From the NCBI GenBank assembly GCA_951406725.2, contig OX597821.1, forward strand, positions 26,598,001-26,662,000: a stretch of DNA of 64,000 nucleotides, written 5' to 3'. The translations under genes and the position numbers were made by a program. This DNA comes from Octopus vulgaris. Lineage: Eukaryota. Below, piece after piece: positions 1 through 64,000 of the stretch (positions within the stretch are counted from its first letter, which is position 1; the number at the start of each line of letters is the position of its first letter). The notes under the pieces were generated by a model. That model ran no database searches and was not told the DNA's origin. It saw only the letters and a program-made list of their open reading frames with translations.

Positions 1-45
1 AAATCCCGGACCTTATATAGTTATCCAACGGGGTTGATCTGTGTG

Positions 46-2915
46 TTATAGTAGAAGGCAGATAGCCTAAGTGCGACATTTGTGAGGCCACAAGCCACCT
101 CAGAACCCTCCGCCCCCAAAAAGACAGGAGGCACGAGGCCACTTCCACCATAAAAAAAAACCCTTCAATAACAGCAGCAACAGAGAAAATATGCCACACA
201 TGCAGCCTTATATTCAGGTGAAACGCAAAGATAATAGAGATAACTACCCACGGTGTCTCCCAAACCAGCACTTCCTCTCCCCTCCCTCAAGCACACACTT
301 ACACTGCGACGTTCACACAAATACAAACACACTCACATACTCAAAGACAAATCCCACAAACACTAGTTCCTCCAAATCCCGTAGCAAAGATGAGGAAGAA
401 CCACAAAAAGTAAAAAAGAAATGTACCTGGGCCTACACCAACACTAGAAAGCTCCAGTGAAAAGAACACAGGGACGTCTAAAACAACATCACCCCAACAG
501 TTTCGATCTAAAAAGAAAGCACACACGCTCTAAAAGGAAAGAACATACACCAGTCGACCACAGAAACTCCCAATTTCGTGCTGGTGACGAGAGCCAACAA
601 AAATTTGATGGTCCTCATAGCCAGAAATAAGGAAATTGAGAGAGGAGGTGCAATATATGATATCAGCACCCACAGGTGGTGGGAGGTCTGCCAGATTTCA
701 GACGTTTGGAGGTTTTCCTTGGGACGTTACGCGCTTTAATGCTAGTTGGCGATTGGAACGCCATCTTGGACGCACATCTAGATAGGGTGGGCTAGCCGAT
801 AGGAGAGTGGGGTGTAAAAACCTCACAAACCTGCTCAGTCGCTTTCAGTTGGCTGACATGTACTAACTGGGTTTCCCGAATGTGCTAATGTGGACATGGG
901 CAAACCGCATCGAGTCTTACAGCTCATAACTAGATAGAGTATTTTGTAGGCCTGTAGATAGAAACAGTATAAGTTGTCCACAGTTCAAACTTATCGTCTA
1001 CACGGACCGCAACTTTGTGATTTGTACGGTCGACATAGATAGAATACATTGACAGGGCCCCAGATACTGGAAACTGGACGCGTCCTTCTCGGCGCGCCAA
1101 GCTTTCAGAGATCAGGTTAGCAAGTTTGTCCATCTTTTGATATGGTCATTATTGCGTGTGCAATCGTCAACAACCAATGGTGGCTAAAAAGGATTCGCTT
1201 TTGATCAATTGTTCAATGCCAAGCACAAAACTTGCGTTATCAGAGTTAGGGTGAGTTCACCGAGACGGAAGGGTCCGAAAGAAGTTCGATGGGCCCCCGG
1301 ATAGCAGAAGCGCTACGTAGAAACGAAGCCACAATTCTAGGATGCGGTAGTTTTGTGTCGGCCAATGCGGACGACGTAACCATAATAGTGTCGGATATCT
1401 AAGAAATCTAGGTGGTCGGCACTGCTCTAAGGGAGTACGAATCGGGGACCGAAGCAAAGGTTAACCAGGAGGAGTCGGTGGGGCTATAGCTAGGTACCCG
1501 GAGAAGCAGATGCATGCCAACCTATAGCATCGTAGGGCACTGGACGGAAGGCCCAGCTGAATTACTTGGGGTCTGCCTTGGTGGACAAGGACTGGGTAGA
1601 GGGGACGAGAGGGGTTGCCAGCCTCACCCAGAAATGGTCAGAGAGGAAGTTGTCCGTGAGGGGCCGGGTGGAGGTGCTGATGCGTAAATCGCTTCCGTCA
1701 TCTACAACTGCTTGACTGCCATCTCTTGCCCTGCTTCGTGGCTGATCAAGCTGGAGAGCTTCCTCTTCCGCTTTCTGTGGATGGAACGCGTTCCCCTCGT
1801 CAAACGGGCATGCGGTGGATAATGATGCGTAGACATGCGCTGAGGCTGCGACATCTCCAGCTATTCCTCAACAGTGAGTAGGTGTGGTCGCCGTTTGTCA
1901 GACGGGATTTTCCACAGTTCGTCTCTTTGACGGAGCTGCAGACCTGGATCAAAAGTAGACCGAGAAAGAGAGCTTGGGACCTGGAAGTGTTGACAAACGC
2001 TCATAGTCCTCTGCCAGTCGGAAAATGTGGTCGGTGAAAGCTCTGCATTGGAATTCTATATAAATTAGTGGCGGGTACGAGCGACGACGTCCTCGGTGAA
2101 ACTCTAGGTATCGGAAGAGATCGACAGACTGGTCTTTTCTGGAAGACTTTTGGGCCGGGGCCTATGAACAATTTCCAGAAATACCTGGCCTGGCAGTGTT
2201 ACCGGGGAGGGGGGTGCTCTGCCGGCTCTAGGCAAACTTGACAGGTACCGAAGTGCCGCCAGTCGGAACTGTTCCAATTGTGTGCGGGGCGTTGAAACCG
2301 TTCTGCATGCACTCTTTCAACGTACGGGCATTGCAGACTTGTGAAGCATTGTTGAATAGCAATTTACGCCGTTAGGATCGATCCGGCTATCTGCCGAGTC
2401 CATCATGAGGATCGCCACGCTGCCTTCTTTTGGCCGGGTGGGGAAAGACTGTTTTCCTCAGTCTCGTGGCTATAGGGAAAGAGGTAGTGTGGTGGACGAG
2501 GCTCAAAGGACTGAAGATAGATTTGTCCTCTTCAGTCAAGCGCTCATCGAATTTTTCAAGTTCCACTTGAAAAGGAAAGTGACAGCGGAGGACTAAATAC
2601 TGCCCCCTCACCAGTAATTTTGTTGAAAGGTGGGTGAATGTGACGGAAATGGCCCGTGTGGATGGGCTTACTTTGAACATTCGCTTGTAGGCCGGAGTGG
2701 TTGAGAGAAAGTGGGGTGCCTATTTGAGGTACTCTTGGCGGTTGGGGTGGCCAAGATGTGTGGAGCGCCTTGGATGACCATGGGTGGAACTCCCCCTATT
2801 GAGGATTTTAGTTGTTATTTTGTTAATTGTCATTGTTATTTTATTGTTTACTCGATTTTTGTGTTAAACTCCACGTTTCCCTCGTTGTGTATTGTATTTA
2901 AGTTCGGTCCCTGTG
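46..2915 (+). mobile_element. Decayed Tx1/L1-clade LINE (gag zinc-knuckle relic, APE, RT C-terminus, C-terminal zinc finger)
   Basis: Broken frames give IVEGR*PKCDICEATSH (about 46-100), MLVGDWNAILDAHLDR (about 739), LDRVF, YWKL, KWSERKLSVRGRVEV (about 1632) and ETVLHALFQ (about 2294). Many stops and frameshifts; ends next to (TAT)n. Confidence 0.75.
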
Positions 2916-2929
2916 GCCAATACAGATAC

Positions 2930-2949
2930 GATTATTATTATTATTATTA

Positions 2950-3001
<52 letters not shown>
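2930..3001. repeat. (TAT)n microsatellite, tail/target of the adjacent R4/Dong 3' end
   Basis: Seen directly. Confidence 0.95.
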
Positions 3002-3452
3002 GGCCTTTGCACAGCTTCTGTACTACAGTGTCAGCTGTTCACTACCAGTGAACTAAGGTAACACCTCTTATTTTTCGAACACCTTCCGGGATATTCGAGC
3101 TATTCCGAGGCAATGCTGTTTTTTGCAAGTGCGCCACCCTTATTGCAGCCCCTATTTGTTCCACGTACTTCCCGAGATTTTTGCTCACTGTTCCAAGGAA
3201 TCCGACAATTTTTGGCACTACTGCTACCACAACTGCTTAACTTTCCAAGCTAACCTGTCATATCTATCGATATTTCTTTCTTCCTTATCGCATACCTTGT
3301 TGTCAGTTGGGCATGCTATATCTATGATCCAGCATAGTTTGTTTTCTTTCTCAATTAAGACTATGTCTGGCTTCCCATTCCCTATCTCATGGTCGCACTA
3401 AATCATAAAATCCCGTAGGATCTTTGCATTTCTATTTTCGACGATGCCTTCG
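3002..3452 (-). mobile_element. 3' fragment of R4/Dong-like LINE (restriction-like endonuclease region)
   Basis: ORF 3042..3230 (GTVSKNLGKYVEQIGAAIRVAHLQKTAL). Reverse complement matches about 38340-38795. Confidence 0.85.
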
Positions 3453-3499
3453 GGTAAATTATTATTCCTTCGTAGCAGTATAAGTAAAAATGCACCGGA

Positions 3500-4600
3500 G
3501 TCTTTAGTCATGTGTCGAGTTACAACAAAGACCTCAGACAGATAATACTTTCCTTAAGATGTGCGTTGTTCCCAATAAGGTTGCTTTTTGCAAGACATCA
3601 ATACTGGCAATCATTTTCTTACTTTTTTACTCATTACTTCCTGCAACTCATCTAAAATCCTCTGATCTTCCTCACTTAAATCACTAGAGTCACTGGTGCC
3701 AGTTGTCCCTTCCTTATTGGAAGTGCTATTATTATTTTTTCCTTTAGATTCTTCTTTCGGTTGCGCTGTATCTCTTGTGTTATTTGTCTTTCCTTCTAGA
3801 TGGTTTTTCTTTTGCAGTTCTCTTGTGATCTCTTCCACCTCCAATTCTGTTATCCACTTTCTTTTCCTAACAGCGTTGATCTACTAATCTCTTCTCAGTC
3901 GCTTTGTACATAACTTTCTCTGCTCAATCTGTTAACGTCCTTTTTCTATAGCCCTTTCTTTTATGTCCACTTTCTAAGTAGCTCTGAATCACTATCCTGT
4001 TTTCTTCGCTGGTTTACTTCCTCCGCCTTACTCTATTATCTGCTGATGTTGTGTGAGGATAACAGCTATGGTCAGTCTGCCTCTTTACTGAACCACTGGA
4101 AGCACTCCGTCGGTTACGACGACGAGGGTTCCGGTGATCCGAATCAACGGAACAGCCTGCTCGTGAAATTAACGTGTAAGTGGCTGAGTACTCCACAGAC
4201 ACGTGTACCCTTAACGTAGTTCTTGGGGATATTCAGCGTGACACAGAGAGTGACAAGGCCGGCCCTTTGAAATACAGGTACAACAGAAACAGGAAGTAAG
4301 AGTGAGAGAAAGTTGTGGTGAAAGAGTACAGCAGGGATCACCACCATCCCCTGCCGGAGCCTCGTGGAACTTTAGGTGTTTTCGCTCAATAAACACTCAC
4401 AACGCCCGGTCTGGGAATCGAAACCGCGATCCTATGACCGCGAGTCCGCTGCCCTAACCACTGGGCCATTGCGCCTCCACACTGAACCACTACCGAATGA
4501 GAGACCAACTTAAGGTCCAACTTCATTTTCGCTGTTACAATCAGAGTTTCTACGGAAACTCCTGTCTCTCATAAACTGATGTAAGGTAATGTTAGTCACC
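3500..4600 (-). mobile_element. Internally deleted R4/Dong-like LINE relic, interrupted by a SINE
   Basis: Minus strand gives NAVRKRKWITELEVEEI (N-terminal region, compare about 35930) close to LQKATLLGTTHILRKVL (C-terminus). Confidence 0.6.
4098..4480 (-). mobile_element. tRNA-derived SINE with 11-bp TSD
   Basis: Head GTGGAGGCGCAATGGCCCAGTGGTTAGG with B-box-like GTTTCGATTCC. TSD ACTGAACCACT at 4087-4097 and 4481-4491. Same family at 22443. Confidence 0.9.
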
Positions 4601-5282
4601 AACATCATCACCACTATTATTTTCGACGTCTGATAGTTTCAAGTAACTTTCTATTTCATCTTTTGTTGCACCTTTATGCTTTTGAGGTTGTTGCTGTATT
4701 TTATTTGGAATATTGTATTGCATCACTATGTTTTGTTATGGAGTTTGGTTTGAGTATTCTATTGTATTAGTTTTTGTATTGTGTGTTGTTTGTGCAGCAC
4801 AGGTTGTGTTCTTCTTTTGGTTATTGGACTTCGATAGTATATGTTGTGGGTTTTGTTCATTTTGTTGAGTATTTACTGTATGAGTTTATTCCTGTTTGAT
4901 TTTGGAGGAATGTTGCATAGCAGCGTGTGTAAATCACAAATCAAACATTTCTTAGTATTCCTGGTTATCTGTCGATCGTTCTTTTTTGAGGGGTTGGTTT
5001 TGTTATTGATCCGTCTTTACAACATTTAGTTTTTGACAGAACACGGCCCATGGACAAGTGTTGATATTTCTCTCGTATTTGTAATTATTATTGATGTTTA
5101 AGCGAGAGACCGAGAATAAATAACAATGTGCATATATATAGAGGTCTTGTATAAATATGGATGTATATATAATTAAAATTTAAAATTTTACTCGCAGGCT
5201 TGCAGTTTTCGTATATAAATATTGCAGTCCACGTGTTTACATCTTCATGCACGTGATGCTGTCGCGGCGCAACTGATGGAAG

Positions 5283-5314
<32 letters not shown>

Positions 5315-5320
<6 letters not shown>

Positions 5321-5752
5321 TAATAAATAAAATATATGCATACATGCAAACATATATGTACATACCTACATCTACATGTATATATACATGCATATATAAA
5401 TATATATACGTGAGTACAGGACAGCACAACTAGACGTAGAACTCAACGAGAAACGAAAACAGAAAAAAAACCCATTTTTTTACATCAGAAAAACAGAGAC
5501 GTGGAACTCAACGCTAGAGTCGAACTAGTGACAGCTGATGAAGGGGATTTTTCCTTGTGTAGTATGTCCTGTACTCTGTTTTTCTGTTTTAAAAAAATGG
5601 TTTTTCCGTTTTCGTTTCTCGTTGAGTTCTACGTCTAGTTGTGGTGTCCTGTACTCACGTATATATATTTATATATGCATGTATATATACATGTAGATGT
5701 AGGTACGTACATATATGTTTGTATGTATGCATATATTTTATTTATTACACTA
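5315..5752. repeat. About 165-bp inverted repeat (foldback) beside (TA)n; probable Penelope pLTR-type relic
   Basis: 5315-5480 is the near-perfect reverse complement of 5590-5752. The family assignment is inference. Confidence 0.85.
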
Positions 5753-5825
5753 TTGTTTGACAGCGCCCTCGCGTCGGTTCGATTCGATTCGTTCGCTTCG
5801 TTCCGTTCTTATTCTCCCAGTACTG

Positions 5826-5874
<49 letters not shown>

Positions 5875-6042
5875 CTCCATATAAGGAAAATCATTCAGTT
5901 TCCTGAGATGGCTTACCTTAAAACATAGTTTTCTTTCATTGTTTTTGCAGATACTTAATTTCTGCTTCGTGATGGTTTCAGATTTGATCTATCTATCTTC
6001 CCGGCAGCTCGCCTGCACACGTTCATGGTGCTTGCTATTCGC

Positions 6043-6648
<606 letters not shown>

Positions 6649-6828
6649 TTATTATTATCATTCTTCTTCTTCTTCTTCTTATTATTATTATTTCTATTTA
6701 TCACAGGTTTTGTTTGAGCTCCTGGATTCTTACATGCATAGCGGGCTTTTATCTGCAGCCTGCAGTACCATGCTATTCTTTTCAGCTATCTAATAATTTC
6801 CTGACATTATTATTATTGTTATTATTAC

Positions 6829-6903
<75 letters not shown>

Positions 6904-6949
6904 AAGTAGTAGTAGAAGTAGTAGTAGTAGTAATGTATAACCAGTAAAT

Positions 6950-7475
6950 CCTGGTTCAAAGAAACAAATTTTTAATCATAGTCCTGTACGTTATTCCGAA
7001 TGGCCGTTCTCTATCTTCCTCTTACTGGCAAATGCGAATGCTCTTTATATCAACGTTATTTGCATTCACTCCCTCATAGAAAAAGAAGGAAAAAAATCAT
7101 AGATCAAGCCTTTCCGGGGCTTTGCGAATCCTTTGTGATCGACACAGCTTAAGGGATTCTTCTTTTTGTTCTTGACGGTTATCTCTTGGCGGAGGAGAAA
7201 TTTCAGTTGGCTCTCTGTCTGGCTCTTGAGGGACAAATGTTTGGGTTAGGTTATCACTTTGGTTAAGCTTCCTTGGTGATGCCAATTGTTTTGTGGATAC
7301 CGTGGTTTCGCAATTTTCTGGGTAACGGACGTGAGCGTATTGGGGTTTGGCTTCGATTAAATCAACTTGGTCCACGATAGGGTTATACTCATTAGTGCGA
7401 TTGTTCCTTTGAACAAGCGCAGGTCCTGGGTTAAGAAGCCATGTTGGCACAGACGTTCCTGTTGCTGAGCATCTA
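6950..7475 (-). mobile_element. Gypsy LTR retrotransposon 3' fragment (integrase C-terminus, PPT, start of LTR)
   Basis: ORF 7097..7450 (PTWLLNPGP...PQYAHVRYP...ETTVS...RSQRIRKAP). Purine tract GAGGGAGTGAA followed by TG at about 7064. Confidence 0.7.
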
Positions 7476-7730
7476 TCTCAACATATTGACTTCGGAAAGA
7501 TGAAAAGTAAAAGTAATGAAGAATTTATTAGTTCACTTGTGCTATAATTAATGTTTCTTGCCAATTGTCAGAGATTCAACGTTCCAAAATAAACACAGCA
7601 ACCAGTGTTGGTGTGTGTTTATGTCACTGTAACTAGTGGTTCAGCAAAAGAGACCTGTTGAATAACCATCCGGTCAAAAATATAATCATTGGGGTTAACT
7701 TTGTATACTGGTAGAATGTGTTTATAAAAC

Positions 7731-8060
7731 ATCTTTTTCTCTTGGCTTTATTGAGAAAATTCTATAGTTTGTAAGATATTTGTTGTTTTTTTTCTTCAAT
7801 TTCTGCAATTTCAACCAATCAAATACGTCTTTTGAGGTGAAAACATTCTGTGCTGTATGAATATGTCCCTCGTTTAAGAAACAGATTGGGTTTATTTACA
7901 TTTCTGAAGAAAAAAGATACCCTTCCCCCCACCCCTAACCCTAACTAACCCTAACCCTAAAACAGATAGAAATGCAATAGATCGATACTAGGGTCATAAT
8001 TATGGGTGACAATTTCATATGACACCGCTAGAAAAATCTGCCGTTCAAACCGAAAAGATT
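7731..8060. mobile_element. Truncated copy of the TAACCC-containing MITE
   Basis: Near-identical to 13650-13968, including the right TIR CTGCCGTTCAAACCGAAAAGAT. Confidence 0.85.
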
Positions 8061-8753
8061 CAATAGTCATACCTGCAAAGCTTTTTGACTATTATTAATG
8101 CAGTTGATAAGAATCTACATGGAAGAGGATGACCGTTACAACGCAGACATACAGCATTCGTCTTTATTGTATTGTAAAACAAAGTCTATTGCATTCAGTA
8201 AAACGATAAAATACACATATACTGAACGACGACCACGATTTAGGTACGAAACAATTTACGAGACAATTAAACGAGTGTATTCAGAACAACAACAGTTACG
8301 ATCACCACAGCAAATGGAATTCCATCGTGAGCAGTAACAACATACATCTCACTTGGGCAAGCATTCAAGAGCATTATAGTAGTGCGAAAGAAGCTTACAA
8401 AACGTTTATACAGATACTAGAAGGCATTCGCACACAAAACCCAAGTGCTTGTTTCATGCAGGGGCGCCTGCCCTGAGAGTGAAATATAATTTTGAAGGAA
8501 AGTAGTCTCCTTCATTTGCCGTTAATCGACAATAAATATATTTTGTTTGATATATTAAATAAATTGATTTTCTAGAAATTTAGCATCTTATGTAAATATC
8601 TAAAATCTTTATCACAAACTATTTCACCGCATTTAATATTCGTAACGACCTTATGAAACCAAATGAGGTTTTGTTCATTTACTGCATTTCATCTGTTTAA
8701 TGAACCAGTGAGAAACTAGTACGTCTTATTTATGCATTGCCTACATAAGAAAA

Positions 8754-8993
8754 GTGGAGGCGCGTGGCTTAGTGGTTAGGAAGTCAGCATCATGATCGTA
8801 AGATTGTGGTTTCAATTCCTGGAACGGGCGACGCGTTGTGTTCTTGAACAAAACACATCATTTCACGTTGCTCCAGTCCACTCAGCTGGCAAAAATGAGT
8901 AACTCTGCGATGGTCTAACGTCCCGTCCAGCTTGGGAACACATACATCATGGAAACCGGGCCCATGAGCCTGGCTACGCTTTAAAAAGGGCAC
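8754..8993 (+). mobile_element. tRNA-derived SINE
   Basis: GTGGAGGCGCGTGGCTTAGTGGTTAGG head with B-box-like GTTTCAATTCC. Body shared with the 28184 copy. Confidence 0.85.
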
Positions 8994-9948
8994 ATTTATT
9001 TTTTTATTATATAGGAAAAACTCAGTTATTTATTTATTTATTTATTTATTTATACTTCATCAATTGACATCAAATAAAGAATAGATGCTGTCAGAGTCTG
9101 TCGTTGACTAGTTTTTCTTCAGATAATCTAAATACAGAGTATGTTTTAGTTAAACGATTCACTGGTTTTCTATATCTCGGTTCTTCACCACGTATTATCT
9201 TTTACCTCATAAAAGTTTCCCGTATAACTTGAAATTATTTTTTTTACAGAACACTACTTTTACAATATATTTAACTCACATTTTGTTTCATTTTGCAAAT
9301 ACTAATTATTGTCGTCATTAAATTTGCACTTTTACAAAGTTTTGGAAACAAAACGTGCTATTTGACAGTATGACATTATTGGGTCATCGTTCCGCTTTGG
9401 TCGGTAGTGGCCTATTTTGAAGCGTCATATAAAAGATAACTCATATAATTTGTTGCTGTTGCCCGTTTTCTGCTTTGGTGTCGTCGAATTTCGATTTTAC
9501 GGCTTTTTTCCTGATAAGACATCCGAAATCTTCTATGAGTTTTAACTTACTATCACTACAATGAATCAAAGTACGCCAAAGTTTATTTAGGTGAAAGGTT
9601 AATGCTAACTCCTTTCAAATGCAAAGATTCGGTTAAATGTTTTCACACTTTGAAACCCAACTTCAAGACATGCGAAATATCGTAAAAAAAAAAATACATG
9701 TTTCTTCTACAGTATCCGTATATTTCAATTAGAAATAGCGCTGACTCAATTCAGATGCGGCAAACAGTCAGAACAGGCAGACGTGCATAGAGCACCGCTA
9801 GCTCACACTAAACTTCCTCGTACCTTAACACTGTTAATAACATATAATATTTCACAGCTGCAGTTTACAGTGATGAACACACACACACACACACACACAC
9901 ACGCATCTCGACAATGAGTCAAAGTACACTAAAGTTCCCCTAACTCAT

Positions 9949-10710
9949 ATATTGGGCCATCCCATAAATAATGAAATTTTTTTATATTACTTTTCAGAAT
10001 TAAGATAAAGTTCTTTTTTAATCTAAATGATACTCTTCTTCATTTTCTACAATGCTCTTCCATCTATCTGGTAGACTTTTAAGGCTCCTCTTCCAAAATC
10101 CCCTTGTCCGTGACGAAAAATACTGCCCCAGTTCTGTTCTGACCTCGTCTAGAGAATTCATATTTTTTTCCGTCCAAATGATTTTGAAGACTGCGACATA
10201 ACAGATTATCGGACGGGGCAATGTCCGGCGAATATGGTGGGTGGGCAGGGGAAGGTTCATTCGTGAGACGTGACAGCAACGAAGAGCACACATTCACACT
10301 CTGCACGCGATTAGACTCGGAAAGTTTGTGAGGAACCCATTGACCCAAATTTCTGACTTTTCCGATGGCACGCAGGAGTTAATGAATGGTTGAATGACCT
10401 AATCGAAGCTTCTCTACTAGTTCCACAACACTTACAGTGGGATTTTGTTTCACCTGGGTTTGCAGGACGTCCTCGTCGAGCTCTACAGATCTTCCAGGAC
10501 GAGGCTCATCTTCTAGGCTGTAATTTCAAGCTCGGAATTTCTGGAACCACCGTTCACACTGGCTTACGCTTATTGTCCGATTCCCATATACTGTATTAAT
10601 ATCCATCGCACTTTCCGTTGTGTTGTTGCCATTATTGAACGCATAAAGCAAAATATGCCGAATATGCTTCTTTGTCACTGCCATTAAAGTTTTGAAAAAA
10701 TAACTGTTAA
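9949..10710 (-). mobile_element. Decayed mariner transposon
   Basis: Fragments HIRHILLYAF...CERWFQKFR, GQWVPHKLSE, HPPYSPDIAPSD and LPDRWKSIVENEEEY. TIR-like end TATTGGGCCATCCCATAAATAATG. Confidence 0.85.
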
Positions 10711-10844
10711 TACATACATACATGCATATATACAAACACGAGGCGTTTGAATATCTGGAGCACTTCAAAGTGAAGCCTATACATTGGAAAAAATATTTTT
10801 CCTTATACTCGCCGAAATTGCGAGGATGACCCGGTTCTTGACTG

Positions 10845-10967
10845 AAGATAAAAGGCTTCGAGTGACCCGTCCTTGTTTTTTTGTATCGTCTATCTGGATG
10901 TTTTGTTGTCCCTTTTTGCATCACTTAGTTGTCCGGATGTTTTGCATTCTTGTCCCATTTTGTATCT

Positions 10968-10972
<5 letters not shown>
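10845..10972 (+). repeat. Dispersed (TA)n-abutting repeat, inverted copy at about 47360-47494
   Basis: About 130 bp reverse-complement match; both copies end at (TA)n. Confidence 0.8.
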
Positions 10973-11032
<60 letters not shown>

Positions 11033-11264
11033 TGTCGATCAACGAGAATGCGTGCTCAACATCACATTGGTGGATAGAAATTTTTTATTTGTCTATTAAG
11101 GCTACCATTTTTTTCACGTTAATAAAAATATCTTAATACTTAAGAATTTTTCAAGCCGATCACGTAGAAGAATGGTGTTCGTCTCCATATTAAATGTCTT
11201 GGGAGTTCACAAAAAGGCTCGTAAAGAGAACAAGAAATCACTACTCTAGGATGACACGTTTTAA

Positions 11265-11810
11265 GTCTGTGTATATGTGTGTGTGTATGAAACTATTTTG
11301 TGTGTATCAATGGTTATGAGCACGTGTATGTGTGTGAGGATATCTGACTCGTATGTGTGTATTCTGTCTGTATGTGAGTGTATACGCGTGTATATGTGTG
11401 AGGTTGCCATAATTGTGTGTATGTGTGTGTATGAATGTGTGTATGCCTGTTAAGCTATTTTGTGTGTATACGTGAGTATGAGCACGTGTATGTGTGTAAG
11501 GATAGCTGACTTCTGTGTGTATGTATACTGTTTGCATTTATGTGCGTATACGTATGTATGAACATGTGTATGTGTGTGAGGTTGCCATACTTGTGTGTAT
11601 GTGTATGTGTATGAATGTGTGTATGCCTGTTAAGCTATTGTGTGTGTATACGTGAGTATGAGCACGTGTATGTGTGTAAGGATATCTGCCTTCTGTGTGT
11701 GTGTGTGTATGTGTATACTGTTTGTATTTATGTGCGTATACGTATGTATGAACATGTGTATGTGTGTGAGGCTGCCTTACTTGTGTGTGTATGAATGTGC
11801 TAAGTGTGTC
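11265..11810. repeat. About 180-bp GT-rich minisatellite, about 3 copies
   Basis: The motif AAGCTATT..GTGTGTATACGTGAGTATGAGCACG recurs at 11452 and 11632, with a diverged copy at about 11290. Confidence 0.85.
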
Positions 11811-12198
11811 GTACTGCATAGAGGTGTTAGGTGGAGCGGTGGTGACAAAAGTGGTAGGTGTTGGAATGCGTAAGTATTTGAGTACATACTTACTCCTTTA
11901 AATGTGAAGATGGATATGGAAGTGTGGGTGTTGTGAGTGTGTGGGGTAGGGAAGAAGGGTTGTATGGGTGCTTGTGGGTTTACGTATAGACTGTCTGAAC
12001 CTAAATGGTGAGTGGGTGTGTGAGGTTTATATATATGCTGTCCGAAAATGGTGAAAATAGTGTGTGCATGTAAGGGGAGTGTTTGGTTATATGTATATTC
12101 TGTGTGTGTGTGTGTGTGAGTTGGTATGTATGAATATGCTGTCGGAACTTAAATGGGGTGTGTATATGGATGTATGTATATGCTGTCTGAACGTGAAT

Positions 12199-12234
<36 letters not shown>

Positions 12235-12389
12235 GTATATTTAGTTAAATACTCGAGCTCAGAACTTATCTATTTTTAAGCCTGATACTTATTCTATCGG
12301 TGTCTTTTTGTCTTTTAAGTTTCAGGGACGCAAACATACCAACACCTGTTGTCAAGTGTTGGTGAGATACAAAGATACACACAGACAGT

Positions 12390-12436
<47 letters not shown>

Positions 12437-12752
12437 CATACACTGTGGCTTCTTTCAGTTTCCTTCCACTAAATCCACTCACAAGGCTTTAGTCGGTCCG
12501 AAGTTGTAGTAGAAAATACTTGCGCACGAGCCATGCAATGGGAGTGAACCCCTAACCATATGGGGTTACACATACACACATATAGATACATACACATGGT
12601 TGCCCTATATAGTTCGGGGTCAACATCTACTTTTTCACGTCCAGTTCTATGTTTTCTCTCTAATCCAATTCTCGATAGAATTAAATGCATTTAAGTTCAT
12701 TAGCAAGAACAATAACCCTACAATATTCATATTTCCTTATTGTCCACAATTG

Positions 12753-13327
12753 ACTAAACACAGAGGGGACAAACAAGGACAGACAAAGGGATTAAGTTGA
12801 TTACATCAACCCCAGTGCGTAACTGGTACTTAATTTATCGACCCCGAAAGGATGAAATGCAAAGTTGACCTCGGCGGAATTTGAACTCAGAACGTAACGA
12901 CAGACGAAATACCTATTTCTTTACTGCCCACAAGGGGCTAAACACAGAGGGGGCAAACAAGGACAGACAAAGGGATTAAGTCGATTACATCGACCCCAGT
13001 GCGTAATTGGTACTTAATTTATCGACCCCGAAAGGATAAAAGGCAAAGTCGACCTCGGCGGAATTTGAACTCAGAACGTAACGACAGACGAAATACCTAT
13101 TTCTTTACTACCCACAAGGGGCTAAGCACAGAGGGGACAAACAAGGACAGACAAAGAGATTAAGTCGATTAATTCGACCCCAGTGCGTAATTGGTACTTA
13201 ATTTATCGACGCCGGAAGGATGAAAGGCAAAGTCGACCTCGGCGGAATTTGAACTCAGAACGTAACGACAGACAAAATACCGCTATTTCGCCCGGCGTGC
13301 TAACGATTCTGCTAGCTCGCCGCCTTA
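12753..13327 (-). mobile_element. Nin-domain-type SINE concatemer (one head, three tandem bodies of about 180 bp)
   Basis: Core GACTTTGCCTTTCATCCTTTCGGGGTCGATAAATTAAGTACC repeated three times. Head AAGGCGGCGAGCT at the right end. Confidence 0.85.
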
Positions 13328-13587
13328 AACTCTACAATATTTTGACACCATATTAGAAACGTGGCTACAAATTGAGAAAAATACGATAAATTATGCTAGT
13401 TTAAAAATAGAGAGTAATATATCGAGGCAACTTCTAGGCAGCGTAGATTCCTTATTTCTGTATTATTTTTGTTTTAGTTGCACTTAAATAAAAGAGCTAA
13501 ATTAGATACATACGTGGTTGTGTAGTTTGCTTCCCAGCCATGTAGTCTCATGTTCAATCCCGCTGCGTTGTACTTTGCACAAATGTC

Positions 13588-13968
13588 GGATCTTTTTGGT
13601 TTGAACGGCAGTTTTTAACATAATTTCTAGGTAACTGAAAAATTTTAAACATCTTTTTCTCTTGGCTTTATTCAGAAAATTCTATAGTTTGTAAGATATT
13701 TGTTGTTGTTTTTTTCTTCAATTTCTGCAATTTCAACCAATCACTGACGTCTATTGAGGTAAAAAAACATTCTGTGCCGTATGAATATGTCCCTCGTTTA
13801 AGAAACAGATTGGGTTTATTTACATTTGTGAAGAAAAAAAGATACCCTTCCCTAACCCTAACCCTAAAACAGATTGAGATGCAATAGATCGATACTAGCG
13901 TCATAATTATGGGTGACAATTTCATATGACACCGCTAGAAAAATCTGCCGTTCAAACCGAAAAGATCC
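13588..13968. mobile_element. Complete MITE with about 24-bp TIRs and 8-bp TSD, inserted in a SINE
   Basis: TIRs GGATCTTTT(T/C)GGTTTGAACGGCAG. TSD CAAATGTC at 13580-13587 and 13969-13976. Internal CCCTAA repeats. Confidence 0.9.
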
Positions 13969-14491
13969 CAAATGTCTTCTTCTGTGGCCCCAGAACGACC
14001 TGGTGAACGAATTTGGTAGACGGAAACTAAAACAAGCCTGTCATATATACCGCATCGCACTGGTGCGCCACGGAGCGCTGTTATAGACATACATATTAAC
14101 GTCGTGTAGGAAGCTTTTCCCGGACACTTTTTCCGCAGTGAATTTGGCGTATAAACAAAAACACAAGCACTATTTATGTATGGCCGATAATATTTACATT
14201 ACTAGAGTTACTCTTAGTTCGTTTATCTTTTATCATTGACATGTTTCATTCACCCTACTGCAGCTCTTTGGGTCACCGCCTTGAACATATCGACCACAGG
14301 ACATTTTTTTAAAAAGCCTAGTACTTATTCTGCCATTCTCCTTTGCCGAACCACTAAGTGACAGGAACGTAAACCCACCAACACTGGTTGTCAAGTAGTC
14401 ATGGAAGAAGACACAAAGACACACACACTATGCAAATATTCTTTTAAAATCTTTTCCTTTAATTTTTCCAAAATTTAATTGTTTTTCATAC

Positions 14492-14533
14492 TTACAGTTG
14501 GAAAGGTCTCAATGACTGAAACCGGTACTGAAA
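14492..14533 (+). ncRNA. Hammerhead ribozyme-like motif (type I, U3-A8 core variant, degenerate copy)
   Basis: ttacag-TTGGAAA-ggtc tcaat gact-GAAA-ccgg-TA-ctgaaa. Confidence 0.55.
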
Positions 14534-14614
14534 TGTTTTTTATAAAATTATTTTAGCATTTTCTACCTTGACTTTTTTCCCATATATATCAACTCGTGTA
14601 TTCCTTTTCAACCT

Positions 14615-14700
<86 letters not shown>

Positions 14701-15470
14701 TATATCTATACATATAAATTTGACATGGGCGATTCTTTCTTGTCTTGGGATTCACAGTCAAACGGCTGAGTGGAATTGCGGGGAAAATTACACAGATGTG
14801 TAGAATGATCCGGTGGTGATGCTAGGCTTTGTGTTTTTTTTATAGCTTCCATGGTTATCGAGATAATCTACTATAATAATACTCTTGTGTTTATGAATGA
14901 GAAAGGAAGGGGTGATAGATGAATAAGGAAGGAAGGGGTGATGTCATACTTGGTAGTGGGATGATGAAAATTGTACGCTGAAAAAATAAATCAACCAGCA
15001 TTTAAACTCTGTGTTAATATATGTTTGTGTATGCAAGAGGGGGTATGTAAATATGTGTGCGTGCGTAGGTGTGTGCTTGTGTGTATGTGCGTGTGTGTTT
15101 GTGTGCGTGCGTGTGCGCCGCAATGGAAGTGGGATGGTTCATTTTTGTTCGTTTAGTATTTGGGTTTATTCTTTGATTTGGTTGAATCTTGGTTGGTTTT
15201 TTTTATTGGACATTTACTTTTAGCGTTTTGACAGAAAAAGTCATTCTAAAATTGCTTTTTAACGTAAGCGTGCCCAAACAAGTCGAATGCTTACACAGAG
15301 CAGGTTTTACAGCCACATCATCCAATTCACAACGACCTCGAACCCACAAGAGTAAACAAGAGAGACAGAGACAGGCAGAAACAAGGAAAATGCCATTTGT
15401 ATTTGAACACTATACAAATATTCTTTAAAAAACTTCAAAAATGTTTCTAAATTTAATTGTTTTTTCATAC

Positions 15471-15512
15471 TTAAAGTTGAAAAAGTCTCAATGACTGAAA
15501 CCAGTACTGAAA
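15471..15512 (+). ncRNA. Hammerhead ribozyme-like motif (type I, U3-A8 core variant)
   Basis: ttaaag-TTGAAAA-agtc tcaat gact-GAAA-ccag-TA-ctgaaa. Confidence 0.55.
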
Positions 15513-15592
15513 TGTTTTTATAAAATTATTTTAGCATTTTCTATCTTGACTTTTTCCATATATATATCAACTCGTGTGTTCCTTTTCAACCT

Positions 15593-15688
<96 letters not shown>

Positions 15689-17554
15689 GTTGTGTCTTGG
15701 CAGAGTCACAAATGCAAAAAGTATTTATGTGTGTGTATGCGTGTATGTGAGTATATGTAAAAGGTTCTCCAAAGGCCCGACGTCACCTTGAAGTATGCAA
15801 AAGAGCTGGAACGGGACCACCAGCGATGGAATGTTCTGGAGGTAGATCTGGTCGGCTTTACGCATGATGACACCTCTGGGGCCACTAACCTCGGACGACC
15901 ACGCCCCATGAGTTGAGAGTATGAAGTGAAGCGATATAGACATATACGTGTGACGGAAACTGAAAAAAACCCGTCGTATGTATTTATGTGTGTCTCTGTG
16001 TATTTGTTTGTGTTTGTCCATGACCACTGCTTGACAACAGGTGTTGGTGTGTTTACGTCCCCAAAACTAGCAGTTCAGCAAACGGACTCATACAATAAGT
16101 ACAAGGCTTAAGAAAAATTAAGTACTGGGATTGATTCATTCGACTAAAAGGTCCTCTAGGTGGTGCACCAGCATGGCTGCAGTTTAATCATTGAGACAAT
16201 TAAATGATTAAAAGATAAAAGATATAGATAACCTATAACATATTTACATAAATATATAGGTAACCTGTAACATATTTTCAAGTTTCACATAAACCCCTCC
16301 TCTTCACACACCACATACCTCTTATCTTCCCTGTGCCCCGTCCACTTCTACCCCGCACGCATCTACTCTACCGTTCGACTAAAATTCATCAAGGTGTACC
16401 CCAGCACGCCTGCAGTCTGATGACTGAAACAAGAAAACTATAAAACATAACAGATAAAGATACGAACGGCAGAAACAGAACTATTATTTGATAAGAGGTT
16501 CTTCGCAAATCAAGTAGCTTCGAGGATAAGAAATAAATGAATAAGTATATAAGCGTGCATGTGAGTATGAAATATATTTGTTACAAAGATTTACATAAAT
16601 TTATTCGGTCTGGTCATGGAGAGAAAATAATACCACTAGAAAGCGGGAAATATTTTGGTTCACCTCACCTTTTCCCCTTCAAGTTAAGAATGTCCCCGAA
16701 GTATTCTTTAAGATCATTGAAAAAAAAAACTTTCCTCCGGATAATAAATATCACCCCATCTTTAACAAATCTAGTTTAAAATTGTCATATTCAACATCAT
16801 CACATTTAGGCTCCATCATTGCTACTAATGATAGATTTAAACTTAAAAAGAACACTAGGGAATCTATGGAACGTAATTAGGAAAGTAGGTATCTGAATTC
16901 CATAAAAAAAAGCCATGTAATTGCTGATCCCCAGAATTTTGCACGTTTTGCACAACTTGTTTGATAAAAAACGTAGTTTATAAGTGTGGGGCAAGTACCT
17001 CAAAAGAACCCAAGAAAATCTACATAGAGAGCACAATAGATTTTAAAACTAGATGTAGGGGGCATAAAATTCTTTTACAAACGCGAGCATGAAAAATTCG
17101 AGAGCACTAGCCAGACACATAGATAATTTAAAAGCGCAAAATAAACGATTTAAACTAGATTGGTCAATAATTACTCAAATCATTGAATATGTAGATTATG
17201 CACTAACTAATCCATAAATATAATTTGTACGAGTAGAAAAATATTATTAAATAAGATTTCTGATGATTTAATATTTTGGAAACAAAGGTATTTTTCTACT
17301 TTAAAATTTTTTTCTCATTAAAATATAGCCAACCCATGTTAAAAATTGAAACCTGAATTCCGATCTTCATCCCCAATATGTTTTAGAAAAGCCGTAAATG
17401 CATCATTTTTTTGTAAGATTTTTAATATATTTACTCCTCATTTTAGAATGAATTTTTCTGAACACATTTTTATCACAACATAGGATACCTGGTTCAAGTA
17501 TGAAGTCTTTTGATATTTCATAAACAATTTAAAAGACTTTTTAAAACTTCACAT

Positions 17555-17640
17555 ACAATCTCCGATGAAGGAAATGTATATACTCGAGATGAGTACAAAT
17601 AGATCACCCATTCTGAAATACCTTTCCTGAGACGGCCGTA
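17555..17640 (+). ncRNA. Hammerhead ribozyme relic
   Basis: CCGATGA, long stem II aggaaatgtat/atacctttcct, GAGA instead of GAAA, palindromic stem III ACGGCCGT, GTA. The 3' strand of stem I is missing. Confidence 0.45.
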
Positions 17641-18076
17641 GTATATATACGAATTCGAGCTATGGAATTAAGCATTCGCTCTTTTAGATACCCATTCATC
17701 TATTATATTTATGATTTTGCAAGGCGACGAGCTGGCAGAAACGTTAGCACGCCAGGCGAAATGTTTAGCGGTATTTCGCCCGTCGCTACGGTATTTCGCA
17801 ACATCGCGTGATAACCGATGCTGGTGTGTTTACGTCCCCCGCAACTTAGCGGTCCGGCAAAAGAGACCGATAGAATAAGTATTAGGCTTACAAAGAATAA
17901 GTCCTGGGGTCCATTTGCTCGATTAAAGGTGGTGCTCCAGCATGGTCACAGTCAAATGACTGAAACACGTAAAAGAGAGTATATTGCTTTTAAAATATGC
18001 ATGCCTATTTTAAAAGAGTGTAACCAAATATGTTATTAAAAAATATTAGGCAAAATTTCATTTACAAAATCTGCCT

Positions 18077-18893
18077 TGATCTGAGTCCCTGATGAAATAT
18101 ACTTCCTCAAAATATCATGCTATGGGAACTGAATGAGAGCCCATGTATTTAGGAAACAAACATCTTAAGCACATAGACAAATGCCTTTCTTTTTTTTTTT
18201 TACCTTACAGAGCTGTTGGCAAGTGCTCCGTAAGCGTTATAGTTGAGGAAGAGACAAGGAAGTAAATTGATGGGATACCGAGCAACTAGCTGAAAGCATG
18301 TAATGTTCGTATGTTGTTGTCTATACATAATAAAACCAACGGAAAATCGCTGAAATACTGTATGGTGGCGTCCATTTATCCTTAAGTAGTACCCCGAATA
18401 GTATAATTGATAGGCAAAAGTATTTATGAGTAATTGTTTAGTTAGCGTAACTGACACTTGCACTCTCTGTACTGGCTCAATGTATGTTATTTAGTATGGG
18501 AATTCAACTTTCATTGCTTAAGGTAAGGGACAACCGTAGATGATCATGAAACCTGCTACATATTTTTATCATTCTGAAAACTATGTGTTGAGCTTAATTT
18601 TGTCTAGTCTATTAACGTGACCTGTCTCATCTGTGAGTTCTCTCTAAGATTTCATCTGTATACAATGAGAGTGCTGGTTTTGATGAACATAATTTTGTTT
18701 GCCCAAGTACAGTTCCCACCTAACAGATTTGACGAAAGACTCTCCAGCTATGGCCAACCTATTATATTTACAGACACAGCGTTATGTCCAAGGCTATATT
18801 ATTTAGTGCATCATTCATACAACCACGATGGGATGCAGTTTGAAGGCAATTTAGTTGCTATTTTTGGTAGTTTGAGTGACCTCACAGTCTCCT
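18077..18893 (+). repeat. Local segmental duplicate, copy 1 (empty site)
   Basis: Collinear with 21054-21265 joined to 24053-24657. Confidence 0.9.
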
Positions 18894-19784
18894 TGCTGGT
18901 TTGTGCAACAAAGTTGAATAGATCAACGTCTGGACAGTAGTAAGCTGAACTGAAGATCAAACTTCAATTCTTGAAGATTTTCTCCAAACGAGCAAGAACG
19001 TACAAGAAAACGGAGATTAGTATCAGCTTGACAGTGGATCCATGGTTTCGGAAAAGGATTAACTAGAGAGCAGGCTGGTTTGTTTTTTATTTGCATCTTC
19101 TAGATGTTTTAAAAGTAGTTCACATCCAAATTCACTAGATATGCATATAAAATGTGCCAACAAGGCAACCTAAACGACCTTGGTTGACGTGTTTGAATTA
19201 GCAGCTAAATATCTATAAAGTTAAACATTAGCATCTAGAAAAGTGGGAGAACGTATTTCACTAACGTGATTCTCAATATGGCATTTGGAGAAAAAGAAAA
19301 GACCCGCATGCTCAGCTGTAAAACGTTTTGAGTGTAACTGATAAGAGTTGACCCGTAAGAAATATAACGACAACGCAGACATGAAGTTAAAAAAATTGTG
19401 TCCGAAAACTAGTCTATGACAAATGACAAAATACTATAATGATATACGAGATATCGAATTTCCAAAAACAATAGTTATTCAGAACAGCAACACCATTCAC
19501 ATAGCAGTAACTGTAATAATGAGCTGTAGAGTACAAACAACACATGTACACACACACACACGCGTATACATATAAGAATAGAGAAATAAACAAAAGCATT
19601 ACTACATAGCTTGTTAGGACACACAGAGTTGTTTACTCTTGGGATTATATAATAAACTGTATTCGTTATACACGTTACTGTAACAGATATAGCAGACCAC
19701 GTTTACTGGAGTTCCGAGCGACACTATTTCCGAGAATATCAGAGTGGAGGAGAAGATTAGTAAGTTGTATTGAAATGCTAAATT

Positions 19785-20122
19785 TTCTTCAAATAATTAT
19801 TATTATAGAGATACACGTTACGTTTATTTGTTTTTAATTCAGGACCTGTACTTCTTCGACATTTAGTACTAGCGGGTATACTTTTATGCTAATCTTTTAT
19901 TTTTTTTTTATCTTTTATTTGTTTCAATCATTACACTGACCATGCTGGGGCAAAATTATTCTTCAAATAATTATTATTATAGAAATACGTTACGTTTATT
20001 TGTTTTTAATTCAGGACCTGTACTTCTTCGACATTTAGTACTAGCGGGTATACTTTTGTGCTAATTTTTTTTTCATCTTTATCTGTTTCAATCATTACAC
20101 TGGCCATGCTGGGGCAAATTAT
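19785..20122. repeat. About 174-bp tandem duplication, 2 copies
   Basis: Units begin TTCTTCAAATAATTATT at 19785 and 19959. Confidence 0.9.
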
Positions 20123-21308
20123 TTTGTTAGACTTTGGACTTAGATTACAAAAAAAAAAAACATAACAAAAAAAAAACTGCTATTTACTGTTTATATCAGC
20201 ATATAAGACGTGATTTAAAAAAAGATGTTAAAAAAATTGCTCTACGTTTAATTCGGCCATATTGCAGGAGGGAGCCTGAACACCACAGACTAGTAACAAG
20301 ATGAGCATATTCCTGCTCATTTCAATAATTCCTACTCATAACAGAATATTGGTTTCAAATTTTGGCATAAGGCCTGCAAGTTTGGGGGAGGAATAAGTCG
20401 ATTATGTCGACCCCAGAGCTCAAATGGTACTTATTTTTTCGACCCCGAAATAATGAAATGCAAAGAGGACCTCAGCAGCATTTCGAACGTTTGTCTGGCA
20501 CATAACGATTTTTGCTAGCTCACCACTCTTATATATGTCTGATATTATATAATTAGCGGGACCCGTGAATATTTCCCAAAATTAATGGTAAACCTATTGG
20601 GTTGTTTCTGAAAACTTTATCCCCCCCACCTCCAAAAAAACCCTGAAAGCGTAACCTGTGTTGTGTCTTTATGGAGAGATAGTCGCTCATCTGCTGCTCA
20701 TTAAAAAGTGGAAGAAATTGGAATACGATGATTACTTAATGCACTTTACATGTACACTTCACATATCTTATGCACAATTTTATAGACTTAATGCAAAGCA
20801 CTCATAAGATAAATATTTCATTCTTATTTTTCCATTTTTCCCATAAACGAAAATAAAAAATAAATAAATAAATAAACCGTACATATGATGCAACCTTTAG
20901 TTAAATTATATACACCTACCATGTAAATAAGTGTGAATATTTCACGGAATATTTCATTTATATACATGCGTTAAGTGATAGGTGATATAAAAAACTTAGT
21001 TCAATTATTGAATAATATGGTTATAGATACAGTGTTGAAAAAAAAAATTCTAATGATCTGTGTCTGTGATGAAATATATTTCCTCAGAATATCATGCTAT
21101 GGGAACTGAATGCGAGCCCATGTATTTAGGAAACAAACATCTTAAACACATAGACAAATTACAATTGCTTTTTACCCTACAGGGCTGTTACCAAGTGTTA
21201 TATTTAAAGAAGAGATAAGGGAGTAAATTGATGGAATACCGAGCAACTAGCTGAAAGTATGTAATCAGTGGCCCGGGAACAAAATTTGCTTAGGAGGTGC
21301 TGGAGCCC

Positions 21309-22345
21309 AGTCAAGTGTTTTTTCGTGCTGGGAAACAAATGATAGTCAGATGGTACCAAATCACTAAATTAAGGAGGGTGATCAACCAGTTCAAAACCTG
21401 TTACGCACAGCAACCATTGAAACCAAGGACTTGTGTATTGAAGCATTGTTCTAATGAAACAAGACCTCCTTCATTAGTTTTTTCAGTGCGTTTGGTCTTT
21501 ATAGCCTGTCGTAACTGCCTTAGCAAGTTGGCGTTGATGGTGTGATCATTTTGAAGATAGTCAATAAATACAATGCCTTTTTCATTCCAAAAAAACCTGA
21601 GGCTATCGCCATTCCTGCAGATGAAACGATCTGCTTTCTTTGGAGCGGATGAAGAGGATTGTTTCCACTGCATGTTTGCCTCTGTTCAAAGTGATGAAGC
21701 CAACAGACATAGGAAACGTTCAAGGAAACTAGCCGTATCTGCCCCAAACAATGTCAGATACCCCCGTAAGGTGATCAACCTGGTGCGCTTTTGATCAGGT
21801 GTCAGAAGACGCGGCATCCATCGAGCATGAACCTTCGTTACGCCAAGTTCATTGTGCAGAATATCCTCAACTCTCTCACAGGATATGCTAATAACATTGG
21901 CTATTTGAGTTATAGTCAATCGCCTGTTATCCACCAACATGTGGTGACCACGATCGATGTTTTTCTCAGTGGTGGCAGTTGTGGGACATCCAGACCTTGG
22001 ATCATCTTCAAGACTATCTTCCCCTCCTAAATTCAGCTGTTCGCTTTTGCACTGTTGATAAAGCTGGAGCGTAATCCTGTGGTGTAGCAACCATGCCAGC
22101 ATGAACGTCTTTGGGACACTAAAGCCTTTTTCTGAAGGTACGTGATATCACGATGCTTAATTTTATCTATTTTCGAGAGAAGTTGCTACTAGTTACATTT
22201 GAAGTTTTCTTTGAATAGTCAGATGTCAGTTTACCTGAAATGAAACAATGTAGTTAATATGTAGAATTGAAATGAATGCATGGAAGATTTCTAAGCATCA
22301 CTCTTTCATAGATTGTCTATGAACTTGTCAACCCCCGCCCTCGTA
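21309..22345 (-). mobile_element. Mariner transposon relic nested in hAT
   Basis: EDDPRSGCPTTA...VHARWMPRLLTPDQK and FWNEKGIVFIDYL. Terminus TACGAGGG on the minus strand at 22345. Confidence 0.88.
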
Positions 22346-22442
22346 CTTATTGGTTAAACTGATTCGTTTTTTAAATTAAGAGAACCAAATTAGTCTCTGA
22401 GGGTCTCTGTTTTAATGTGTTTATTTACATACCTCATTTGTA

Positions 22443-22806
22443 GAGGCGCAATGGCCCAGTGGTTAGGGCAGCGGATTGGCGGTCATAGGATCGCAGTTTC
22501 GATTCCCAGACCGGGCGTTGTGAGTGTTTATTGAGCGAAAAAACCTAAAGCTCCACGAGGCTACGGTAGGGGATAGTGGCGAACCCTTCTGTACTCTTTC
22601 ACCACAACTTTCTCTGTTGTGTCTGTAATTCAGAGGGCCAGCCTTGTCACACTGTGGCACGCTGAATATCCCCGAGAATTACGTTAAGAGTACACGTGTC
22701 TGTGGAGTGCTCAGCCGCTTGCACGTTAATTTCACGAGCAGGCTGTTCCGTTGATCGGATCAACTGGAACCCTCGTCGTCGTAAGCGACGGAGTGCCAAC
22801 AACAAC
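22443..22806 (+). mobile_element. tRNA-derived SINE nested in hAT
   Basis: Same family as 4098-4480; (CAA)n tail. Confidence 0.88.
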
Positions 22807-24930
22807 ATACCTCATTTATAAATTAATTCAGTCCTTCGATCTTTCAGGGAAAATATATTTATTACATTGTCATAGAAATCTTCAGTTTTAATCAATCGTT
22901 GACGTAAATATTTTCCACTTGGCATAAGAACCAAACCTGAAAGTCTTTTCTCTCCTATTGTATTTCTTTGGTAAGTTCTAATTCTTTTCAAGGTAGAAAA
23001 GACCCACTCTACAGAGTCAGTTGTAGATGAAATGGTCAAAATAAGATTGCAAAGATTTATGAGTTCTGGCATAGCTTCAATCAGATCGTTGATGTAAATG
23101 CATTAAATTACTCACACTTTGCTTTTTAAAGTTTTGCATAGAATACAAAATATTTAGTTTACTCTGCAATCTTATTATGTCAAAAAAAAAAAAACAAAAA
23201 ACCCTACTATAAGTGGTTTTTAAAGAATTTAAAGCATCGACTGGAAATTGTTTGTGATATTCATCACTTGCAAAAATTGAAAAGTTCTATGAATTTAAGC
23301 TCTTCTAAGGATGAGTATCGCGTTTTTAATTGGTCAACTAATATCAATAATTTTGTCTTATTCATCCTTAGAAGAGCGAATAAAATAGAAAATAATCTGA
23401 ATAAATTAACGCAGTAACGAAAGATCCTAGTCAAAAGGGAGAAATTCCAACTTAAATGGGACAAATGATAATCCAAAGAAAAGCCCAGGAATGTAACATT
23501 GAGCATTAAATAGCAAAGAGAAAAGAAATAATTTTGTTCCTTTGACAAAATAAATAACCTTGTTCCTATTAGCTTGAATGGAAGAATCCATCTGACTGAC
23601 AAAGAATTTTGAAAGGTCTTTTATTTTTAGACTGAAGTGAAACAGTCAAATCCATTCAACCATGTGACCAATCTTTAGCGACACCAATTACAAAGAAATG
23701 ACAAGAAAGTAAGGTATTGAGAGGTATTTTGAAAGATAGAAAGAGGTCATGTTGCTATTCTTGTTGTTGTTGTTGCCACATATTTTTGTTATTGACGCTG
23801 CTTTGGCTTAGAAAGCAGGTCATATAAATTTCCTTCTGAAATTTACGATCAGCTACATTTCTTTTGTCCTTTGTTTTTGTTTTAAGAAGAAATCTGACTT
23901 CAAGCAATTTTTACAGATCAGTTTTTAAGACATTTTCTGAACCTGGCAAAAGTATTGTAGGGGGTGCACATTTTGATTTTGCAACCCTTAAAAATCCTAG
24001 GGGGTGCAGGTACACCCCATGCACCCACTCTTCCCGGGCCCTTGTATGTAATGCTCGTATGTTGTTGTCTATACAGAATAAAATCAACGAAAAATGGCCG
24101 AAACACTGTATAGTGACTTCCATTTATCCTTAAGTAGTACCTCGAATAGTATAATTGATAGTACAAAGGGATTTATGAGTGACTGTTTAGTTTGCGTAAC
24201 TGAGTTTTTGTTACCTGGAGACTATCTGTGCTGGCTCAGTGTATGTTATTTAGTATGAGGATTTAACTTACATCGCTTAACGTAAGGGACAACCGTAGAT
24301 GACCATGAAACCTGCTACGTATTTTTATCATTCTGAAAACTATGTTTTCAGTTAAGTTTTTAGTCAAGTTAATAGACTATTGTCTAGTCTATTAACTTGA
24401 CTTGTCTCATCTGCGAGTTATCTCTAAGAATTCATCTGTATACAATGAGAGTGCTGGTTTTGATGAACATAATTTTGTTTGCCCAAGGACAGCTCCCACC
24501 TAACAGACTTATGACCAGCCTACTTTATTTTCAGACGCAGCATTATGTCCAAGACTATATTATTTAGTGCATCATTCATTTAAGCATGGTGGGATGCAAT
24601 TTGGAGGCAATTTAGTTGCTATTTTCGGTAGTTTGAATGACCTCACAGAAGTCTCCTCTAAATGATTTGTGGTTACAGCTGTAAAGCATTTTGAATGTGC
24701 GAGTTTAATGATATGTTTAATCTATGAGGGCTAATCTGGAACAGAACACTAATTAACACGCAGCTACATACAGACACACACAAAAGCATTTTTCATAATT
24801 GTCTCCATTGAAAAGCAATATGTGACACGTAACAGAACAACATATGATGACTACTAGTGACTACGAATAGAGATAAAGCAAACACACTCACAACAGTGGC
24901 AAGAGCTGTGTGTGTGTGTGTGTGTGTGTA

Positions 24931-24961
<31 letters not shown>

Positions 24962-26813
24962 ATGTATGTATGTATGTATGTATGTATGTATGTATGTATG
25001 TATGTACGTACGTTGCCAATTCTGTACAAGATATTATAGATCTTTAGCTGGGCTAAAAAGTCACATTCGATCACAGCACCAGTAACAGTTAAGCTTCGTG
25101 CAATGGCCATACTCAATAACGAGGGGCAGCCATAATGTATGTATGTATGTATGTATGTATGTATGTATGTATGTATGTATGTATGCATGCATCTATCTAT
25201 CTATCTATCTATTTATGAGTGTGTTTGTGTGTGTGTGTGTGTTTGTTCCCTCCACACGCCATTTGATAACCGGTGTTGGTTTGTTAATCTCAGTAACTTA
25301 TTGGTTCGGCGAAAGGGACTGATAGAACAGGCACCAGGTTTAAACGAAGAGGTACTGGGTTCGTTCAGTACTCTTCACATATACTCATTTGAACTTACTT
25401 AGTATCGTTCGATTTGCTACTTAACCTTTGAACAATGATAATGATTTTGATTACTGATTTTGGGGGTTAATTCACACACACACACGCTTTGTTTTTAATA
25501 TTGTCTCCAAAATTTGTTTATTGCATATTTTGATGCAATACGTTTATCAAAACCGTCACCTTAAGCATAGACTTGCTTGGTTTCGTTTTTCGTCTCCATT
25601 TTGGGGCTCAAATCCAAAAGAAAAAAATAAATAAATATTCGATTTTTTGAAATAAATTAAAAACAAATATAGCCTTGTTGAAAGACATGGCAGACAAAGT
25701 AAAAGGAAGCTGGGATAGTGCCAGATAAGGAACTGTACTCTGCCCTTTACCCAGAAATTAAAGGTGGGGTGAGCAGCCACCAAGTTCAGAGTTCACATTA
25801 CCACTATGACAACAAAGAGCAGCTGCAGATTTAGCAACATCACAGCTCAAGGATTTAATTCCAGTTATGAAGCTGGGTTTCCCTCGATTAATGAAACAAT
25901 CCTAAAGACATCAGTCAACAGCAGCGACAGGTCTACGAGCCCAGTCTCAGCCTATTTTACCGTCACGACCCTACGATAACAAAAACTAGGATAGAGGCGT
26001 AAACAAGACCAGTAGCCTCGACAACTTAAACGGCATCGGTATTTCCATTATAATAACAACGACAACAATACATTCGCTGTAACAGCTGCGAAAAGCATAG
26101 AGCTATATAAAATGGGCATACTGCAGCCCATAGAGCTATATAAAATGGGCTCAAGCAGCCAAAGTGATAAGGCTGGAAGAAAGAAAACACAATAAAACAC
26201 ACACACACAAACACACCTACAGTATCAGCAAACCCTCCTGTACTGCGATCGTCAACATATCTGCCGCTATCACAAATATTCACACTAACACTACCTTAAC
26301 TACAAGTGCTTTTGGAAGACTTTTCCATCGTTTGTGGGCTAAATACGGTGTCAGTCTGAAAAATAAAATAAGTGTATACAAATCTTGAATTTTGTGCACA
26401 CTTTTGTGATGTACAGAAGCATGAATTCCCTACTACAAACATATAAAGAGACTTGAAATCTTTCCCATGTGTTGTTTGCACAATATCTGCAACATAAAAT
26501 GTTATCCTCTTAGAAAAATGTGATATCTCCATTATGCAAGGCGACTTGATAGTAAAATCCATGCTTGAACTCGAATTACATTACAAGTATATGCAGCTTC
26601 TTTGTTCTTTTCTTTTTAAAAGTTTTCTTTTTCACACATGTTTTCTCCACATATTTTAAAACTTTAAATCCTCTCCTTCAGACAGTGTCATATGTCAAAT
26701 CAACGGGAGCGACCATCATCATCATCATCATCATCATCATCGACGTCGTTATTGTCGTCATTGTGATCATCTATACATACATTGTACATTTAATACATAC
26801 ATACATATATATA

Positions 26814-27106
26814 TCACCGTGACCGACCAGGCTATCAGATGTTGCTATGCATCGCTGGTCACAATGCGCTTCGCATTGTTTTAGCTTTCAAATGACGCCA
26901 CCCCGCTGGCTAAGCGAGCAGGCCAACAGAAGAAAGAGGGTGAGAAATTTGTGGCGAAAGAGTACAGCAGGGATCGCCACCACCCACTGCCGGAGTTTTA
27001 GGTGTTTTCGCTCAATAAACACTCACAACGCCCGGTCTGGGAATCGAAACCGCGATCCTACGACCGCGAGTCCGCTGCCTTAACCACTGGGCCACTGCGC
27101 CTCCAC
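26814..27106 (-). mobile_element. tRNA-derived SINE (head shared with the 4098 family, different tail)
   Basis: About 26925-27106 matches about 4290-4480; 26814-26925 differs. Confidence 0.8.
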
Positions 27107-27429
<323 letters not shown>

Positions 27430-28183
27430 CCCTCATATATTATCCTGCATCCTTTCTGTTCTTTAAAAGAGACCATATGGGAATTTATTGTATGTTTATA
27501 CTCTCACTCTTCCCCTGTCTCTGCCTCTTTCTAGTGAAACTAGTTGACGCTATATTTCTCTCTGGGTGCTTAGAAACCTGTTATTGACTCTCAGAGTTTT
27601 TTTTTTTTTTTGCGAGGCTAAACTATGTTTATTAAATTAATGTTTATAACAAGGATAACAGATTTAATCCTAGACAACCTAGACGGCATCAGGAAAACGG
27701 TCACTCAACAGATCAGCATAAAATTATACACGGACATATTCCAGCCACAATGCCTTTTCTCTTCACCTTTTCTCCCGTCAGGATAATGACCCCTGCTCCT
27801 CGCAGTTGGCGGGAGTCATTCTCGTCTACTCAGGCATTTTCAGTTACTCATCTGTTTCCCTCTTATCGTCCATCTTGTGTCCAGTTTTCCAGATCTCCGC
27901 CTTGTGTCCATTGTTCACAGAACGTTGGTCTCTAAATTTCCTCCCTACGCAGGACTTTCCGATATTAATGGTATAAATCTGACTGATTTAAGGGAGTCCG
28001 TGCAAGCCATGGACACTGTCCCTTTCTCCAGATCCAGCAAGTGAAAAGAACCACATTATACATTATATAAGTAATATATAATGTTATATATATTCAATTA
28101 TCTCAATATTCAAAATATTATTATATGTAAATATATTATTTAATGTATCTTTTTATTTTATAAGAGAATATAAATAGCTTCAT

Positions 28184-28525
28184 CGTGAAGGCGCATGGCT
28201 CAGTGGTTAGAGCGTAGAGCTTACGATCATGAGGTTGTGAGCTCGAATCCCAGACCGGACTGCGTGTTGTGTTCTTGAGCAAGACACTTTATTTCACGTT
28301 GCTCCAGTCCACTCAGTTGGCAGAAAAGAGTTGCGACATCATTGATGCCAAGCTGTATCAGCCTTTGTCTTTCCCTTGGATAACACTGGTGGCGTGGAGA
28401 GAGGAGGCCGGTATGCATGGGCGACTGCTGGTTTTCCATAAATAGCCTTGCCCGAACTTATGCCTGGGAGGGTAACTTTCTACGTGCAATCCTATGGTCT
28501 GTGTCATGACCGAAGGGGGTCTCAG
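28184..28525 (+). mobile_element. tRNA-derived SINE about 370 bp upstream of gene A
   Basis: tRNA-like head GAAGGCGCATGGCTCAGTGGTTAGAGCG...CTCGAATCCC. TSD-like AAATAGC(T/G)TCAT at 28172-28183 and 28526-28537. Confidence 0.85.
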
Positions 28526-28897
28526 AAATAGCGTCATAGAGAATCAATCGTTGGCTAGACAAAGTATCGCGTTTTCTTTGTAACAACTAACAAGCATGGT
28601 CTAATGAGTAGCGTTTAAGTCAGCATTTCTTGTGCATGAACAACAATCAAAATGATAGTAACTGAACATAGAAAGATACATCAAAATAAGGTAAAGTGGG
28701 TCTAGAATTTTAACCACTTATTTCTTTTTAATGAAAATTTAATGATTTAATGTGTCTTATTTAATCAAAACTAATGATAAATTTGTATTAAACAGAGAAG
28801 AATTAAGATCAGACCCGAATAAGGCAAGAAGAAATATCGGAAAGTAAGTCCATTGTTGGCTCTGAAATTTTGTGCCGGTGACTTCGTAGTTAGCAAG

Positions 28898-29043
28898 ATG
28901 ACAAGTTATATCCATGAACCAGGTCGAATACCAGCTGTTTGGCAAACGATTCCTGAGAAACTAAAATGCTTGGCGGAAGAGCAGCCAAACAAATTAGCAT
29001 TTGTTGTATATAAAGAAAAAGACGATCGACAGCAATTGACGCG
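28898..29043 (+). CDS. Gene A coding exon 1: ANL-superfamily acyl-CoA synthetase-like (ACSF2/luciferase-like) enzyme
   Basis: ATG at 28898 gives [22 protein letters not shown]...RQQLTR. Donor CG|GTAACT at 29044, phase 2, matching acceptor TTTTCAG|A at 29612. Homologous to the gene B exon, also 146 nt. Confidence 0.93.
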
Positions 29044-29118
29044 GTAACTATCTATCTATCTGTCTATCTGTCTATGCGCCTGTCTCTCTGTCGATCTATC
29101 TGTCTGTCTGTCCCTTCG

Positions 29119-29200
<82 letters not shown>

Positions 29201-29278
29201 AGTCTGTCTGTCTGTGCGCCTGTCTCTCTGTCGATTTATCAGTCTGTCTGTCTGTCCCTTCGTCTGTCCATCTGTCCA

Positions 29279-29313
<35 letters not shown>

Positions 29314-29612
29314 CTCCTACTATCTGTCAGTCAATCAATCTATTTGTCTGTCCGTCTGTCTGACAGTTTGTTGCTCATTTCTTTTTTTCCGTTTTCTCCC
29401 CTTCATTTCTAATGTGTTAGCCGTTTTCTTCTTATATAATCTCGGGTTTCTTATTCTATTTGGAGGCTTTGAGAGAGAGAGAGAGAGAGCATCAGTTAGT
29501 GAGGCATAATATTTCCAGTAGTATTAAGAGTAATTAAAAAAGATGATGTTAGATCTCACCAATGCCTTGATATGTACACTATCTCACTTCTACCTTCCAT
29601 ATATATTTTCAG
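29044..29612 (+). other. Gene A intron (569 nt, phase 2), rich in (CTAT)/(CTGT) repeats
   Basis: GT..AG ends. Splicing gives the codon CGA (Arg) and a continuous 549-aa frame. Confidence 0.9.
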
Positions 29613-31116
29613 AAAAGAGGTGTATGACGGTACTGTGAAGTTTGCAAAAGCTCTTGTTAAGTTAGGCGTTAAGAAAGGAGATCACGTCGCTTTATGTATA
29701 TCCAACTGTGTAGACCTCATAATCTACGATACCGGAATTATAATGGCCGGAGCAGTTTCATTGAGGCTGAGTCTAAAGTCAGGAGATTTTAAAGACATTT
29801 TTTCCGGATGCAAAGCGGTGATATTTGACTCAAAAGATTCACTGGATAAATTTTGTGCAATTGCTCAAATTTCCGATGACGGTAAAGTAACTAGCGAAAT
29901 ATATCCGGAATTGAAGTTTGTCATCAATATATCCAACACATATTGCCCATCCAACGTTCTATCTGCCACAAACCTTATGTTGAATATCAATGACAGTGAG
30001 CAAGTCGACTTACCTAATTTGGACCCAGAAGACATCGCATTTATTTGCCAAACTTCCGGTAGTACAGGCCGACCCAAAAATATCTATCACACACATTATA
30101 ACTGGTTGAATAGCATAGTACATGCCATGGATGCAAGTAGTGTAACCTCAGATGATACAACATACAACACTCGTCCAATGATATACATCGGTGGATATCC
30201 ATTTGGGTTGTTTTCTGTTGGAACTACCCATGTAACTGGAAATGTTCAAATGCTAAACGACATTAAGAACTTAGAGTTTATTGAAAATATATGGAAAAAA
30301 GAAGGCTGTAATATACTTTGGCTTCTGCCACAGCATCTACAACTACTCAGAGACTGTGGGCATCGCGCAAAGGCTATTCTTACCGGTGGAGATATGCTTA
30401 CAAAAGAATCATTAATGCATTCCTTAAACTTTACTGAGCATATACAAATTGTGTATGGAAGTAGTGAAGCTACATTTTTAACTTCACGGGTATTTACAAA
30501 AAAAAATATTTCTGAACATCTTCCGAAAATGCTAGGGAGGCCTTTCCCCGATACAGAAATGAAGATTGTTGACGATAACGGAAAAACCGTTAATATAGGA
30601 GAGGTTGGCAATATTGAAGTTCGAAATAAATGGACAGCTAAAATAAACCTGGATGGCGATTCGACAAATACAAATGGCTGGCAGTCAATGTCAGATATAG
30701 GTTATATGACACCAGAGGGGGATTTTTTTCTAGTTGGAAGAAATACAGATTTTATCAAGAAGTCAACAGTGAAGGTACCTGTCAGACAAGTTGAGGAATA
30801 TGTCAGTCATCACCCTAGTGTAGAAGACGTAGTTGTGGTTCCGATACCGGATGAAGAAGTTGGTGAACGGGTGTGTGCGTGTATTACCATCCGAGATAAT
30901 CACGAATTCAATGAAGACGGGCTTAAAAAGTTCTGCTTGGAAATTATGCCACAGCAAAGCGGTTTTGATATTGTAACGCTGCACCCAGATTATTTCTTAC
31001 ATTTTACAAGCTTTCCATTATTAACCTCTCAGAAATTTGATAGAAGGTCAATTAAATCAACAGCAATTGCTTTAGTAGAAAAAAATATTAAGAAAAAAAA
31101 CTTTCTTCAGAACTGA
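29613..31116 (+). CDS. Gene A coding exon 2: AMP-binding and C-terminal domains (spliced protein 549 aa)
   Basis: Uninterrupted ORF with A3 P-loop QTSGSTGRPK, A5 YGSSE, A7 SDIG, A8 GRNTDFIK and A10 PLLTSQKF. Confidence 0.96.
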
Positions 31117-31599
31117 ATCCGGAATAATTCATAGTCGGTTGCTGAAATTAACCTGGAATGGATATTTATTCTTAGAATTTATTTCGTTACAACTCTGAAT
31201 TAGTAACGGAGAATGTTTTAGTTCTCGAAATTCTTCCCTTATTTTATATTTCTACTTCCAATCCATTCAAAGCATTCAGACAGGAATCTTTCCAAATATC
31301 AAAAGCAACATTTTAATTATTGTCAACTAATTCCGACATATCTACATTCATCAATGATTGATAAATTAATTAAAATAGTAGCCTTGAAGAAAACAAATGT
31401 TGAGTATACTGCGATTTATAATGCTTTTTGAAATATTTGATTCCAATGTCTTTACTATAATAATTGTTACTTACACTGATTCACAACAATGTTGACAGAA
31501 TCTTCACGGTATTTGTTCCGATTCTCTTCGTTCCGAGTTCAAATTTCACTGAGGACGTCGTCGCTCTTCCCTGTCACTAATCTCTTTTAAAACTCCAAT

Positions 31600-31845
31600 G
31601 TGGAACTTCTTCCGAGCGCATTGCTTGGATGGTAAAGGGTTGCGGGCGCTTGCCGACACTCCAGGTGCCAAGCGCTCTTTCTCGTCTACGCTTGATCTAG
31701 GTGTTAGGTGACGAGCTGGGTGGCCAGTCTCACGCAGAAATGGCAGAGAGGAAGCTGTCTCTGAAGGGTCGGGCGGAGGTGGCGAATGCGTACATCGCTT
31801 CCGTCATCTACAACCACTTGACTGTCGCCCCTTTCCCTGCATCGT
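31600..31845 (+). mobile_element. Tx1-like LINE fragment (same family as 46-2915)
   Basis: 31735-31830 matches 1629-1720. Confidence 0.8.
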
Positions 31846-32646
31846 AGCTTACTTTTCCTTTCATCTTTTCGACAAAAAAAGTTTAATGAAAAAGAGTTGA
31901 TAAAAATATTTAAAAAAATGTATAACAATTTAAGTTGCTGGATTGACAAAACAGCAAAACTACAGACTGTATTTGTTATTCTGAGTTCGAATCCCGCTCT
32001 GTCCTACTTGGCTACTAGACTTCACCTGTCGGCCGGCTTAATACTATCACCGTGGGTGCTTTTAGCAGAGTCCATTCTATTGGATGCAAACATTCGGGTC
32101 GGTCTTCCAGTTTAAGAACACTTCCATCTCATCATTCTCGAAGGTCTTGAAACGGGTCTTTCTCTCCCATTAAAAGATATATAAAAGAATACTAATAATT
32201 TCTTAAATATTGTCATTTCAATAAGTTTTAAATGTGGGAAGTCTAGTCGTGCGAATCGACATCAATACTTGACAGTTTCTTATTTTACCAACCCCAAAAG
32301 AACAAGCAAAAAGGAGAAAAAGCAAGACCGATCTTTGCGGGACTTGAACTTTAAAAAAAAATGTAAAATAACAGAATCTAGTAATCTAATTCATCTATGC
32401 TGACATTAAACTAGTCCTACCAAATTGCTCGCAAGCCTACGCAATAACTATGTAAGAGTACTTATTAGTCACATGTTATCACTCCAAAACCAACTGATAT
32501 TTGAAAGGCAATTACGAATTTTCAGTCTATTATATACTTTCATTTATATAATAAATATCCGCTGGTATATCTTAAATTTCTAATAAAATTGTTATTTCAC
32601 CACCACAGTAATTAAAGTTGTTTTTTTTAAAAAAAAATTTCTGTAA

Positions 32647-32791
32647 TATTAGGTTGTCCCAAAAGTTCGTAAACACTTGCGAAAATTGAATTTTTACTTG
32701 CCAAGTACTAACAAAAACAACAAAAATTATTCCTCAAAATAAAGACCATTATTTTCCAAGACTTTCTACGAACTTTTGGGACAACCTTATA
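32647..32791. mobile_element. Tc1/mariner-type MITE (about 145 bp)
   Basis: TIRs TATTAGGTTGTCCCAAAAGTTCGTA / TACGAACTTTTGGGACAACCTTATA with TA ends. Confidence 0.88.
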
Positions 32792-33155
32792 GTAATATGA
32801 TAAATAATATCTTTTAAAACTAGTTCCTAAATATTAATATTGTAATTAAAAGAGTTTCGGTATATAATTTCGCTGGCAGAAAGTAAGGACAGAATAGCAA
32901 CTGTGAACTGTTTTTTTTTTTTACCGATCGGAAATGATTTCACTCCAGTCATGTCGCTAATGCACTTCCAAAAAGCATGAAACCTTCAATTGCTAATACG
33001 TACAGATTTCCAAATACAAATATTCAATAACGCATGTTCAGTAATAAATACTATGATATATTATATTATAGAGTACACTTTCTATACATACATAGATACA
33101 TGCATACATACATGCATGCATACATACATACATACATACATACATACATACAAAC

Positions 33156-33990
33156 GGTACCGCGCAAAAGTCTTCGACTACTTTAAACAATTGTAAATTT
33201 CAATTAATTACCAACTTATACGTGGATGTTTCGCACTGCGCTTTTTTACAGATGAAACATTGACCCTGTCGGAGTCATTTCTATACCTAATCATTATATT
33301 TTGTAGTAGTGGTTCCAAATGAGAGAGGAAAATGCGAGACGACCACCGAAAATGACCATGCAAAACCTTTCGGCCACCTCACATAAACCAATCAAGATAC
33401 ACTGTGTTAAAACAGAAAAAAAATGTCTATAGTGAAAATTTATTACATAATGTTCATTTGAATAAGTTACTGTATATTGTTAATATTTCATGTAGCTTCT
33501 CTTAGCTTGAATAATTGCTTCAATGCATACAAATCCTTCACGATCTTCATAGGTATGAGATACCATTCTCTGTGGCTGAGCTCCCACAACTCTTCAAGAT
33601 TGCTTGGATTCTTCTGACGAACTCTTCTCTTTACTTCTGTCCACATTTGCTCGATGATATTTAAGACAGGGCTCTGAGCTGGGCAATCTGTCAATAAGGT
33701 AACACCTTTATCAGCCAGACTCTGTTGTGTTGCACGGGATCTGTGACATGGAATTCTGTCATGCTGAAAAATCTCACCTCCATCCAAGTCTGGTATCAAA
33801 TTCTCCTTCAGCAACTGGATGTATTTTGGCACTGTTCAAGTTACCGTCAATTTTAGCCAAATTTCTTGAACCACCACTTTTTATGTATCCCCAAAGCATC
33901 AGACTCTTACTCGCAAACTTCACTGTTTTCGTCGTGAAGCGTGGGTTGTTTTGCTTTCCTGGAGGCCTTCTGACAAAGCGAAACGACACA
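33156..33990 (-). mobile_element. Tc1-like transposon 3' half
   Basis: LMLWGYIKSGG...IFQHDRIPCH...PAQSPVLNIIEQMW (DDE catalytic region), frameshifted. Confidence 0.88.
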
Positions 33991-34339
33991 ATAATAATAA
34001 TAATAATAATAATAGTATACCCGATATAAATCTATCAACAGCAAAAAAGAACGATATCATTTGTCTCTGTGCGGTCATACAAAAGACCATATATAGTAAA
34101 TCTTTAAACTTTACTATCTAAAACTCGCTTCCTTTTCTTTTTGACTCCCTCTTAGTATTCGAAAATGTAAGCATCCTTTTCATTGCAAAAGTTCTACTGT
34201 ATTCTCCAACTGGACAAACAAACGAACATCTCAAGAAAACTTAAAAACTTTAATATATTACCCAAATACGTAAATGCATCTTTTATTGCAACAACACAAA
34301 TGAATTCAGAAATTCAAAAATTCAACGACGTGAATATCA

Positions 34340-34384
<45 letters not shown>

Positions 34385-34390
<6 letters not shown>

Positions 34391-34840
34391 AGGGCATTAT
34401 TACATAAATGCCACACGCTAGGAGGGACTCATAAAGTTAAAACTACTAAAATAAATAATCACATCGTACCGAATGCAACTCTCGACGCAAGTTATTTAAA
34501 AACAGAATTCAGCTGCAGATCACTGTGATTTCATAATCAGTGCAGTGGTGCACTCTTTACTCATCAGTGCAAGCATAATTCAAGATTTATAATAAACAAA
34601 ATCAACATACCAGGCAAACAACTATCGTATCCAACGTAGTATATCCAACGTAGTATATTTGAGTAAAGAGTGCACCACTGCATTGATTATGAAATCACAG
34701 TGATCTGCAGCTGAATTCTGTTTTTAAATGACTTGTTTCTAGTGTTGCATTCGGTACTGTGTGTTTATTTATTTTAGTGGTTTTGACTTTAAGAGTCCCC
34801 CCTAGCATGTGGCATTTATATATAATAATGCCCTCTATAT
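34385..34840. repeat. About 178-bp inverted repeat beside (TA)n carrying a hammerhead; Penelope pLTR-like
   Basis: 34385-34563 is the reverse complement of 34660-34840. Confidence 0.9.
34512..34574 (-). ncRNA. Type I hammerhead ribozyme with canonical core
   Basis: gcttgca-CTGATGA-gtaa ag agtgca ccac tgcact ga ttat-GAAA-tcac a gtga-TC-tgcagc. All core nucleotides and three stems are present; AUC cleavage triplet. Confidence 0.8.
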
Positions 34841-35599
34841 AATATAAATAAATACATTTAAGTGAAAAAATTGCTGGATTTTTTCCCTTATGAGGTTTTT
34901 TACGCTGACTACTTGATAAATTCTTATGAAGATTTTATCCTATTTTAAAATTATATATGTATACATATATGTATATATATTATTGTTTTTTTCTACCAGT
35001 AATTACAAATAGAACAGGTTGAATTGCTTCTTTTCAAGGCAGCGCTGTCAGTGGTCACTGGTAGTTGTAAACACATTTGATCTCTGCTGACCCAAAAGAT
35101 GAGAAGATTCTTTTGTTTCTATGGCTGACCTCCCCACCATCTGCCGAATCTATTTATAGATCTGTAGAATATGATATATTCACCAAGCTACTCCCCGACT
35201 ATTTCCTTCAACAATCACATGACAAAAGTTGAAAATAAAGAACATTTAGTAAAATCTTTTAATAAAAAATGGAAATAGTAATAATGATAATAACAATAGT
35301 AGTGGTAGTGATAGTGATAATGATAAAAATAAAAATAAAAATAATATGCTGCAGCTGCTAATACTATAAATACTACTATTATGATAGCACAGGAATCTGA
35401 GGCCCATCTATTACCCTAACCACTACACTGCCCCTGCTACTGTTGCTGTTGTTGCAAACACTGCTGCTACTACACATGAAAGTAATAATATCAGTGATAT
35501 CAGTGATGATAATAATAATAATCATAAAGAAAGGAAACGAGTGGAACCTCTCCATGGACTGATTAATGATACATCTAGTGATGGTGTCACAATAAAAAT

Positions 35600-38500
35600 A
35601 CTGGTAATTGCGCAACCTGATAATCGCTACCTCATATGAGTGACAATGGAAAAACAAAATATTGTGAATAACGGGGGCAATGAAACTGAAGCTAATGATG
35701 GTGACAGAGTTGCACCCGGCAGGCTCAGAGATTCTGGTCCGGCTCCAGCCTGTAGATATCCAGAAAGGGACCACCACACACGGCGTAGATGGAGCAAGTA
35801 AATTAATGCTGTGGTCATGGAGTGTTATCTGAGCAATGGTGAAAATGGTGCTCAAATTAGGGGTTACCGACAACGTATTGGAGAGAAAAGGGATTGTTTC
35901 AACTCACAGAACACAGGCTATGTGATCAAGCTAGAGCGATAAGAAAAAAAACGTTGGTTCACAGAAGTAGAGCTCGAAGCTATCAAAAGACGGGTCTTGG
36001 AAAATAGCAGCAGAGATAACGATGAAAATACAGTTCTTACTAATAAGAGTAATCTCATAGCACAGGAAAGAAGCAGTGGTAGTTTAATTGCTGAGAGACA
36101 TATAGATGTTTTAAAAGAAGATAAAAAAGACTAATGGCGATATGACAGATGAACAAAAGGCAATCTACGACAGAATAAAAGCAAGACTACAGGAGAACGA
36201 TAGCGACATTTTTTGCAACCTTAAAAAGGTTGACCGATGGAAATTGAACCAAGAAACGAAAAATGTCAATGAAACATCACAGAAACAAATAATTTGATCA
36301 AGGCAGCAAGTATTGCTGTGGCAGAAAATGTGGGTGTCGATGTCAAGAAAAAGAAACAATGGGAGTGACAAAAGAAAAAGATCCATGGTGGAAAAGAAGA
36401 ATCCAGGCAGGGTTAGACATGCTCTCGAAAGAAATCTCTGTGTTAGACCGAAAAGAGAAAAGGGAGCTTAAAAGCGAACAAAAATACAGGGCGCTGAAAA
36501 GGAAGTATAATATTGAAAGAAAGGGCCTGAAAGTAGTAATAGAGTAACTGAAACGGCGCATCGCTGCAAAGAAAGCAAAGACGGTAAGATACGACCAACG
36601 GATGAAAGATTACCAGCAGAATAGGTTATTCAGAGTAGATCAGAAGAGATTCTATAAAGAAATAAATGGAGAGTGTACAGATGAAAAGTTGATATCAGAT
36701 AACAATGAAAGCCAAAGGTTTTTGGACTGACATCTGGAGCAAATACAAGGACCACAAGAAGGAGGCTGAAGGAACTGAAACAAACAGTAGTCTGTCCAAA
36801 ACAGGCAGAACTAGTCATTTCAGTTAGGGAAGTGAAGGAAATCAGCAAACAAAAATAGGCAATTAGATGCCCCGGGACCAGATGAAGTTCAAGGCTATTG
36901 GATCAAAAGATTTGATGAATGTTATGCACGAATAGCTACGCAACTCAACATCTTGTTAAGTTCCCATCAAGCAACTCCAGAGTGGTTGTCATTGGGTAGG
37001 ACAGTGCTGTGCCTGAAAAACATCGGAAAAGACTATACGGTAGACAATTATAAGCCGATATCCTGTTTGCCACTTATGTGGAAGTTATTGACTGGAATAC
37101 TCGCAGAGTCAATGTACGAACATCTGGAAAAAATGGAGTCCTGCCACATGAGCAGAAGGGTTGCAAGCGTAAGGGCAGAGGGACCAAGGATCAATTCCTG
37201 ATAGATAAAACTGTACTCAAAGACTGCAAGAGGAAGAAAAGTAACTTAGCCATGTCATGGATTATGGAGTGTATGAACCTGTTTGAGATTGCATCGAATG
37301 CTGAGCGATTGCTTGGAAAAAGTATGGCGAATTGGAGGACGGACCTGACAGCATATGGAAGAAGTTTAGGGACAGTTGGGCATCTTCCAAGGGGTCTGCC
37401 TGTCCCCACTGATCTTTGTACTGTGTTTGATACCACTAACACTGATTCTGAGCATAGCAAAACCATTTGTTATTCATGGATGACCTCAAACTTTATGGTA
37501 AAGATGAAGCCCAAGTCAGTTCTCTCGTTGATACTCGTGTTCCCTCGTGTATACCTTCAGTGCTGATATCAGAATTGAGTTCGCACTCAGAAAGTGTGGT
37601 GTGTTTGTCTTGAAGAGAGGCAAAATCAAATGTATGGACGGGCTAACGATAGAAGAGACGGGCTATAAGTAATTGGGGATTTTGGAAATGGATAAATTGA
37701 TGGAGAAAGAAATAACAAAAATTTAAGAGGGAGTACTTGCGCAGACTGAGATAAATCCTTAAGTCGAAATTAAACGGACGGAATAAGCCTGAAACTATCA
37801 ACACCTGGGCAGTTTCACCCCTTAGATATGGAGCAGGGGTAATCGGATGGACAGTAGACGAACTAAACAACTTAGACAGAAAGGCAAGGAAGTTACTAAT
37901 TAGATATGGGACACTCCACTCAAAAAGTGACACAGACAGACTGTATGTACCAAGAAAAAGAGGGGGGAAGAGGACTTATTGGATGTGAATACAGCATTAA
38001 AGCAGAAGAAAACAACATAGCATGGTATGAAAAAATGTCACAGAACCGCTAGGCTTGTGTAGGATGAAATACTGCAAAGATAAAGCACTGTACAAGAAAT
38101 TTAAATCGAATGAAACTGAAAATAGGTGAGTAAAGAAAAGAATGCATGGTCAATTTCGTAGGAATGTTGAAGATAAGACAGAGAAAAAAGATGGTTGTGG
38201 ATGACCAAAAGTGATTTAAAACTGGGAACGTAGGCTCTAATCTGTGCTGCCCAAGAGCAAGCACTAAGAACAAACTACATAAAATATAGAATAGACAACG
38301 CATCAGAAAGTGATAGATGCAGAATCTGTGGAACCAAAGGCATCGTCGAAAATGAAAATGCAAAGATCCTATGGGATTTCATGATTCTGTGCGACCATGA
38401 GATAGAGAATAGGTTGCCGGACATAGTCTTAATTGAGAAAGAAAACAAACTATGCTGAATCATAGATATAGTATGCCCAGCTGACAACAAGGTATGCGAT

Positions 38501-38795
38501 AAGGAAGAAAGAAAAGTCAAGAGATATGACAGGTTAGCTTGGGAAGTTAAGCTGCTGTGGTCGATGAAAAAGGTAGCAGTAGTAGCAATAATTGTCGGAG
38601 CCCTGGGAACAGTAAGCAAAAATCTCGAGATGTACGTTGAACAAATAGGGGCTGCAATAAGGGTGGATCACTTGCAGAAAACAGCACTGCTTGGAACCGC
38701 CCGAATACTCCGGAAGGTGCTCGAAAAATAAGGTGTTACCTTAGTCAGTGAACAGCTGACACCGCAGTACATCTCCGGCGTTAGAAGCTGTGCAG
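35600..38795 (+). mobile_element. Near full-length decayed R4/Dong-clade non-LTR retrotransposon (RT plus restriction-like endonuclease)
   Basis: DPWWKRRIQ; [27 protein letters not shown]; [17 protein letters not shown]; [13 protein letters not shown]; RLPDIVLIEK. Ends in (CAA)/(TAA)n at 38796-38860. Confidence 0.9.
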
Positions 38796-38814
38796 CAACA
38801 ACAACAACAATAAC

Positions 38815-38860
<46 letters not shown>

Positions 38861-38862
<2 letters not shown>

Positions 38863-39530
38863 CAGAGATGTTTAACATGTGAGAGCGGTAAAAAACTGCT
38901 CCGAAATCTATCCAAAAACATCGAGAATAAAGACTTCACATGGAGCCAAAAATAGTTGACAAAATGTTGGACTATATCCAAGTAAGTAATACTCATTGAA
39001 ATTTATTACTATTTTCAAAATGAAATTATGTATTTTAACTGTATATCGTTTCCACAGCTCGCACAGCACATGTAAACACGCTTGCCACATTACGATCCAA
39101 TCAAAACCAGACCATCTCCGTCCCCAAACACCATGTACAAAAAAATTAAATAAATAAAAATAAATTAAATAATGCCGGTATTATTCAACCCAAGAATAAC
39201 AATCAGGAAGTGCATACTTTAAACTTGTTACACAAAAAGTACGAAAAACTACACCTGCAAAACAATTTAACACCAGAAATGAAAGGACCGGTACCCTACG
39301 AAAAAGACTACCGTCAAAATAAAGGCCGGACGTTATTCCTCATTTCCCGCAAATAAAATCAAAAAGCATAAATGGACACGCGAGGAATATATTTCAATCC
39401 TACACGCTTATTCTATAGCAGTGCTCTACCCAAAGAACGAAAACATCACAACATATACATATAAAATCTGGAACAAAAATAACCTAACTAAAGACCTGGA
39501 TACAGCATTAAACCCTCATAAAGTAGCTAA
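38861..39530 (+). mobile_element. 5' end of a second R4/Dong-like family
   Basis: Starts after (AAT)n; KHKWTREEYISILHAY. Inverted match to about 58860-59510. Confidence 0.75.
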
Positions 39531-39544
39531 AATCTTTTTTTTCT

Positions 39545-39900
39545 GTTGTTATACCACAGTGTTGGCATAGCTTCCAGTGTATGTAGGTCCCAACTCTGTC
39601 GTGTCTGCAATATATTCCTTCCTAGCCAGGACTGGGCAGTCAACGACAATATGTTTTAGTGTTTCTTGTCCATCACATATTCTTCAGTTACTTGCTCTGT
39701 TTCTTTTCATTACATGCTTTTGGTAATTTCTGGAGGCGAGGCTTTGGTCGTGTGCTGCAATTAAAAATCCTTCAGTCTCTGGTTTGAGTCCTGAGCTTCT
39801 GAGCTATTGCTGGGATTTTGCTTTGTCTATTTCTTTTGCGTTTAATTTAGCCAAGTATTTACCATGAAGGGGCTTTTCTTGCCATCGTTTTGTCATGATC
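39545..39900 (-). mobile_element. R4/Dong-like LINE fragment (zinc-finger region)
   Basis: WQEKPLHGKYL...SGLKPETEGFLIAAHDQSL...ETLKHIVVDCPVLA. Confidence 0.8.
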
Positions 39901-40995
39901 TGGAAACTGTGTAGGATGAAAAGTAAAACCAGTCAAAAGACGGATGAACTCAGTAGAGTCAATGGCTACAAAAAATCTGGGAGTAAGAGACCACTAGTCT
40001 TTATTTAGACACCTTCCTAGGAGAAGGAAATTTCGAAATAGCCCTTGTCTCATTGGGAAGCCGGAGATATTGCTCTTCCTTCATTTTGACTTTGTAGGTA
40101 AGTCTTAGCAGTATTCTGCAAGTAGTTACTGACTTTAGATTTCAGCACGGGCATTGCTGATGGCTATTGTCTTTAACATCTAGGGTATGATAATTTGTCA
40201 GTGATGATCATACACACCTATGAGTTGAAAGTCATTATGCATGTCTGTATATATGCACGCGTGTATATGTGTATGCATGCCCCATAGCTCAGAGATGCAA
40301 CAACTATAACTAAAGTTAAGTACTAGACATCCAAAAACAAAGTCGATACGAACATCTGAAGTGGTTTTATAAGCAATGAGTTTGTTTGATATTTGAATGT
40401 GGCTGACCAATAATTCTAGGTCTCTTGCAACACTTGACAAAGGCAGCAAAAAGCGTCGAAATGCACAACACTTTCGCATATATTATGCAGGTGATTTCCT
40501 TAAAATAGTCGTAGCAGTGCTGGCTAAAATTCCTATTGCTATGTTTACTTGTATATTATTGTAACGAAACAAATCACTGTCAGCACATCAGTAATTTAGT
40601 ATTGAGAAAAGTAAGATCCCGAGCTTTTGGTAAGTTGGTTAAATTTAGCCAAGTGTATTGAAGATAGGCGCAGACATAACTGTGTGGCCAAGAAGTTTCG
40701 AGTTCAGTCCCACTGTGCGGAACTTTGAATATCTTCTATTTTTAGTACTCAGGTCTACCAAATCCTTGTGAGTAAACTATTCGAATGGAAACTCTGCAGA
40801 GACCAGGCATGTATTTATTCATATATAAGTGCGACTGTGTGTATATGAGCCGATATGTTTGTGTTCACCGCATGACGACCAGTGTAACTTTCTTCATGTC
40901 ACTGTAACTCAGCGGTTAAGCAAAAACACTCCCACTAGAATAAGTACTGGGCCTTAAAGAAATACTGGAGTAGTTTTATCCATTAAAACCTCCAG

Positions 40996-41181
40996 GCTGG
41001 TAACCCAAAATTTTGAAGCTGGTGACCCAAATTTTTGAAGCTGGCGACCCAAACTTTTGAAGCTGGCGACCCAAATTTTTGAAACTGGCGACCCAAACTT
41101 TTGAAGCTGGCGACCCAAATTTTTGATGCTGGCGACCCAAACTTTTGAAGCTGGCGACCCAAATTTTTGAAGCTGGTGACC
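40996..41181. repeat. 22-bp minisatellite, about 8.5 copies, alternating variants
   Basis: GCTGGCGACCCAAA(T/C)TTTTGAA at a 22-bp period. Confidence 0.95.
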
Positions 41182-41699
41182 TGCAGTCCAGTCACAGAAA
41201 AAAGAAAATGAATAAAAGATATATTCGTATTCTTTTATTCATTATCTTTATAGAGAATTCGGAGGAGTGATACACTACACATATAAACTAATTGCAATAA
41301 TTATAAATATACATTCATGGCCACAAACATAGGCCAATGTGTATAAGTATTTGAAAAAAAACTGGTAATTCATGCATATTCATAAACACAGGGGCATATT
41401 CTATCTGTCTGTGTCTCTCACACATATATACACACTGAGAGGTTGACGAAAAGTAAAGGAAACAGCACTTCATATTTGAATATTTCTCTATTGGCAATAA
41501 ACTAAATTCACAAGTCTTCGAGTCTGTATACATGTTTTCATTTGCATTATGTTTGCCTTATAATGTATAATATAGACATTGATCTCTGTTTTGAAGATAT
41601 TAATAATAAAATACATAGTAGGGTAAACTACTTCGTGTGCACCCCAACCCCATTTTGAAGTAGGAAGTAATGAACTTAGTAAGAATGGCAGCTTTGTAG

Positions 41700-42195
41700 A
41701 CATGTAGACTTAATAGACTTTGGTGTGAAGTTTAATGTTCCTTTCATTCCATAGGCGATGATGGGGTTTACGAAATGCGTTGGTTGCTTGTGCAAGACGG
41801 TTGACGATTTCATCTTCTAGGGAAGCGCTCGAGTTCACTTTACTACCAATATATGTAAATAACTTCACATAAGTTAGGTTTTACCCATCTACCTTATTAA
41901 GAGTGTTAGGGAAATTGTGTACAGATGGCCTCTACTTGACACCCCGAACTGTTTTAGGAGTAGGGCAAGGTTGGTGAATCACTTCCATTTTCTTTATACT
42001 GATGGTCAAAGCTGGTCTAGAAGTTTCTCAGCTTCCTTTAATGAAGCCGCTACTAGTGCAGTAGCATCTGAAAAAAGCAGATTACGAATGATACTGGTTT
42101 GTAGCAGTGCTTTGGCTTTGAAACGCTGGTGATTGACTAGTTCAGCACGTGACCGAAACTGGAATTTGACACCACTTTGTATGTCACCAAAAGCA
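41700..42195 (-). mobile_element. RTE-clade LINE RT fragment
   Basis: IIRNLLFSDATALVAASLKEAEKLLDQL (degenerate LFADD motif) and FTYIGS. Confidence 0.7.
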
Positions 42196-42200
42196 TACTT

Positions 42201-42357
42201 AGGAGTGGCTGTGTGGTAAGTAATTTGCTTACCAACCATATGGTTCCGGGTTCAGTCCCACTGCGTGGCACCTTGGGCAAATGTCTTCTACTATAGCCCC
42301 GGGTCGACCAAAGCCTTGTGAGTGGATTTGGTAGACGGAAACTGAGAGGAGCCCGTC

Positions 42358-42394
<37 letters not shown>

Positions 42395-42569
42395 CACGCA
42401 CATGCATACACACGACGGTTGTCTTTCAGTTTCTGTCTACCAAATCCACTCACAAGGCTTTGTTCAGCCCGAGACTATAGTAGAAAACACTTGCTCGAGG
42501 CATCACGCTGTGGGATTGAACCCGGAACCATGTGGTTGGGAAGTAAACTTCTAACCACGTCGCCGCGCC
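42201..42569. mobile_element. Tail-to-tail inverted pair of SINEs around (TA)n
   Basis: 42201-42361 (+) and 42410-42569 (-) belong to the same GGAGTGGCTGTGTGGTAAG...GGTAGACGGAAACTGA family. Further copies at about 12445, 13512, 40668 and 48591. Confidence 0.85.
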
Positions 42570-43054
42570 TTCACGATATCTTTATGAAATTAGAAATTCG
42601 TTGGCGATGGCATTACATTCAAACAATGGCTAAGTATTTTCAAATCATATCTTAAATGTGTAACAATAATAGCAACAACAAATAACAGGAATAACAAAGA
42701 AAAACAAGAAAACAGACTAAGAATTTAATTCGACTATTTATTGAAGTACATCGATCGATGACTATATTTTCGGCATAAGTGATATAAATCTAGAAGATCT
42801 GGCAAGATTTGGACTAAGAAATATAGGCTAGAAGGTTATCTCATGTAGATGCGTGACTCTCAAATTTTATAGAGAGAAAGAATTTAAACCATTCTCAAAG
42901 TTTAAATTTCCATCGGAAATTAAAATTGGCTCACAATTACTGGGGACACTTTTTTCTCTTCAGGGATAGTTAGTTAGGGAATGCGAATATTGGCTTCCCG
43001 TTTTAGCACAAGGACTTTTCTACTCCAGGCACATGGAACGAAATTTTGCGGGAA

Positions 43055-43577
43055 GGGGGCCAGTCGATTAGATCGACCCTAGTACGCAACTGGTACTTAA
43101 TTTATCGACCCCGAAAGGATGAAAGGCAAAGTCGTCTTCGGCGGAATTTGAACTTAGTACGTAAAGATTGAAGAAATATTTGTTTCTTTATTACCCACAG
43201 GGGGCTAAACATAGAGGGGACAAACAAACGGATTAAGTCGATTACATCGACCCCAGTGCGTAACTAGTACTTAATTTATCAACCCCGAAAGGATGAAAGG
43301 TAAAGTCGACTTTGGCGGAATTTGAACTTAGTACGTAAAGATTGAAGAAATATTTCTTTCTTTATTACCCACAAGGGGCTTAACATATAGGGGACAAACA
43401 AACGGATTAAGTCGATTACATCGACCCCAGTGCGTAACTGGTACTTAATTTATCGACCCCGAAGGGATGAAAGGCAAAGTCGACCTCGGCGGAATTTGAA
43501 CTCAGAACGTAAAGATAGACGAAATATCGCTAAGTATTTCGTCCAGCGTGCTAACGTGTCTCTCAGCTAGCCGCTTT
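43055..43577 (-). mobile_element. Nin-type SINE concatemer (about 2.6 units)
   Basis: Same family as 12753-13327. Confidence 0.88.
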
Positions 43578-43743
43578 CAGAAGGACTGAATATTAAATGA
43601 GCGAAGCCAATGAGATAAGATGTCTTCCCAAAGATGTTAGTACGGTAAATGACATGAAAATGGTATCATATAAAATTTAAAAATTAGCCGTGGTATCGTT
43701 TCTCTAGCTATTTACCTTTTCTTGTATCTATTCAAATAAAACG

Positions 43744-44141
43744 AAGGCGGCGAGCTGGCAGAAACGTTAGCACGCCGGGCGAAATGCGTAGCTGTATTTC
43801 GTCTGCCGTTACGATCTGAGTTCAAATTCCGCCGAGGTCGACTTTGCCTTTCATCCTTTCGGGGTCGATTAAATAAGTACCAGTTACACACTGGGGTCGA
43901 TGTAATCGACTTAATACCTATGTCTGTCCTTGTTTGTCCCCTCTATGTTTAGCCCCTTGTGGGTAATAAAGAAATAGGTATTTAATCTGCCGCTACGTTC
44001 TGAGTTCAAATTCCGCCGAGGTCGACTTTGCCTTTCATCCTTTCGGGGTCGATTAAATAAGTACCAGTTACGCACTGGGGTCGATGTAATCGACTTAATC
44101 CGTTTGTCTGTGTTTAGCTCCTTGTGGGTAATAAAGAAATA
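43744..44141 (+). mobile_element. Nin-type SINE concatemer (2 units), head-to-head with the previous one
   Basis: AAGGCGGCGAGCTGGCAGAAACGTTAGC head followed by two bodies. Confidence 0.88.
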
Positions 44142-44824
44142 ACTATTCACATAAAACAATATCAACATTAATTTTCAACTGTGACATTCTTTCCCATCAA
44201 TGGTCCTCTGCATGGTTGCACGACGTCATACAGGTATCAAATGAAAAGTTTTTGTACTCGTAAGAATACAGGATAGTCATAGAATAATTCTACTCCATTG
44301 GGGAAAAGCTGGGACTCGGCACATTTTGTTAACTGAACATTTCATTTCGGTAATGCATCGAGACCGTTGTTTGTCCTGATGAGTCCTTCCATTTTTAAGA
44401 ACATTCGGATCCAGCCGTACAAACTCTAGTATGGCTCTCATTACTTATGGGCCTTTTCAGGACCTTCGAGACTGGTGGGAGGAAAGGACCTAAAGTGAAT
44501 GTTCAAGTATTAGAAATTGAGTGAGACATGTCTGCAACTCAAAATGTCATTATTAGAAGCATGGAAATAATTTCTATTCTGAAATCATGTCAAAGAATAC
44601 ATTAATATAGTTTAAAGATAAGTATTCGAGAACATTTTACAAATTTAACTCTTATGTTCTGGCATCCCCTCGCCATATTCTCAATTAGAGCTGTAATATT
44701 TTTCACTTCATTGCACGGGATTTGAAATTGATGCGCTATGAAACAGTTTTCAAGAAACAGAGTTCAGTTGATATATCTCTTTAATAAGAAAAGCAACAAT
44801 TATTGAAAAACAAAATTCGGAATT

Positions 44825-46310
44825 TTACTTTCCGTATGATTCCTTCACCATTTCAATTGCAGAACACTTTATGGAAGGTTTGTTATATTTTTGACTGGGA
44901 AGCTTTGGAAAGCTGGTAAAATGTAAGAAATAGTCCGGAATTATTGTTACATGGTCAAAATTACTTGGATGCGGCATTGTTTCTGTGCAGAATTTTGTTA
45001 AATCATCTCTGCTGAATTTGTGACCCGGTAGAATGGTAACACAGGCGCATATACATTCACCAAAGCTTTCATCTGGTATTGGTACCACAACCACTTCTGC
45101 AACGCTGGGGTGACGGCCAACGTATATTTCAATAGTTTTTAAGGATAACTTCACGGTAGACTTTTTAATAAAATCTACACTTCTACCTATCATTATGAGA
45201 TCACCATCAGGAGTCAATTTACAAATATCTGACGTAGGCATCCAACCCTTTTCTAAACAATTCCTTCCATCCTGAAATATTTTTTGCATCCAACCATTAC
45301 GAATGTACAGAGACCCAATGCTTCCGATGGGAACAACATTTTTGTTTTCATCAAGGATTTTAGCCTCTGAACCTGGAAGCAGTCGACCTAACATTCCTTC
45401 TACATGTTGCTCCATATCTTCTTTGGAGAATAGTCTCTGTGATGATACTAACGTTTCAGTACTTCCATATCCAAGGGAAAATTTGTCTGCCAGACGAAAA
45501 GAATTTTCAATCCAGTCTCTTGCAATTAAATCTCCTCCTGATATAATCCGTTTTACTCGGAAATCTGATTCTCTGATATATTTTAATCTCTGTGGAACTA
45601 CCCATACTACGTCACATTTTTCTGTCTTCCATAAATCTATAATGAAATCTATGTTTTCGTTATTATTTAGCAGTTTCACATCTCCCGTGACGTGTGTGCA
45701 GCCAATTGACAAAAACATTGACGGATAGCCAACAACATATCCCATTGGACGGCTACAATAAGCCTTATCTTTTTCATTGACGCCAACATCTGTGTAAAAT
45801 GTGTAAAATCCATTGATCCAGTTAAAATGTGAGTGACAAATTCGTTTAGGAACACCTGTTGAACCAGATGTTTGAGAAATTAGTGCAGTATCATCAGGAC
45901 TCATGGGGGGAAATATTATATCAGTTTTACTACTTACATCTTCCATCAACTTAGCTGCAGACAAAACATTTTCAGGACGCTCCGCTTCTGAGACAGCAAT
46001 GGCTAATCTCAAGTTTGGATATATTTCAGAGGAAACCTTCCCATTATCAGAAATGTCAGCGATTTTGAGGAAGTTTTCCCAAATATATTTGGAATCAAAT
46101 ACAACTAAACTGCAGCCATGTAATACCGTTTTAAAATCTGCCAATCCAAGCATTACTTTCACAGAAATTGCCCCAGCCATAATTATGCCGACCTCATATA
46201 TCAACCATTCAACACAGTTGGATACACTGTAGGCAACTAACTCTCCTTTCTGAATTCCTAAATTGATAAGAGCTTTGGCAAATTTTACAGCGCCATCGTA
46301 AACTTGTTTC
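44825..46310 (-). CDS. Gene B coding exon 2: ANL-superfamily acyl-CoA synthetase-like (ACSF2/luciferase-like) enzyme (spliced protein 543 aa)
   Basis: Intact ORF with QTSGSTGVPK, YGSTE, TSDIC, GRSVDFIK and PKLPSQKY. Acceptor TTTTATTTCAG|G at 46311, phase 2, at the same position as in gene A. Confidence 0.96.
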
Positions 46311-48746
46311 CTGAAATAAAAGAAAAGAATAAACACATGCTTAAATAGATATACTTTATAATGTTTTCGGTATAAAAGTGTATGTAAAGTATCTCATAAA
46401 TAGACATTTAAACAATACTATAATATCGAAAACTCTTTTAAATAATGCTTGGTATAATTTTTAAAATTTTCAAGTCTACCAGAAATGAACAGGTTTTTAT
46501 ATATACACCTTAGCCTCGACTTACGAACTATGCGATTTACGACCATCTGGACTCACAACCACAAAAAATAAGAAACTATAAAACATAAGTAAATAGGTAA
46601 AAAAGAATCGATTTTCGGACTCTGAGCAGCTGCGCGTAACGATAACTATGGCTAGTGTCTGGAAACGCAGGTCTTCCTCTGACCCAGGCATCCACTGCCT
46701 GCCACTGTCTCTCACTCAGTCATTTTCAAGCATTAGTTGCATTTTGAATCAAAATAATGTTGAAAACTATAAACCCGACATACGACCAGATCCACTTACG
46801 ACCTGTAAGTCAGAACAGAACTCGGTCGTAAATCGAGGAGAAGGTGTTCCAAATAATCCTTTTTACTATTGGCACAACGCCTGAAATTTGGGCGGGGGAA
46901 GGGGGATAGTTGATTACATCGACCCCAGTACTAAATTTATCGACTCCGAATGGATGAAAGGCAAAATAGACCTCGGCGAAATTTGAACTCAGAAAGTAGC
47001 GGCAATTTTTGCGCGGCGTGCTAACGATTCTGCCAGTTCGCCACCTTAACGTGTTCCAAATAAAATTATGTTTAAAACTTAAAAAACGAAGGTGAAATAC
47101 TAAAAAGTTTTGCAGATATCTGAGATTCGATGTATTTAGGAATTCTTTTTGCGTCTCCAGATTTAGGTTTCTTAAATCATTCAAGCTTACTCAATATGTT
47201 ACCTCAAATTTCAATAATATAATAAGAATTAAAATTCTCAAACTGCCACGCAATTCCAGAAATTGCCACGCAATTCCAGAAAGTGCCACGCAATTCAAGA
47301 AATGCGAAATGTCAATTTTCGTTCCTTTTTAGAAAAACCTCCATGTATCATATATATATATATAATACAAAATGGGACAAGAACGCAAAAAATCCGGACA
47401 GCTAGGTGATACGAAAGGGGACAACAAAACATCCAGATAAACGATACAAAAAAAAAAAAACAAGGACGGGTCATTCGAAGCTTTCTATCCTCAGCTTACA
47501 AGGCCGCTACCATGAGCAAAACACAAATTTACGAGTAATCTTCACACTTTAGGAATGGTCACTTGAAGACCAATATCGACCAGGGCAACCGTCGATCTCC
47601 TGAACAAATGAAAACATCACGAAGTTCATGAACTGATTTTTGAGGACCGTCGTCAAACAATTGACAAACTTGTTGATATGACTAATGTGTCCCGGATTCC
47701 CTGCCAAAGAATTTTGAGCGAGAAATTGCGAATGAAAAGAGTTGCAGCAAAATTTGTACCTCACTTGCTCACGGAAGATCAAAAGATGTCATGACTGAGT
47801 TCTTGCCGTGAACTGAAAAAAACAGTTGGAAGTTGATTCGAACCTTTTCGATGATCATCACTGATGACGAAAGCTGGAACTACGCCTACGAACTGGAAAC
47901 GAAGTAGCAATCAAGTCAATGGAAGCATTCAATGTCACCACGCCCCCCCCCCCCCACTGTGAGTCAAGTGAGGTCCAGTGTCAAGACGATGCTGATTTGT
48001 TTCATCGAGGCGAAAGGAATTGTTCACACAATATTTATTCCTCCTGGTCAAACTGTTAACCAGACATGTTACTTGGCACTTCTGAAGAGTTTGCGAGACA
48101 CGGCGAGATGAAAACACTCTGACCAGTGCCAAAGTGGAGTGTGGGTGTTTCTTCACGACAATGTGCCTGCAAAAACCACCTCGAGGATGAGACAGTTTTT
48201 GACCAAAAATGGCTTGACTTCGTTTACCCACCCTCCCTATTCACCCGATCTTGCACCCTGGAACATTTTTTGCCCCACCCACCCAGAATGAAAATGCCCT
48301 TAAAGGAAAACGTTTTGCAGACGTGGAAGAGGTGGAGAAAAAACGACAGGGGCGTTAAAAGGCATCAATTCGCAAAAGCTTTAGGACTGCTTCTAACAAT
48401 GGAAAACGCCTCTGGACCAATGCACTGCTTCAAATGGAGAATATGTTGAAGGCGATAAATGTGTAAACATGTAAAACTTTGCGAATAAAATAATATTGTA
48501 AAATTCCGGTTTCTTTTGGGTACCAAGCAATAAACAAATTCATATATTATTACTATTAAATGTTATGCAATGTATTTATTACTTGTTATAGGCGCAGACG
48601 TGGCTGTGTGATAAGAAGATTGCTTCGCAACCAAATGACTCCGTGTTCAGTCCAATTACATGGCAACTTGGGCAAGTGTCTTCTACTACTGTCTTGGGTC
48701 GACCAAGCCTTGTGAGTAGATGTGGTAAACGGAACTAAAGGAAGTC

Positions 48747-48816
<70 letters not shown>

Positions 48817-49128
48817 CCTTTCTTTGGCATCTTGTAAGAGTTTTTAAGTAAGTATCACAGTCAAATATTTTGTTTGATGTCCTTCCATGAAAACATGTGT
48901 GGTCAGGGAGAATTGTTACCTTACTTTGAAATAGCTGAGAGTTGACGATAGAAAGGGTATCCAACCTTAGAAAATCCATCTCGACAAATTCTCTTCGACC
49001 CACGTCAGCATGGAATATTGGTGGCTAAAGCGACGGTGAGGAACTTACGTAATATTTAGAAATGTAATACAACGAACGTATTGTGAGATAAATGTAGACA
49101 TTAATATAAAATTCAAACCAAAACCTAC
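46311..49128 (-). other. Gene B intron (2818 nt, phase 2)
   Basis: Donor CG|GTAGGT at 49128 and acceptor at 46311. Contains mariner and SINE relics. Confidence 0.9.
47500..48522 (+). mobile_element. Mariner relic in the gene B intron
   Basis: MKRVAAKFVPHLLTEDQK; IITDDESWNYAYELETK; FLHDNVPA; HPPYSPDLAP. Confidence 0.88.
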
Positions 49129-49274
49129 CGAGTTATCTCCTGCCGATTCTCTTTGTTTTTATAAACGACAAGGGCTGGTTTGTCAGGGTCATTTTCAGCA
49201 AGCTGGTACACGCGTTGCGGTATTGTTTGATACATGAAGGAGACTTTACTTGGACGGTGAATGTAACTGGCCAT
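49129..49274 (-). CDS. Gene B coding exon 1 (not in the ORF track)
   Basis: Reverse strand reads MASYIHRPSKVSFMYQTIPQRVYQLAENDPDKPALVVYKNKENRQEITR, aligning without gaps to gene A exon 1. 146 nt; in-frame TGA 33 nt upstream of the ATG. Confidence 0.93.
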
Positions 49275-49599
49275 CGTGATGTCAGTAACTATACGACGCC
49301 TTCCTCAGAATTTATCCTTAAAAAGAAATAAGGTTATGAACGCTTTTAATGGTAGCGATAACAACGGTAACAATATTCGCGTAGAGACAAAGACGTTAGT
49401 TCGTGCCTACAACTGTAGTGTTAAAGAAGCTAGTTCGCCTTTCATACCCCAAGAACTTTTTAATTCAAGAAATAAAAATTGAGCGAATGTTGTGAAATTA
49501 GTTAAGACAATAGACAATAGTTAAGAGATAAGACACGCTTACGGCAATGCTCGCACATACAGCTCTGCAATTAAAAGATCATCCAGTCACTTTTACATC

Positions 49600-51160
49600 G
49601 CGGATAATGAGCGTGGAGGAGTGGTAGATGAGGGTAAACGAGAGACGGTTAAGGGTGGGGCGAGTGAGAGGAGAAAGAACAGATGCACAGTCTACAGATC
49701 GTGCCCGGGAAAGGGCAGTGTAGATAATGGTGAGGGGATATCTACGTAGGATGAATTGGCGAGCCGTGAGTTGTGACTGAGTCTTAAAATCATGATCGTC
49801 GCTGCTGAGCTTGAGTAGACGGAGGAATTGGGAGTAAGGAATGGAGAGCTTGGTGTGGGTTGGGTGGTAGGAGGAGAAGTTAAGGCAGGAGTGTGAGGCA
49901 GTGTGTTTGTAGTGGATGGAGGCAGTGAGAGCGGAGTAGTGCATGCTGACAGAAATGTGGAGAAATTCGACGGGCGAGGTGAATTGTGAGGAAATTTAGG
50001 CCTCAACTTAGACAACGAATAAGTTCGCATAGTTGGAGCCCATTCTGATTCCCATGACCACTCGCGAGAACTCTTGGTAAAACTACCCCGCGAACGAGAA
50101 GCAGTTGAGGGAGAGGACAAGTTCGGCCAGACGAAGATGTGTAGAGGTATCAGGCCGAAGGTGAAGGAAGTGTTTAGGTGCAAGAAATCCCTCGTTGTGT
50201 GGAATCACCGTACGTAAACTTTTAATGTCAAGAGTGAACAGAAGTTGAGAGGGGCCAGGGGGAAAGAAGAAAGAGTTAAACAGACGGAGAGCATGATTGG
50301 TGTCGCGGATGTATGAAGGCATTTGGAGATCATTTCCGTGGGGCAGTTGCAGGCGGAGACGATGGAGCGGCCAGGGTTGTTGGGCTTGTGAATTTTGGGA
50401 AGTAAGTAAATAGTGGGAGTGCCTGGGATACTGACAATGAGGTTGGAGGCAGTTGGAGGGAGACGGGAGGAGGAAATGAGGTCATGAATAGTTGAAGGAC
50501 ACAATCTGTTGGTAGTTAGGCGTGGGGTTGAAGGGCAGAGAGCAATAGAAGGAGGTGTCTTGAAGTTGACGGAGAGCTTCAGCCATGTAAAGGTCTGCGC
50601 GCCACACCACTACAAATCTACTCTTGTCGGCAGGTTTGATGACAGTATCTTTGCGGTGTCGGAGACATCGAAGGGCCGAGAGCCGAGAGTTCGGCCGGGG
50701 AGGTGTTTAACTTTCGCAGGCGAAAGTTAAACCGGTCCACAGCACGTTGGCAGATGCTTGCAAATTGATCAACTGCTTGAAGCTGGCGTTCAGGTGGGTG
50801 GTCGGCGGCCCAAGTCAGTGAAGCAGTCCTCTTCCTTAGATAGACATAGGGTGTTGTGGAATAGTGCATGTAACTTGATGCGGTGCACAAAGATTTTGGT
50901 ATCAGCACGGGTCTGAAACTCGTTACTGGATGTAGTAAGGGGGTTGAAGCGGAGACCCTTACCGAGAAGAGAGCGCTCCGCTTCAGAGAGATCAAGAGGG
51001 ATGGTAACCACAGACCGAAGTAGGGAGAGGAGGGTGTGTTAGGTAGGGGAGGGGTTGGGAAAGCTTTGGAAGGCTGAGAGGAGAGAGAGGAGGAGGAAGT
51101 GGTGTGTGGGAAGGTTGGAGTAGTGGAAGGGTGGGGGTGAGGATGAGGGGGAGAGGAAAC
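49600..51160 (-). mobile_element. Penelope-like retroelement RT relic
   Basis: LSEAERSLLGKGLRFNP; IYLLPKIHKPNNPGRSIVS; PSYIRDT..LFTLDIKSL; HPTHTKLSIPYSQFLRL. Confidence 0.88.
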
Positions 51161-51224
51161 ATTAAAAAAGTGGATTACATGAAATGAGCCGCTCCGACTA
51201 TGTACAAAAAAAAAAAAAAATCAC

Positions 51225-52335
51225 AAAATTAAGCCGGGTGCCGATTTTTCCACCGGTTTAAATGACTGTTTAAAAATGAATCGTTATTATCCACTACCGA
51301 CCCCGGAATATATTTTTACAAAACTGATCGGAGGAAAAATATTTTCAAAATTCAATTTCTCTGATGCTTATCTGCAAAGCAAAGTAGATAAAAAATGCTC
51401 AAAGCGGTTAATGCTCAAATTCAACACGTACAGAAGTTTATACAAATAGACTATCTTTTGGACTTAAGGTAGCACCTGCAATATTAGCAGACTGTTAATT
51501 TGCTATTCCTTACCTAGATGACGTGTTAATCAAAAGCGAATCGCGGAGTGAGGATATCGAACCCGTGAAGTGTGTCTTTTAAAAAATTAAAGATTATGGT
51601 TTCACATTCAGTGAAATGTGAATTTTCTTTTTGCCTAAAATCAAATATCTGGATCAATTCAAAGATAAGAATGGAAGACGCCCAGACCCGTTGAGGGCAG
51701 ACGCAATCAAGAATATGCGACCTTCAAGGAATATACCGGCATTATAAGCTTTCCTTGGTCTAGCAAATTACTATTAACAGCACATTCTAAATATACATAA
51801 ATTGAGAGCACCATTAAACAATTTACTAAAAAAAAAAAATGAAATTGGTCAGAAAAGTGCCAAAACGCATTTGAAGACGTAAAAATAATACTAATTTCTG
51901 ACTTGTCACTAGCACATTTCGATCCTAGAATGGACATTATTGTAACGTCTGATGCTTCGGAGTATGGAATAGGTGCAGTCTTGCTACGCAGGTATAAAGA
52001 TGGAAATATGAAGCCAGTAAGTCATGCTTAACGTTCGTTAATAGCAGCGGAAACATGTATTGTCAGATAGAGAAGGAGGCTATATCGATTATTCTTGCCT
52101 TAAAAAATTTCATAAATTTCTACATAGAAGTTTTTAGCTACAAACCGATCGTAGACCATTACTATCAATTTTTGGATCACAGAAGGGACTACCTAGCTAT
52201 ACAGTGAACCGACTACAACGTTGGGGTAAATATTGCTGATCTACAATTTCAAGATGCAGTATATTCCATCGAAGAAAATTGGTCATGCAGACTGCTTATC
52301 GATGCTAATTCCCAAGAGCGTGGAACCGCTAGAAG
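51225..52335 (+). mobile_element. Gypsy pol fragment (RT and RNase H)
   Basis: DFSTGLNDCL..YPLPTPE; SDAYLQ; YLDDVLI; SDASEYGIGAVL; NRLQRWG; GHADCLS. Confidence 0.88.
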
Positions 52336-52897
52336 AGACTGGTGTTGAAAAATGGATTGTCTATAATAACGTCAACCGAAAACGATCATGGTCCAAGCGT
52401 AATGAACCAATACAAATCACATCGACAGCTGAATTGCATCAAAAAGAAAAAAAATCTCATGCTGTCAGTTTGGTGGGATTACAAAGTTGTTGCATATTTT
52501 GAGCTGCTTCCGAGGAACCAAACGATCAATTCAGATGTTTACTATCAATAACTGATGAAACTGGAGGAAACAATCAAAGGAAAACGGCCAGAATTGGCAA
52601 ATCGTAAATGAGTCGTATTCCACCATGACAACGCCAAACACGTCTTTACTAACTCGTGAAAAATTACTGGAGCTGGATTGGAAAGTGATGTCACATCCAC
52701 CATATAACCCTGACCTTCTACCATGAAATTGGTATTTCTTTCGAAGTTTTCAAAATTCTTTGGATGGCAAAACTTTCAATAATGATGATGACCTGGAATC
52801 ACAATTTTTGGCTGATAAGGACCAGAGCGGAGAATCATGAAGTTGCCAGACTTTTATTTCACACCAAAAACACCGGAATTTTCTTGCCAACACAATA
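52336..52897 (+). mobile_element. Mariner 3' half relic
   Basis: TGVEKWIVYNN; MLSVWWDY; HDNA; HPPYNPDL. TIR-like end TTCTTGCCAACACAATA. Confidence 0.85.
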
Positions 52898-53020
52898 TAT
52901 ATACATATATATACACACATATAACAAAAAAGGTGGTGGAAAAAATATAGGCAAATTTGTTGAGAATGCTAGTTTCAACAATATTTTTTGTTTATCAATG
53001 GTAAACATTTAGAATTATGA

Positions 53021-53069
<49 letters not shown>

Positions 53070-53165
53070 GGAGTAAACATAAATGTGAAACAAGGTGGAA
53101 AAAAGAGTACTCAAATACCAGTGGTAGAGTAATATGCTTTATTTAAAAGCAGCAGAAAATTCAAC

Positions 53166-53213
53166 AAAACCTGTTACTCTGAGTTTCACATTCCCGTTCG
53201 TCGGACAGCTTTT
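53166..53213 (-). ncRNA. Minimal type I hammerhead-like motif (left arm)
   Basis: aaaagctgt-CCGACGA-acg ggaa tgt-GAAA-ctc a gag-TA-acaggtttt. Confidence 0.6.
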
Positions 53214-53220
53214 TCTAGCA

Positions 53221-53267
53221 AAAACTGTCCGACGAACGGGAATGTGAAACTCAGAGTAACAGGTTTT
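53221..53267 (+). ncRNA. Minimal type I hammerhead-like motif (right arm)
   Basis: aaaactgt-CCGACGA-acg ggaa tgt-GAAA-ctc a gag-TA-acaggtttt; U4C core variant. Confidence 0.62.
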
Positions 53268-54295
53268 GTTGAATTTTCTGCTGCTTTAAATAAAGTATAT
53301 ATATATATATATATTTTTATATATATACACACACATATGTATATATATCTTTTAACTATAATGTTTTACTGGCTTCATGTAGAGGCTGTGGCCTTGCTGG
53401 AGCACCGCCTTTCAGTATTTTGGGGTTTCTTTTGGGTACGGATTTTAGTGAAAAAACGAGTTGGACGAAACTGCTCTTCTTTGTGCCTCATATTTGAAAG
53501 TCTGTGAAGATTACATCATACAGTTTTTGAAGTGTAAGTATAACTTCTAAAAATTATTAAAAAAAATATTATGAAATATTTTATGAGGATGTTACTAACC
53601 TTTTGGGGGAAGAAGTTTTTTCCTAATGTGTGAGCGTTTTCCTTAAACCTTTTCAAAGAAAATGCTCTTCAGGTCAGTGGTATTTCCTTTGTCTAGTCAA
53701 GGAGCACGGTTGTTTATGGCCGTAGGCACTTGATCTCAGGCCCTCTACGGTCACAGAGAGTTTAAAGATAACGTTTTGGGAAGGGAAACACGCACTGTTA
53801 TGTACGGTATGTCTCTCTTTCTGGTTGGACGGCCTCATATATACGGGTGGCGCTGAGTTGCGAGAGGGCAGTCAGAGAGAGAGAGAGAGAGACTGACATG
53901 GACAGACGCAGTCTGACAGAGACAAACAGGGTCAGAGAGAGATATACAGAGCGAGAGAGGGACAACTGAACGACTGGCAAGTGATGTAGAGGGACAACTG
54001 AACGACTGGCAAGCGATGTAGCCAGATTTGCCGACGTTGCAAACGTAAAAGGAAAGAACTGTCGCCGGTAAATGTTTTTTTTTTTATGTTTTAAAGGAAA
54101 ACGAACTTTGTGATGTTAAAAGTTTAAGAAAAAAAAAGAGAAAACTTTGTGACGTTAAATGTTTGAAAAGAAAAAAAGAAAAAGAACTTTGTTGTTAAAT
54201 GTGTTTATTTAAAAGAAAAGAAATGAAAAAAGAACAGAAGAGAAAGGACTGTGTTGTTAAATGTTTTTGAGAAACGAACGAAGGAAAGAAAGAAA

Positions 54296-55772
54296 AGTCC
54301 TACACTCATATACATACATACACACGTACACACATATATATAAACACGCACGCACTGATACATTTAATATATACATACATATATATACTCACACACGTAC
54401 ACATTCACACAATTAGAAATGAAAAATGACAAAATATATATAAAACAATAAACATGGAAAGCTTTTGCAGGAACATAGTAAAAATAGGGATTCTATCAGT
54501 GATCTTGGGGGCTCAAAACCGTAACAGCTATTTTGTCATATGTAGACATGATTCCAAAAGTTCAGTTCTTCAATTTAGGCATGTAGCAGGTTCCAAGGAA
54601 CTTTTCCAGATGAGCCATCGTTCCATATCACTTGCCACTACCGTTAGTATAAGGTTTAAACTTGGCCAAGATCTTCCAGTAAGTCCTATAGTTGACACCT
54701 TGTTATTTTAAGAACTATATATGACTGGATAATTTGGTAACACATATCTGTTTGAGAAAACAGTTTTATTAGCGTTCGTAGAATTTACGGTGGCTTCATA
54801 TATAATGGCCTCGGTCATACAGTCTCCATTTAGCCAGCACAAGTCTTTATCCCTGCCGGAACAGCCGGTTTCGTGTTGTTTTGCATTGTGTGTAATTATG
54901 TTTTTAAAATCTGAGGTTGAACTAAAACTAATTTTTAGGTTATGCCTATTAAAGTGTTTCCAATATTTATGATTTATTGGAAAATGCCTATCTATAAGTG
55001 ACAAGAAATATTTCGGAGGACTAAGGAAGTGTGAACCAAATAATTTTCCTGTATCTATGTTTTCTTTTCTTTATTTCTGGCCTAATGGCAGGTGTTTATG
55101 CTATTTCCTCTTTAAATCCACTAGCTTTAAGGGCATTGTTATATAGTAGGGTAGCATTATTAAATATGTTCATATTGGAGGAGAGGCCCCTACTAATAAA
55201 TCATAAATATAAGAATAACACAGTTTTGTCAGAGATGTGTGGGTCTCACGGACGGGAATGTTAAAGCAAGGTTCAACACTCACACCTTAAGCTTCAGACA
55301 TTCGGATAAACGAAAAACTACCAAATTATCCCGTCATATATGGTTCTTAAAAGAACAAGGTGTCAGCTATAGGATTTACTGGAAGATCTTGGCTAAGTGT
55401 AAACCTTATACCAACGGTAGTGATATGCGGTATTTGTGATATCGAAAGATAACCCACCTGGAAAAGTTCTTTGGACCCCGCTACATGTCTTAATTCAAGA
55501 ACTGAACTTTTTGGATTATGTCCATATATAACAAAATACCTGTTACGGTTTTGCAGCCCCCACCCGCCCAAAATGACTGATAGAATCCACATTTTTACTG
55601 TTCCTGCACAAGCTTTCCCTATGTCGCAACATTTATATATATATTTTTCATTTTTAATTGTGTGAATATGTACGCGTGTGAGTATATGTATATATATATA
55701 TATACTAAATGTGTATGTGTGTGCGTGTGTATATATGTGTACGTATGTATGTATGCATGTGAGTGTAGGACT
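54296..55772. mobile_element. Penelope-like element (RT end plus GIY-YIG endonuclease) with an inverted duplicated 3' end
   Basis: Minus strand: YNNALKASGF, LIDRHFP..FNRHNLKISFS..CWLNGDC..IIYEATV. Plus strand: GLTDGNVKARFNTHTLSF..LNSRTELFGLC. About 54296-54715 is an inverted match to about 55345-55772. Confidence 0.88.
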
Positions 55773-55870
55773 GTCAGGTGCATAAGTGCGACTTTCATGC
55801 ACACGTACCCTTCATTTATACGGATATGCATATGCTTGTACATCTGCGGTTGTAGGTGTGTGATAGGAGG

Positions 55871-55911
<41 letters not shown>

Positions 55912-55967
55912 TTTTGGAATTGGTTTGGAAGATTCTTTATGTGAGTTCGTGTGTCGAAGCATATTCT

Positions 55968-56124
55968 GTTGTGTCTGGGGAGAGTCATTCTCTTTTGGTG
56001 CCTTATAATTTAACACACTCACCGGTAAAATTTCCACTTAATTCTTTTTCTAAAATTTTCGTTGCGTCTTGCAGAGTGTTAAATTATAAGGCACCAAAAG
56101 AGAATGACTCTCTCCAAACACAAC
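55968..56124. repeat. 49-bp inverted repeat between (TA)n tracts
   Basis: 55968-56016 is the reverse complement of 56076-56124. Confidence 0.88.
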
Positions 56125-56125
56125 C

Positions 56126-56173
<48 letters not shown>

Positions 56174-56486
56174 AGTGCTTTTTTTTCATATATTTTAGGG
56201 TGATAGTACACAAACTTTATCAAAATAGAAATATAGTGCAACAAAAAAAATTTAAAGAATATATTGAAAGCAGAGAAATGAGTGCATGTTTAACTACAAA
56301 AAATACTTCAATACGAACATTTCAGTAAGAAAATCATAAAGATATAAAATAACAACAAAATATATAGACGGTTATTAATATAAAACTTTACAATTTTTTC
56401 CTCATGCTTTAAAGATATAAATGCTATACAGTAAGTACTTAAATATAAATAAATTCAATGTGCTAATCATCACTATAGTTTTATTG

Positions 56487-57633
56487 GGTACTAGTCGCGT
56501 AGACTGAACCTGGTGCGCGCATCCGCGCTAGCCAGTCGTAGGTAGTCGATCCTACAGCGACTTGCGTATGCAAATGAGCTGATTGGCGCAACACTGCAAA
56601 AACTAAGTTAATCGCGAGTCCTTAGGAAATCATTGTGTTTACTTTGAATAGCTACGGCAAACTGCAGCATGAAAATTCAAAAAAAAAGTTACCAACAAGG
56701 TAATTTTACTGTAGGCTTCAACAGGAAAATCGGTTACTGGTGACAAGCCAACAACGTGGGGTCAGAATTTAGTTGCCAGGCAGCTAGAGGAAGGGTAGTA
56801 CAATAACAGATCACAGACGAAGATAACACTAATTGCCTCGTTAACTTATGAGGCTCCTGTCAACGACCAAGTCTCTTCAACGTAAACTTATAGTAACCAA
56901 ATTTCCCCCACGTAGAAATAAAACATTTCTATGAAGTAAAGGGTTACTTTACGTCTGGTTAAAAATAAACTCTTTTGATCAGGTCTGCACGACCAGGGCA
57001 GTCTTTGGGACTGGGAACTGTTCAGCTGAAGTTAAAGACGAGAGTTCAGTTGGGTCTTTGGAGAAACTGAAAACAAGGAGCAAACACAGACCTTGTACAA
57101 CTTCGGTCAAGAGATATCTTCCACCGAGCAGTTAGAAATAGCAGCCGAATTTGTTTTAAAGTCAAACTGAACAAGTATTGGATTTACAACAAAGCGGGAT
57201 GGCCACGACCAAAATGTCTAATAATTTAGGGTTGGTCAGGAGTTAAATTCCAGTTGAAAGAGAACGAGCATAGCTGAATGGTTAACGAAGTTTGCCGTAG
57301 CTATTCAAAGTAAACACAAGTGAATTGTCGCCTGTAGTGGTCTACTTTGAAAAAAAAAATGTTTGACTGTTCTTAAGGTTGTTTTGCTTTTTTTTTCAAT
57401 GTTTCTAATTGTTTTGTAACGAAAAAAAAAAAACGCAATTGTCTTTAAAATAATATACACCGTATATCGTTGAAAAATATTTCCTAAGCTTCAGTAGGGG
57501 CTCGCTATTAACTTAGTTTTTTGCAGTGTTGCGCCAATCAGCTCATTTGCATACGCAAGTCGCTGTAGGATCGACTACCTACGACTGGCTAGCGCGGATG
57601 CGCGTACCGGGTCCAGTCTACGCGACTAGTACC
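56487..57633. mobile_element. Non-autonomous Mutator(MULE)-like DNA transposon with about 135-bp TIRs and 9-bp TSD
   Basis: TIRs GGTACTAGTCGCGTAGAC... at 56487-56620 and 57498-57633. TSD GTTTTATTG at 56478-56486 and 57634-57642. No transposase ORF. Confidence 0.9.
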
Positions 57634-57719
57634 GTTTTATTGTATGCCAAAAAGGAAAATAAGCAACAAAATGAGAATCAAATGAAAAGCATCAAATTCA
57701 TAGCACTTATTATTATTTA

Positions 57720-59545
57720 CATTGTATACACGCGAAATCCCATAGTATTGTCCCGTTTTTGTCTTTTATATTGTTGCATGTCTTTTAATGCTTTGCATGT
57801 GAGTTGCTTAGTCTTTGCAGCGCCTGGATGACCTCTTCAGTTGTTATAGGGGTCCAGAGTTGCTCAGGTGCTAAGTTCGTTGTTTTAATAGTCCTTTTCT
57901 GAAGGTGTTCATTCGCCGACCATATTTCTTTCCAAAATTCTTCCACTTCTTCTGCTGTTGGTGCTGCAGTGATGTCTATTTTATTTTTGCCAAGTTCTTG
58001 GTAGAATTTTTGGGGGTTGGAGTTGAACTGTTTGTTTTATTCAAAGAAAAATTGGCGTTTCTCATACCGGCGGATCCTTTGTGCTTTGGCAAGGATATCT
58101 TGCTTTAGCTTTTCTTTTACCTCAGGTAAATCTTTTTCTGTGATGTATTTGTACAGTATTTTTATTTTCTTCTTGTTACTTAGTAGTGTTGATTGCTTAC
58201 TAATTTCGTTAAGAATCGACAGATCTTTTCTCTTCCTTCTTTTTTTTTTTTTGGTATTATTTATCCACAGGGTTTGTTTAGGTGGTGGTACTCCTGTTTG
58301 GATGGGTTTGAGGGAGTATCCAGCTTCTCTTGTGGCTGCTGCATATATTAAGTCATTTAGCTCGGTGATATTGCCATTTGTTTCTGTGGTTATTAGTTCC
58401 GTGACGGCCAGGTTTATGCTATTTATTATTCATGTTGTTTTGTTGTCAATTTTGATTTTTGGGAGGTATGGTCGGTGGTCCATTCTGAGATCTGCAGTTT
58501 TCAGTTCTTTAAATATTTTATTTTTTATAGTATCATAATCATTAGGTTCCCATTCATTGTTTCCAGGTTTTAGATTTGTTTCGCCTTCCTTCTCATTTCT
58601 ATGTTTGTCTGTGGTGTTCTGGATTGGTGCTTTTTGTACATTATGATACATCCCTATGGTCTGGGTTTGTCGTTTTTTGTTTACTTCATTTTTGTTGGAA
58701 ATGTTACGTTTGTCTTCGTGTTTTATTATCTCAGTCTTTATATTATTTGGCATTGTTGTGTGGCTTCTATCTATATTTTCCTGATGTATTTTTCCTTTTA
58801 AATGTTCTATTTCTATTTGATATTTTTTTTTGCGTTGAGAATATATCTTCGTATGTTAGCTAGTTTATTAGGGTTCATTGCTGTATCCAAGTCTTTATTT
58901 ATGTTGTTTTTCTTCCATATTTTATATGTATATGTTTTTGTGTTTTCGTTCTTTGGATAGAGCACTGCTGTAAAGTAAGCGTGTAGAATTGAAATATATT
59001 CCTTACGTGTCCATTTATGTCTTTTTGGTTTTATTTGCAGGACATGAGGTACAACGTCCGGCCCATTATTTTGACGGTCATCAATTTCGTAGGGTATCGG
59101 TCCGTTAATTTATGTTGTCAAATTGTTTTGCACGTGTAGTTTTTCATACTTTTTGTGTAACAAGTTTAAAGTACGCACTTCCCGATTGTTATTCTTGGGT
59201 TGAATAATATCGGTATTAATTAATATATTTGTAATTTTTTTGTACATGATGTTTGGGGCCGGAGATGGTCTGGTGTTGATGGATCGTAATGTATCAAGCA
59301 TGTTTACATGCACTGTGCGAGCAGTGGACATGATATCCAGTTAAAATACTTCATTTCATGTGGAAAATAATAAATTTCAATGAGTATTACTTACTTGGAT
59401 ATAGTCCAACCCTTTGTCAGCTATTTTTGGCTCCATGCCATGTCTTTATTTCCGATATTTTTGGATAGATTTCGGAGCAGTTTTTATCGCTCTCACATGT
59501 TAAACGTCCCCGGTGTCATCTGTTAAACGTCCCCGGTGTCATTAT
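57720..59545 (-). mobile_element. 5' part of the second R4/Dong-like family
   Basis: KRHKWTRKEYISILHAYF; DHRPYLPKIKID; ITELNDLIYAAA. The 5' end abuts (TAA)n. Confidence 0.75.
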
Positions 59546-59559
59546 TATTATTTGGGCGT

Positions 59560-60480
59560 TATGTCCGTCTGTCTGCCTGTACCCTCTTCACGGTGAAACG
59601 GCTGGACCAGTGGTCACAATGTTTTTCGGGATTACCAAGGAGGTAATCAGGCAGGTTTGAAAAAGTATGATTATTTAGTGTCTATTAAGGATAATTGTTC
59701 AGTGCTATATACAGATAATAAAAATTACAAGCATAAAAAAAAAAAAAAATTAAAGGGAGATAACCCCTAATAAAAGAAGCAAAGGGAAGTAAATCAACTT
59801 GCTTTTCCATTGAAATACGCCTCATAGGGAAGTTTTAGTTTAGGATACCTTTATTAACGAATGATTTGATGGCTTTGGCTCATCGTTAGTCGGTGTATGA
59901 CTACTACGAACTTTATCAATAACGATTGTATGCATAAAGCTGTGTAATGCTTTATTAAATTTTCCTTCGTTCAGGAATTGATAGGACTATCAGGAAAGCT
60001 GCCGCTATAAACCATAAGAGTGAATCTAACAGTGAATACAGAAAAGTCCAACAGAATAAGGATACAGAAACTCAAAGAATTCGCCGTGATACAGAAGTGA
60101 GAGCGTCGGGACAGAGCAGGGATACGCTAGCTCACCAAATAACACAGAGAAATCCTCAAGTGAGAGCTTCGGAACAGAGTTGGGACACTTTAGCTCACCA
60201 AGTAACACGCAAAGTGAGAGCTTCAGAACAGATATAGAACATTCTAGCGGGCCGAAAATTAAGACAAGTGCAGTTTCCTATAAAACTGGTATTCTCATTC
60301 ACAGCAAACAAAGCACAGCTCCAGACTCTAGCTCGTGTAGGTGTATTTTTACTCACCCCGATGTTTACACACGGCCAGTTATACGCCGCTATGAGTAGAG
60401 CAACAGACTCCGGCAATTTGAAAGTTAGTGTTGACCACACACAAAATATCCGCCTACAAAGAAGTTTTGTAATCATATTC
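59560..60480 (+). mobile_element. Helitron relic (Pif1-like helicase C-terminus)
   Basis: QFPIKLVFSFTANKAQLQTLARVGVFLLTPMFTHGQLYAAMSRAT matches the Helitron helicase terminal motifs. The left boundary is uncertain. Confidence 0.8.
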
Positions 60481-60916
60481 ATATTAAAATCCATTTACAC
60501 ATTTTTCAATACATACTATTATTATGACTTCCGTCCCCCATTTGCTAGTAAATATAATTTCCATTGTAATAATACATATAATTGTTTATGCTATTTTTTT
60601 TATCATCGTTCAGAAAGAGGTTATCTCAGTAATAAATGTACTTACCAACAGTTGGGAAAAGTGGAGAATGTGTGAAATTTAAAAGCTGTATTTTCTCTTT
60701 TTATAGCGGAATCAGTAACTTTGTCATGCCTCTTAGTTACCAACAGTTACGACTGCTGATTAATCACACTTTTCGCTTTAAATTTCATGCAGCCTCATGT
60801 GTATATGAATGTGTGCGTGTGCGTGTGGGAAGGGGAGGCAATTAGCTCACAAATTTCTTGTGAAAAGAAAAGAAACACCCAATGATGTGTAATTCTAGTT
60901 ACACTGGGCCTGAATA

Positions 60917-61146
60917 TATTTCTTTACTACCCACAAGGGGCTAAACACAGAGGGGACAAACAAGGACAGACAAACGGATTAAGTCGATTACATCGACCCC
61001 AGTGCGTAACTGGTACTTAATTTATCGACCCCGAAAGGACGAAAAGCAAAGTCGACCTCGGCGGAATTTGAACCCAGAACGTAACGGCAGACGAAATACG
61101 GCTACGCATTTCGCCCGGCGTGCTAACGTTTCTGCCAGTTCGCCGC
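60917..61146 (-). mobile_element. Nin-type SINE monomer
   Basis: Same family as 12753. Further copies at 62175-62410 (+), 20395-20527 (-) and 46905-47048 (-). Confidence 0.88.
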
Positions 61147-61164
61147 GTTCTCTGTGTCTAAATC

Positions 61165-61860
61165 TCGTGTCTGACTATGATCAGGGAAACATGCATGTTC
61201 GCCTGTCGGAACGATGAGGACCATCAAGCTATTCTGAATGTAGGATGACAAATGGCACCGAGGGCAGTGAAAATGGCCCCGATCAATAGCCGCCCTTCAT
61301 GCAGTTACTTGTGTTCGGTTTCAAAACACTCTACTCCAGCATCATACAGGAACTTCCATTCCTTCCGATTAAGATCCAGGGCCTTCAACTAAATGGGAAG
61401 GACACCACATAAAATGAGGGACCACTTGAAATGATCGTGAAAACGAAATGTTGGGTGTCCATTATACCTACCTTTAGTCTCGATCTCACTGAAGTGGACC
61501 ATCTTTGGGAGGCGGTTACCCGGCATCCGAACCACTTGACCAACCCAACAAGAAGACGACAAAAGATGCAAGCCCTGACATGCGAGATCGAGGACACATT
61601 GGGGCAATCTGATATAGAACGATTCTGGTTGTTCTGATCTGGCATACCTTTCCTAGATCATTCCTCGAATTGAAGTAGGCAGCATCTTTCCCTAAATAAA
61701 GCTACCTAGATACCTGTGCAGGACTGAAGATGTCTGATGTCCCCAGATGTCAGAGGTCAGCAACTATTTTACTCATGCCACCACCGTGCAAGCTTCAGGC
61801 TTACATTTCCAGCATCATCTATGCCTGTATCCGTCACCAGCAGCTAATCGCCGTTGACCT
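61165..61860 (-). mobile_element. RTE-like LINE 3' fragment
   Basis: WVGQVVRMPGNRLPKMVHFSEI..GRYNGHPTFRFHD. Confidence 0.7.
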
Positions 61861-62899
61861 CGAGACAACAAAAGAAAAACAACAGAAAAAGAAAAGAACA
61901 AACAAACAAAAACAAAAGGACCTGGGCAGATATAACAATAAAATCATAGCTGGACTATATATTTGGTAAGAATCAACCCCTTTTATGGTAAGAATCAACT
62001 CCATTTATTCTTTTATTTCTTTCAGTCATTTGACTGTGGCCATGCTGGTGTACCGACTTGAAGGGATTTAGTCGATCAAATCGACTTCAAGACTTATTTC
62101 TTAAGCCTAGTACTTATTCTATCGGTCTCTTTTGCTGAACTACTAAGTTACGGAGACGTATACACACCAACACCGGCGGCGAGCTGGCAGAAACGTTAGC
62201 GCGCCGGGCGAAATGCTTAGCAGTATTTCGTCTGTATTTACGTTCTGAGTTCAAATTCCGCCGAGGTCGACTTTGCCTTTCATCCTTTCGGGGGTCGATT
62301 AAATAAGTACCAGTTACGCACTGGGGTCGATATAATCGACTTAATCCGTGTGTCAGTCTTTGTTTGTCCTCTCTGTGTTTAGCCCCTTGTGGGTAGTAAA
62401 GAAATAGGTATACACACCAACATCGGTTGTCAAGAAGTGATGGGGAAACACACACACATACAAAGATAAATATTCCCGGTTTATGGGGTTGCCCGGAGTT
62501 TCATATTCATAAAGCGCTTAGCGCGCTCAGCTTTACTGCGTTCCTTGAGACCGGGACCAGACGAGATCACAAACGAACCGGACGTCTTCCTGTTTTTTTT
62601 CCCCCGCTGCCGACGACCTCAGCACACAGAACCAAGCCAGGAACATGCTACAGAATTTGAACTATGACACATCTTCCGCTGTTCCAGGTATAGTTAGTTA
62701 AAATCACCAAACCAGTTATTTGCCAATATGTAAGACATTAGCCGTTTATTTTTATAACGGTTGTAATACAGAACAGTCAGATTGAATTTACTTGTTTCTT
62801 CTTGTCATTCGGTTATCTACGGTAACTCCAGACACAAAGATTAGACCAGTCAATTTATGTACACCCTCTTGCAGCTTTATCCCAGCCATTCAACAATCG

Positions 62900-63495
62900 G
62901 AAGACTCACTTCCCAGGGATTGGGCGAAATTCTTTGAAGGACCAATACCGAGCCGCGCATTCTTCATCCATGACTCCCATTCGAAGTGTAAATTATTAGT
63001 CGACACTAGCGTTTGGCGTTGCTTGTAGCGCTTGGTCTGTCAGCTTAGTTACGGATTCCCGTCAATCAGCACCCGTTACTTTACATGCAATTAACTATTC
63101 CCCAATTCGCACTTTTGGCGAGAAAGTTTTGACTCTTGATATCAATCTTCGGTGTCAGTTCCAGTGGGTATTTATAACTGCTAATTTACCATACCCTATT
63201 TTCCGTACCGATTTCTTACACCATCTTAAACTCTTAGTCGATTTGAGAAATCAGCGTTTAATCGAAGCAAGACCTTGGCTCACATTATTCTAATGTGAGC
63301 TCACTATTCTTTGTGCCAGTACTTACTAATCGTTTTCATGAACTTTTGTCGAGGTTCCTGGATTTAACTGTGGCTGTTTTTCATAAGTCCCCAACGAATT
63401 CTTACCAAGAGACCTCTTATAGTATGCTACCCACGACACCTAGCCCCGGATAAACTCAAATCTGTTAAAGAGAAATTTTATCACGTGTTGGACCT
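62900..63495 (+). mobile_element. Gypsy protease-region fragment
   Basis: FFIHDSHSKCKLLVDTS; IRTFGEKVLTLDINLR..FQWVFI..PIFRTDFLHHLKLLVDL. Confidence 0.75.
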
Positions 63496-63514
63496 TTCAA
63501 TACTGAAATTCAGG

Positions 63515-63920
63515 GCGCAATCGAGGAAACACCACGAGGAGATGTTGTGTATATTCTGGGAGATTTCGATGCTAGAATTGGAGAAAGGGCAGAAGTAGAC
63601 ATCGTTGGCAAATTTGGATAAGGAGAACGGAATGAAGCAGGAGATCGACTAGTCCAATTTTGTCAAGATCAGCACATGCGGCTAACCAATACTTGGTTTC
63701 GGCAACCATGAAGACAGCTATACACCTGGACGTCGCCAAGTGGACAGTACGGCAATCAAATCGACAACATCCTATGTCAGCAACGGTGGAAGAGTTCAGT
63801 CCGAGCTGTGAAGACGTTTCCTGGGACAGACTGAGGATCTGACAATGAACTTCTGGTTGCCAAGATCAAGATGCGATTCTGCAACGTCAAGCGACCACCC
63901 GCTTGCCAGAAATTTGATAC
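63515..63920 (+). mobile_element. RTE/BovB-like LINE APE endonuclease fragment
   Basis: ILGDFDARIG..GERNEAGDRLVQFC..YTWTSPSGQYGNQIDNIL..GSDNELL. Confidence 0.85.
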
Positions 63921-64000
63921 CAATAAGATCGGTCCATCATATGCCGTGTATGTGTGTGTGTACGTGCAAGTTTTGGTGTTAGTTCCCCCAGCCACTGTTG

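Follow-up and report, generated by a model that had tools for sequence, protein, structure and literature searches.

Two convergent genes of Octopus vulgaris, here called A and B, encode complete adenylating enzymes of the ANL superfamily in which Thr434 occupies the A8 turn, the site of a glycine in enzymes that use CoA or a carrier protein. We favour, tentatively and at somewhat less than even confidence, a reading in which both are predicted cytosolic enzymes that adenylate small carboxylic acids and pass them to an acceptor other than CoA, most plausibly an amine. All positions below are counted within the window, the whole 64,000-nt stretch of contig OX597821.1 that was analysed.

An intact pair of tail-to-tail paralogues

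The coding regions and the spacer between them are as follows.

28898..29043, plus strand: gene A coding exon 1 (146 nt, ATG at 28898)
29044..29612, plus strand: gene A intron, 569 nt long with GT-AG ends and an internal (CTAT)n/(TCTG)n microsatellite
29613..31116, plus strand: gene A coding exon 2 (QTSGSTGRPK P-loop, Arg236, Tyr240, YGSSE, Asp410, Lys523)
within 29613..31116, plus strand: gene A A8 motif, GRNTDFIKKSTVK, containing Thr434
31117..44824: spacer between the stop codons (13.7 kb; repeats and mobile-element remnants, no ANL copy)
44825..46310, minus strand: gene B coding exon 2 (QTSGSTGVPK, Arg236, Tyr240, YGSTE, Asp410, Lys523)
within 44825..46310, minus strand: gene B A8 motif, GRSVDFIKKSTVK, containing Thr434
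46311..49128, minus strand: gene B intron, 2818 nt long with GT-AG ends, matching that of gene A in position and phase
49129..49274, minus strand: gene B coding exon 1 (146 nt, ATG at 49274)

Gene A encodes 549 aa with a single, terminal stop, and its spliced protein is identical to the annotated Octopus vulgaris CAI9726604.1; the product of gene B is 543 aa. The two genes share an intron position, lie tail to tail with 13,708 nt between stop codons, and both pass the Pfam cut-offs for AMP-binding and AMP-binding_C. Their proteins align without an internal gap, with 261 of 543 aligned residues identical (48%). This confirms the sequence-only reading of two intact, collinear paralogues of about half identity. 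The frames run for 537 and 522 aa without a stop, whereas the longest in 30 shuffles is 209 aa, so they are not due to chance. Differences between A and B are concentrated at the third codon position (218, 136 and 324 at positions 1, 2 and 3 among 543 codons), with dN 0.44, dS about 2.1 and a ratio of about 0.2 that is only rough because dS is close to saturation; this pattern indicates purifying selection on both genes, as had been proposed.

Surroundings described earlier as decayed transposons were examined through the 13 other window ORFs, of which one contains a transposon domain (Mos1 HTH) and one more gives a weak reverse-transcriptase lead. The whole window contains no Rfam match, and tblastn with 14 relatives as queries finds no third paralogue in it. 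Since 13.7 kb and repeats lie between the stops, we give no weight to a functional meaning of the convergent orientation. Nor do A and B look like the self-contained system first envisaged: accession numbers and one spliced model indicate that they most likely close off a larger cluster, of about seven paralogues.

Transcript structure and tissue evidence

Two further intervals bear on the gene A transcript.

19693..19759, plus strand: 67-nt exon bounded by AG/GT, used in the public model of the adjoining paralogue CAI9726603.1
31817..32073, plus strand: candidate gene A 3′ UTR, with homology to the published hepatopancreas RT-PCR product of XP_014779995

Exon 1 of gene A likely starts at 28796, with an in-frame stop in the 5′ UTR there. 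The public model of CAI9726603.1 splices through the 67-nt exon into an acceptor at 28794-28795, and this exon probably belongs to the 5′ UTR of gene A. At the other end, the RT-PCR primers for XP_014779995 match the gene A 3′ region with 2 and 1 mismatches, and 31817..32073 (itself aligned by eye) likely belongs to the gene A 3′ UTR. The only tissue evidence for the pair is from the digestive gland: RT-PCR on hepatopancreas cDNA of market-bought animals yielded an intronless product of the gene A orthologue (PMC6011040). This one RT-PCR may hint that such enzymes help the digestive gland to process dietary acids or produce metabolites. A search of sequencing runs with gene B exon 2 listed 24, of which 20 contain the stretch and none is recorded as RNA.

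A mollusc-wide family that includes squid luciferase candidates

Phylogenetic analysis places A and B in a cephalopod-only clade with wsluc2 and wsluc4 of the firefly squid (19 of 38 rows, support 100/100), and a larger tree recovers the same grouping (30 of 64 rows, SH-aLRT 100). Proteins from a chiton, bivalves and gastropods attach to this clade through a long stem with 100/100 support, indicating that the family is mollusc-wide and was not invented in cephalopods. Of the cephalopod-specific, lineage-expanded subfamily that had been proposed, what stands is a cephalopod-only clade that is multi-copy in octopods. Our trees do not include wsluc1, wsluc3, Nautilus or true animal ACSF2, which the homologue searches did not retrieve, nor the cuttlefish match P0003, excluded as a chimeric model; a 50%-representative search returned mostly multi-domain NRPS proteins, wsluc4 being its one useful new single-domain match.

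Orthologues are present in O. bimaculoides (XP_014779992 of B, 90% identity; XP_014779995 of A, 89.5%), O. sinensis (XP_029640032 of B, 98%; XP_029640336 of A, 98.5%) and Argonauta (GAB1606488 of B, 70.5%; GAB1606487 of A, 64%), and in two other octopods the two accession numbers are adjacent, which suggests that the pair is conserved. The wsluc link is not new, having been in print since 2016 via gene B's own orthologue, which Gimenez 2016 grouped with wsluc (PMC4899746). Liu 2018 presented the gene A orthologue XP_014779995.1, amplified from hepatopancreas cDNA, as a bacterial-transfer candidate (PMC6011040). Neither an expansion nor a function of these cephalopod ANL genes is described in the literature searched, and PMC9068888 and PMC13076209 make no mention of luciferase, acyl or AMP-binding.

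Loss of the A8 glycine

The adenylation machinery is whole in both proteins (P-loop, Glu334, Asp410, Arg425 and Lys523), and an ANL motif test finds the A3 P-loop, A5 Glu, A7 Asp, A8 Arg and A10 Lys all present. What A and B do not match is the CoA-ligase A8 pattern, Rx(D/K)x6G (consensus and ANL motif definitions from PMC8388817). Scoring the ninth residue after the A8 Arg, we find Gly in none of the 41 cephalopod rows (33 T, 5 A, 3 D), which contain orthologues and isoforms and may represent one evolutionary event, and in 6 of 30 other mollusc-clade rows; the count rises to 172 of 181 (6 Ala, 1 Thr) for other single-domain relatives and 705 of 712 for NRPS-type domains (regex count). Across the mollusc clade the site is T, A, D, P, I, V or S, a variety suggesting that constraint has been lost, and every cephalopod row (41/41) has Lys at R+7 of A8. 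The literature searched does not report the cephalopod loss, which the Gimenez Fig. 4 alignment, the Yoshida Fig. S8 tree or the companion Gene 2018 transfer paper may nonetheless show or discuss.

Mutagenesis of other ANL enzymes bears on this position. In CBL, Gly409 is part of the pantetheine tunnel lining, and the G409L change abolishes thioesterification alone (PMC6122825); Acs G524S and G524L are stated to stop CoA addition, with G524A tolerated (bioRxiv 10.1101/2021.02.15.431286), and Macs G459A (kcat 0.41 versus 2.15) is described as having little effect (PMC10455477). An AlphaFold model of gene A (pLDDT 90.3) has the two-domain ANL fold, at 18-22% identity to the matched structures, and sets residue 434 between strands 429-432 and 435-438. 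It lies about 4 Å from second-conformation structures and about 12 Å from adenylation-state ones, a match that is weak evidence and perhaps reflects prediction bias.

With the A8 glycine absent, A and B likely transfer their activated acids to a non-CoA acceptor. In the scheme that we propose, a small carboxylic acid would likely be adenylated with ATP and then likely passed to that acceptor, an amine being the most plausible and an amide conjugate the product. Thr434 would make the pantetheine tunnel narrower; the second conformation would remain in use, as Lys436 (the CBL Asn411 position) is kept; and Arg236 and Lys432 may hold a charged acceptor. Pocket residues are unlike between A and B, so their substrates probably differ. 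The earlier proposal of specialised chemistry thus gains sequence support from the glycine loss, and nothing points to its luciferin-type or pigment variants.

Alternative explanations

A stand-alone ANL enzyme of an animal is by default a CoA ligase, and close to the non-CoA reading stands a quite possible one that makes A and B ordinary acyl- or aryl-CoA ligases of the cytosol, from a fast-evolving mollusc family, with a remodelled A8 hairpin that still lets CoA in and a duplication that widened the range of dietary acids. The top NCBIfam profiles are fatty-acid CoA ligases, and the nearest bacterial profiles are all acyl-CoA ligases, yet A and B fall far under their cut-offs. Retention of Gly in the 6 mollusc-clade rows, the kept second-conformation residues, the (weak) leaning of the model towards that conformation and digestive-gland expression are all compatible with CoA use; the single Thr among 181 other relatives, the reported blocking of CoA by Ser (Acs) and Leu (Acs, CBL), and the varied, apparently unconstrained A8 site speak against it. 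The non-CoA argument leans mainly on one motif, by analogy with mutagenesis from bacterial enzymes that have other neighbouring residues, and co-evolved changes at 432, 435 and 439 could open the CoA tunnel again. That either protein is the housekeeping mitochondrial ACSF2 orthologue is extremely improbable. Several relatives are automatically named 'ACSF2, mitochondrial-like', and human ACSF2 is the nearest characterised protein to wsluc (24-26% identity), but in-frame stops 26 (A) and 11 (B) codons before the ATG leave no space for a presequence (the start of gene B exon 1 was judged by eye), and the first 35 residues are near neutral. Octopod copies are multiple, and scores of only 167-179 bits are reached on PRK12583, which we take as a stand-in for the ACSF2-like group, against a cut-off of 832 and 805 for a bacterial proxy. 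An AU test rejects a grouping of cephalopod rows with the proxy group that excludes other mollusc rows (p 4e-49). The sequence-only exclusion of mitochondrial ACSF2 is upheld by these results, indirectly, as the tree contains a bacterial proxy in place of animal ACSF2. We also rejected an NRPS adenylation domain: Asp after the A4 aromatic, a mark of NRPS amino-acid adenylation domains, is replaced by Ile241/Val241, and TIGR01733 scores reach 108 bits (A) and 101 (O. sinensis B orthologue) against a cut-off of 317.

A recent transfer of the family from bacteria to octopus, which bears on origin and not mechanism, is very improbable. XP_014779995.1 was listed as nested among bacterial homologues in a screen whose listed eukaryote panel contained no invertebrate animals (PMC6011040), the coding region has a single intron, and beyond molluscs the next matches are bacterial-type; relatives in chiton, bivalves and gastropods, however, show that the family is not octopus-restricted, and their 100/100 support makes any transfer older than the split of these mollusc classes. 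It is unlikely that A and B engage in pigment, signal or luciferin-type chemistry, whether by adenylating a non-carboxylate or heteroaromatic substrate or by oxidising or simply releasing the adenylated product, a route suggested for wsluc and coelenterazine disulfate. Adenylation followed by oxygenation is put forward as a proposal for the squid reaction in the discussion of PMC4899746, and A and B share a clade with wsluc2/4, as well as the A8 glycine loss and R+7 Lys of all 41 cephalopod rows. Identity to wsluc2/4 is nevertheless only 34-38%, and wsluc has Cys at the Arg236 and Lys436 positions and Ile at that of Lys431, substitutions that mark an active site altered further, along a branch that is long. 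Octopus vulgaris is not known to be luminous, hepatopancreas is the sole tissue evidence, and nothing supports light production by A or B.

Implications

The genes are annotated and the wsluc link is published, so the headline of the sequence-only reading is not new; the added value is a specific, cheaply testable prediction, the cephalopod-wide loss of the CoA-tunnel glycine, which the squid luciferase candidates share. Should A and B work without CoA, many cephalopod proteins would be misnamed as 'ACSF2-like/YngI', animals would possess a stand-alone non-CoA ligase family, and ordinary octopus paralogues would offer a way to test how Watasenia luciferase arose; if they do use it, the family is a routine lineage expansion. 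It is conceivable, although rather doubtful, that cephalopods have an expanded animal family of CoA-independent adenylating ligases within which firefly squid luciferase arose, the CoA tunnel having closed before the octopus/squid split. Beetle luciferase derives from a working acyl-CoA synthetase, whereas squid light chemistry would then derive from an enzyme with its tunnel already closed. A and B, soluble and non-luminous, would in that case stand in for the squid-luciferase ancestor and produce octopus conjugates as yet uncharacterised. The active squid enzyme itself resisted attempts at solubilisation (PMC4899746).

Comparison with known systems

The octopod orthologues of A and B carry automatic names only (YngI-like, ACSF2-like), with no function reported in the literature searched. 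Watasenia scintillans wsluc2 (AXM90648.1) and wsluc4 (AXM90650.1) resemble A and B in cephalopod clade, A8 glycine loss and R+7 Lys, but wsluc, a photophore crystal protein from a luminous squid, carries Asp in place of the A8 Gly, with Cys at both 236 and 436, residues that A and B lack. ACSF2/PRK12583-type fatty-acid CoA ligases have the same ANL fold and are among the top-scoring profiles, with IRGGEN at A8 and His at A4 where A and B have KKSTVK and Tyr. Firefly luciferase, 4-coumarate:CoA ligase and aryl-acid adenylating enzymes all match the fold of A with near-equal E-values at 18-22% identity, no subfamily being prominent. The amide bond synthetase McbA (PDB 6SQ8), by a small margin the best sequence match for a 307-residue C-terminal stretch, has about 20% identity to A and B, a likeness not by demonstrated descent. 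Its Asp201, used at the CBL His207 position (PMC10804368), is Tyr240 in A and B. McbA is likewise a stand-alone ANL enzyme without the A8 glycine (Ala in McbA, Thr in A and B; a common state that is not diagnostic), and its second step is CoA-independent (PMC10804368).

Gene pair and local annotation

The sequence-only reading had described two intact, collinear ANL paralogues set tail to tail, and this account of the pair is accurate. The two long frames are as follows.

29503–31116, +: gene A long frame, AMP-binding and AMP-binding_C domains
44825–46393, −: gene B long frame, AMP-binding and AMP-binding_C domains

Both domains exceed Pfam cut-offs in each gene. The proteins (549 and 543 aa) share the same residue at 261 of 543 positions, with no internal gaps, and the stop codons lie 13,708 nt apart. 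In each gene the first coding exon measures 146 nt and is followed by a single GT-AG intron, at a position common to both; the longest stop-free frame in a shuffled control was 209 aa (30 shuffles). Differences between A and B at codon positions 1/2/3 number 218/136/324, with dN 0.44 and dS ~2.1 (close to saturation). Through an 8-A run close to its end (31093–31100, +), gene A acquires the C-terminal residues KKKNFLQN. The corresponding O. sinensis terminus, KKKKLSSELNPE, is compatible with an A-run longer by one base; the explanation is either divergence between the species or a homopolymer error.

The gene A protein is identical at every letter to Octopus vulgaris CAI9726604.1. For gene B, the public model CAI9726605.1 (443 aa) agrees over 423 residues, after which it departs from the frame and takes in a short piece near 42065 (−). 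This model is mis-spliced past residue 423: the genome (44825–46310, −) carries an intact 543-aa frame, which is matched at 98% by O. sinensis and at 90% by O. bimaculoides. Seven O. vulgaris records, some of them fragments and possibly isoforms, are numbered near-consecutively (CAI9726595, 597, 599, 602, 603, 604 and 605). The end of the CAI9726603.1 model is spliced via 19693–19759 (+) into the first coding exon of gene A, which places that paralogue on the + strand beyond the left edge of the window. Its terminal parts, 19693–19759 and 28796–28808 (+), look like 5′ UTR exons of gene A, and the ending is either an annotation chimera or a read-through transcript. From the numbering and this splice we infer that A and B are most likely the end of a bigger paralogue cluster. 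In both O. bimaculoides and Argonauta, the accession numbers of their orthologues are adjacent. A second octopus group lies on a different contig.

Repeats and mobile-element remnants in the window are listed below.

10529–10924, −: Mariner/Mos1 transposase HTH fragment (E 7.5e-19)
12730–13281: tandem SINE-like units, 174–184 bp
34401–34822: MITE-like inverted repeat, 163-nt arms, 91% complementary, 96 nt between
36836–37563, +: broken frames, non-LTR reverse transcriptase-like (RVT_1 in 21% of one cluster; a weak lead)
40996–41181: minisatellite, 22-bp unit, 8.5 copies, 91% matches
43062–43527 and 43743–44111: tandem SINE-like units, 174–184 bp

A Pfam search of the 36836–37563 (+) frames gave no match. 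The two arrays past the gene B stop are mutually inverted (85–92%) and could pair if transcribed.

A known cephalopod family

The earlier framing of the pair as a 'system' was overstated; A and B are a real conserved pair in a family that is already known and partly published. In Gimenez 2016 (PMC4899746), the Watasenia photophore proteins wsluc1–4 were grouped with the O. bimaculoides gene B orthologue, XP_014779992, and with XP_014790470. Liu 2018 (PMC6011040) listed the gene A orthologue XP_014779995 among bacterial transfers and reported a product for it from hepatopancreas cDNA. The primers map 700–960 nt past the gene A stop, in the 3′ flank, and the product spans no intron; because of this location it is weak evidence for digestive-gland expression of gene A. 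The same paper calls XP_014779995.1 ACS in the text and D-AL in the Fig. 2 legend; the primers map to the gene A 3′ flank all the same.

A maximum-likelihood tree of 38 rows, including wsluc2 and wsluc4, places 19 cephalopod-clade rows in one clade (support 100/100) with five subgroups in unresolved mutual order: A, B, the other members of their cluster, the second octopus group, and wsluc2/4 with one relative. This clade nests on a long stem within a 28-row group (100/100) containing chiton, bivalve and gastropod proteins, and a 64-row tree gives a matching picture. Relations among non-cephalopod rows are unsure, since long branches join at the base. An octopus-specific bacterial transfer is unlikely given this nesting. 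The second octopus group has a long branch and altered A5 and A7 motifs (without YG; RD replacing GD), and its chemistry may therefore have diverged further.

Clade-wide loss of the A8 glycine

The part worth following is that the CoA-tunnel glycine has been lost across the clade, the squid luciferase candidates included. Adenylation residues are intact in A and B, and the structure predicted for gene A shows the ANL fold with high confidence (pLDDT 90.3). The A8 family consensus is given as Rx(D/K)x6G (PMC8388817); the motif reads GRNTDFIKKSTVK in gene A and GRSVDFIKKSTVK in gene B, with Thr434 occupying the glycine site on a hairpin turn. At the site nine places past the A8 Arg in each row, we found glycine in 0/41 cephalopod rows, which are non-independent (2 skipped; gene A duplicate left out), in 6/30 other mollusc-clade rows, some assigned by tree or cluster membership (4 skipped), and in 172/181 single-domain relatives from outside these groups (5 skipped; the rest 6 Ala, 1 Ser, 1 Thr and 1 Glu). 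NRPS-type domains retain it in 705/712 by regex count. A weakly similar Mycobacterium spongiae protein is the sole non-mollusc relative with Thr at this site. Cephalopod rows also carry Lys432 (41/41), Lys or Arg at 436 (35/41) and Arg236 (39/43). Our literature search, with most subscription journals outside its scope, found no publication on the glycine loss or an assigned function; figures and supplements accompanying the Watasenia papers may bear on the point.

Predicted chemistry and comparison with known enzymes

The proposal that A and B are the housekeeping mitochondrial ACSF2, which the sequence-only reading had denied, is very improbable on indirect tests. The tree contains no true animal ACSF2, and the comparison was made through a bacterial proxy, profile scores and upstream stops: a constraint joining the cephalopod rows to four bacterial ligases of the PRK12583 type is rejected (p 4e-49); on the PRK12583 profile, whose cut-off is 832 bits, gene A scores 167 and the O. 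sinensis B orthologue 179; and in-frame stops lie so close upstream (26 codons for A, 11 for B) that a mitochondrial presequence would not fit. Our tentative preference, with every catalytic step read from sequence, is for cytosolic enzymes that would form an acyl-adenylate, then rotate the C-terminal domain and then pass the acyl group to an acceptor other than CoA, most plausibly an amine.

The pantetheine tunnel of 4-chlorobenzoate:CoA ligase is lined by Gly409, and the G409L variant is described as losing the thioester step alone (PMC6122825). For acetyl-CoA synthetase, G524S/L is stated to block CoA addition and G524A to be tolerated, with the original work cited therein (bioRxiv 10.1101/2021.02.15.431286); G459A is reported to have a small effect in a medium-chain ligase (PMC10455477). 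Thr434 would probably block the tunnel, as Thr is branched and larger than Ser. That A and B are remodelled but working CoA ligases is nearly as likely as transfer to a non-CoA acceptor. Oxidative or heteroaromatic chemistry of a wsluc-like kind seems unlikely; wsluc2/4 belong to the same clade. Their glycine site is occupied by Asp, in place of the Thr434 of genes A and B, and positions 236 and 436 by Cys. The amide synthetase McbA also lacks the A8 glycine, carrying Ala at that site, but is described as using Asp at the His207 position (PMC10804368); A and B have Tyr there, so they do not count as members of the McbA type.

What the first reader, a model, noticed from the sequence alone, without database searches (positions are those of the whole stretch)
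30736..30777. Both paralogues replace the conserved A8-loop glycine with Thr, plus shared A3/A7/A10 changes
Seen: A8 reads GRNTDFIKKSTVKV in gene A and GRSVDFIKKSTVKL in gene B (45146-45187), against the consensus GRxDDxIKxxGxxI. A10 is SQK instead of SGK, A7 is SD instead of GD, and A3 ends PKN/PKR instead of PKG. The ATP-binding and adenylation residues (TSGSTG, YGxxE, A7 Asp, A8 Arg, A10 Lys) are kept. Established: the A8 Gly (Gly524 in Salmonella Acs) lines the pantetheine tunnel, and bulkier residues there impair the thioester-forming half reaction but not adenylation. Inference: these enzymes may adenylate a substrate and then use a non-CoA acceptor (amine, alcohol or O2).
Basis: partly seen in the sequence, partly recalled or inferred. 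Interest (0 to 1): 0.75.

Follow-up and report, generated by a model that had tools for sequence, protein, structure and literature searches.

The report
Ancient invertebrate ligases with plugged CoA-pocket
Two intact octopus genes labelled 'acyl-CoA synthetase' belong to an old invertebrate enzyme family, related to the firefly squid's light-organ proteins, that keeps the ATP-activating residues but has changed several positions of the coenzyme A pocket, so these enzymes likely join an acid to some other partner, most likely an amino acid or similar amine.

Summary
The window is Octopus vulgaris DNA with two intact two-exon ANL genes; gene A is spliced in three runs. Thr434 aligns without gaps to Gly409 of 4-chlorobenzoate-CoA ligase. 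Gly holds this site in 831 of 833 NRPS domains and 191 of 221 background homologues; none has Thr. The change is not local: 37 of 55 members of a clade spanning octopods, bivalves, a nemertean, an annelid and Nematostella have Thr, and squid wsluc1 and wsluc2 have Asp. Other CoA-contact positions also differ: a 5-8 residue insertion and bulky residues at the pocket, loss of the aromatic-Lys loop, and a near-invariant Arg236 at the position that lines the amine tunnel of the amide synthetase McbA. Adenylation residues are kept. Best reading (inferred, no assay): a CoA-independent ligase, about 65% for any non-CoA acceptor and 45% for an amide synthetase using an anionic amine. O2 is not implied, since beetle luciferases keep the Gly. 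wsluc share neither KST nor SQK; SQK marks only the A and B lineages. The A3 and A7 changes are weak evidence. Against: six bivalve-type members carry Gly, and the model adopts the thioester-type conformation.

The parts
28898..29043 (+). Gene A exon 1 (49 codons; no mitochondrial presequence visible, starts at the M-x-S-Y-x-H motif)
   Evidence: GT donor; spliced translation is identical to P0001 = CAI9726604.1; exon-1 letters appear as the loose end of contigs in 3 of 4 runs laid
29613..31116 (+). Gene A exon 2, rest of the 549-aa ANL enzyme (PF00501 + PF13193)
   Evidence: AlphaFold2 model mean pLDDT 86.4
49129..49274 (-). Gene B exon 1
   Evidence: GT..AG splice gives an open 543-aa protein, intron at the same position as in gene A
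44825..46310 (-). Gene B exon 2; protein identical to A at 261 of 549 aligned columns, 70.5% to Argonauta P0014
30736..30777 (+). A8 motif of gene A; Thr434 (codon 30766-30768) at the pantetheine-tunnel Gly position
   Evidence: no difference in this stretch in 4 of 4 runs laid
45146..45187 (-). A8 motif of gene B; Thr434 (codon 45157-45155) aligned to CBL Gly409
30172..30174 (+). Arg236 of gene A (gene B 45751-45749), the residue before the A4 Pro; equivalent to McbA Ile197 / ShABS Ile202 of the amine tunnel
   Evidence: Arg in 22 of 22 octopod and 27 of 32 other family sequences, 2 of 122 first-set background; McbA A4 letters seen; tunnel residues from PMC10804368
30220..30312 (+). Segment Gly252-Asn282 with a family-specific insertion (gene B 45703-45611); predicted short helix 260-263 near the entry of the CoA pocket
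   Evidence: 31 residues in 22 of 22 octopod, 30-33 in 32 of 33 other family, 24-29 in 221 of 221 background; helix in model
30322..30336 (+). Leu286 and Gln289/His290 (gene B Val286, Gln289/Arg290): bulky residues at the pocket floor where background has Gly/Ala/Ser and Thr/Ser/Ala
   Evidence: AfFACL Ala276 lies here with an inferred 2-residue tag offset (PMC8460268)
30976..30990 (+). C-terminal loop Thr504-Leu-His-Pro-Asp508 (gene B 44947-44933) in place of aromatic-Lys-x-Pro-Arg/Lys
   Evidence: aromatic 504 in 210 of 221 background and 0 of 21 octopod; Lys505 192 of 220 against 0 of 20; Asp508 in 20 of 20 octopod
31027..31035 (+). A10 S-Q-K of gene A (gene B 44896-44888); catalytic Lys523 kept
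   Evidence: Lys in 52 of 52 family sequences that reach it
30052..30081 (+). A3 P-loop of gene A, ending PKN (gene B 45871-45842, PKR)
30691..30696 (+). A7 S-D of gene A (gene B 45232-45227); Asp410 kept
   Evidence: Asp in 55 of 55 family sequences

Best explanation
Genes A and B are intact members of an old invertebrate clade of ANL adenylating enzymes that likely make an acyl-adenylate from ATP and a carboxylic acid and likely transfer the acyl group not to coenzyme A but to a small nucleophile, most likely an anionic amine such as an amino acid, in the manner of amide-bond synthetases. Step 1 (inferred from conserved residues): P-loop, Glu334, Asp410, Arg425 and Lys523 form acyl-AMP. Step 2 (predicted by the model): the C-terminal domain rotates and brings the A8 loop to the active site. 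Step 3 (inferred): Thr434, bulky 286/289/290, the inserted helix and the loss of the cationic-aromatic loop leave no ordinary route or anchor for CoA. Step 4 (most speculative): Arg236 at the tunnel wall binds the acceptor's carboxylate or sulfonate, mirroring the acidic residues by which McbA attracts cationic amines. Odds: about 0.65 for any non-CoA acceptor, 0.45 for this amide-synthetase form. The acid and the acceptor are unknown.
For: Thr434 = CBL Gly409 without gaps; G409L removes only the thioester step (PMC6122825, passages). Gly in 831 of 833 NRPS domains; Thr in 0 of 221 background and 37 of 55 family sequences. Thr occurs in Nematostella, Lineus, Owenia, bivalves and octopods, so it is a kept state, not decay. 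Adenylation residues are kept in 46-55 of 55. Further changes fall on the other two CoA-binding elements that PMC8460268 names (parts 1-3): the N-terminal pocket (spacing Gly242 to His290 is 48 in 22 of 22 octopods, as from EcFAAL Met231 to Phe279, against 44-46 in 208 of 221 background) and the cationic C-terminal loop. Asn at the CoA-contacting index 185 (PMC6122825) is in 145 of 220 background and 0 of 22 octopods. Arg236 sits at McbA Ile197 / ShABS Ile202 of the amine tunnel; McbA lacks the CoA-phosphate residues and has acidic ones at the entrance (PMC6282839). wsluc1 and wsluc2, crystal proteins of a light reaction that needs ATP, Mg and O2 with no CoA named, also lack the Gly. Gene A is spliced in contigs of three studies.
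Against: No member has been assayed in any paper that my searches returned. Six of 33 non-octopod members carry Gly at this site, in two separate places of the tree, so the site can toggle. The AlphaFold2 model resembles the thioester-type conformation (TM 0.72-0.79 to such structures, 0.59-0.66 to the others), so rotation is not predicted to be blocked. Gly242 in gene A and Thr235 are small, unlike the FAAL blockers Met231 and Trp224. 27 of 221 background proteins have Ala here. The background is mostly unassayed and not independent, and all features other than A8 were picked after contrasting family and background. Arg236 could instead bind CoA phosphates or pair with the family-specific Asp107. 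wsluc2 has Cys for Arg236.
Confidence: 0.45

Rival explanations
1. They are ordinary acyl- or aryl-CoA ligases with a rebuilt CoA site: Thr434 points away from the tunnel, and Arg236, Lys432 and Lys436 replace the lost phosphate-binding residues.
For: Database names (automatic); thioester-type conformation of the model; Gly in 6 of 33 non-octopod members without restoration of the other features; Lys432 in 22 of 22 octopods; CoA contacts vary widely among ANL structures (PMC8460268).
Against: No Thr among 833 NRPS domains, 221 background homologues or the solved enzymes whose loop was printed. Several separate CoA determinants differ together: 52 of 55 family sequences show at least 4 of 5 features, 0 of 221 background do (features chosen after the fact). 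Asp508 puts negative charge in the loop.
Confidence: 0.3
2. They work like fatty acyl-AMP ligases: they reject CoA and load an acyl carrier protein of an animal FAS or PKS through an alternative pocket.
For: FAAL-like spacing (48) and bulky residues at the Phe279-equivalent position; A4 Pro237 (EcFAAL Pro226) is kept in A and B.
Against: No FAAL-specific insertion between A5 and A6 (48 residues in octopods, 41-58 in background); no Trp224/Met231 equivalents; no PKS or carrier gene found in the window (0 of 54 ORFs scanned).
Confidence: 0.1
3. They are dark oxygenases like the proposed wsluc chemistry: adenylation followed by O2 attack or an intramolecular reaction.
For: Closest studied relatives are wsluc1-4 (up to 40% identity to O. 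bimaculoides proteins, PMC4899746); Lys431 aligns to the A8 Lys of luciferase.
Against: The luciferase shown keeps the A8 Gly; that G446I impairs light emission is recalled, not read here. wsluc have Asp, not Thr. wsluc activity was not shown recombinantly in the 2016 paper. The family is widespread in animals not known to glow (recalled).
Confidence: 0.1
4. They are degenerate or structural proteins (crystallin-like), and the Thr reflects relaxed selection on the second half reaction.
For: wsluc form crystals; one octopod subclade (P0017-P0021) has lost the A5 YG.
Against: Catalytic residues are invariant or nearly so in 55 sequences; Thr, not a random residue, is the commonest state from Nematostella to octopus; A and B each have an Argonauta orthologue.
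Confidence: 0.05

Closest known systems
Watasenia scintillans wsluc1-4 (PMC4899746)
   Same: Same family: up to 40% identity to O. bimaculoides proteins; same N-terminal S-Y-x-H motif, 31-residue inserted segment (wsluc3), Arg236 in wsluc1 and wsluc3, bulky 286, no A8 Gly in wsluc1 and wsluc2 (read by eye).
   Different: Asp instead of Thr at the Gly site (KND, KTD); A10 keeps Gly (AGK, TGK); A7 is TDD; they form light-organ crystals. The A8 Gly site of wsluc3 and wsluc4 was not seen.
ACSF2 / PRK12583-type fatty acyl-CoA ligases
   Same: Fold and adenylation motifs; best NCBIfam matches are this group, all below cut-off; source of the database names.
   Different: About 25% identity; separate branch (SH-aLRT 99); they have GG at A8, Asn at index 185, the aromatic-Lys loop, no insertion and no Arg236.
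4-chlorobenzoate-CoA ligase and Acs
   Same: Gap-free A8 register, A8 Arg and A7 Asp kept.
   Different: Gly408-Gly409 is Ser-Thr; hinge Asp402 is Thr/Val; Arg87 position is Lys in A and Gly in B (by motif).
Amide-bond synthetases McbA / ShABS
   Same: Stand-alone ANL fold; thioester-type second conformation; loss of CoA-phosphate residues; charged residues at the acceptor tunnel.
   Different: Bacterial, about 20% identity; their tunnel is acidic (Glu400, Asp463, Glu221) while this family has Arg236; McbA residue 401 (the Gly site) was not displayed.
Fatty acyl-AMP ligases (FAAL)
   Same: [quoted passage not shown]
   Different: No FAAL-specific insertion; no Trp224/Met231 equivalents; separate origin presumed, not tested in a tree.
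Beetle luciferases
   Same: ANL fold; A8 Lys kept.
   Different: They keep the A8 Gly; 18-19% identity; independent lineage (PMC4899746).

Membership tests
ANL superfamily (class I adenylate-forming) | AMP-binding and AMP-binding_C domains, two-domain fold | tested here: met
   PF00501 and PF13193 above cut-off in both genes; Z about 40 to ANL structures
ANL superfamily (class I adenylate-forming) | Five invariant residues Glu (A5), Gly (A6), Asp (A7), Arg (A8), Lys (A10) | tested here: met
   Glu334, Gly381, Asp410, Arg425 in 55 of 55 and Lys523 in 52 of 52; list from PMC6122825
Acyl/aryl-CoA ligases | A8 Gly lining the pantetheine tunnel | tested here: not met
   Thr434 at CBL Gly409
Acyl/aryl-CoA ligases | Open N-terminal pocket and cationic C-terminal loop for CoA phosphates | tested here: not met
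   By sequence only: insertion, bulky 286/289/290, Thr-Leu/Ile-x-Pro-Asp loop; no CoA was modelled
Acyl/aryl-CoA ligases | Formation of acyl-CoA | not testable with these tools
   needs an assay
ACSF2 orthologues | Grouping with ACSF2/PRK12583-type proteins; mitochondrial presequence | tested here: inconclusive
   Separate from the bacterial PRK12583-like outgroup, below NCBIfam cut-offs, no presequence visible; no true animal ACSF2 was in the tree
wsluc family (coleoid ANL clade) | Shared diagnostic motifs with wsluc1-3 | tested here: met
   Arg236, 31-residue segment, bulky 286 and non-Gly A8 read from the supplement; no alignment or tree with wsluc was run
wsluc family (coleoid ANL clade) | Luciferase activity or crystal formation | not testable with these tools
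   not shown even for recombinant wsluc in PMC4899746
Amide-bond synthetases (McbA type) | Loss of CoA-phosphate residues and a charged acceptor tunnel | tested here: inconclusive
   Loss seen; the charge is positive (Arg236), opposite to McbA
Amide-bond synthetases (McbA type) | Enzyme-catalysed amide formation at low amine excess | not testable with these tools
   needs an assay
FAAL | FAAL-specific insertion | tested here: not met
   A5-A6 length 48 in octopods, within the background range
FAAL | FAAL-specific helix and blocked canonical pocket (Trp224, Met231, Phe279) | tested here: inconclusive
   Spacing and Phe279-type bulk present; Trp224 and Met231 types absent in gene A
FAAL | Proline-lined alternative pocket and transfer to holo-ACP | not tested

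The most novel reading that the evidence does not exclude
Cnidarians and lophotrochozoans share a large, misannotated family of stand-alone, CoA-independent amide-bond synthetases, marked by Thr at the A8 Gly site and an Arg in the acceptor tunnel and expanded in tandem in octopods. The firefly squid's luciferase came from this CoA-independent family and not, as in beetles, from a fatty acyl-CoA synthetase.
Probability: 0.35. Interest if true: 0.8.

Novelty: new variant of a known kind. Interest (0 to 1): 0.55.

Why it matters
Known animal ANL enzymes that avoid CoA are few (recalled: luciferases, Ebony, DIP2). If this clade uses another acceptor, many mollusc, annelid and cnidarian genes now called acyl-CoA synthetases point to unknown animal metabolites and to new amide-forming biocatalysts. 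It would also change the account of how squid light evolved, and it offers non-crystalline octopus relatives in which the ancestral chemistry of wsluc can be assayed. If they do use CoA, they would be natural exceptions to the rule that the A8 Gly is needed for thioester formation.

Tried and rejected
Sequencing or assembly error: rejected; the A8 stretch is unchanged in 4 of 4 runs laid and in O. sinensis and O. bimaculoides orthologues. RNA editing back to Gly: rejected; the codons are ACA and ACC, which A-to-I editing could turn into Ala only, and no such change shows in the contigs (contigs drop rare variants). Pseudogenes: rejected; both frames are open with GT-AG introns. Locus-specific change: rejected. 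The profile search of the 50% representatives was filled with multi-module NRPS (3 of the 150 listed were family members) and served only as a control set. No whole genome is held for this window, and the search for bacterial loci found no usable conserved stretch, so a prokaryotic member of the clade is neither shown nor excluded; none was seen among the named hits. No listed run is on record as RNA, and no tissue is given. No neighbouring enzyme was found: 2 of 54 ORFs had Pfam hits, both transposase pieces. Fold searches gave generic ANL matches that do not separate CoA from non-CoA enzymes. Full wsluc sequences are cut at 400 letters in the supplement and the paper's alignments are pictures. 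The 374-sequence alignment of PMC6122825 was unreadable and its entropy tables gave nothing usable. Primary papers on Acs Gly524 and luciferase Gly446 were not found. Earlier scan findings: nothing. No complex was predicted.

Full report
Source and gene anatomy. The window is Octopus vulgaris DNA: the spliced product of gene A is identical to P0001, CAI9726604.1, 549 aa. Gene A is 28898-29043 plus 29613-31116 (+). Gene B is 49274-49129 plus 46310-44825 (-), 543 aa. They are convergent, share the intron position and are identical at 261 of 549 columns. Each has an Argonauta orthologue (P0002, P0014), so the duplication is older than the Octopus-Argonauta split. Five listed O. vulgaris proteins lie on a contig of the same length, which suggests a larger cluster; only A and B are in the window. 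In 3 of 4 runs laid (three studies; RNA is the tool's guess) the contig stops at the acceptor and continues with exon-1 letters, while the fourth runs through the intron like DNA; none differs in 30736-30777.

The observation. Both A8 motifs, SQK, SD and PKN/PKR are as described. Thr434 aligns without gaps to Gly409 of 4-chlorobenzoate-CoA ligase (CBL) and, by equal range lengths, to Gly524 of Salmonella Acs, and to the A8 Gly of an ancestral luciferase and of 4-coumarate-CoA ligase. PMC6122825 (passages and section 19 read) states that CBL Gly409 lines the pantetheine tunnel, that G409L loses only the thioester step, and that this Gly is in at least 80% of 374 sequences. The Acs G524 mutant data are recalled; my searches did not find them. 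Controls: Gly in 831 of 833 NRPS A domains, Ala 1, Ser 1; in 221 stand-alone homologues Gly 191, Ala 27, others 3, Thr 0. These homologues are the listed part of three searches (120 of 1215, 120 of 783, 120 of 174), mostly unassayed and related to each other. Every solved enzyme whose loop was printed has Gly: oxalyl-CoA synthetase, 4CL, FadD8, CBL, four aryl-adenylating enzymes, LgrA and AncLamp.

It is a family trait. Profile searches recovered a clade with named members in octopods, gastropods, bivalves, Lineus, Owenia and Nematostella. In a quick tree of 60 rows, 41 rows fall on one side of a branch with SH-aLRT 99, with Glandiceps, two Amphiura proteins and 16 background rows on the other (no bootstrap). 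Of those 41 rows I count Thr 25, Gly 6, Ala 3, Ser 3, Pro 2, Ile 1, Val 1. Thr is in the cnidarian, nemertean, annelid and several bivalve branches, so Thr is the likely ancestral state and Gly was likely regained twice (inference; no formal reconstruction). In the full set 19 of 22 octopod and 18 of 33 other sequences have Thr. Left out of the counts: the three deuterostome proteins, which have Gly, and two partial proteins (P0068, P0072). I assigned the groups by score and tree. SQK/SEK is confined to the A and B lineages (5 of 20 octopod sequences). A3 PK-non-Gly is family-wide (18 of 22 and 33 of 33) but also occurs in 9bhy. A7 non-Gly is in 22 of 22 octopods and 13 of 33 others; PMC6122825 reports reduced, not lost, activity for that mutation.

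wsluc. From PMC4899746 I read parts 1-3 of 7, further passages, part 1 of the PDF supplement and parts of the spreadsheet. Counting back from the conserved His-Pro, the peptides of Table S3 put Asp at the Gly site in wsluc1 (KND) and wsluc2 (KTD); wsluc3 is not covered there. A10 is AGK in wsluc2 and TGK in wsluc3. The first 400 residues show Arg236 in wsluc1 and wsluc3 and Cys in wsluc2, bulky 286 in all three, and the 31-residue segment in wsluc3 (read by eye). So wsluc share the loss of Gly, not KST or SQK. The unseen alignment figure and the cut sequences bear on wsluc3 and wsluc4. The paper did not show activity of recombinant protein.

The rest of the CoA site. PMC8460268 (parts 1-3 of 9) names three CoA-binding elements: the A8 motif, the N-terminal pocket and Arg/Lys in a C-terminal loop. 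All three differ here. (i) A8: Ser-Thr for Gly-Gly. (ii) Pocket: the segment 252-282 is 31 residues in 22 of 22 octopods and 30-33 in 32 of 33 others, against 24-29 in 221 of 221 background; the model has a short helix there. The spacing 242 to 290 is 48, as from EcFAAL Met231 to Phe279, against 44-46 in 208 of 221 background. The mapping rests on the alignment to AfFACL and an inferred two-residue offset. Position 286 is Val/Leu/Ile/Met in 22 of 22 octopods (background Gly/Ala/Ser 178 of 221); 289 is Gln in 17 of 22 and Tyr in 18 of 33 others (background Thr/Ser/Ala 182 of 221). (iii) Loop: aromatic 504 and Lys505 are in 210 of 221 and 192 of 220 background, 0 of 21 and 0 of 20 octopods; 508 is Asp in 20 of 20 octopods but Lys/Arg in 23 of 32 other members. 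That CBL Phe473, Arg475 and Lys477 contact CoA in this loop is recalled. Arg236 is in 49 of 54 family sequences; McbA's A4 letters place it at Ile197, which PMC10804368 lists in the amine tunnel, with poor conversion for the ShABS I202A mutant. These features were found by contrasting the groups, so their joint separation (52 of 55 family with at least 4 of 5, 0 of 221 background) is not an independent test.

Results against. The model matches thioester-type structures better (TM 0.72-0.79, against 0.59-0.66; conformations assigned from titles and recall), so domain rotation is not predicted to be lost; McbA uses the same conformation for amidation. Six members have Gly while keeping the other family features. 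Gly242 (gene A) and Thr235 are not FAAL-type blockers, and there is no FAAL-specific insertion. Lys104 of gene A sits at CBL Arg87. 27 background proteins have Ala, most in one group related to TIGR03098, of unproven function.

Mechanism and odds. Shown: intact genes, a spliced form of A, kept adenylation residues, altered CoA-contact positions, wide and old distribution. Inferred: adenylation; exclusion of CoA (about 0.65); an anionic amine acceptor held by Arg236 (0.45). Rivals: rebuilt CoA ligase 0.30, FAAL-like carrier loading 0.10, dark oxygenase 0.10, structural protein 0.05. The Thr gives no reason to favour O2, since the luciferase shown keeps Gly.

Novelty. The octopus proteins are in databases as acyl-CoA synthetases and were noted as wsluc relatives in 2016 and 2020. 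Searches returned no paper that describes this clade, its CoA site or its chemistry; the library lacks most subscription journals. Verdict: a real feature and a new variant of a known kind; interest 0.55, and 0.8 if the CoA-independent family and the origin of wsluc from it are confirmed.

Noticed in passing
window 31092: A one-base insertion in a poly-A run (2 of 4 runs) shifts the last codons of gene A; the O. sinensis protein P0327 has a different, longer C-terminus that fits it.
   Followed up: partly
window 19693-19764 (+): The last 24 residues of the database protein P0016 (O. vulgaris paralogue lacking A9/A10) map here; probably a spurious last exon of a truncated or mis-modelled paralogue upstream of the window.
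   Followed up: no
P0017-P0021 (Octopus): An octopod subclade has lost the A5 Tyr-Gly and has Tyr for the A4 Pro and Arg or Ser before the A7 Asp; possibly a different substrate class or degenerate enzymes.
   Followed up: no
window 30745-30747 (+) and 45178-45176 (-): The A8 hinge residue (CBL Asp402) is Thr in gene A and Val in gene B; background has Lys/His/Asp in 200 of 221. It may alter domain rotation.
   Followed up: partly
P0022 (Tegillarca granosa, 838 aa): Holds two A7-A8 regions, both with Thr; likely two tandem genes fused in the annotation.
   Followed up: no
background proteins such as P0042, P0044, P0049: A group of metagenome ANL proteins related to TIGR03098 (below cut-off) has Ala at the A8 Gly site.
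   Followed up: no
window 10529-10924 (-) and 33491-33835 (-): Mariner/Tc1 transposase fragments (HTH_48, DDE_3).
   Followed up: no
family-wide: Asp107, Gly139, Pro245, Cys470, Cys472 of gene A: Further family-diagnostic residues; the Cys-x-Cys of the C-terminal domain and Asp107 are unexplained.
   Followed up: no
window 29050-29350 (+): The intron of gene A is largely a TATC/TGTC microsatellite.
   Followed up: no
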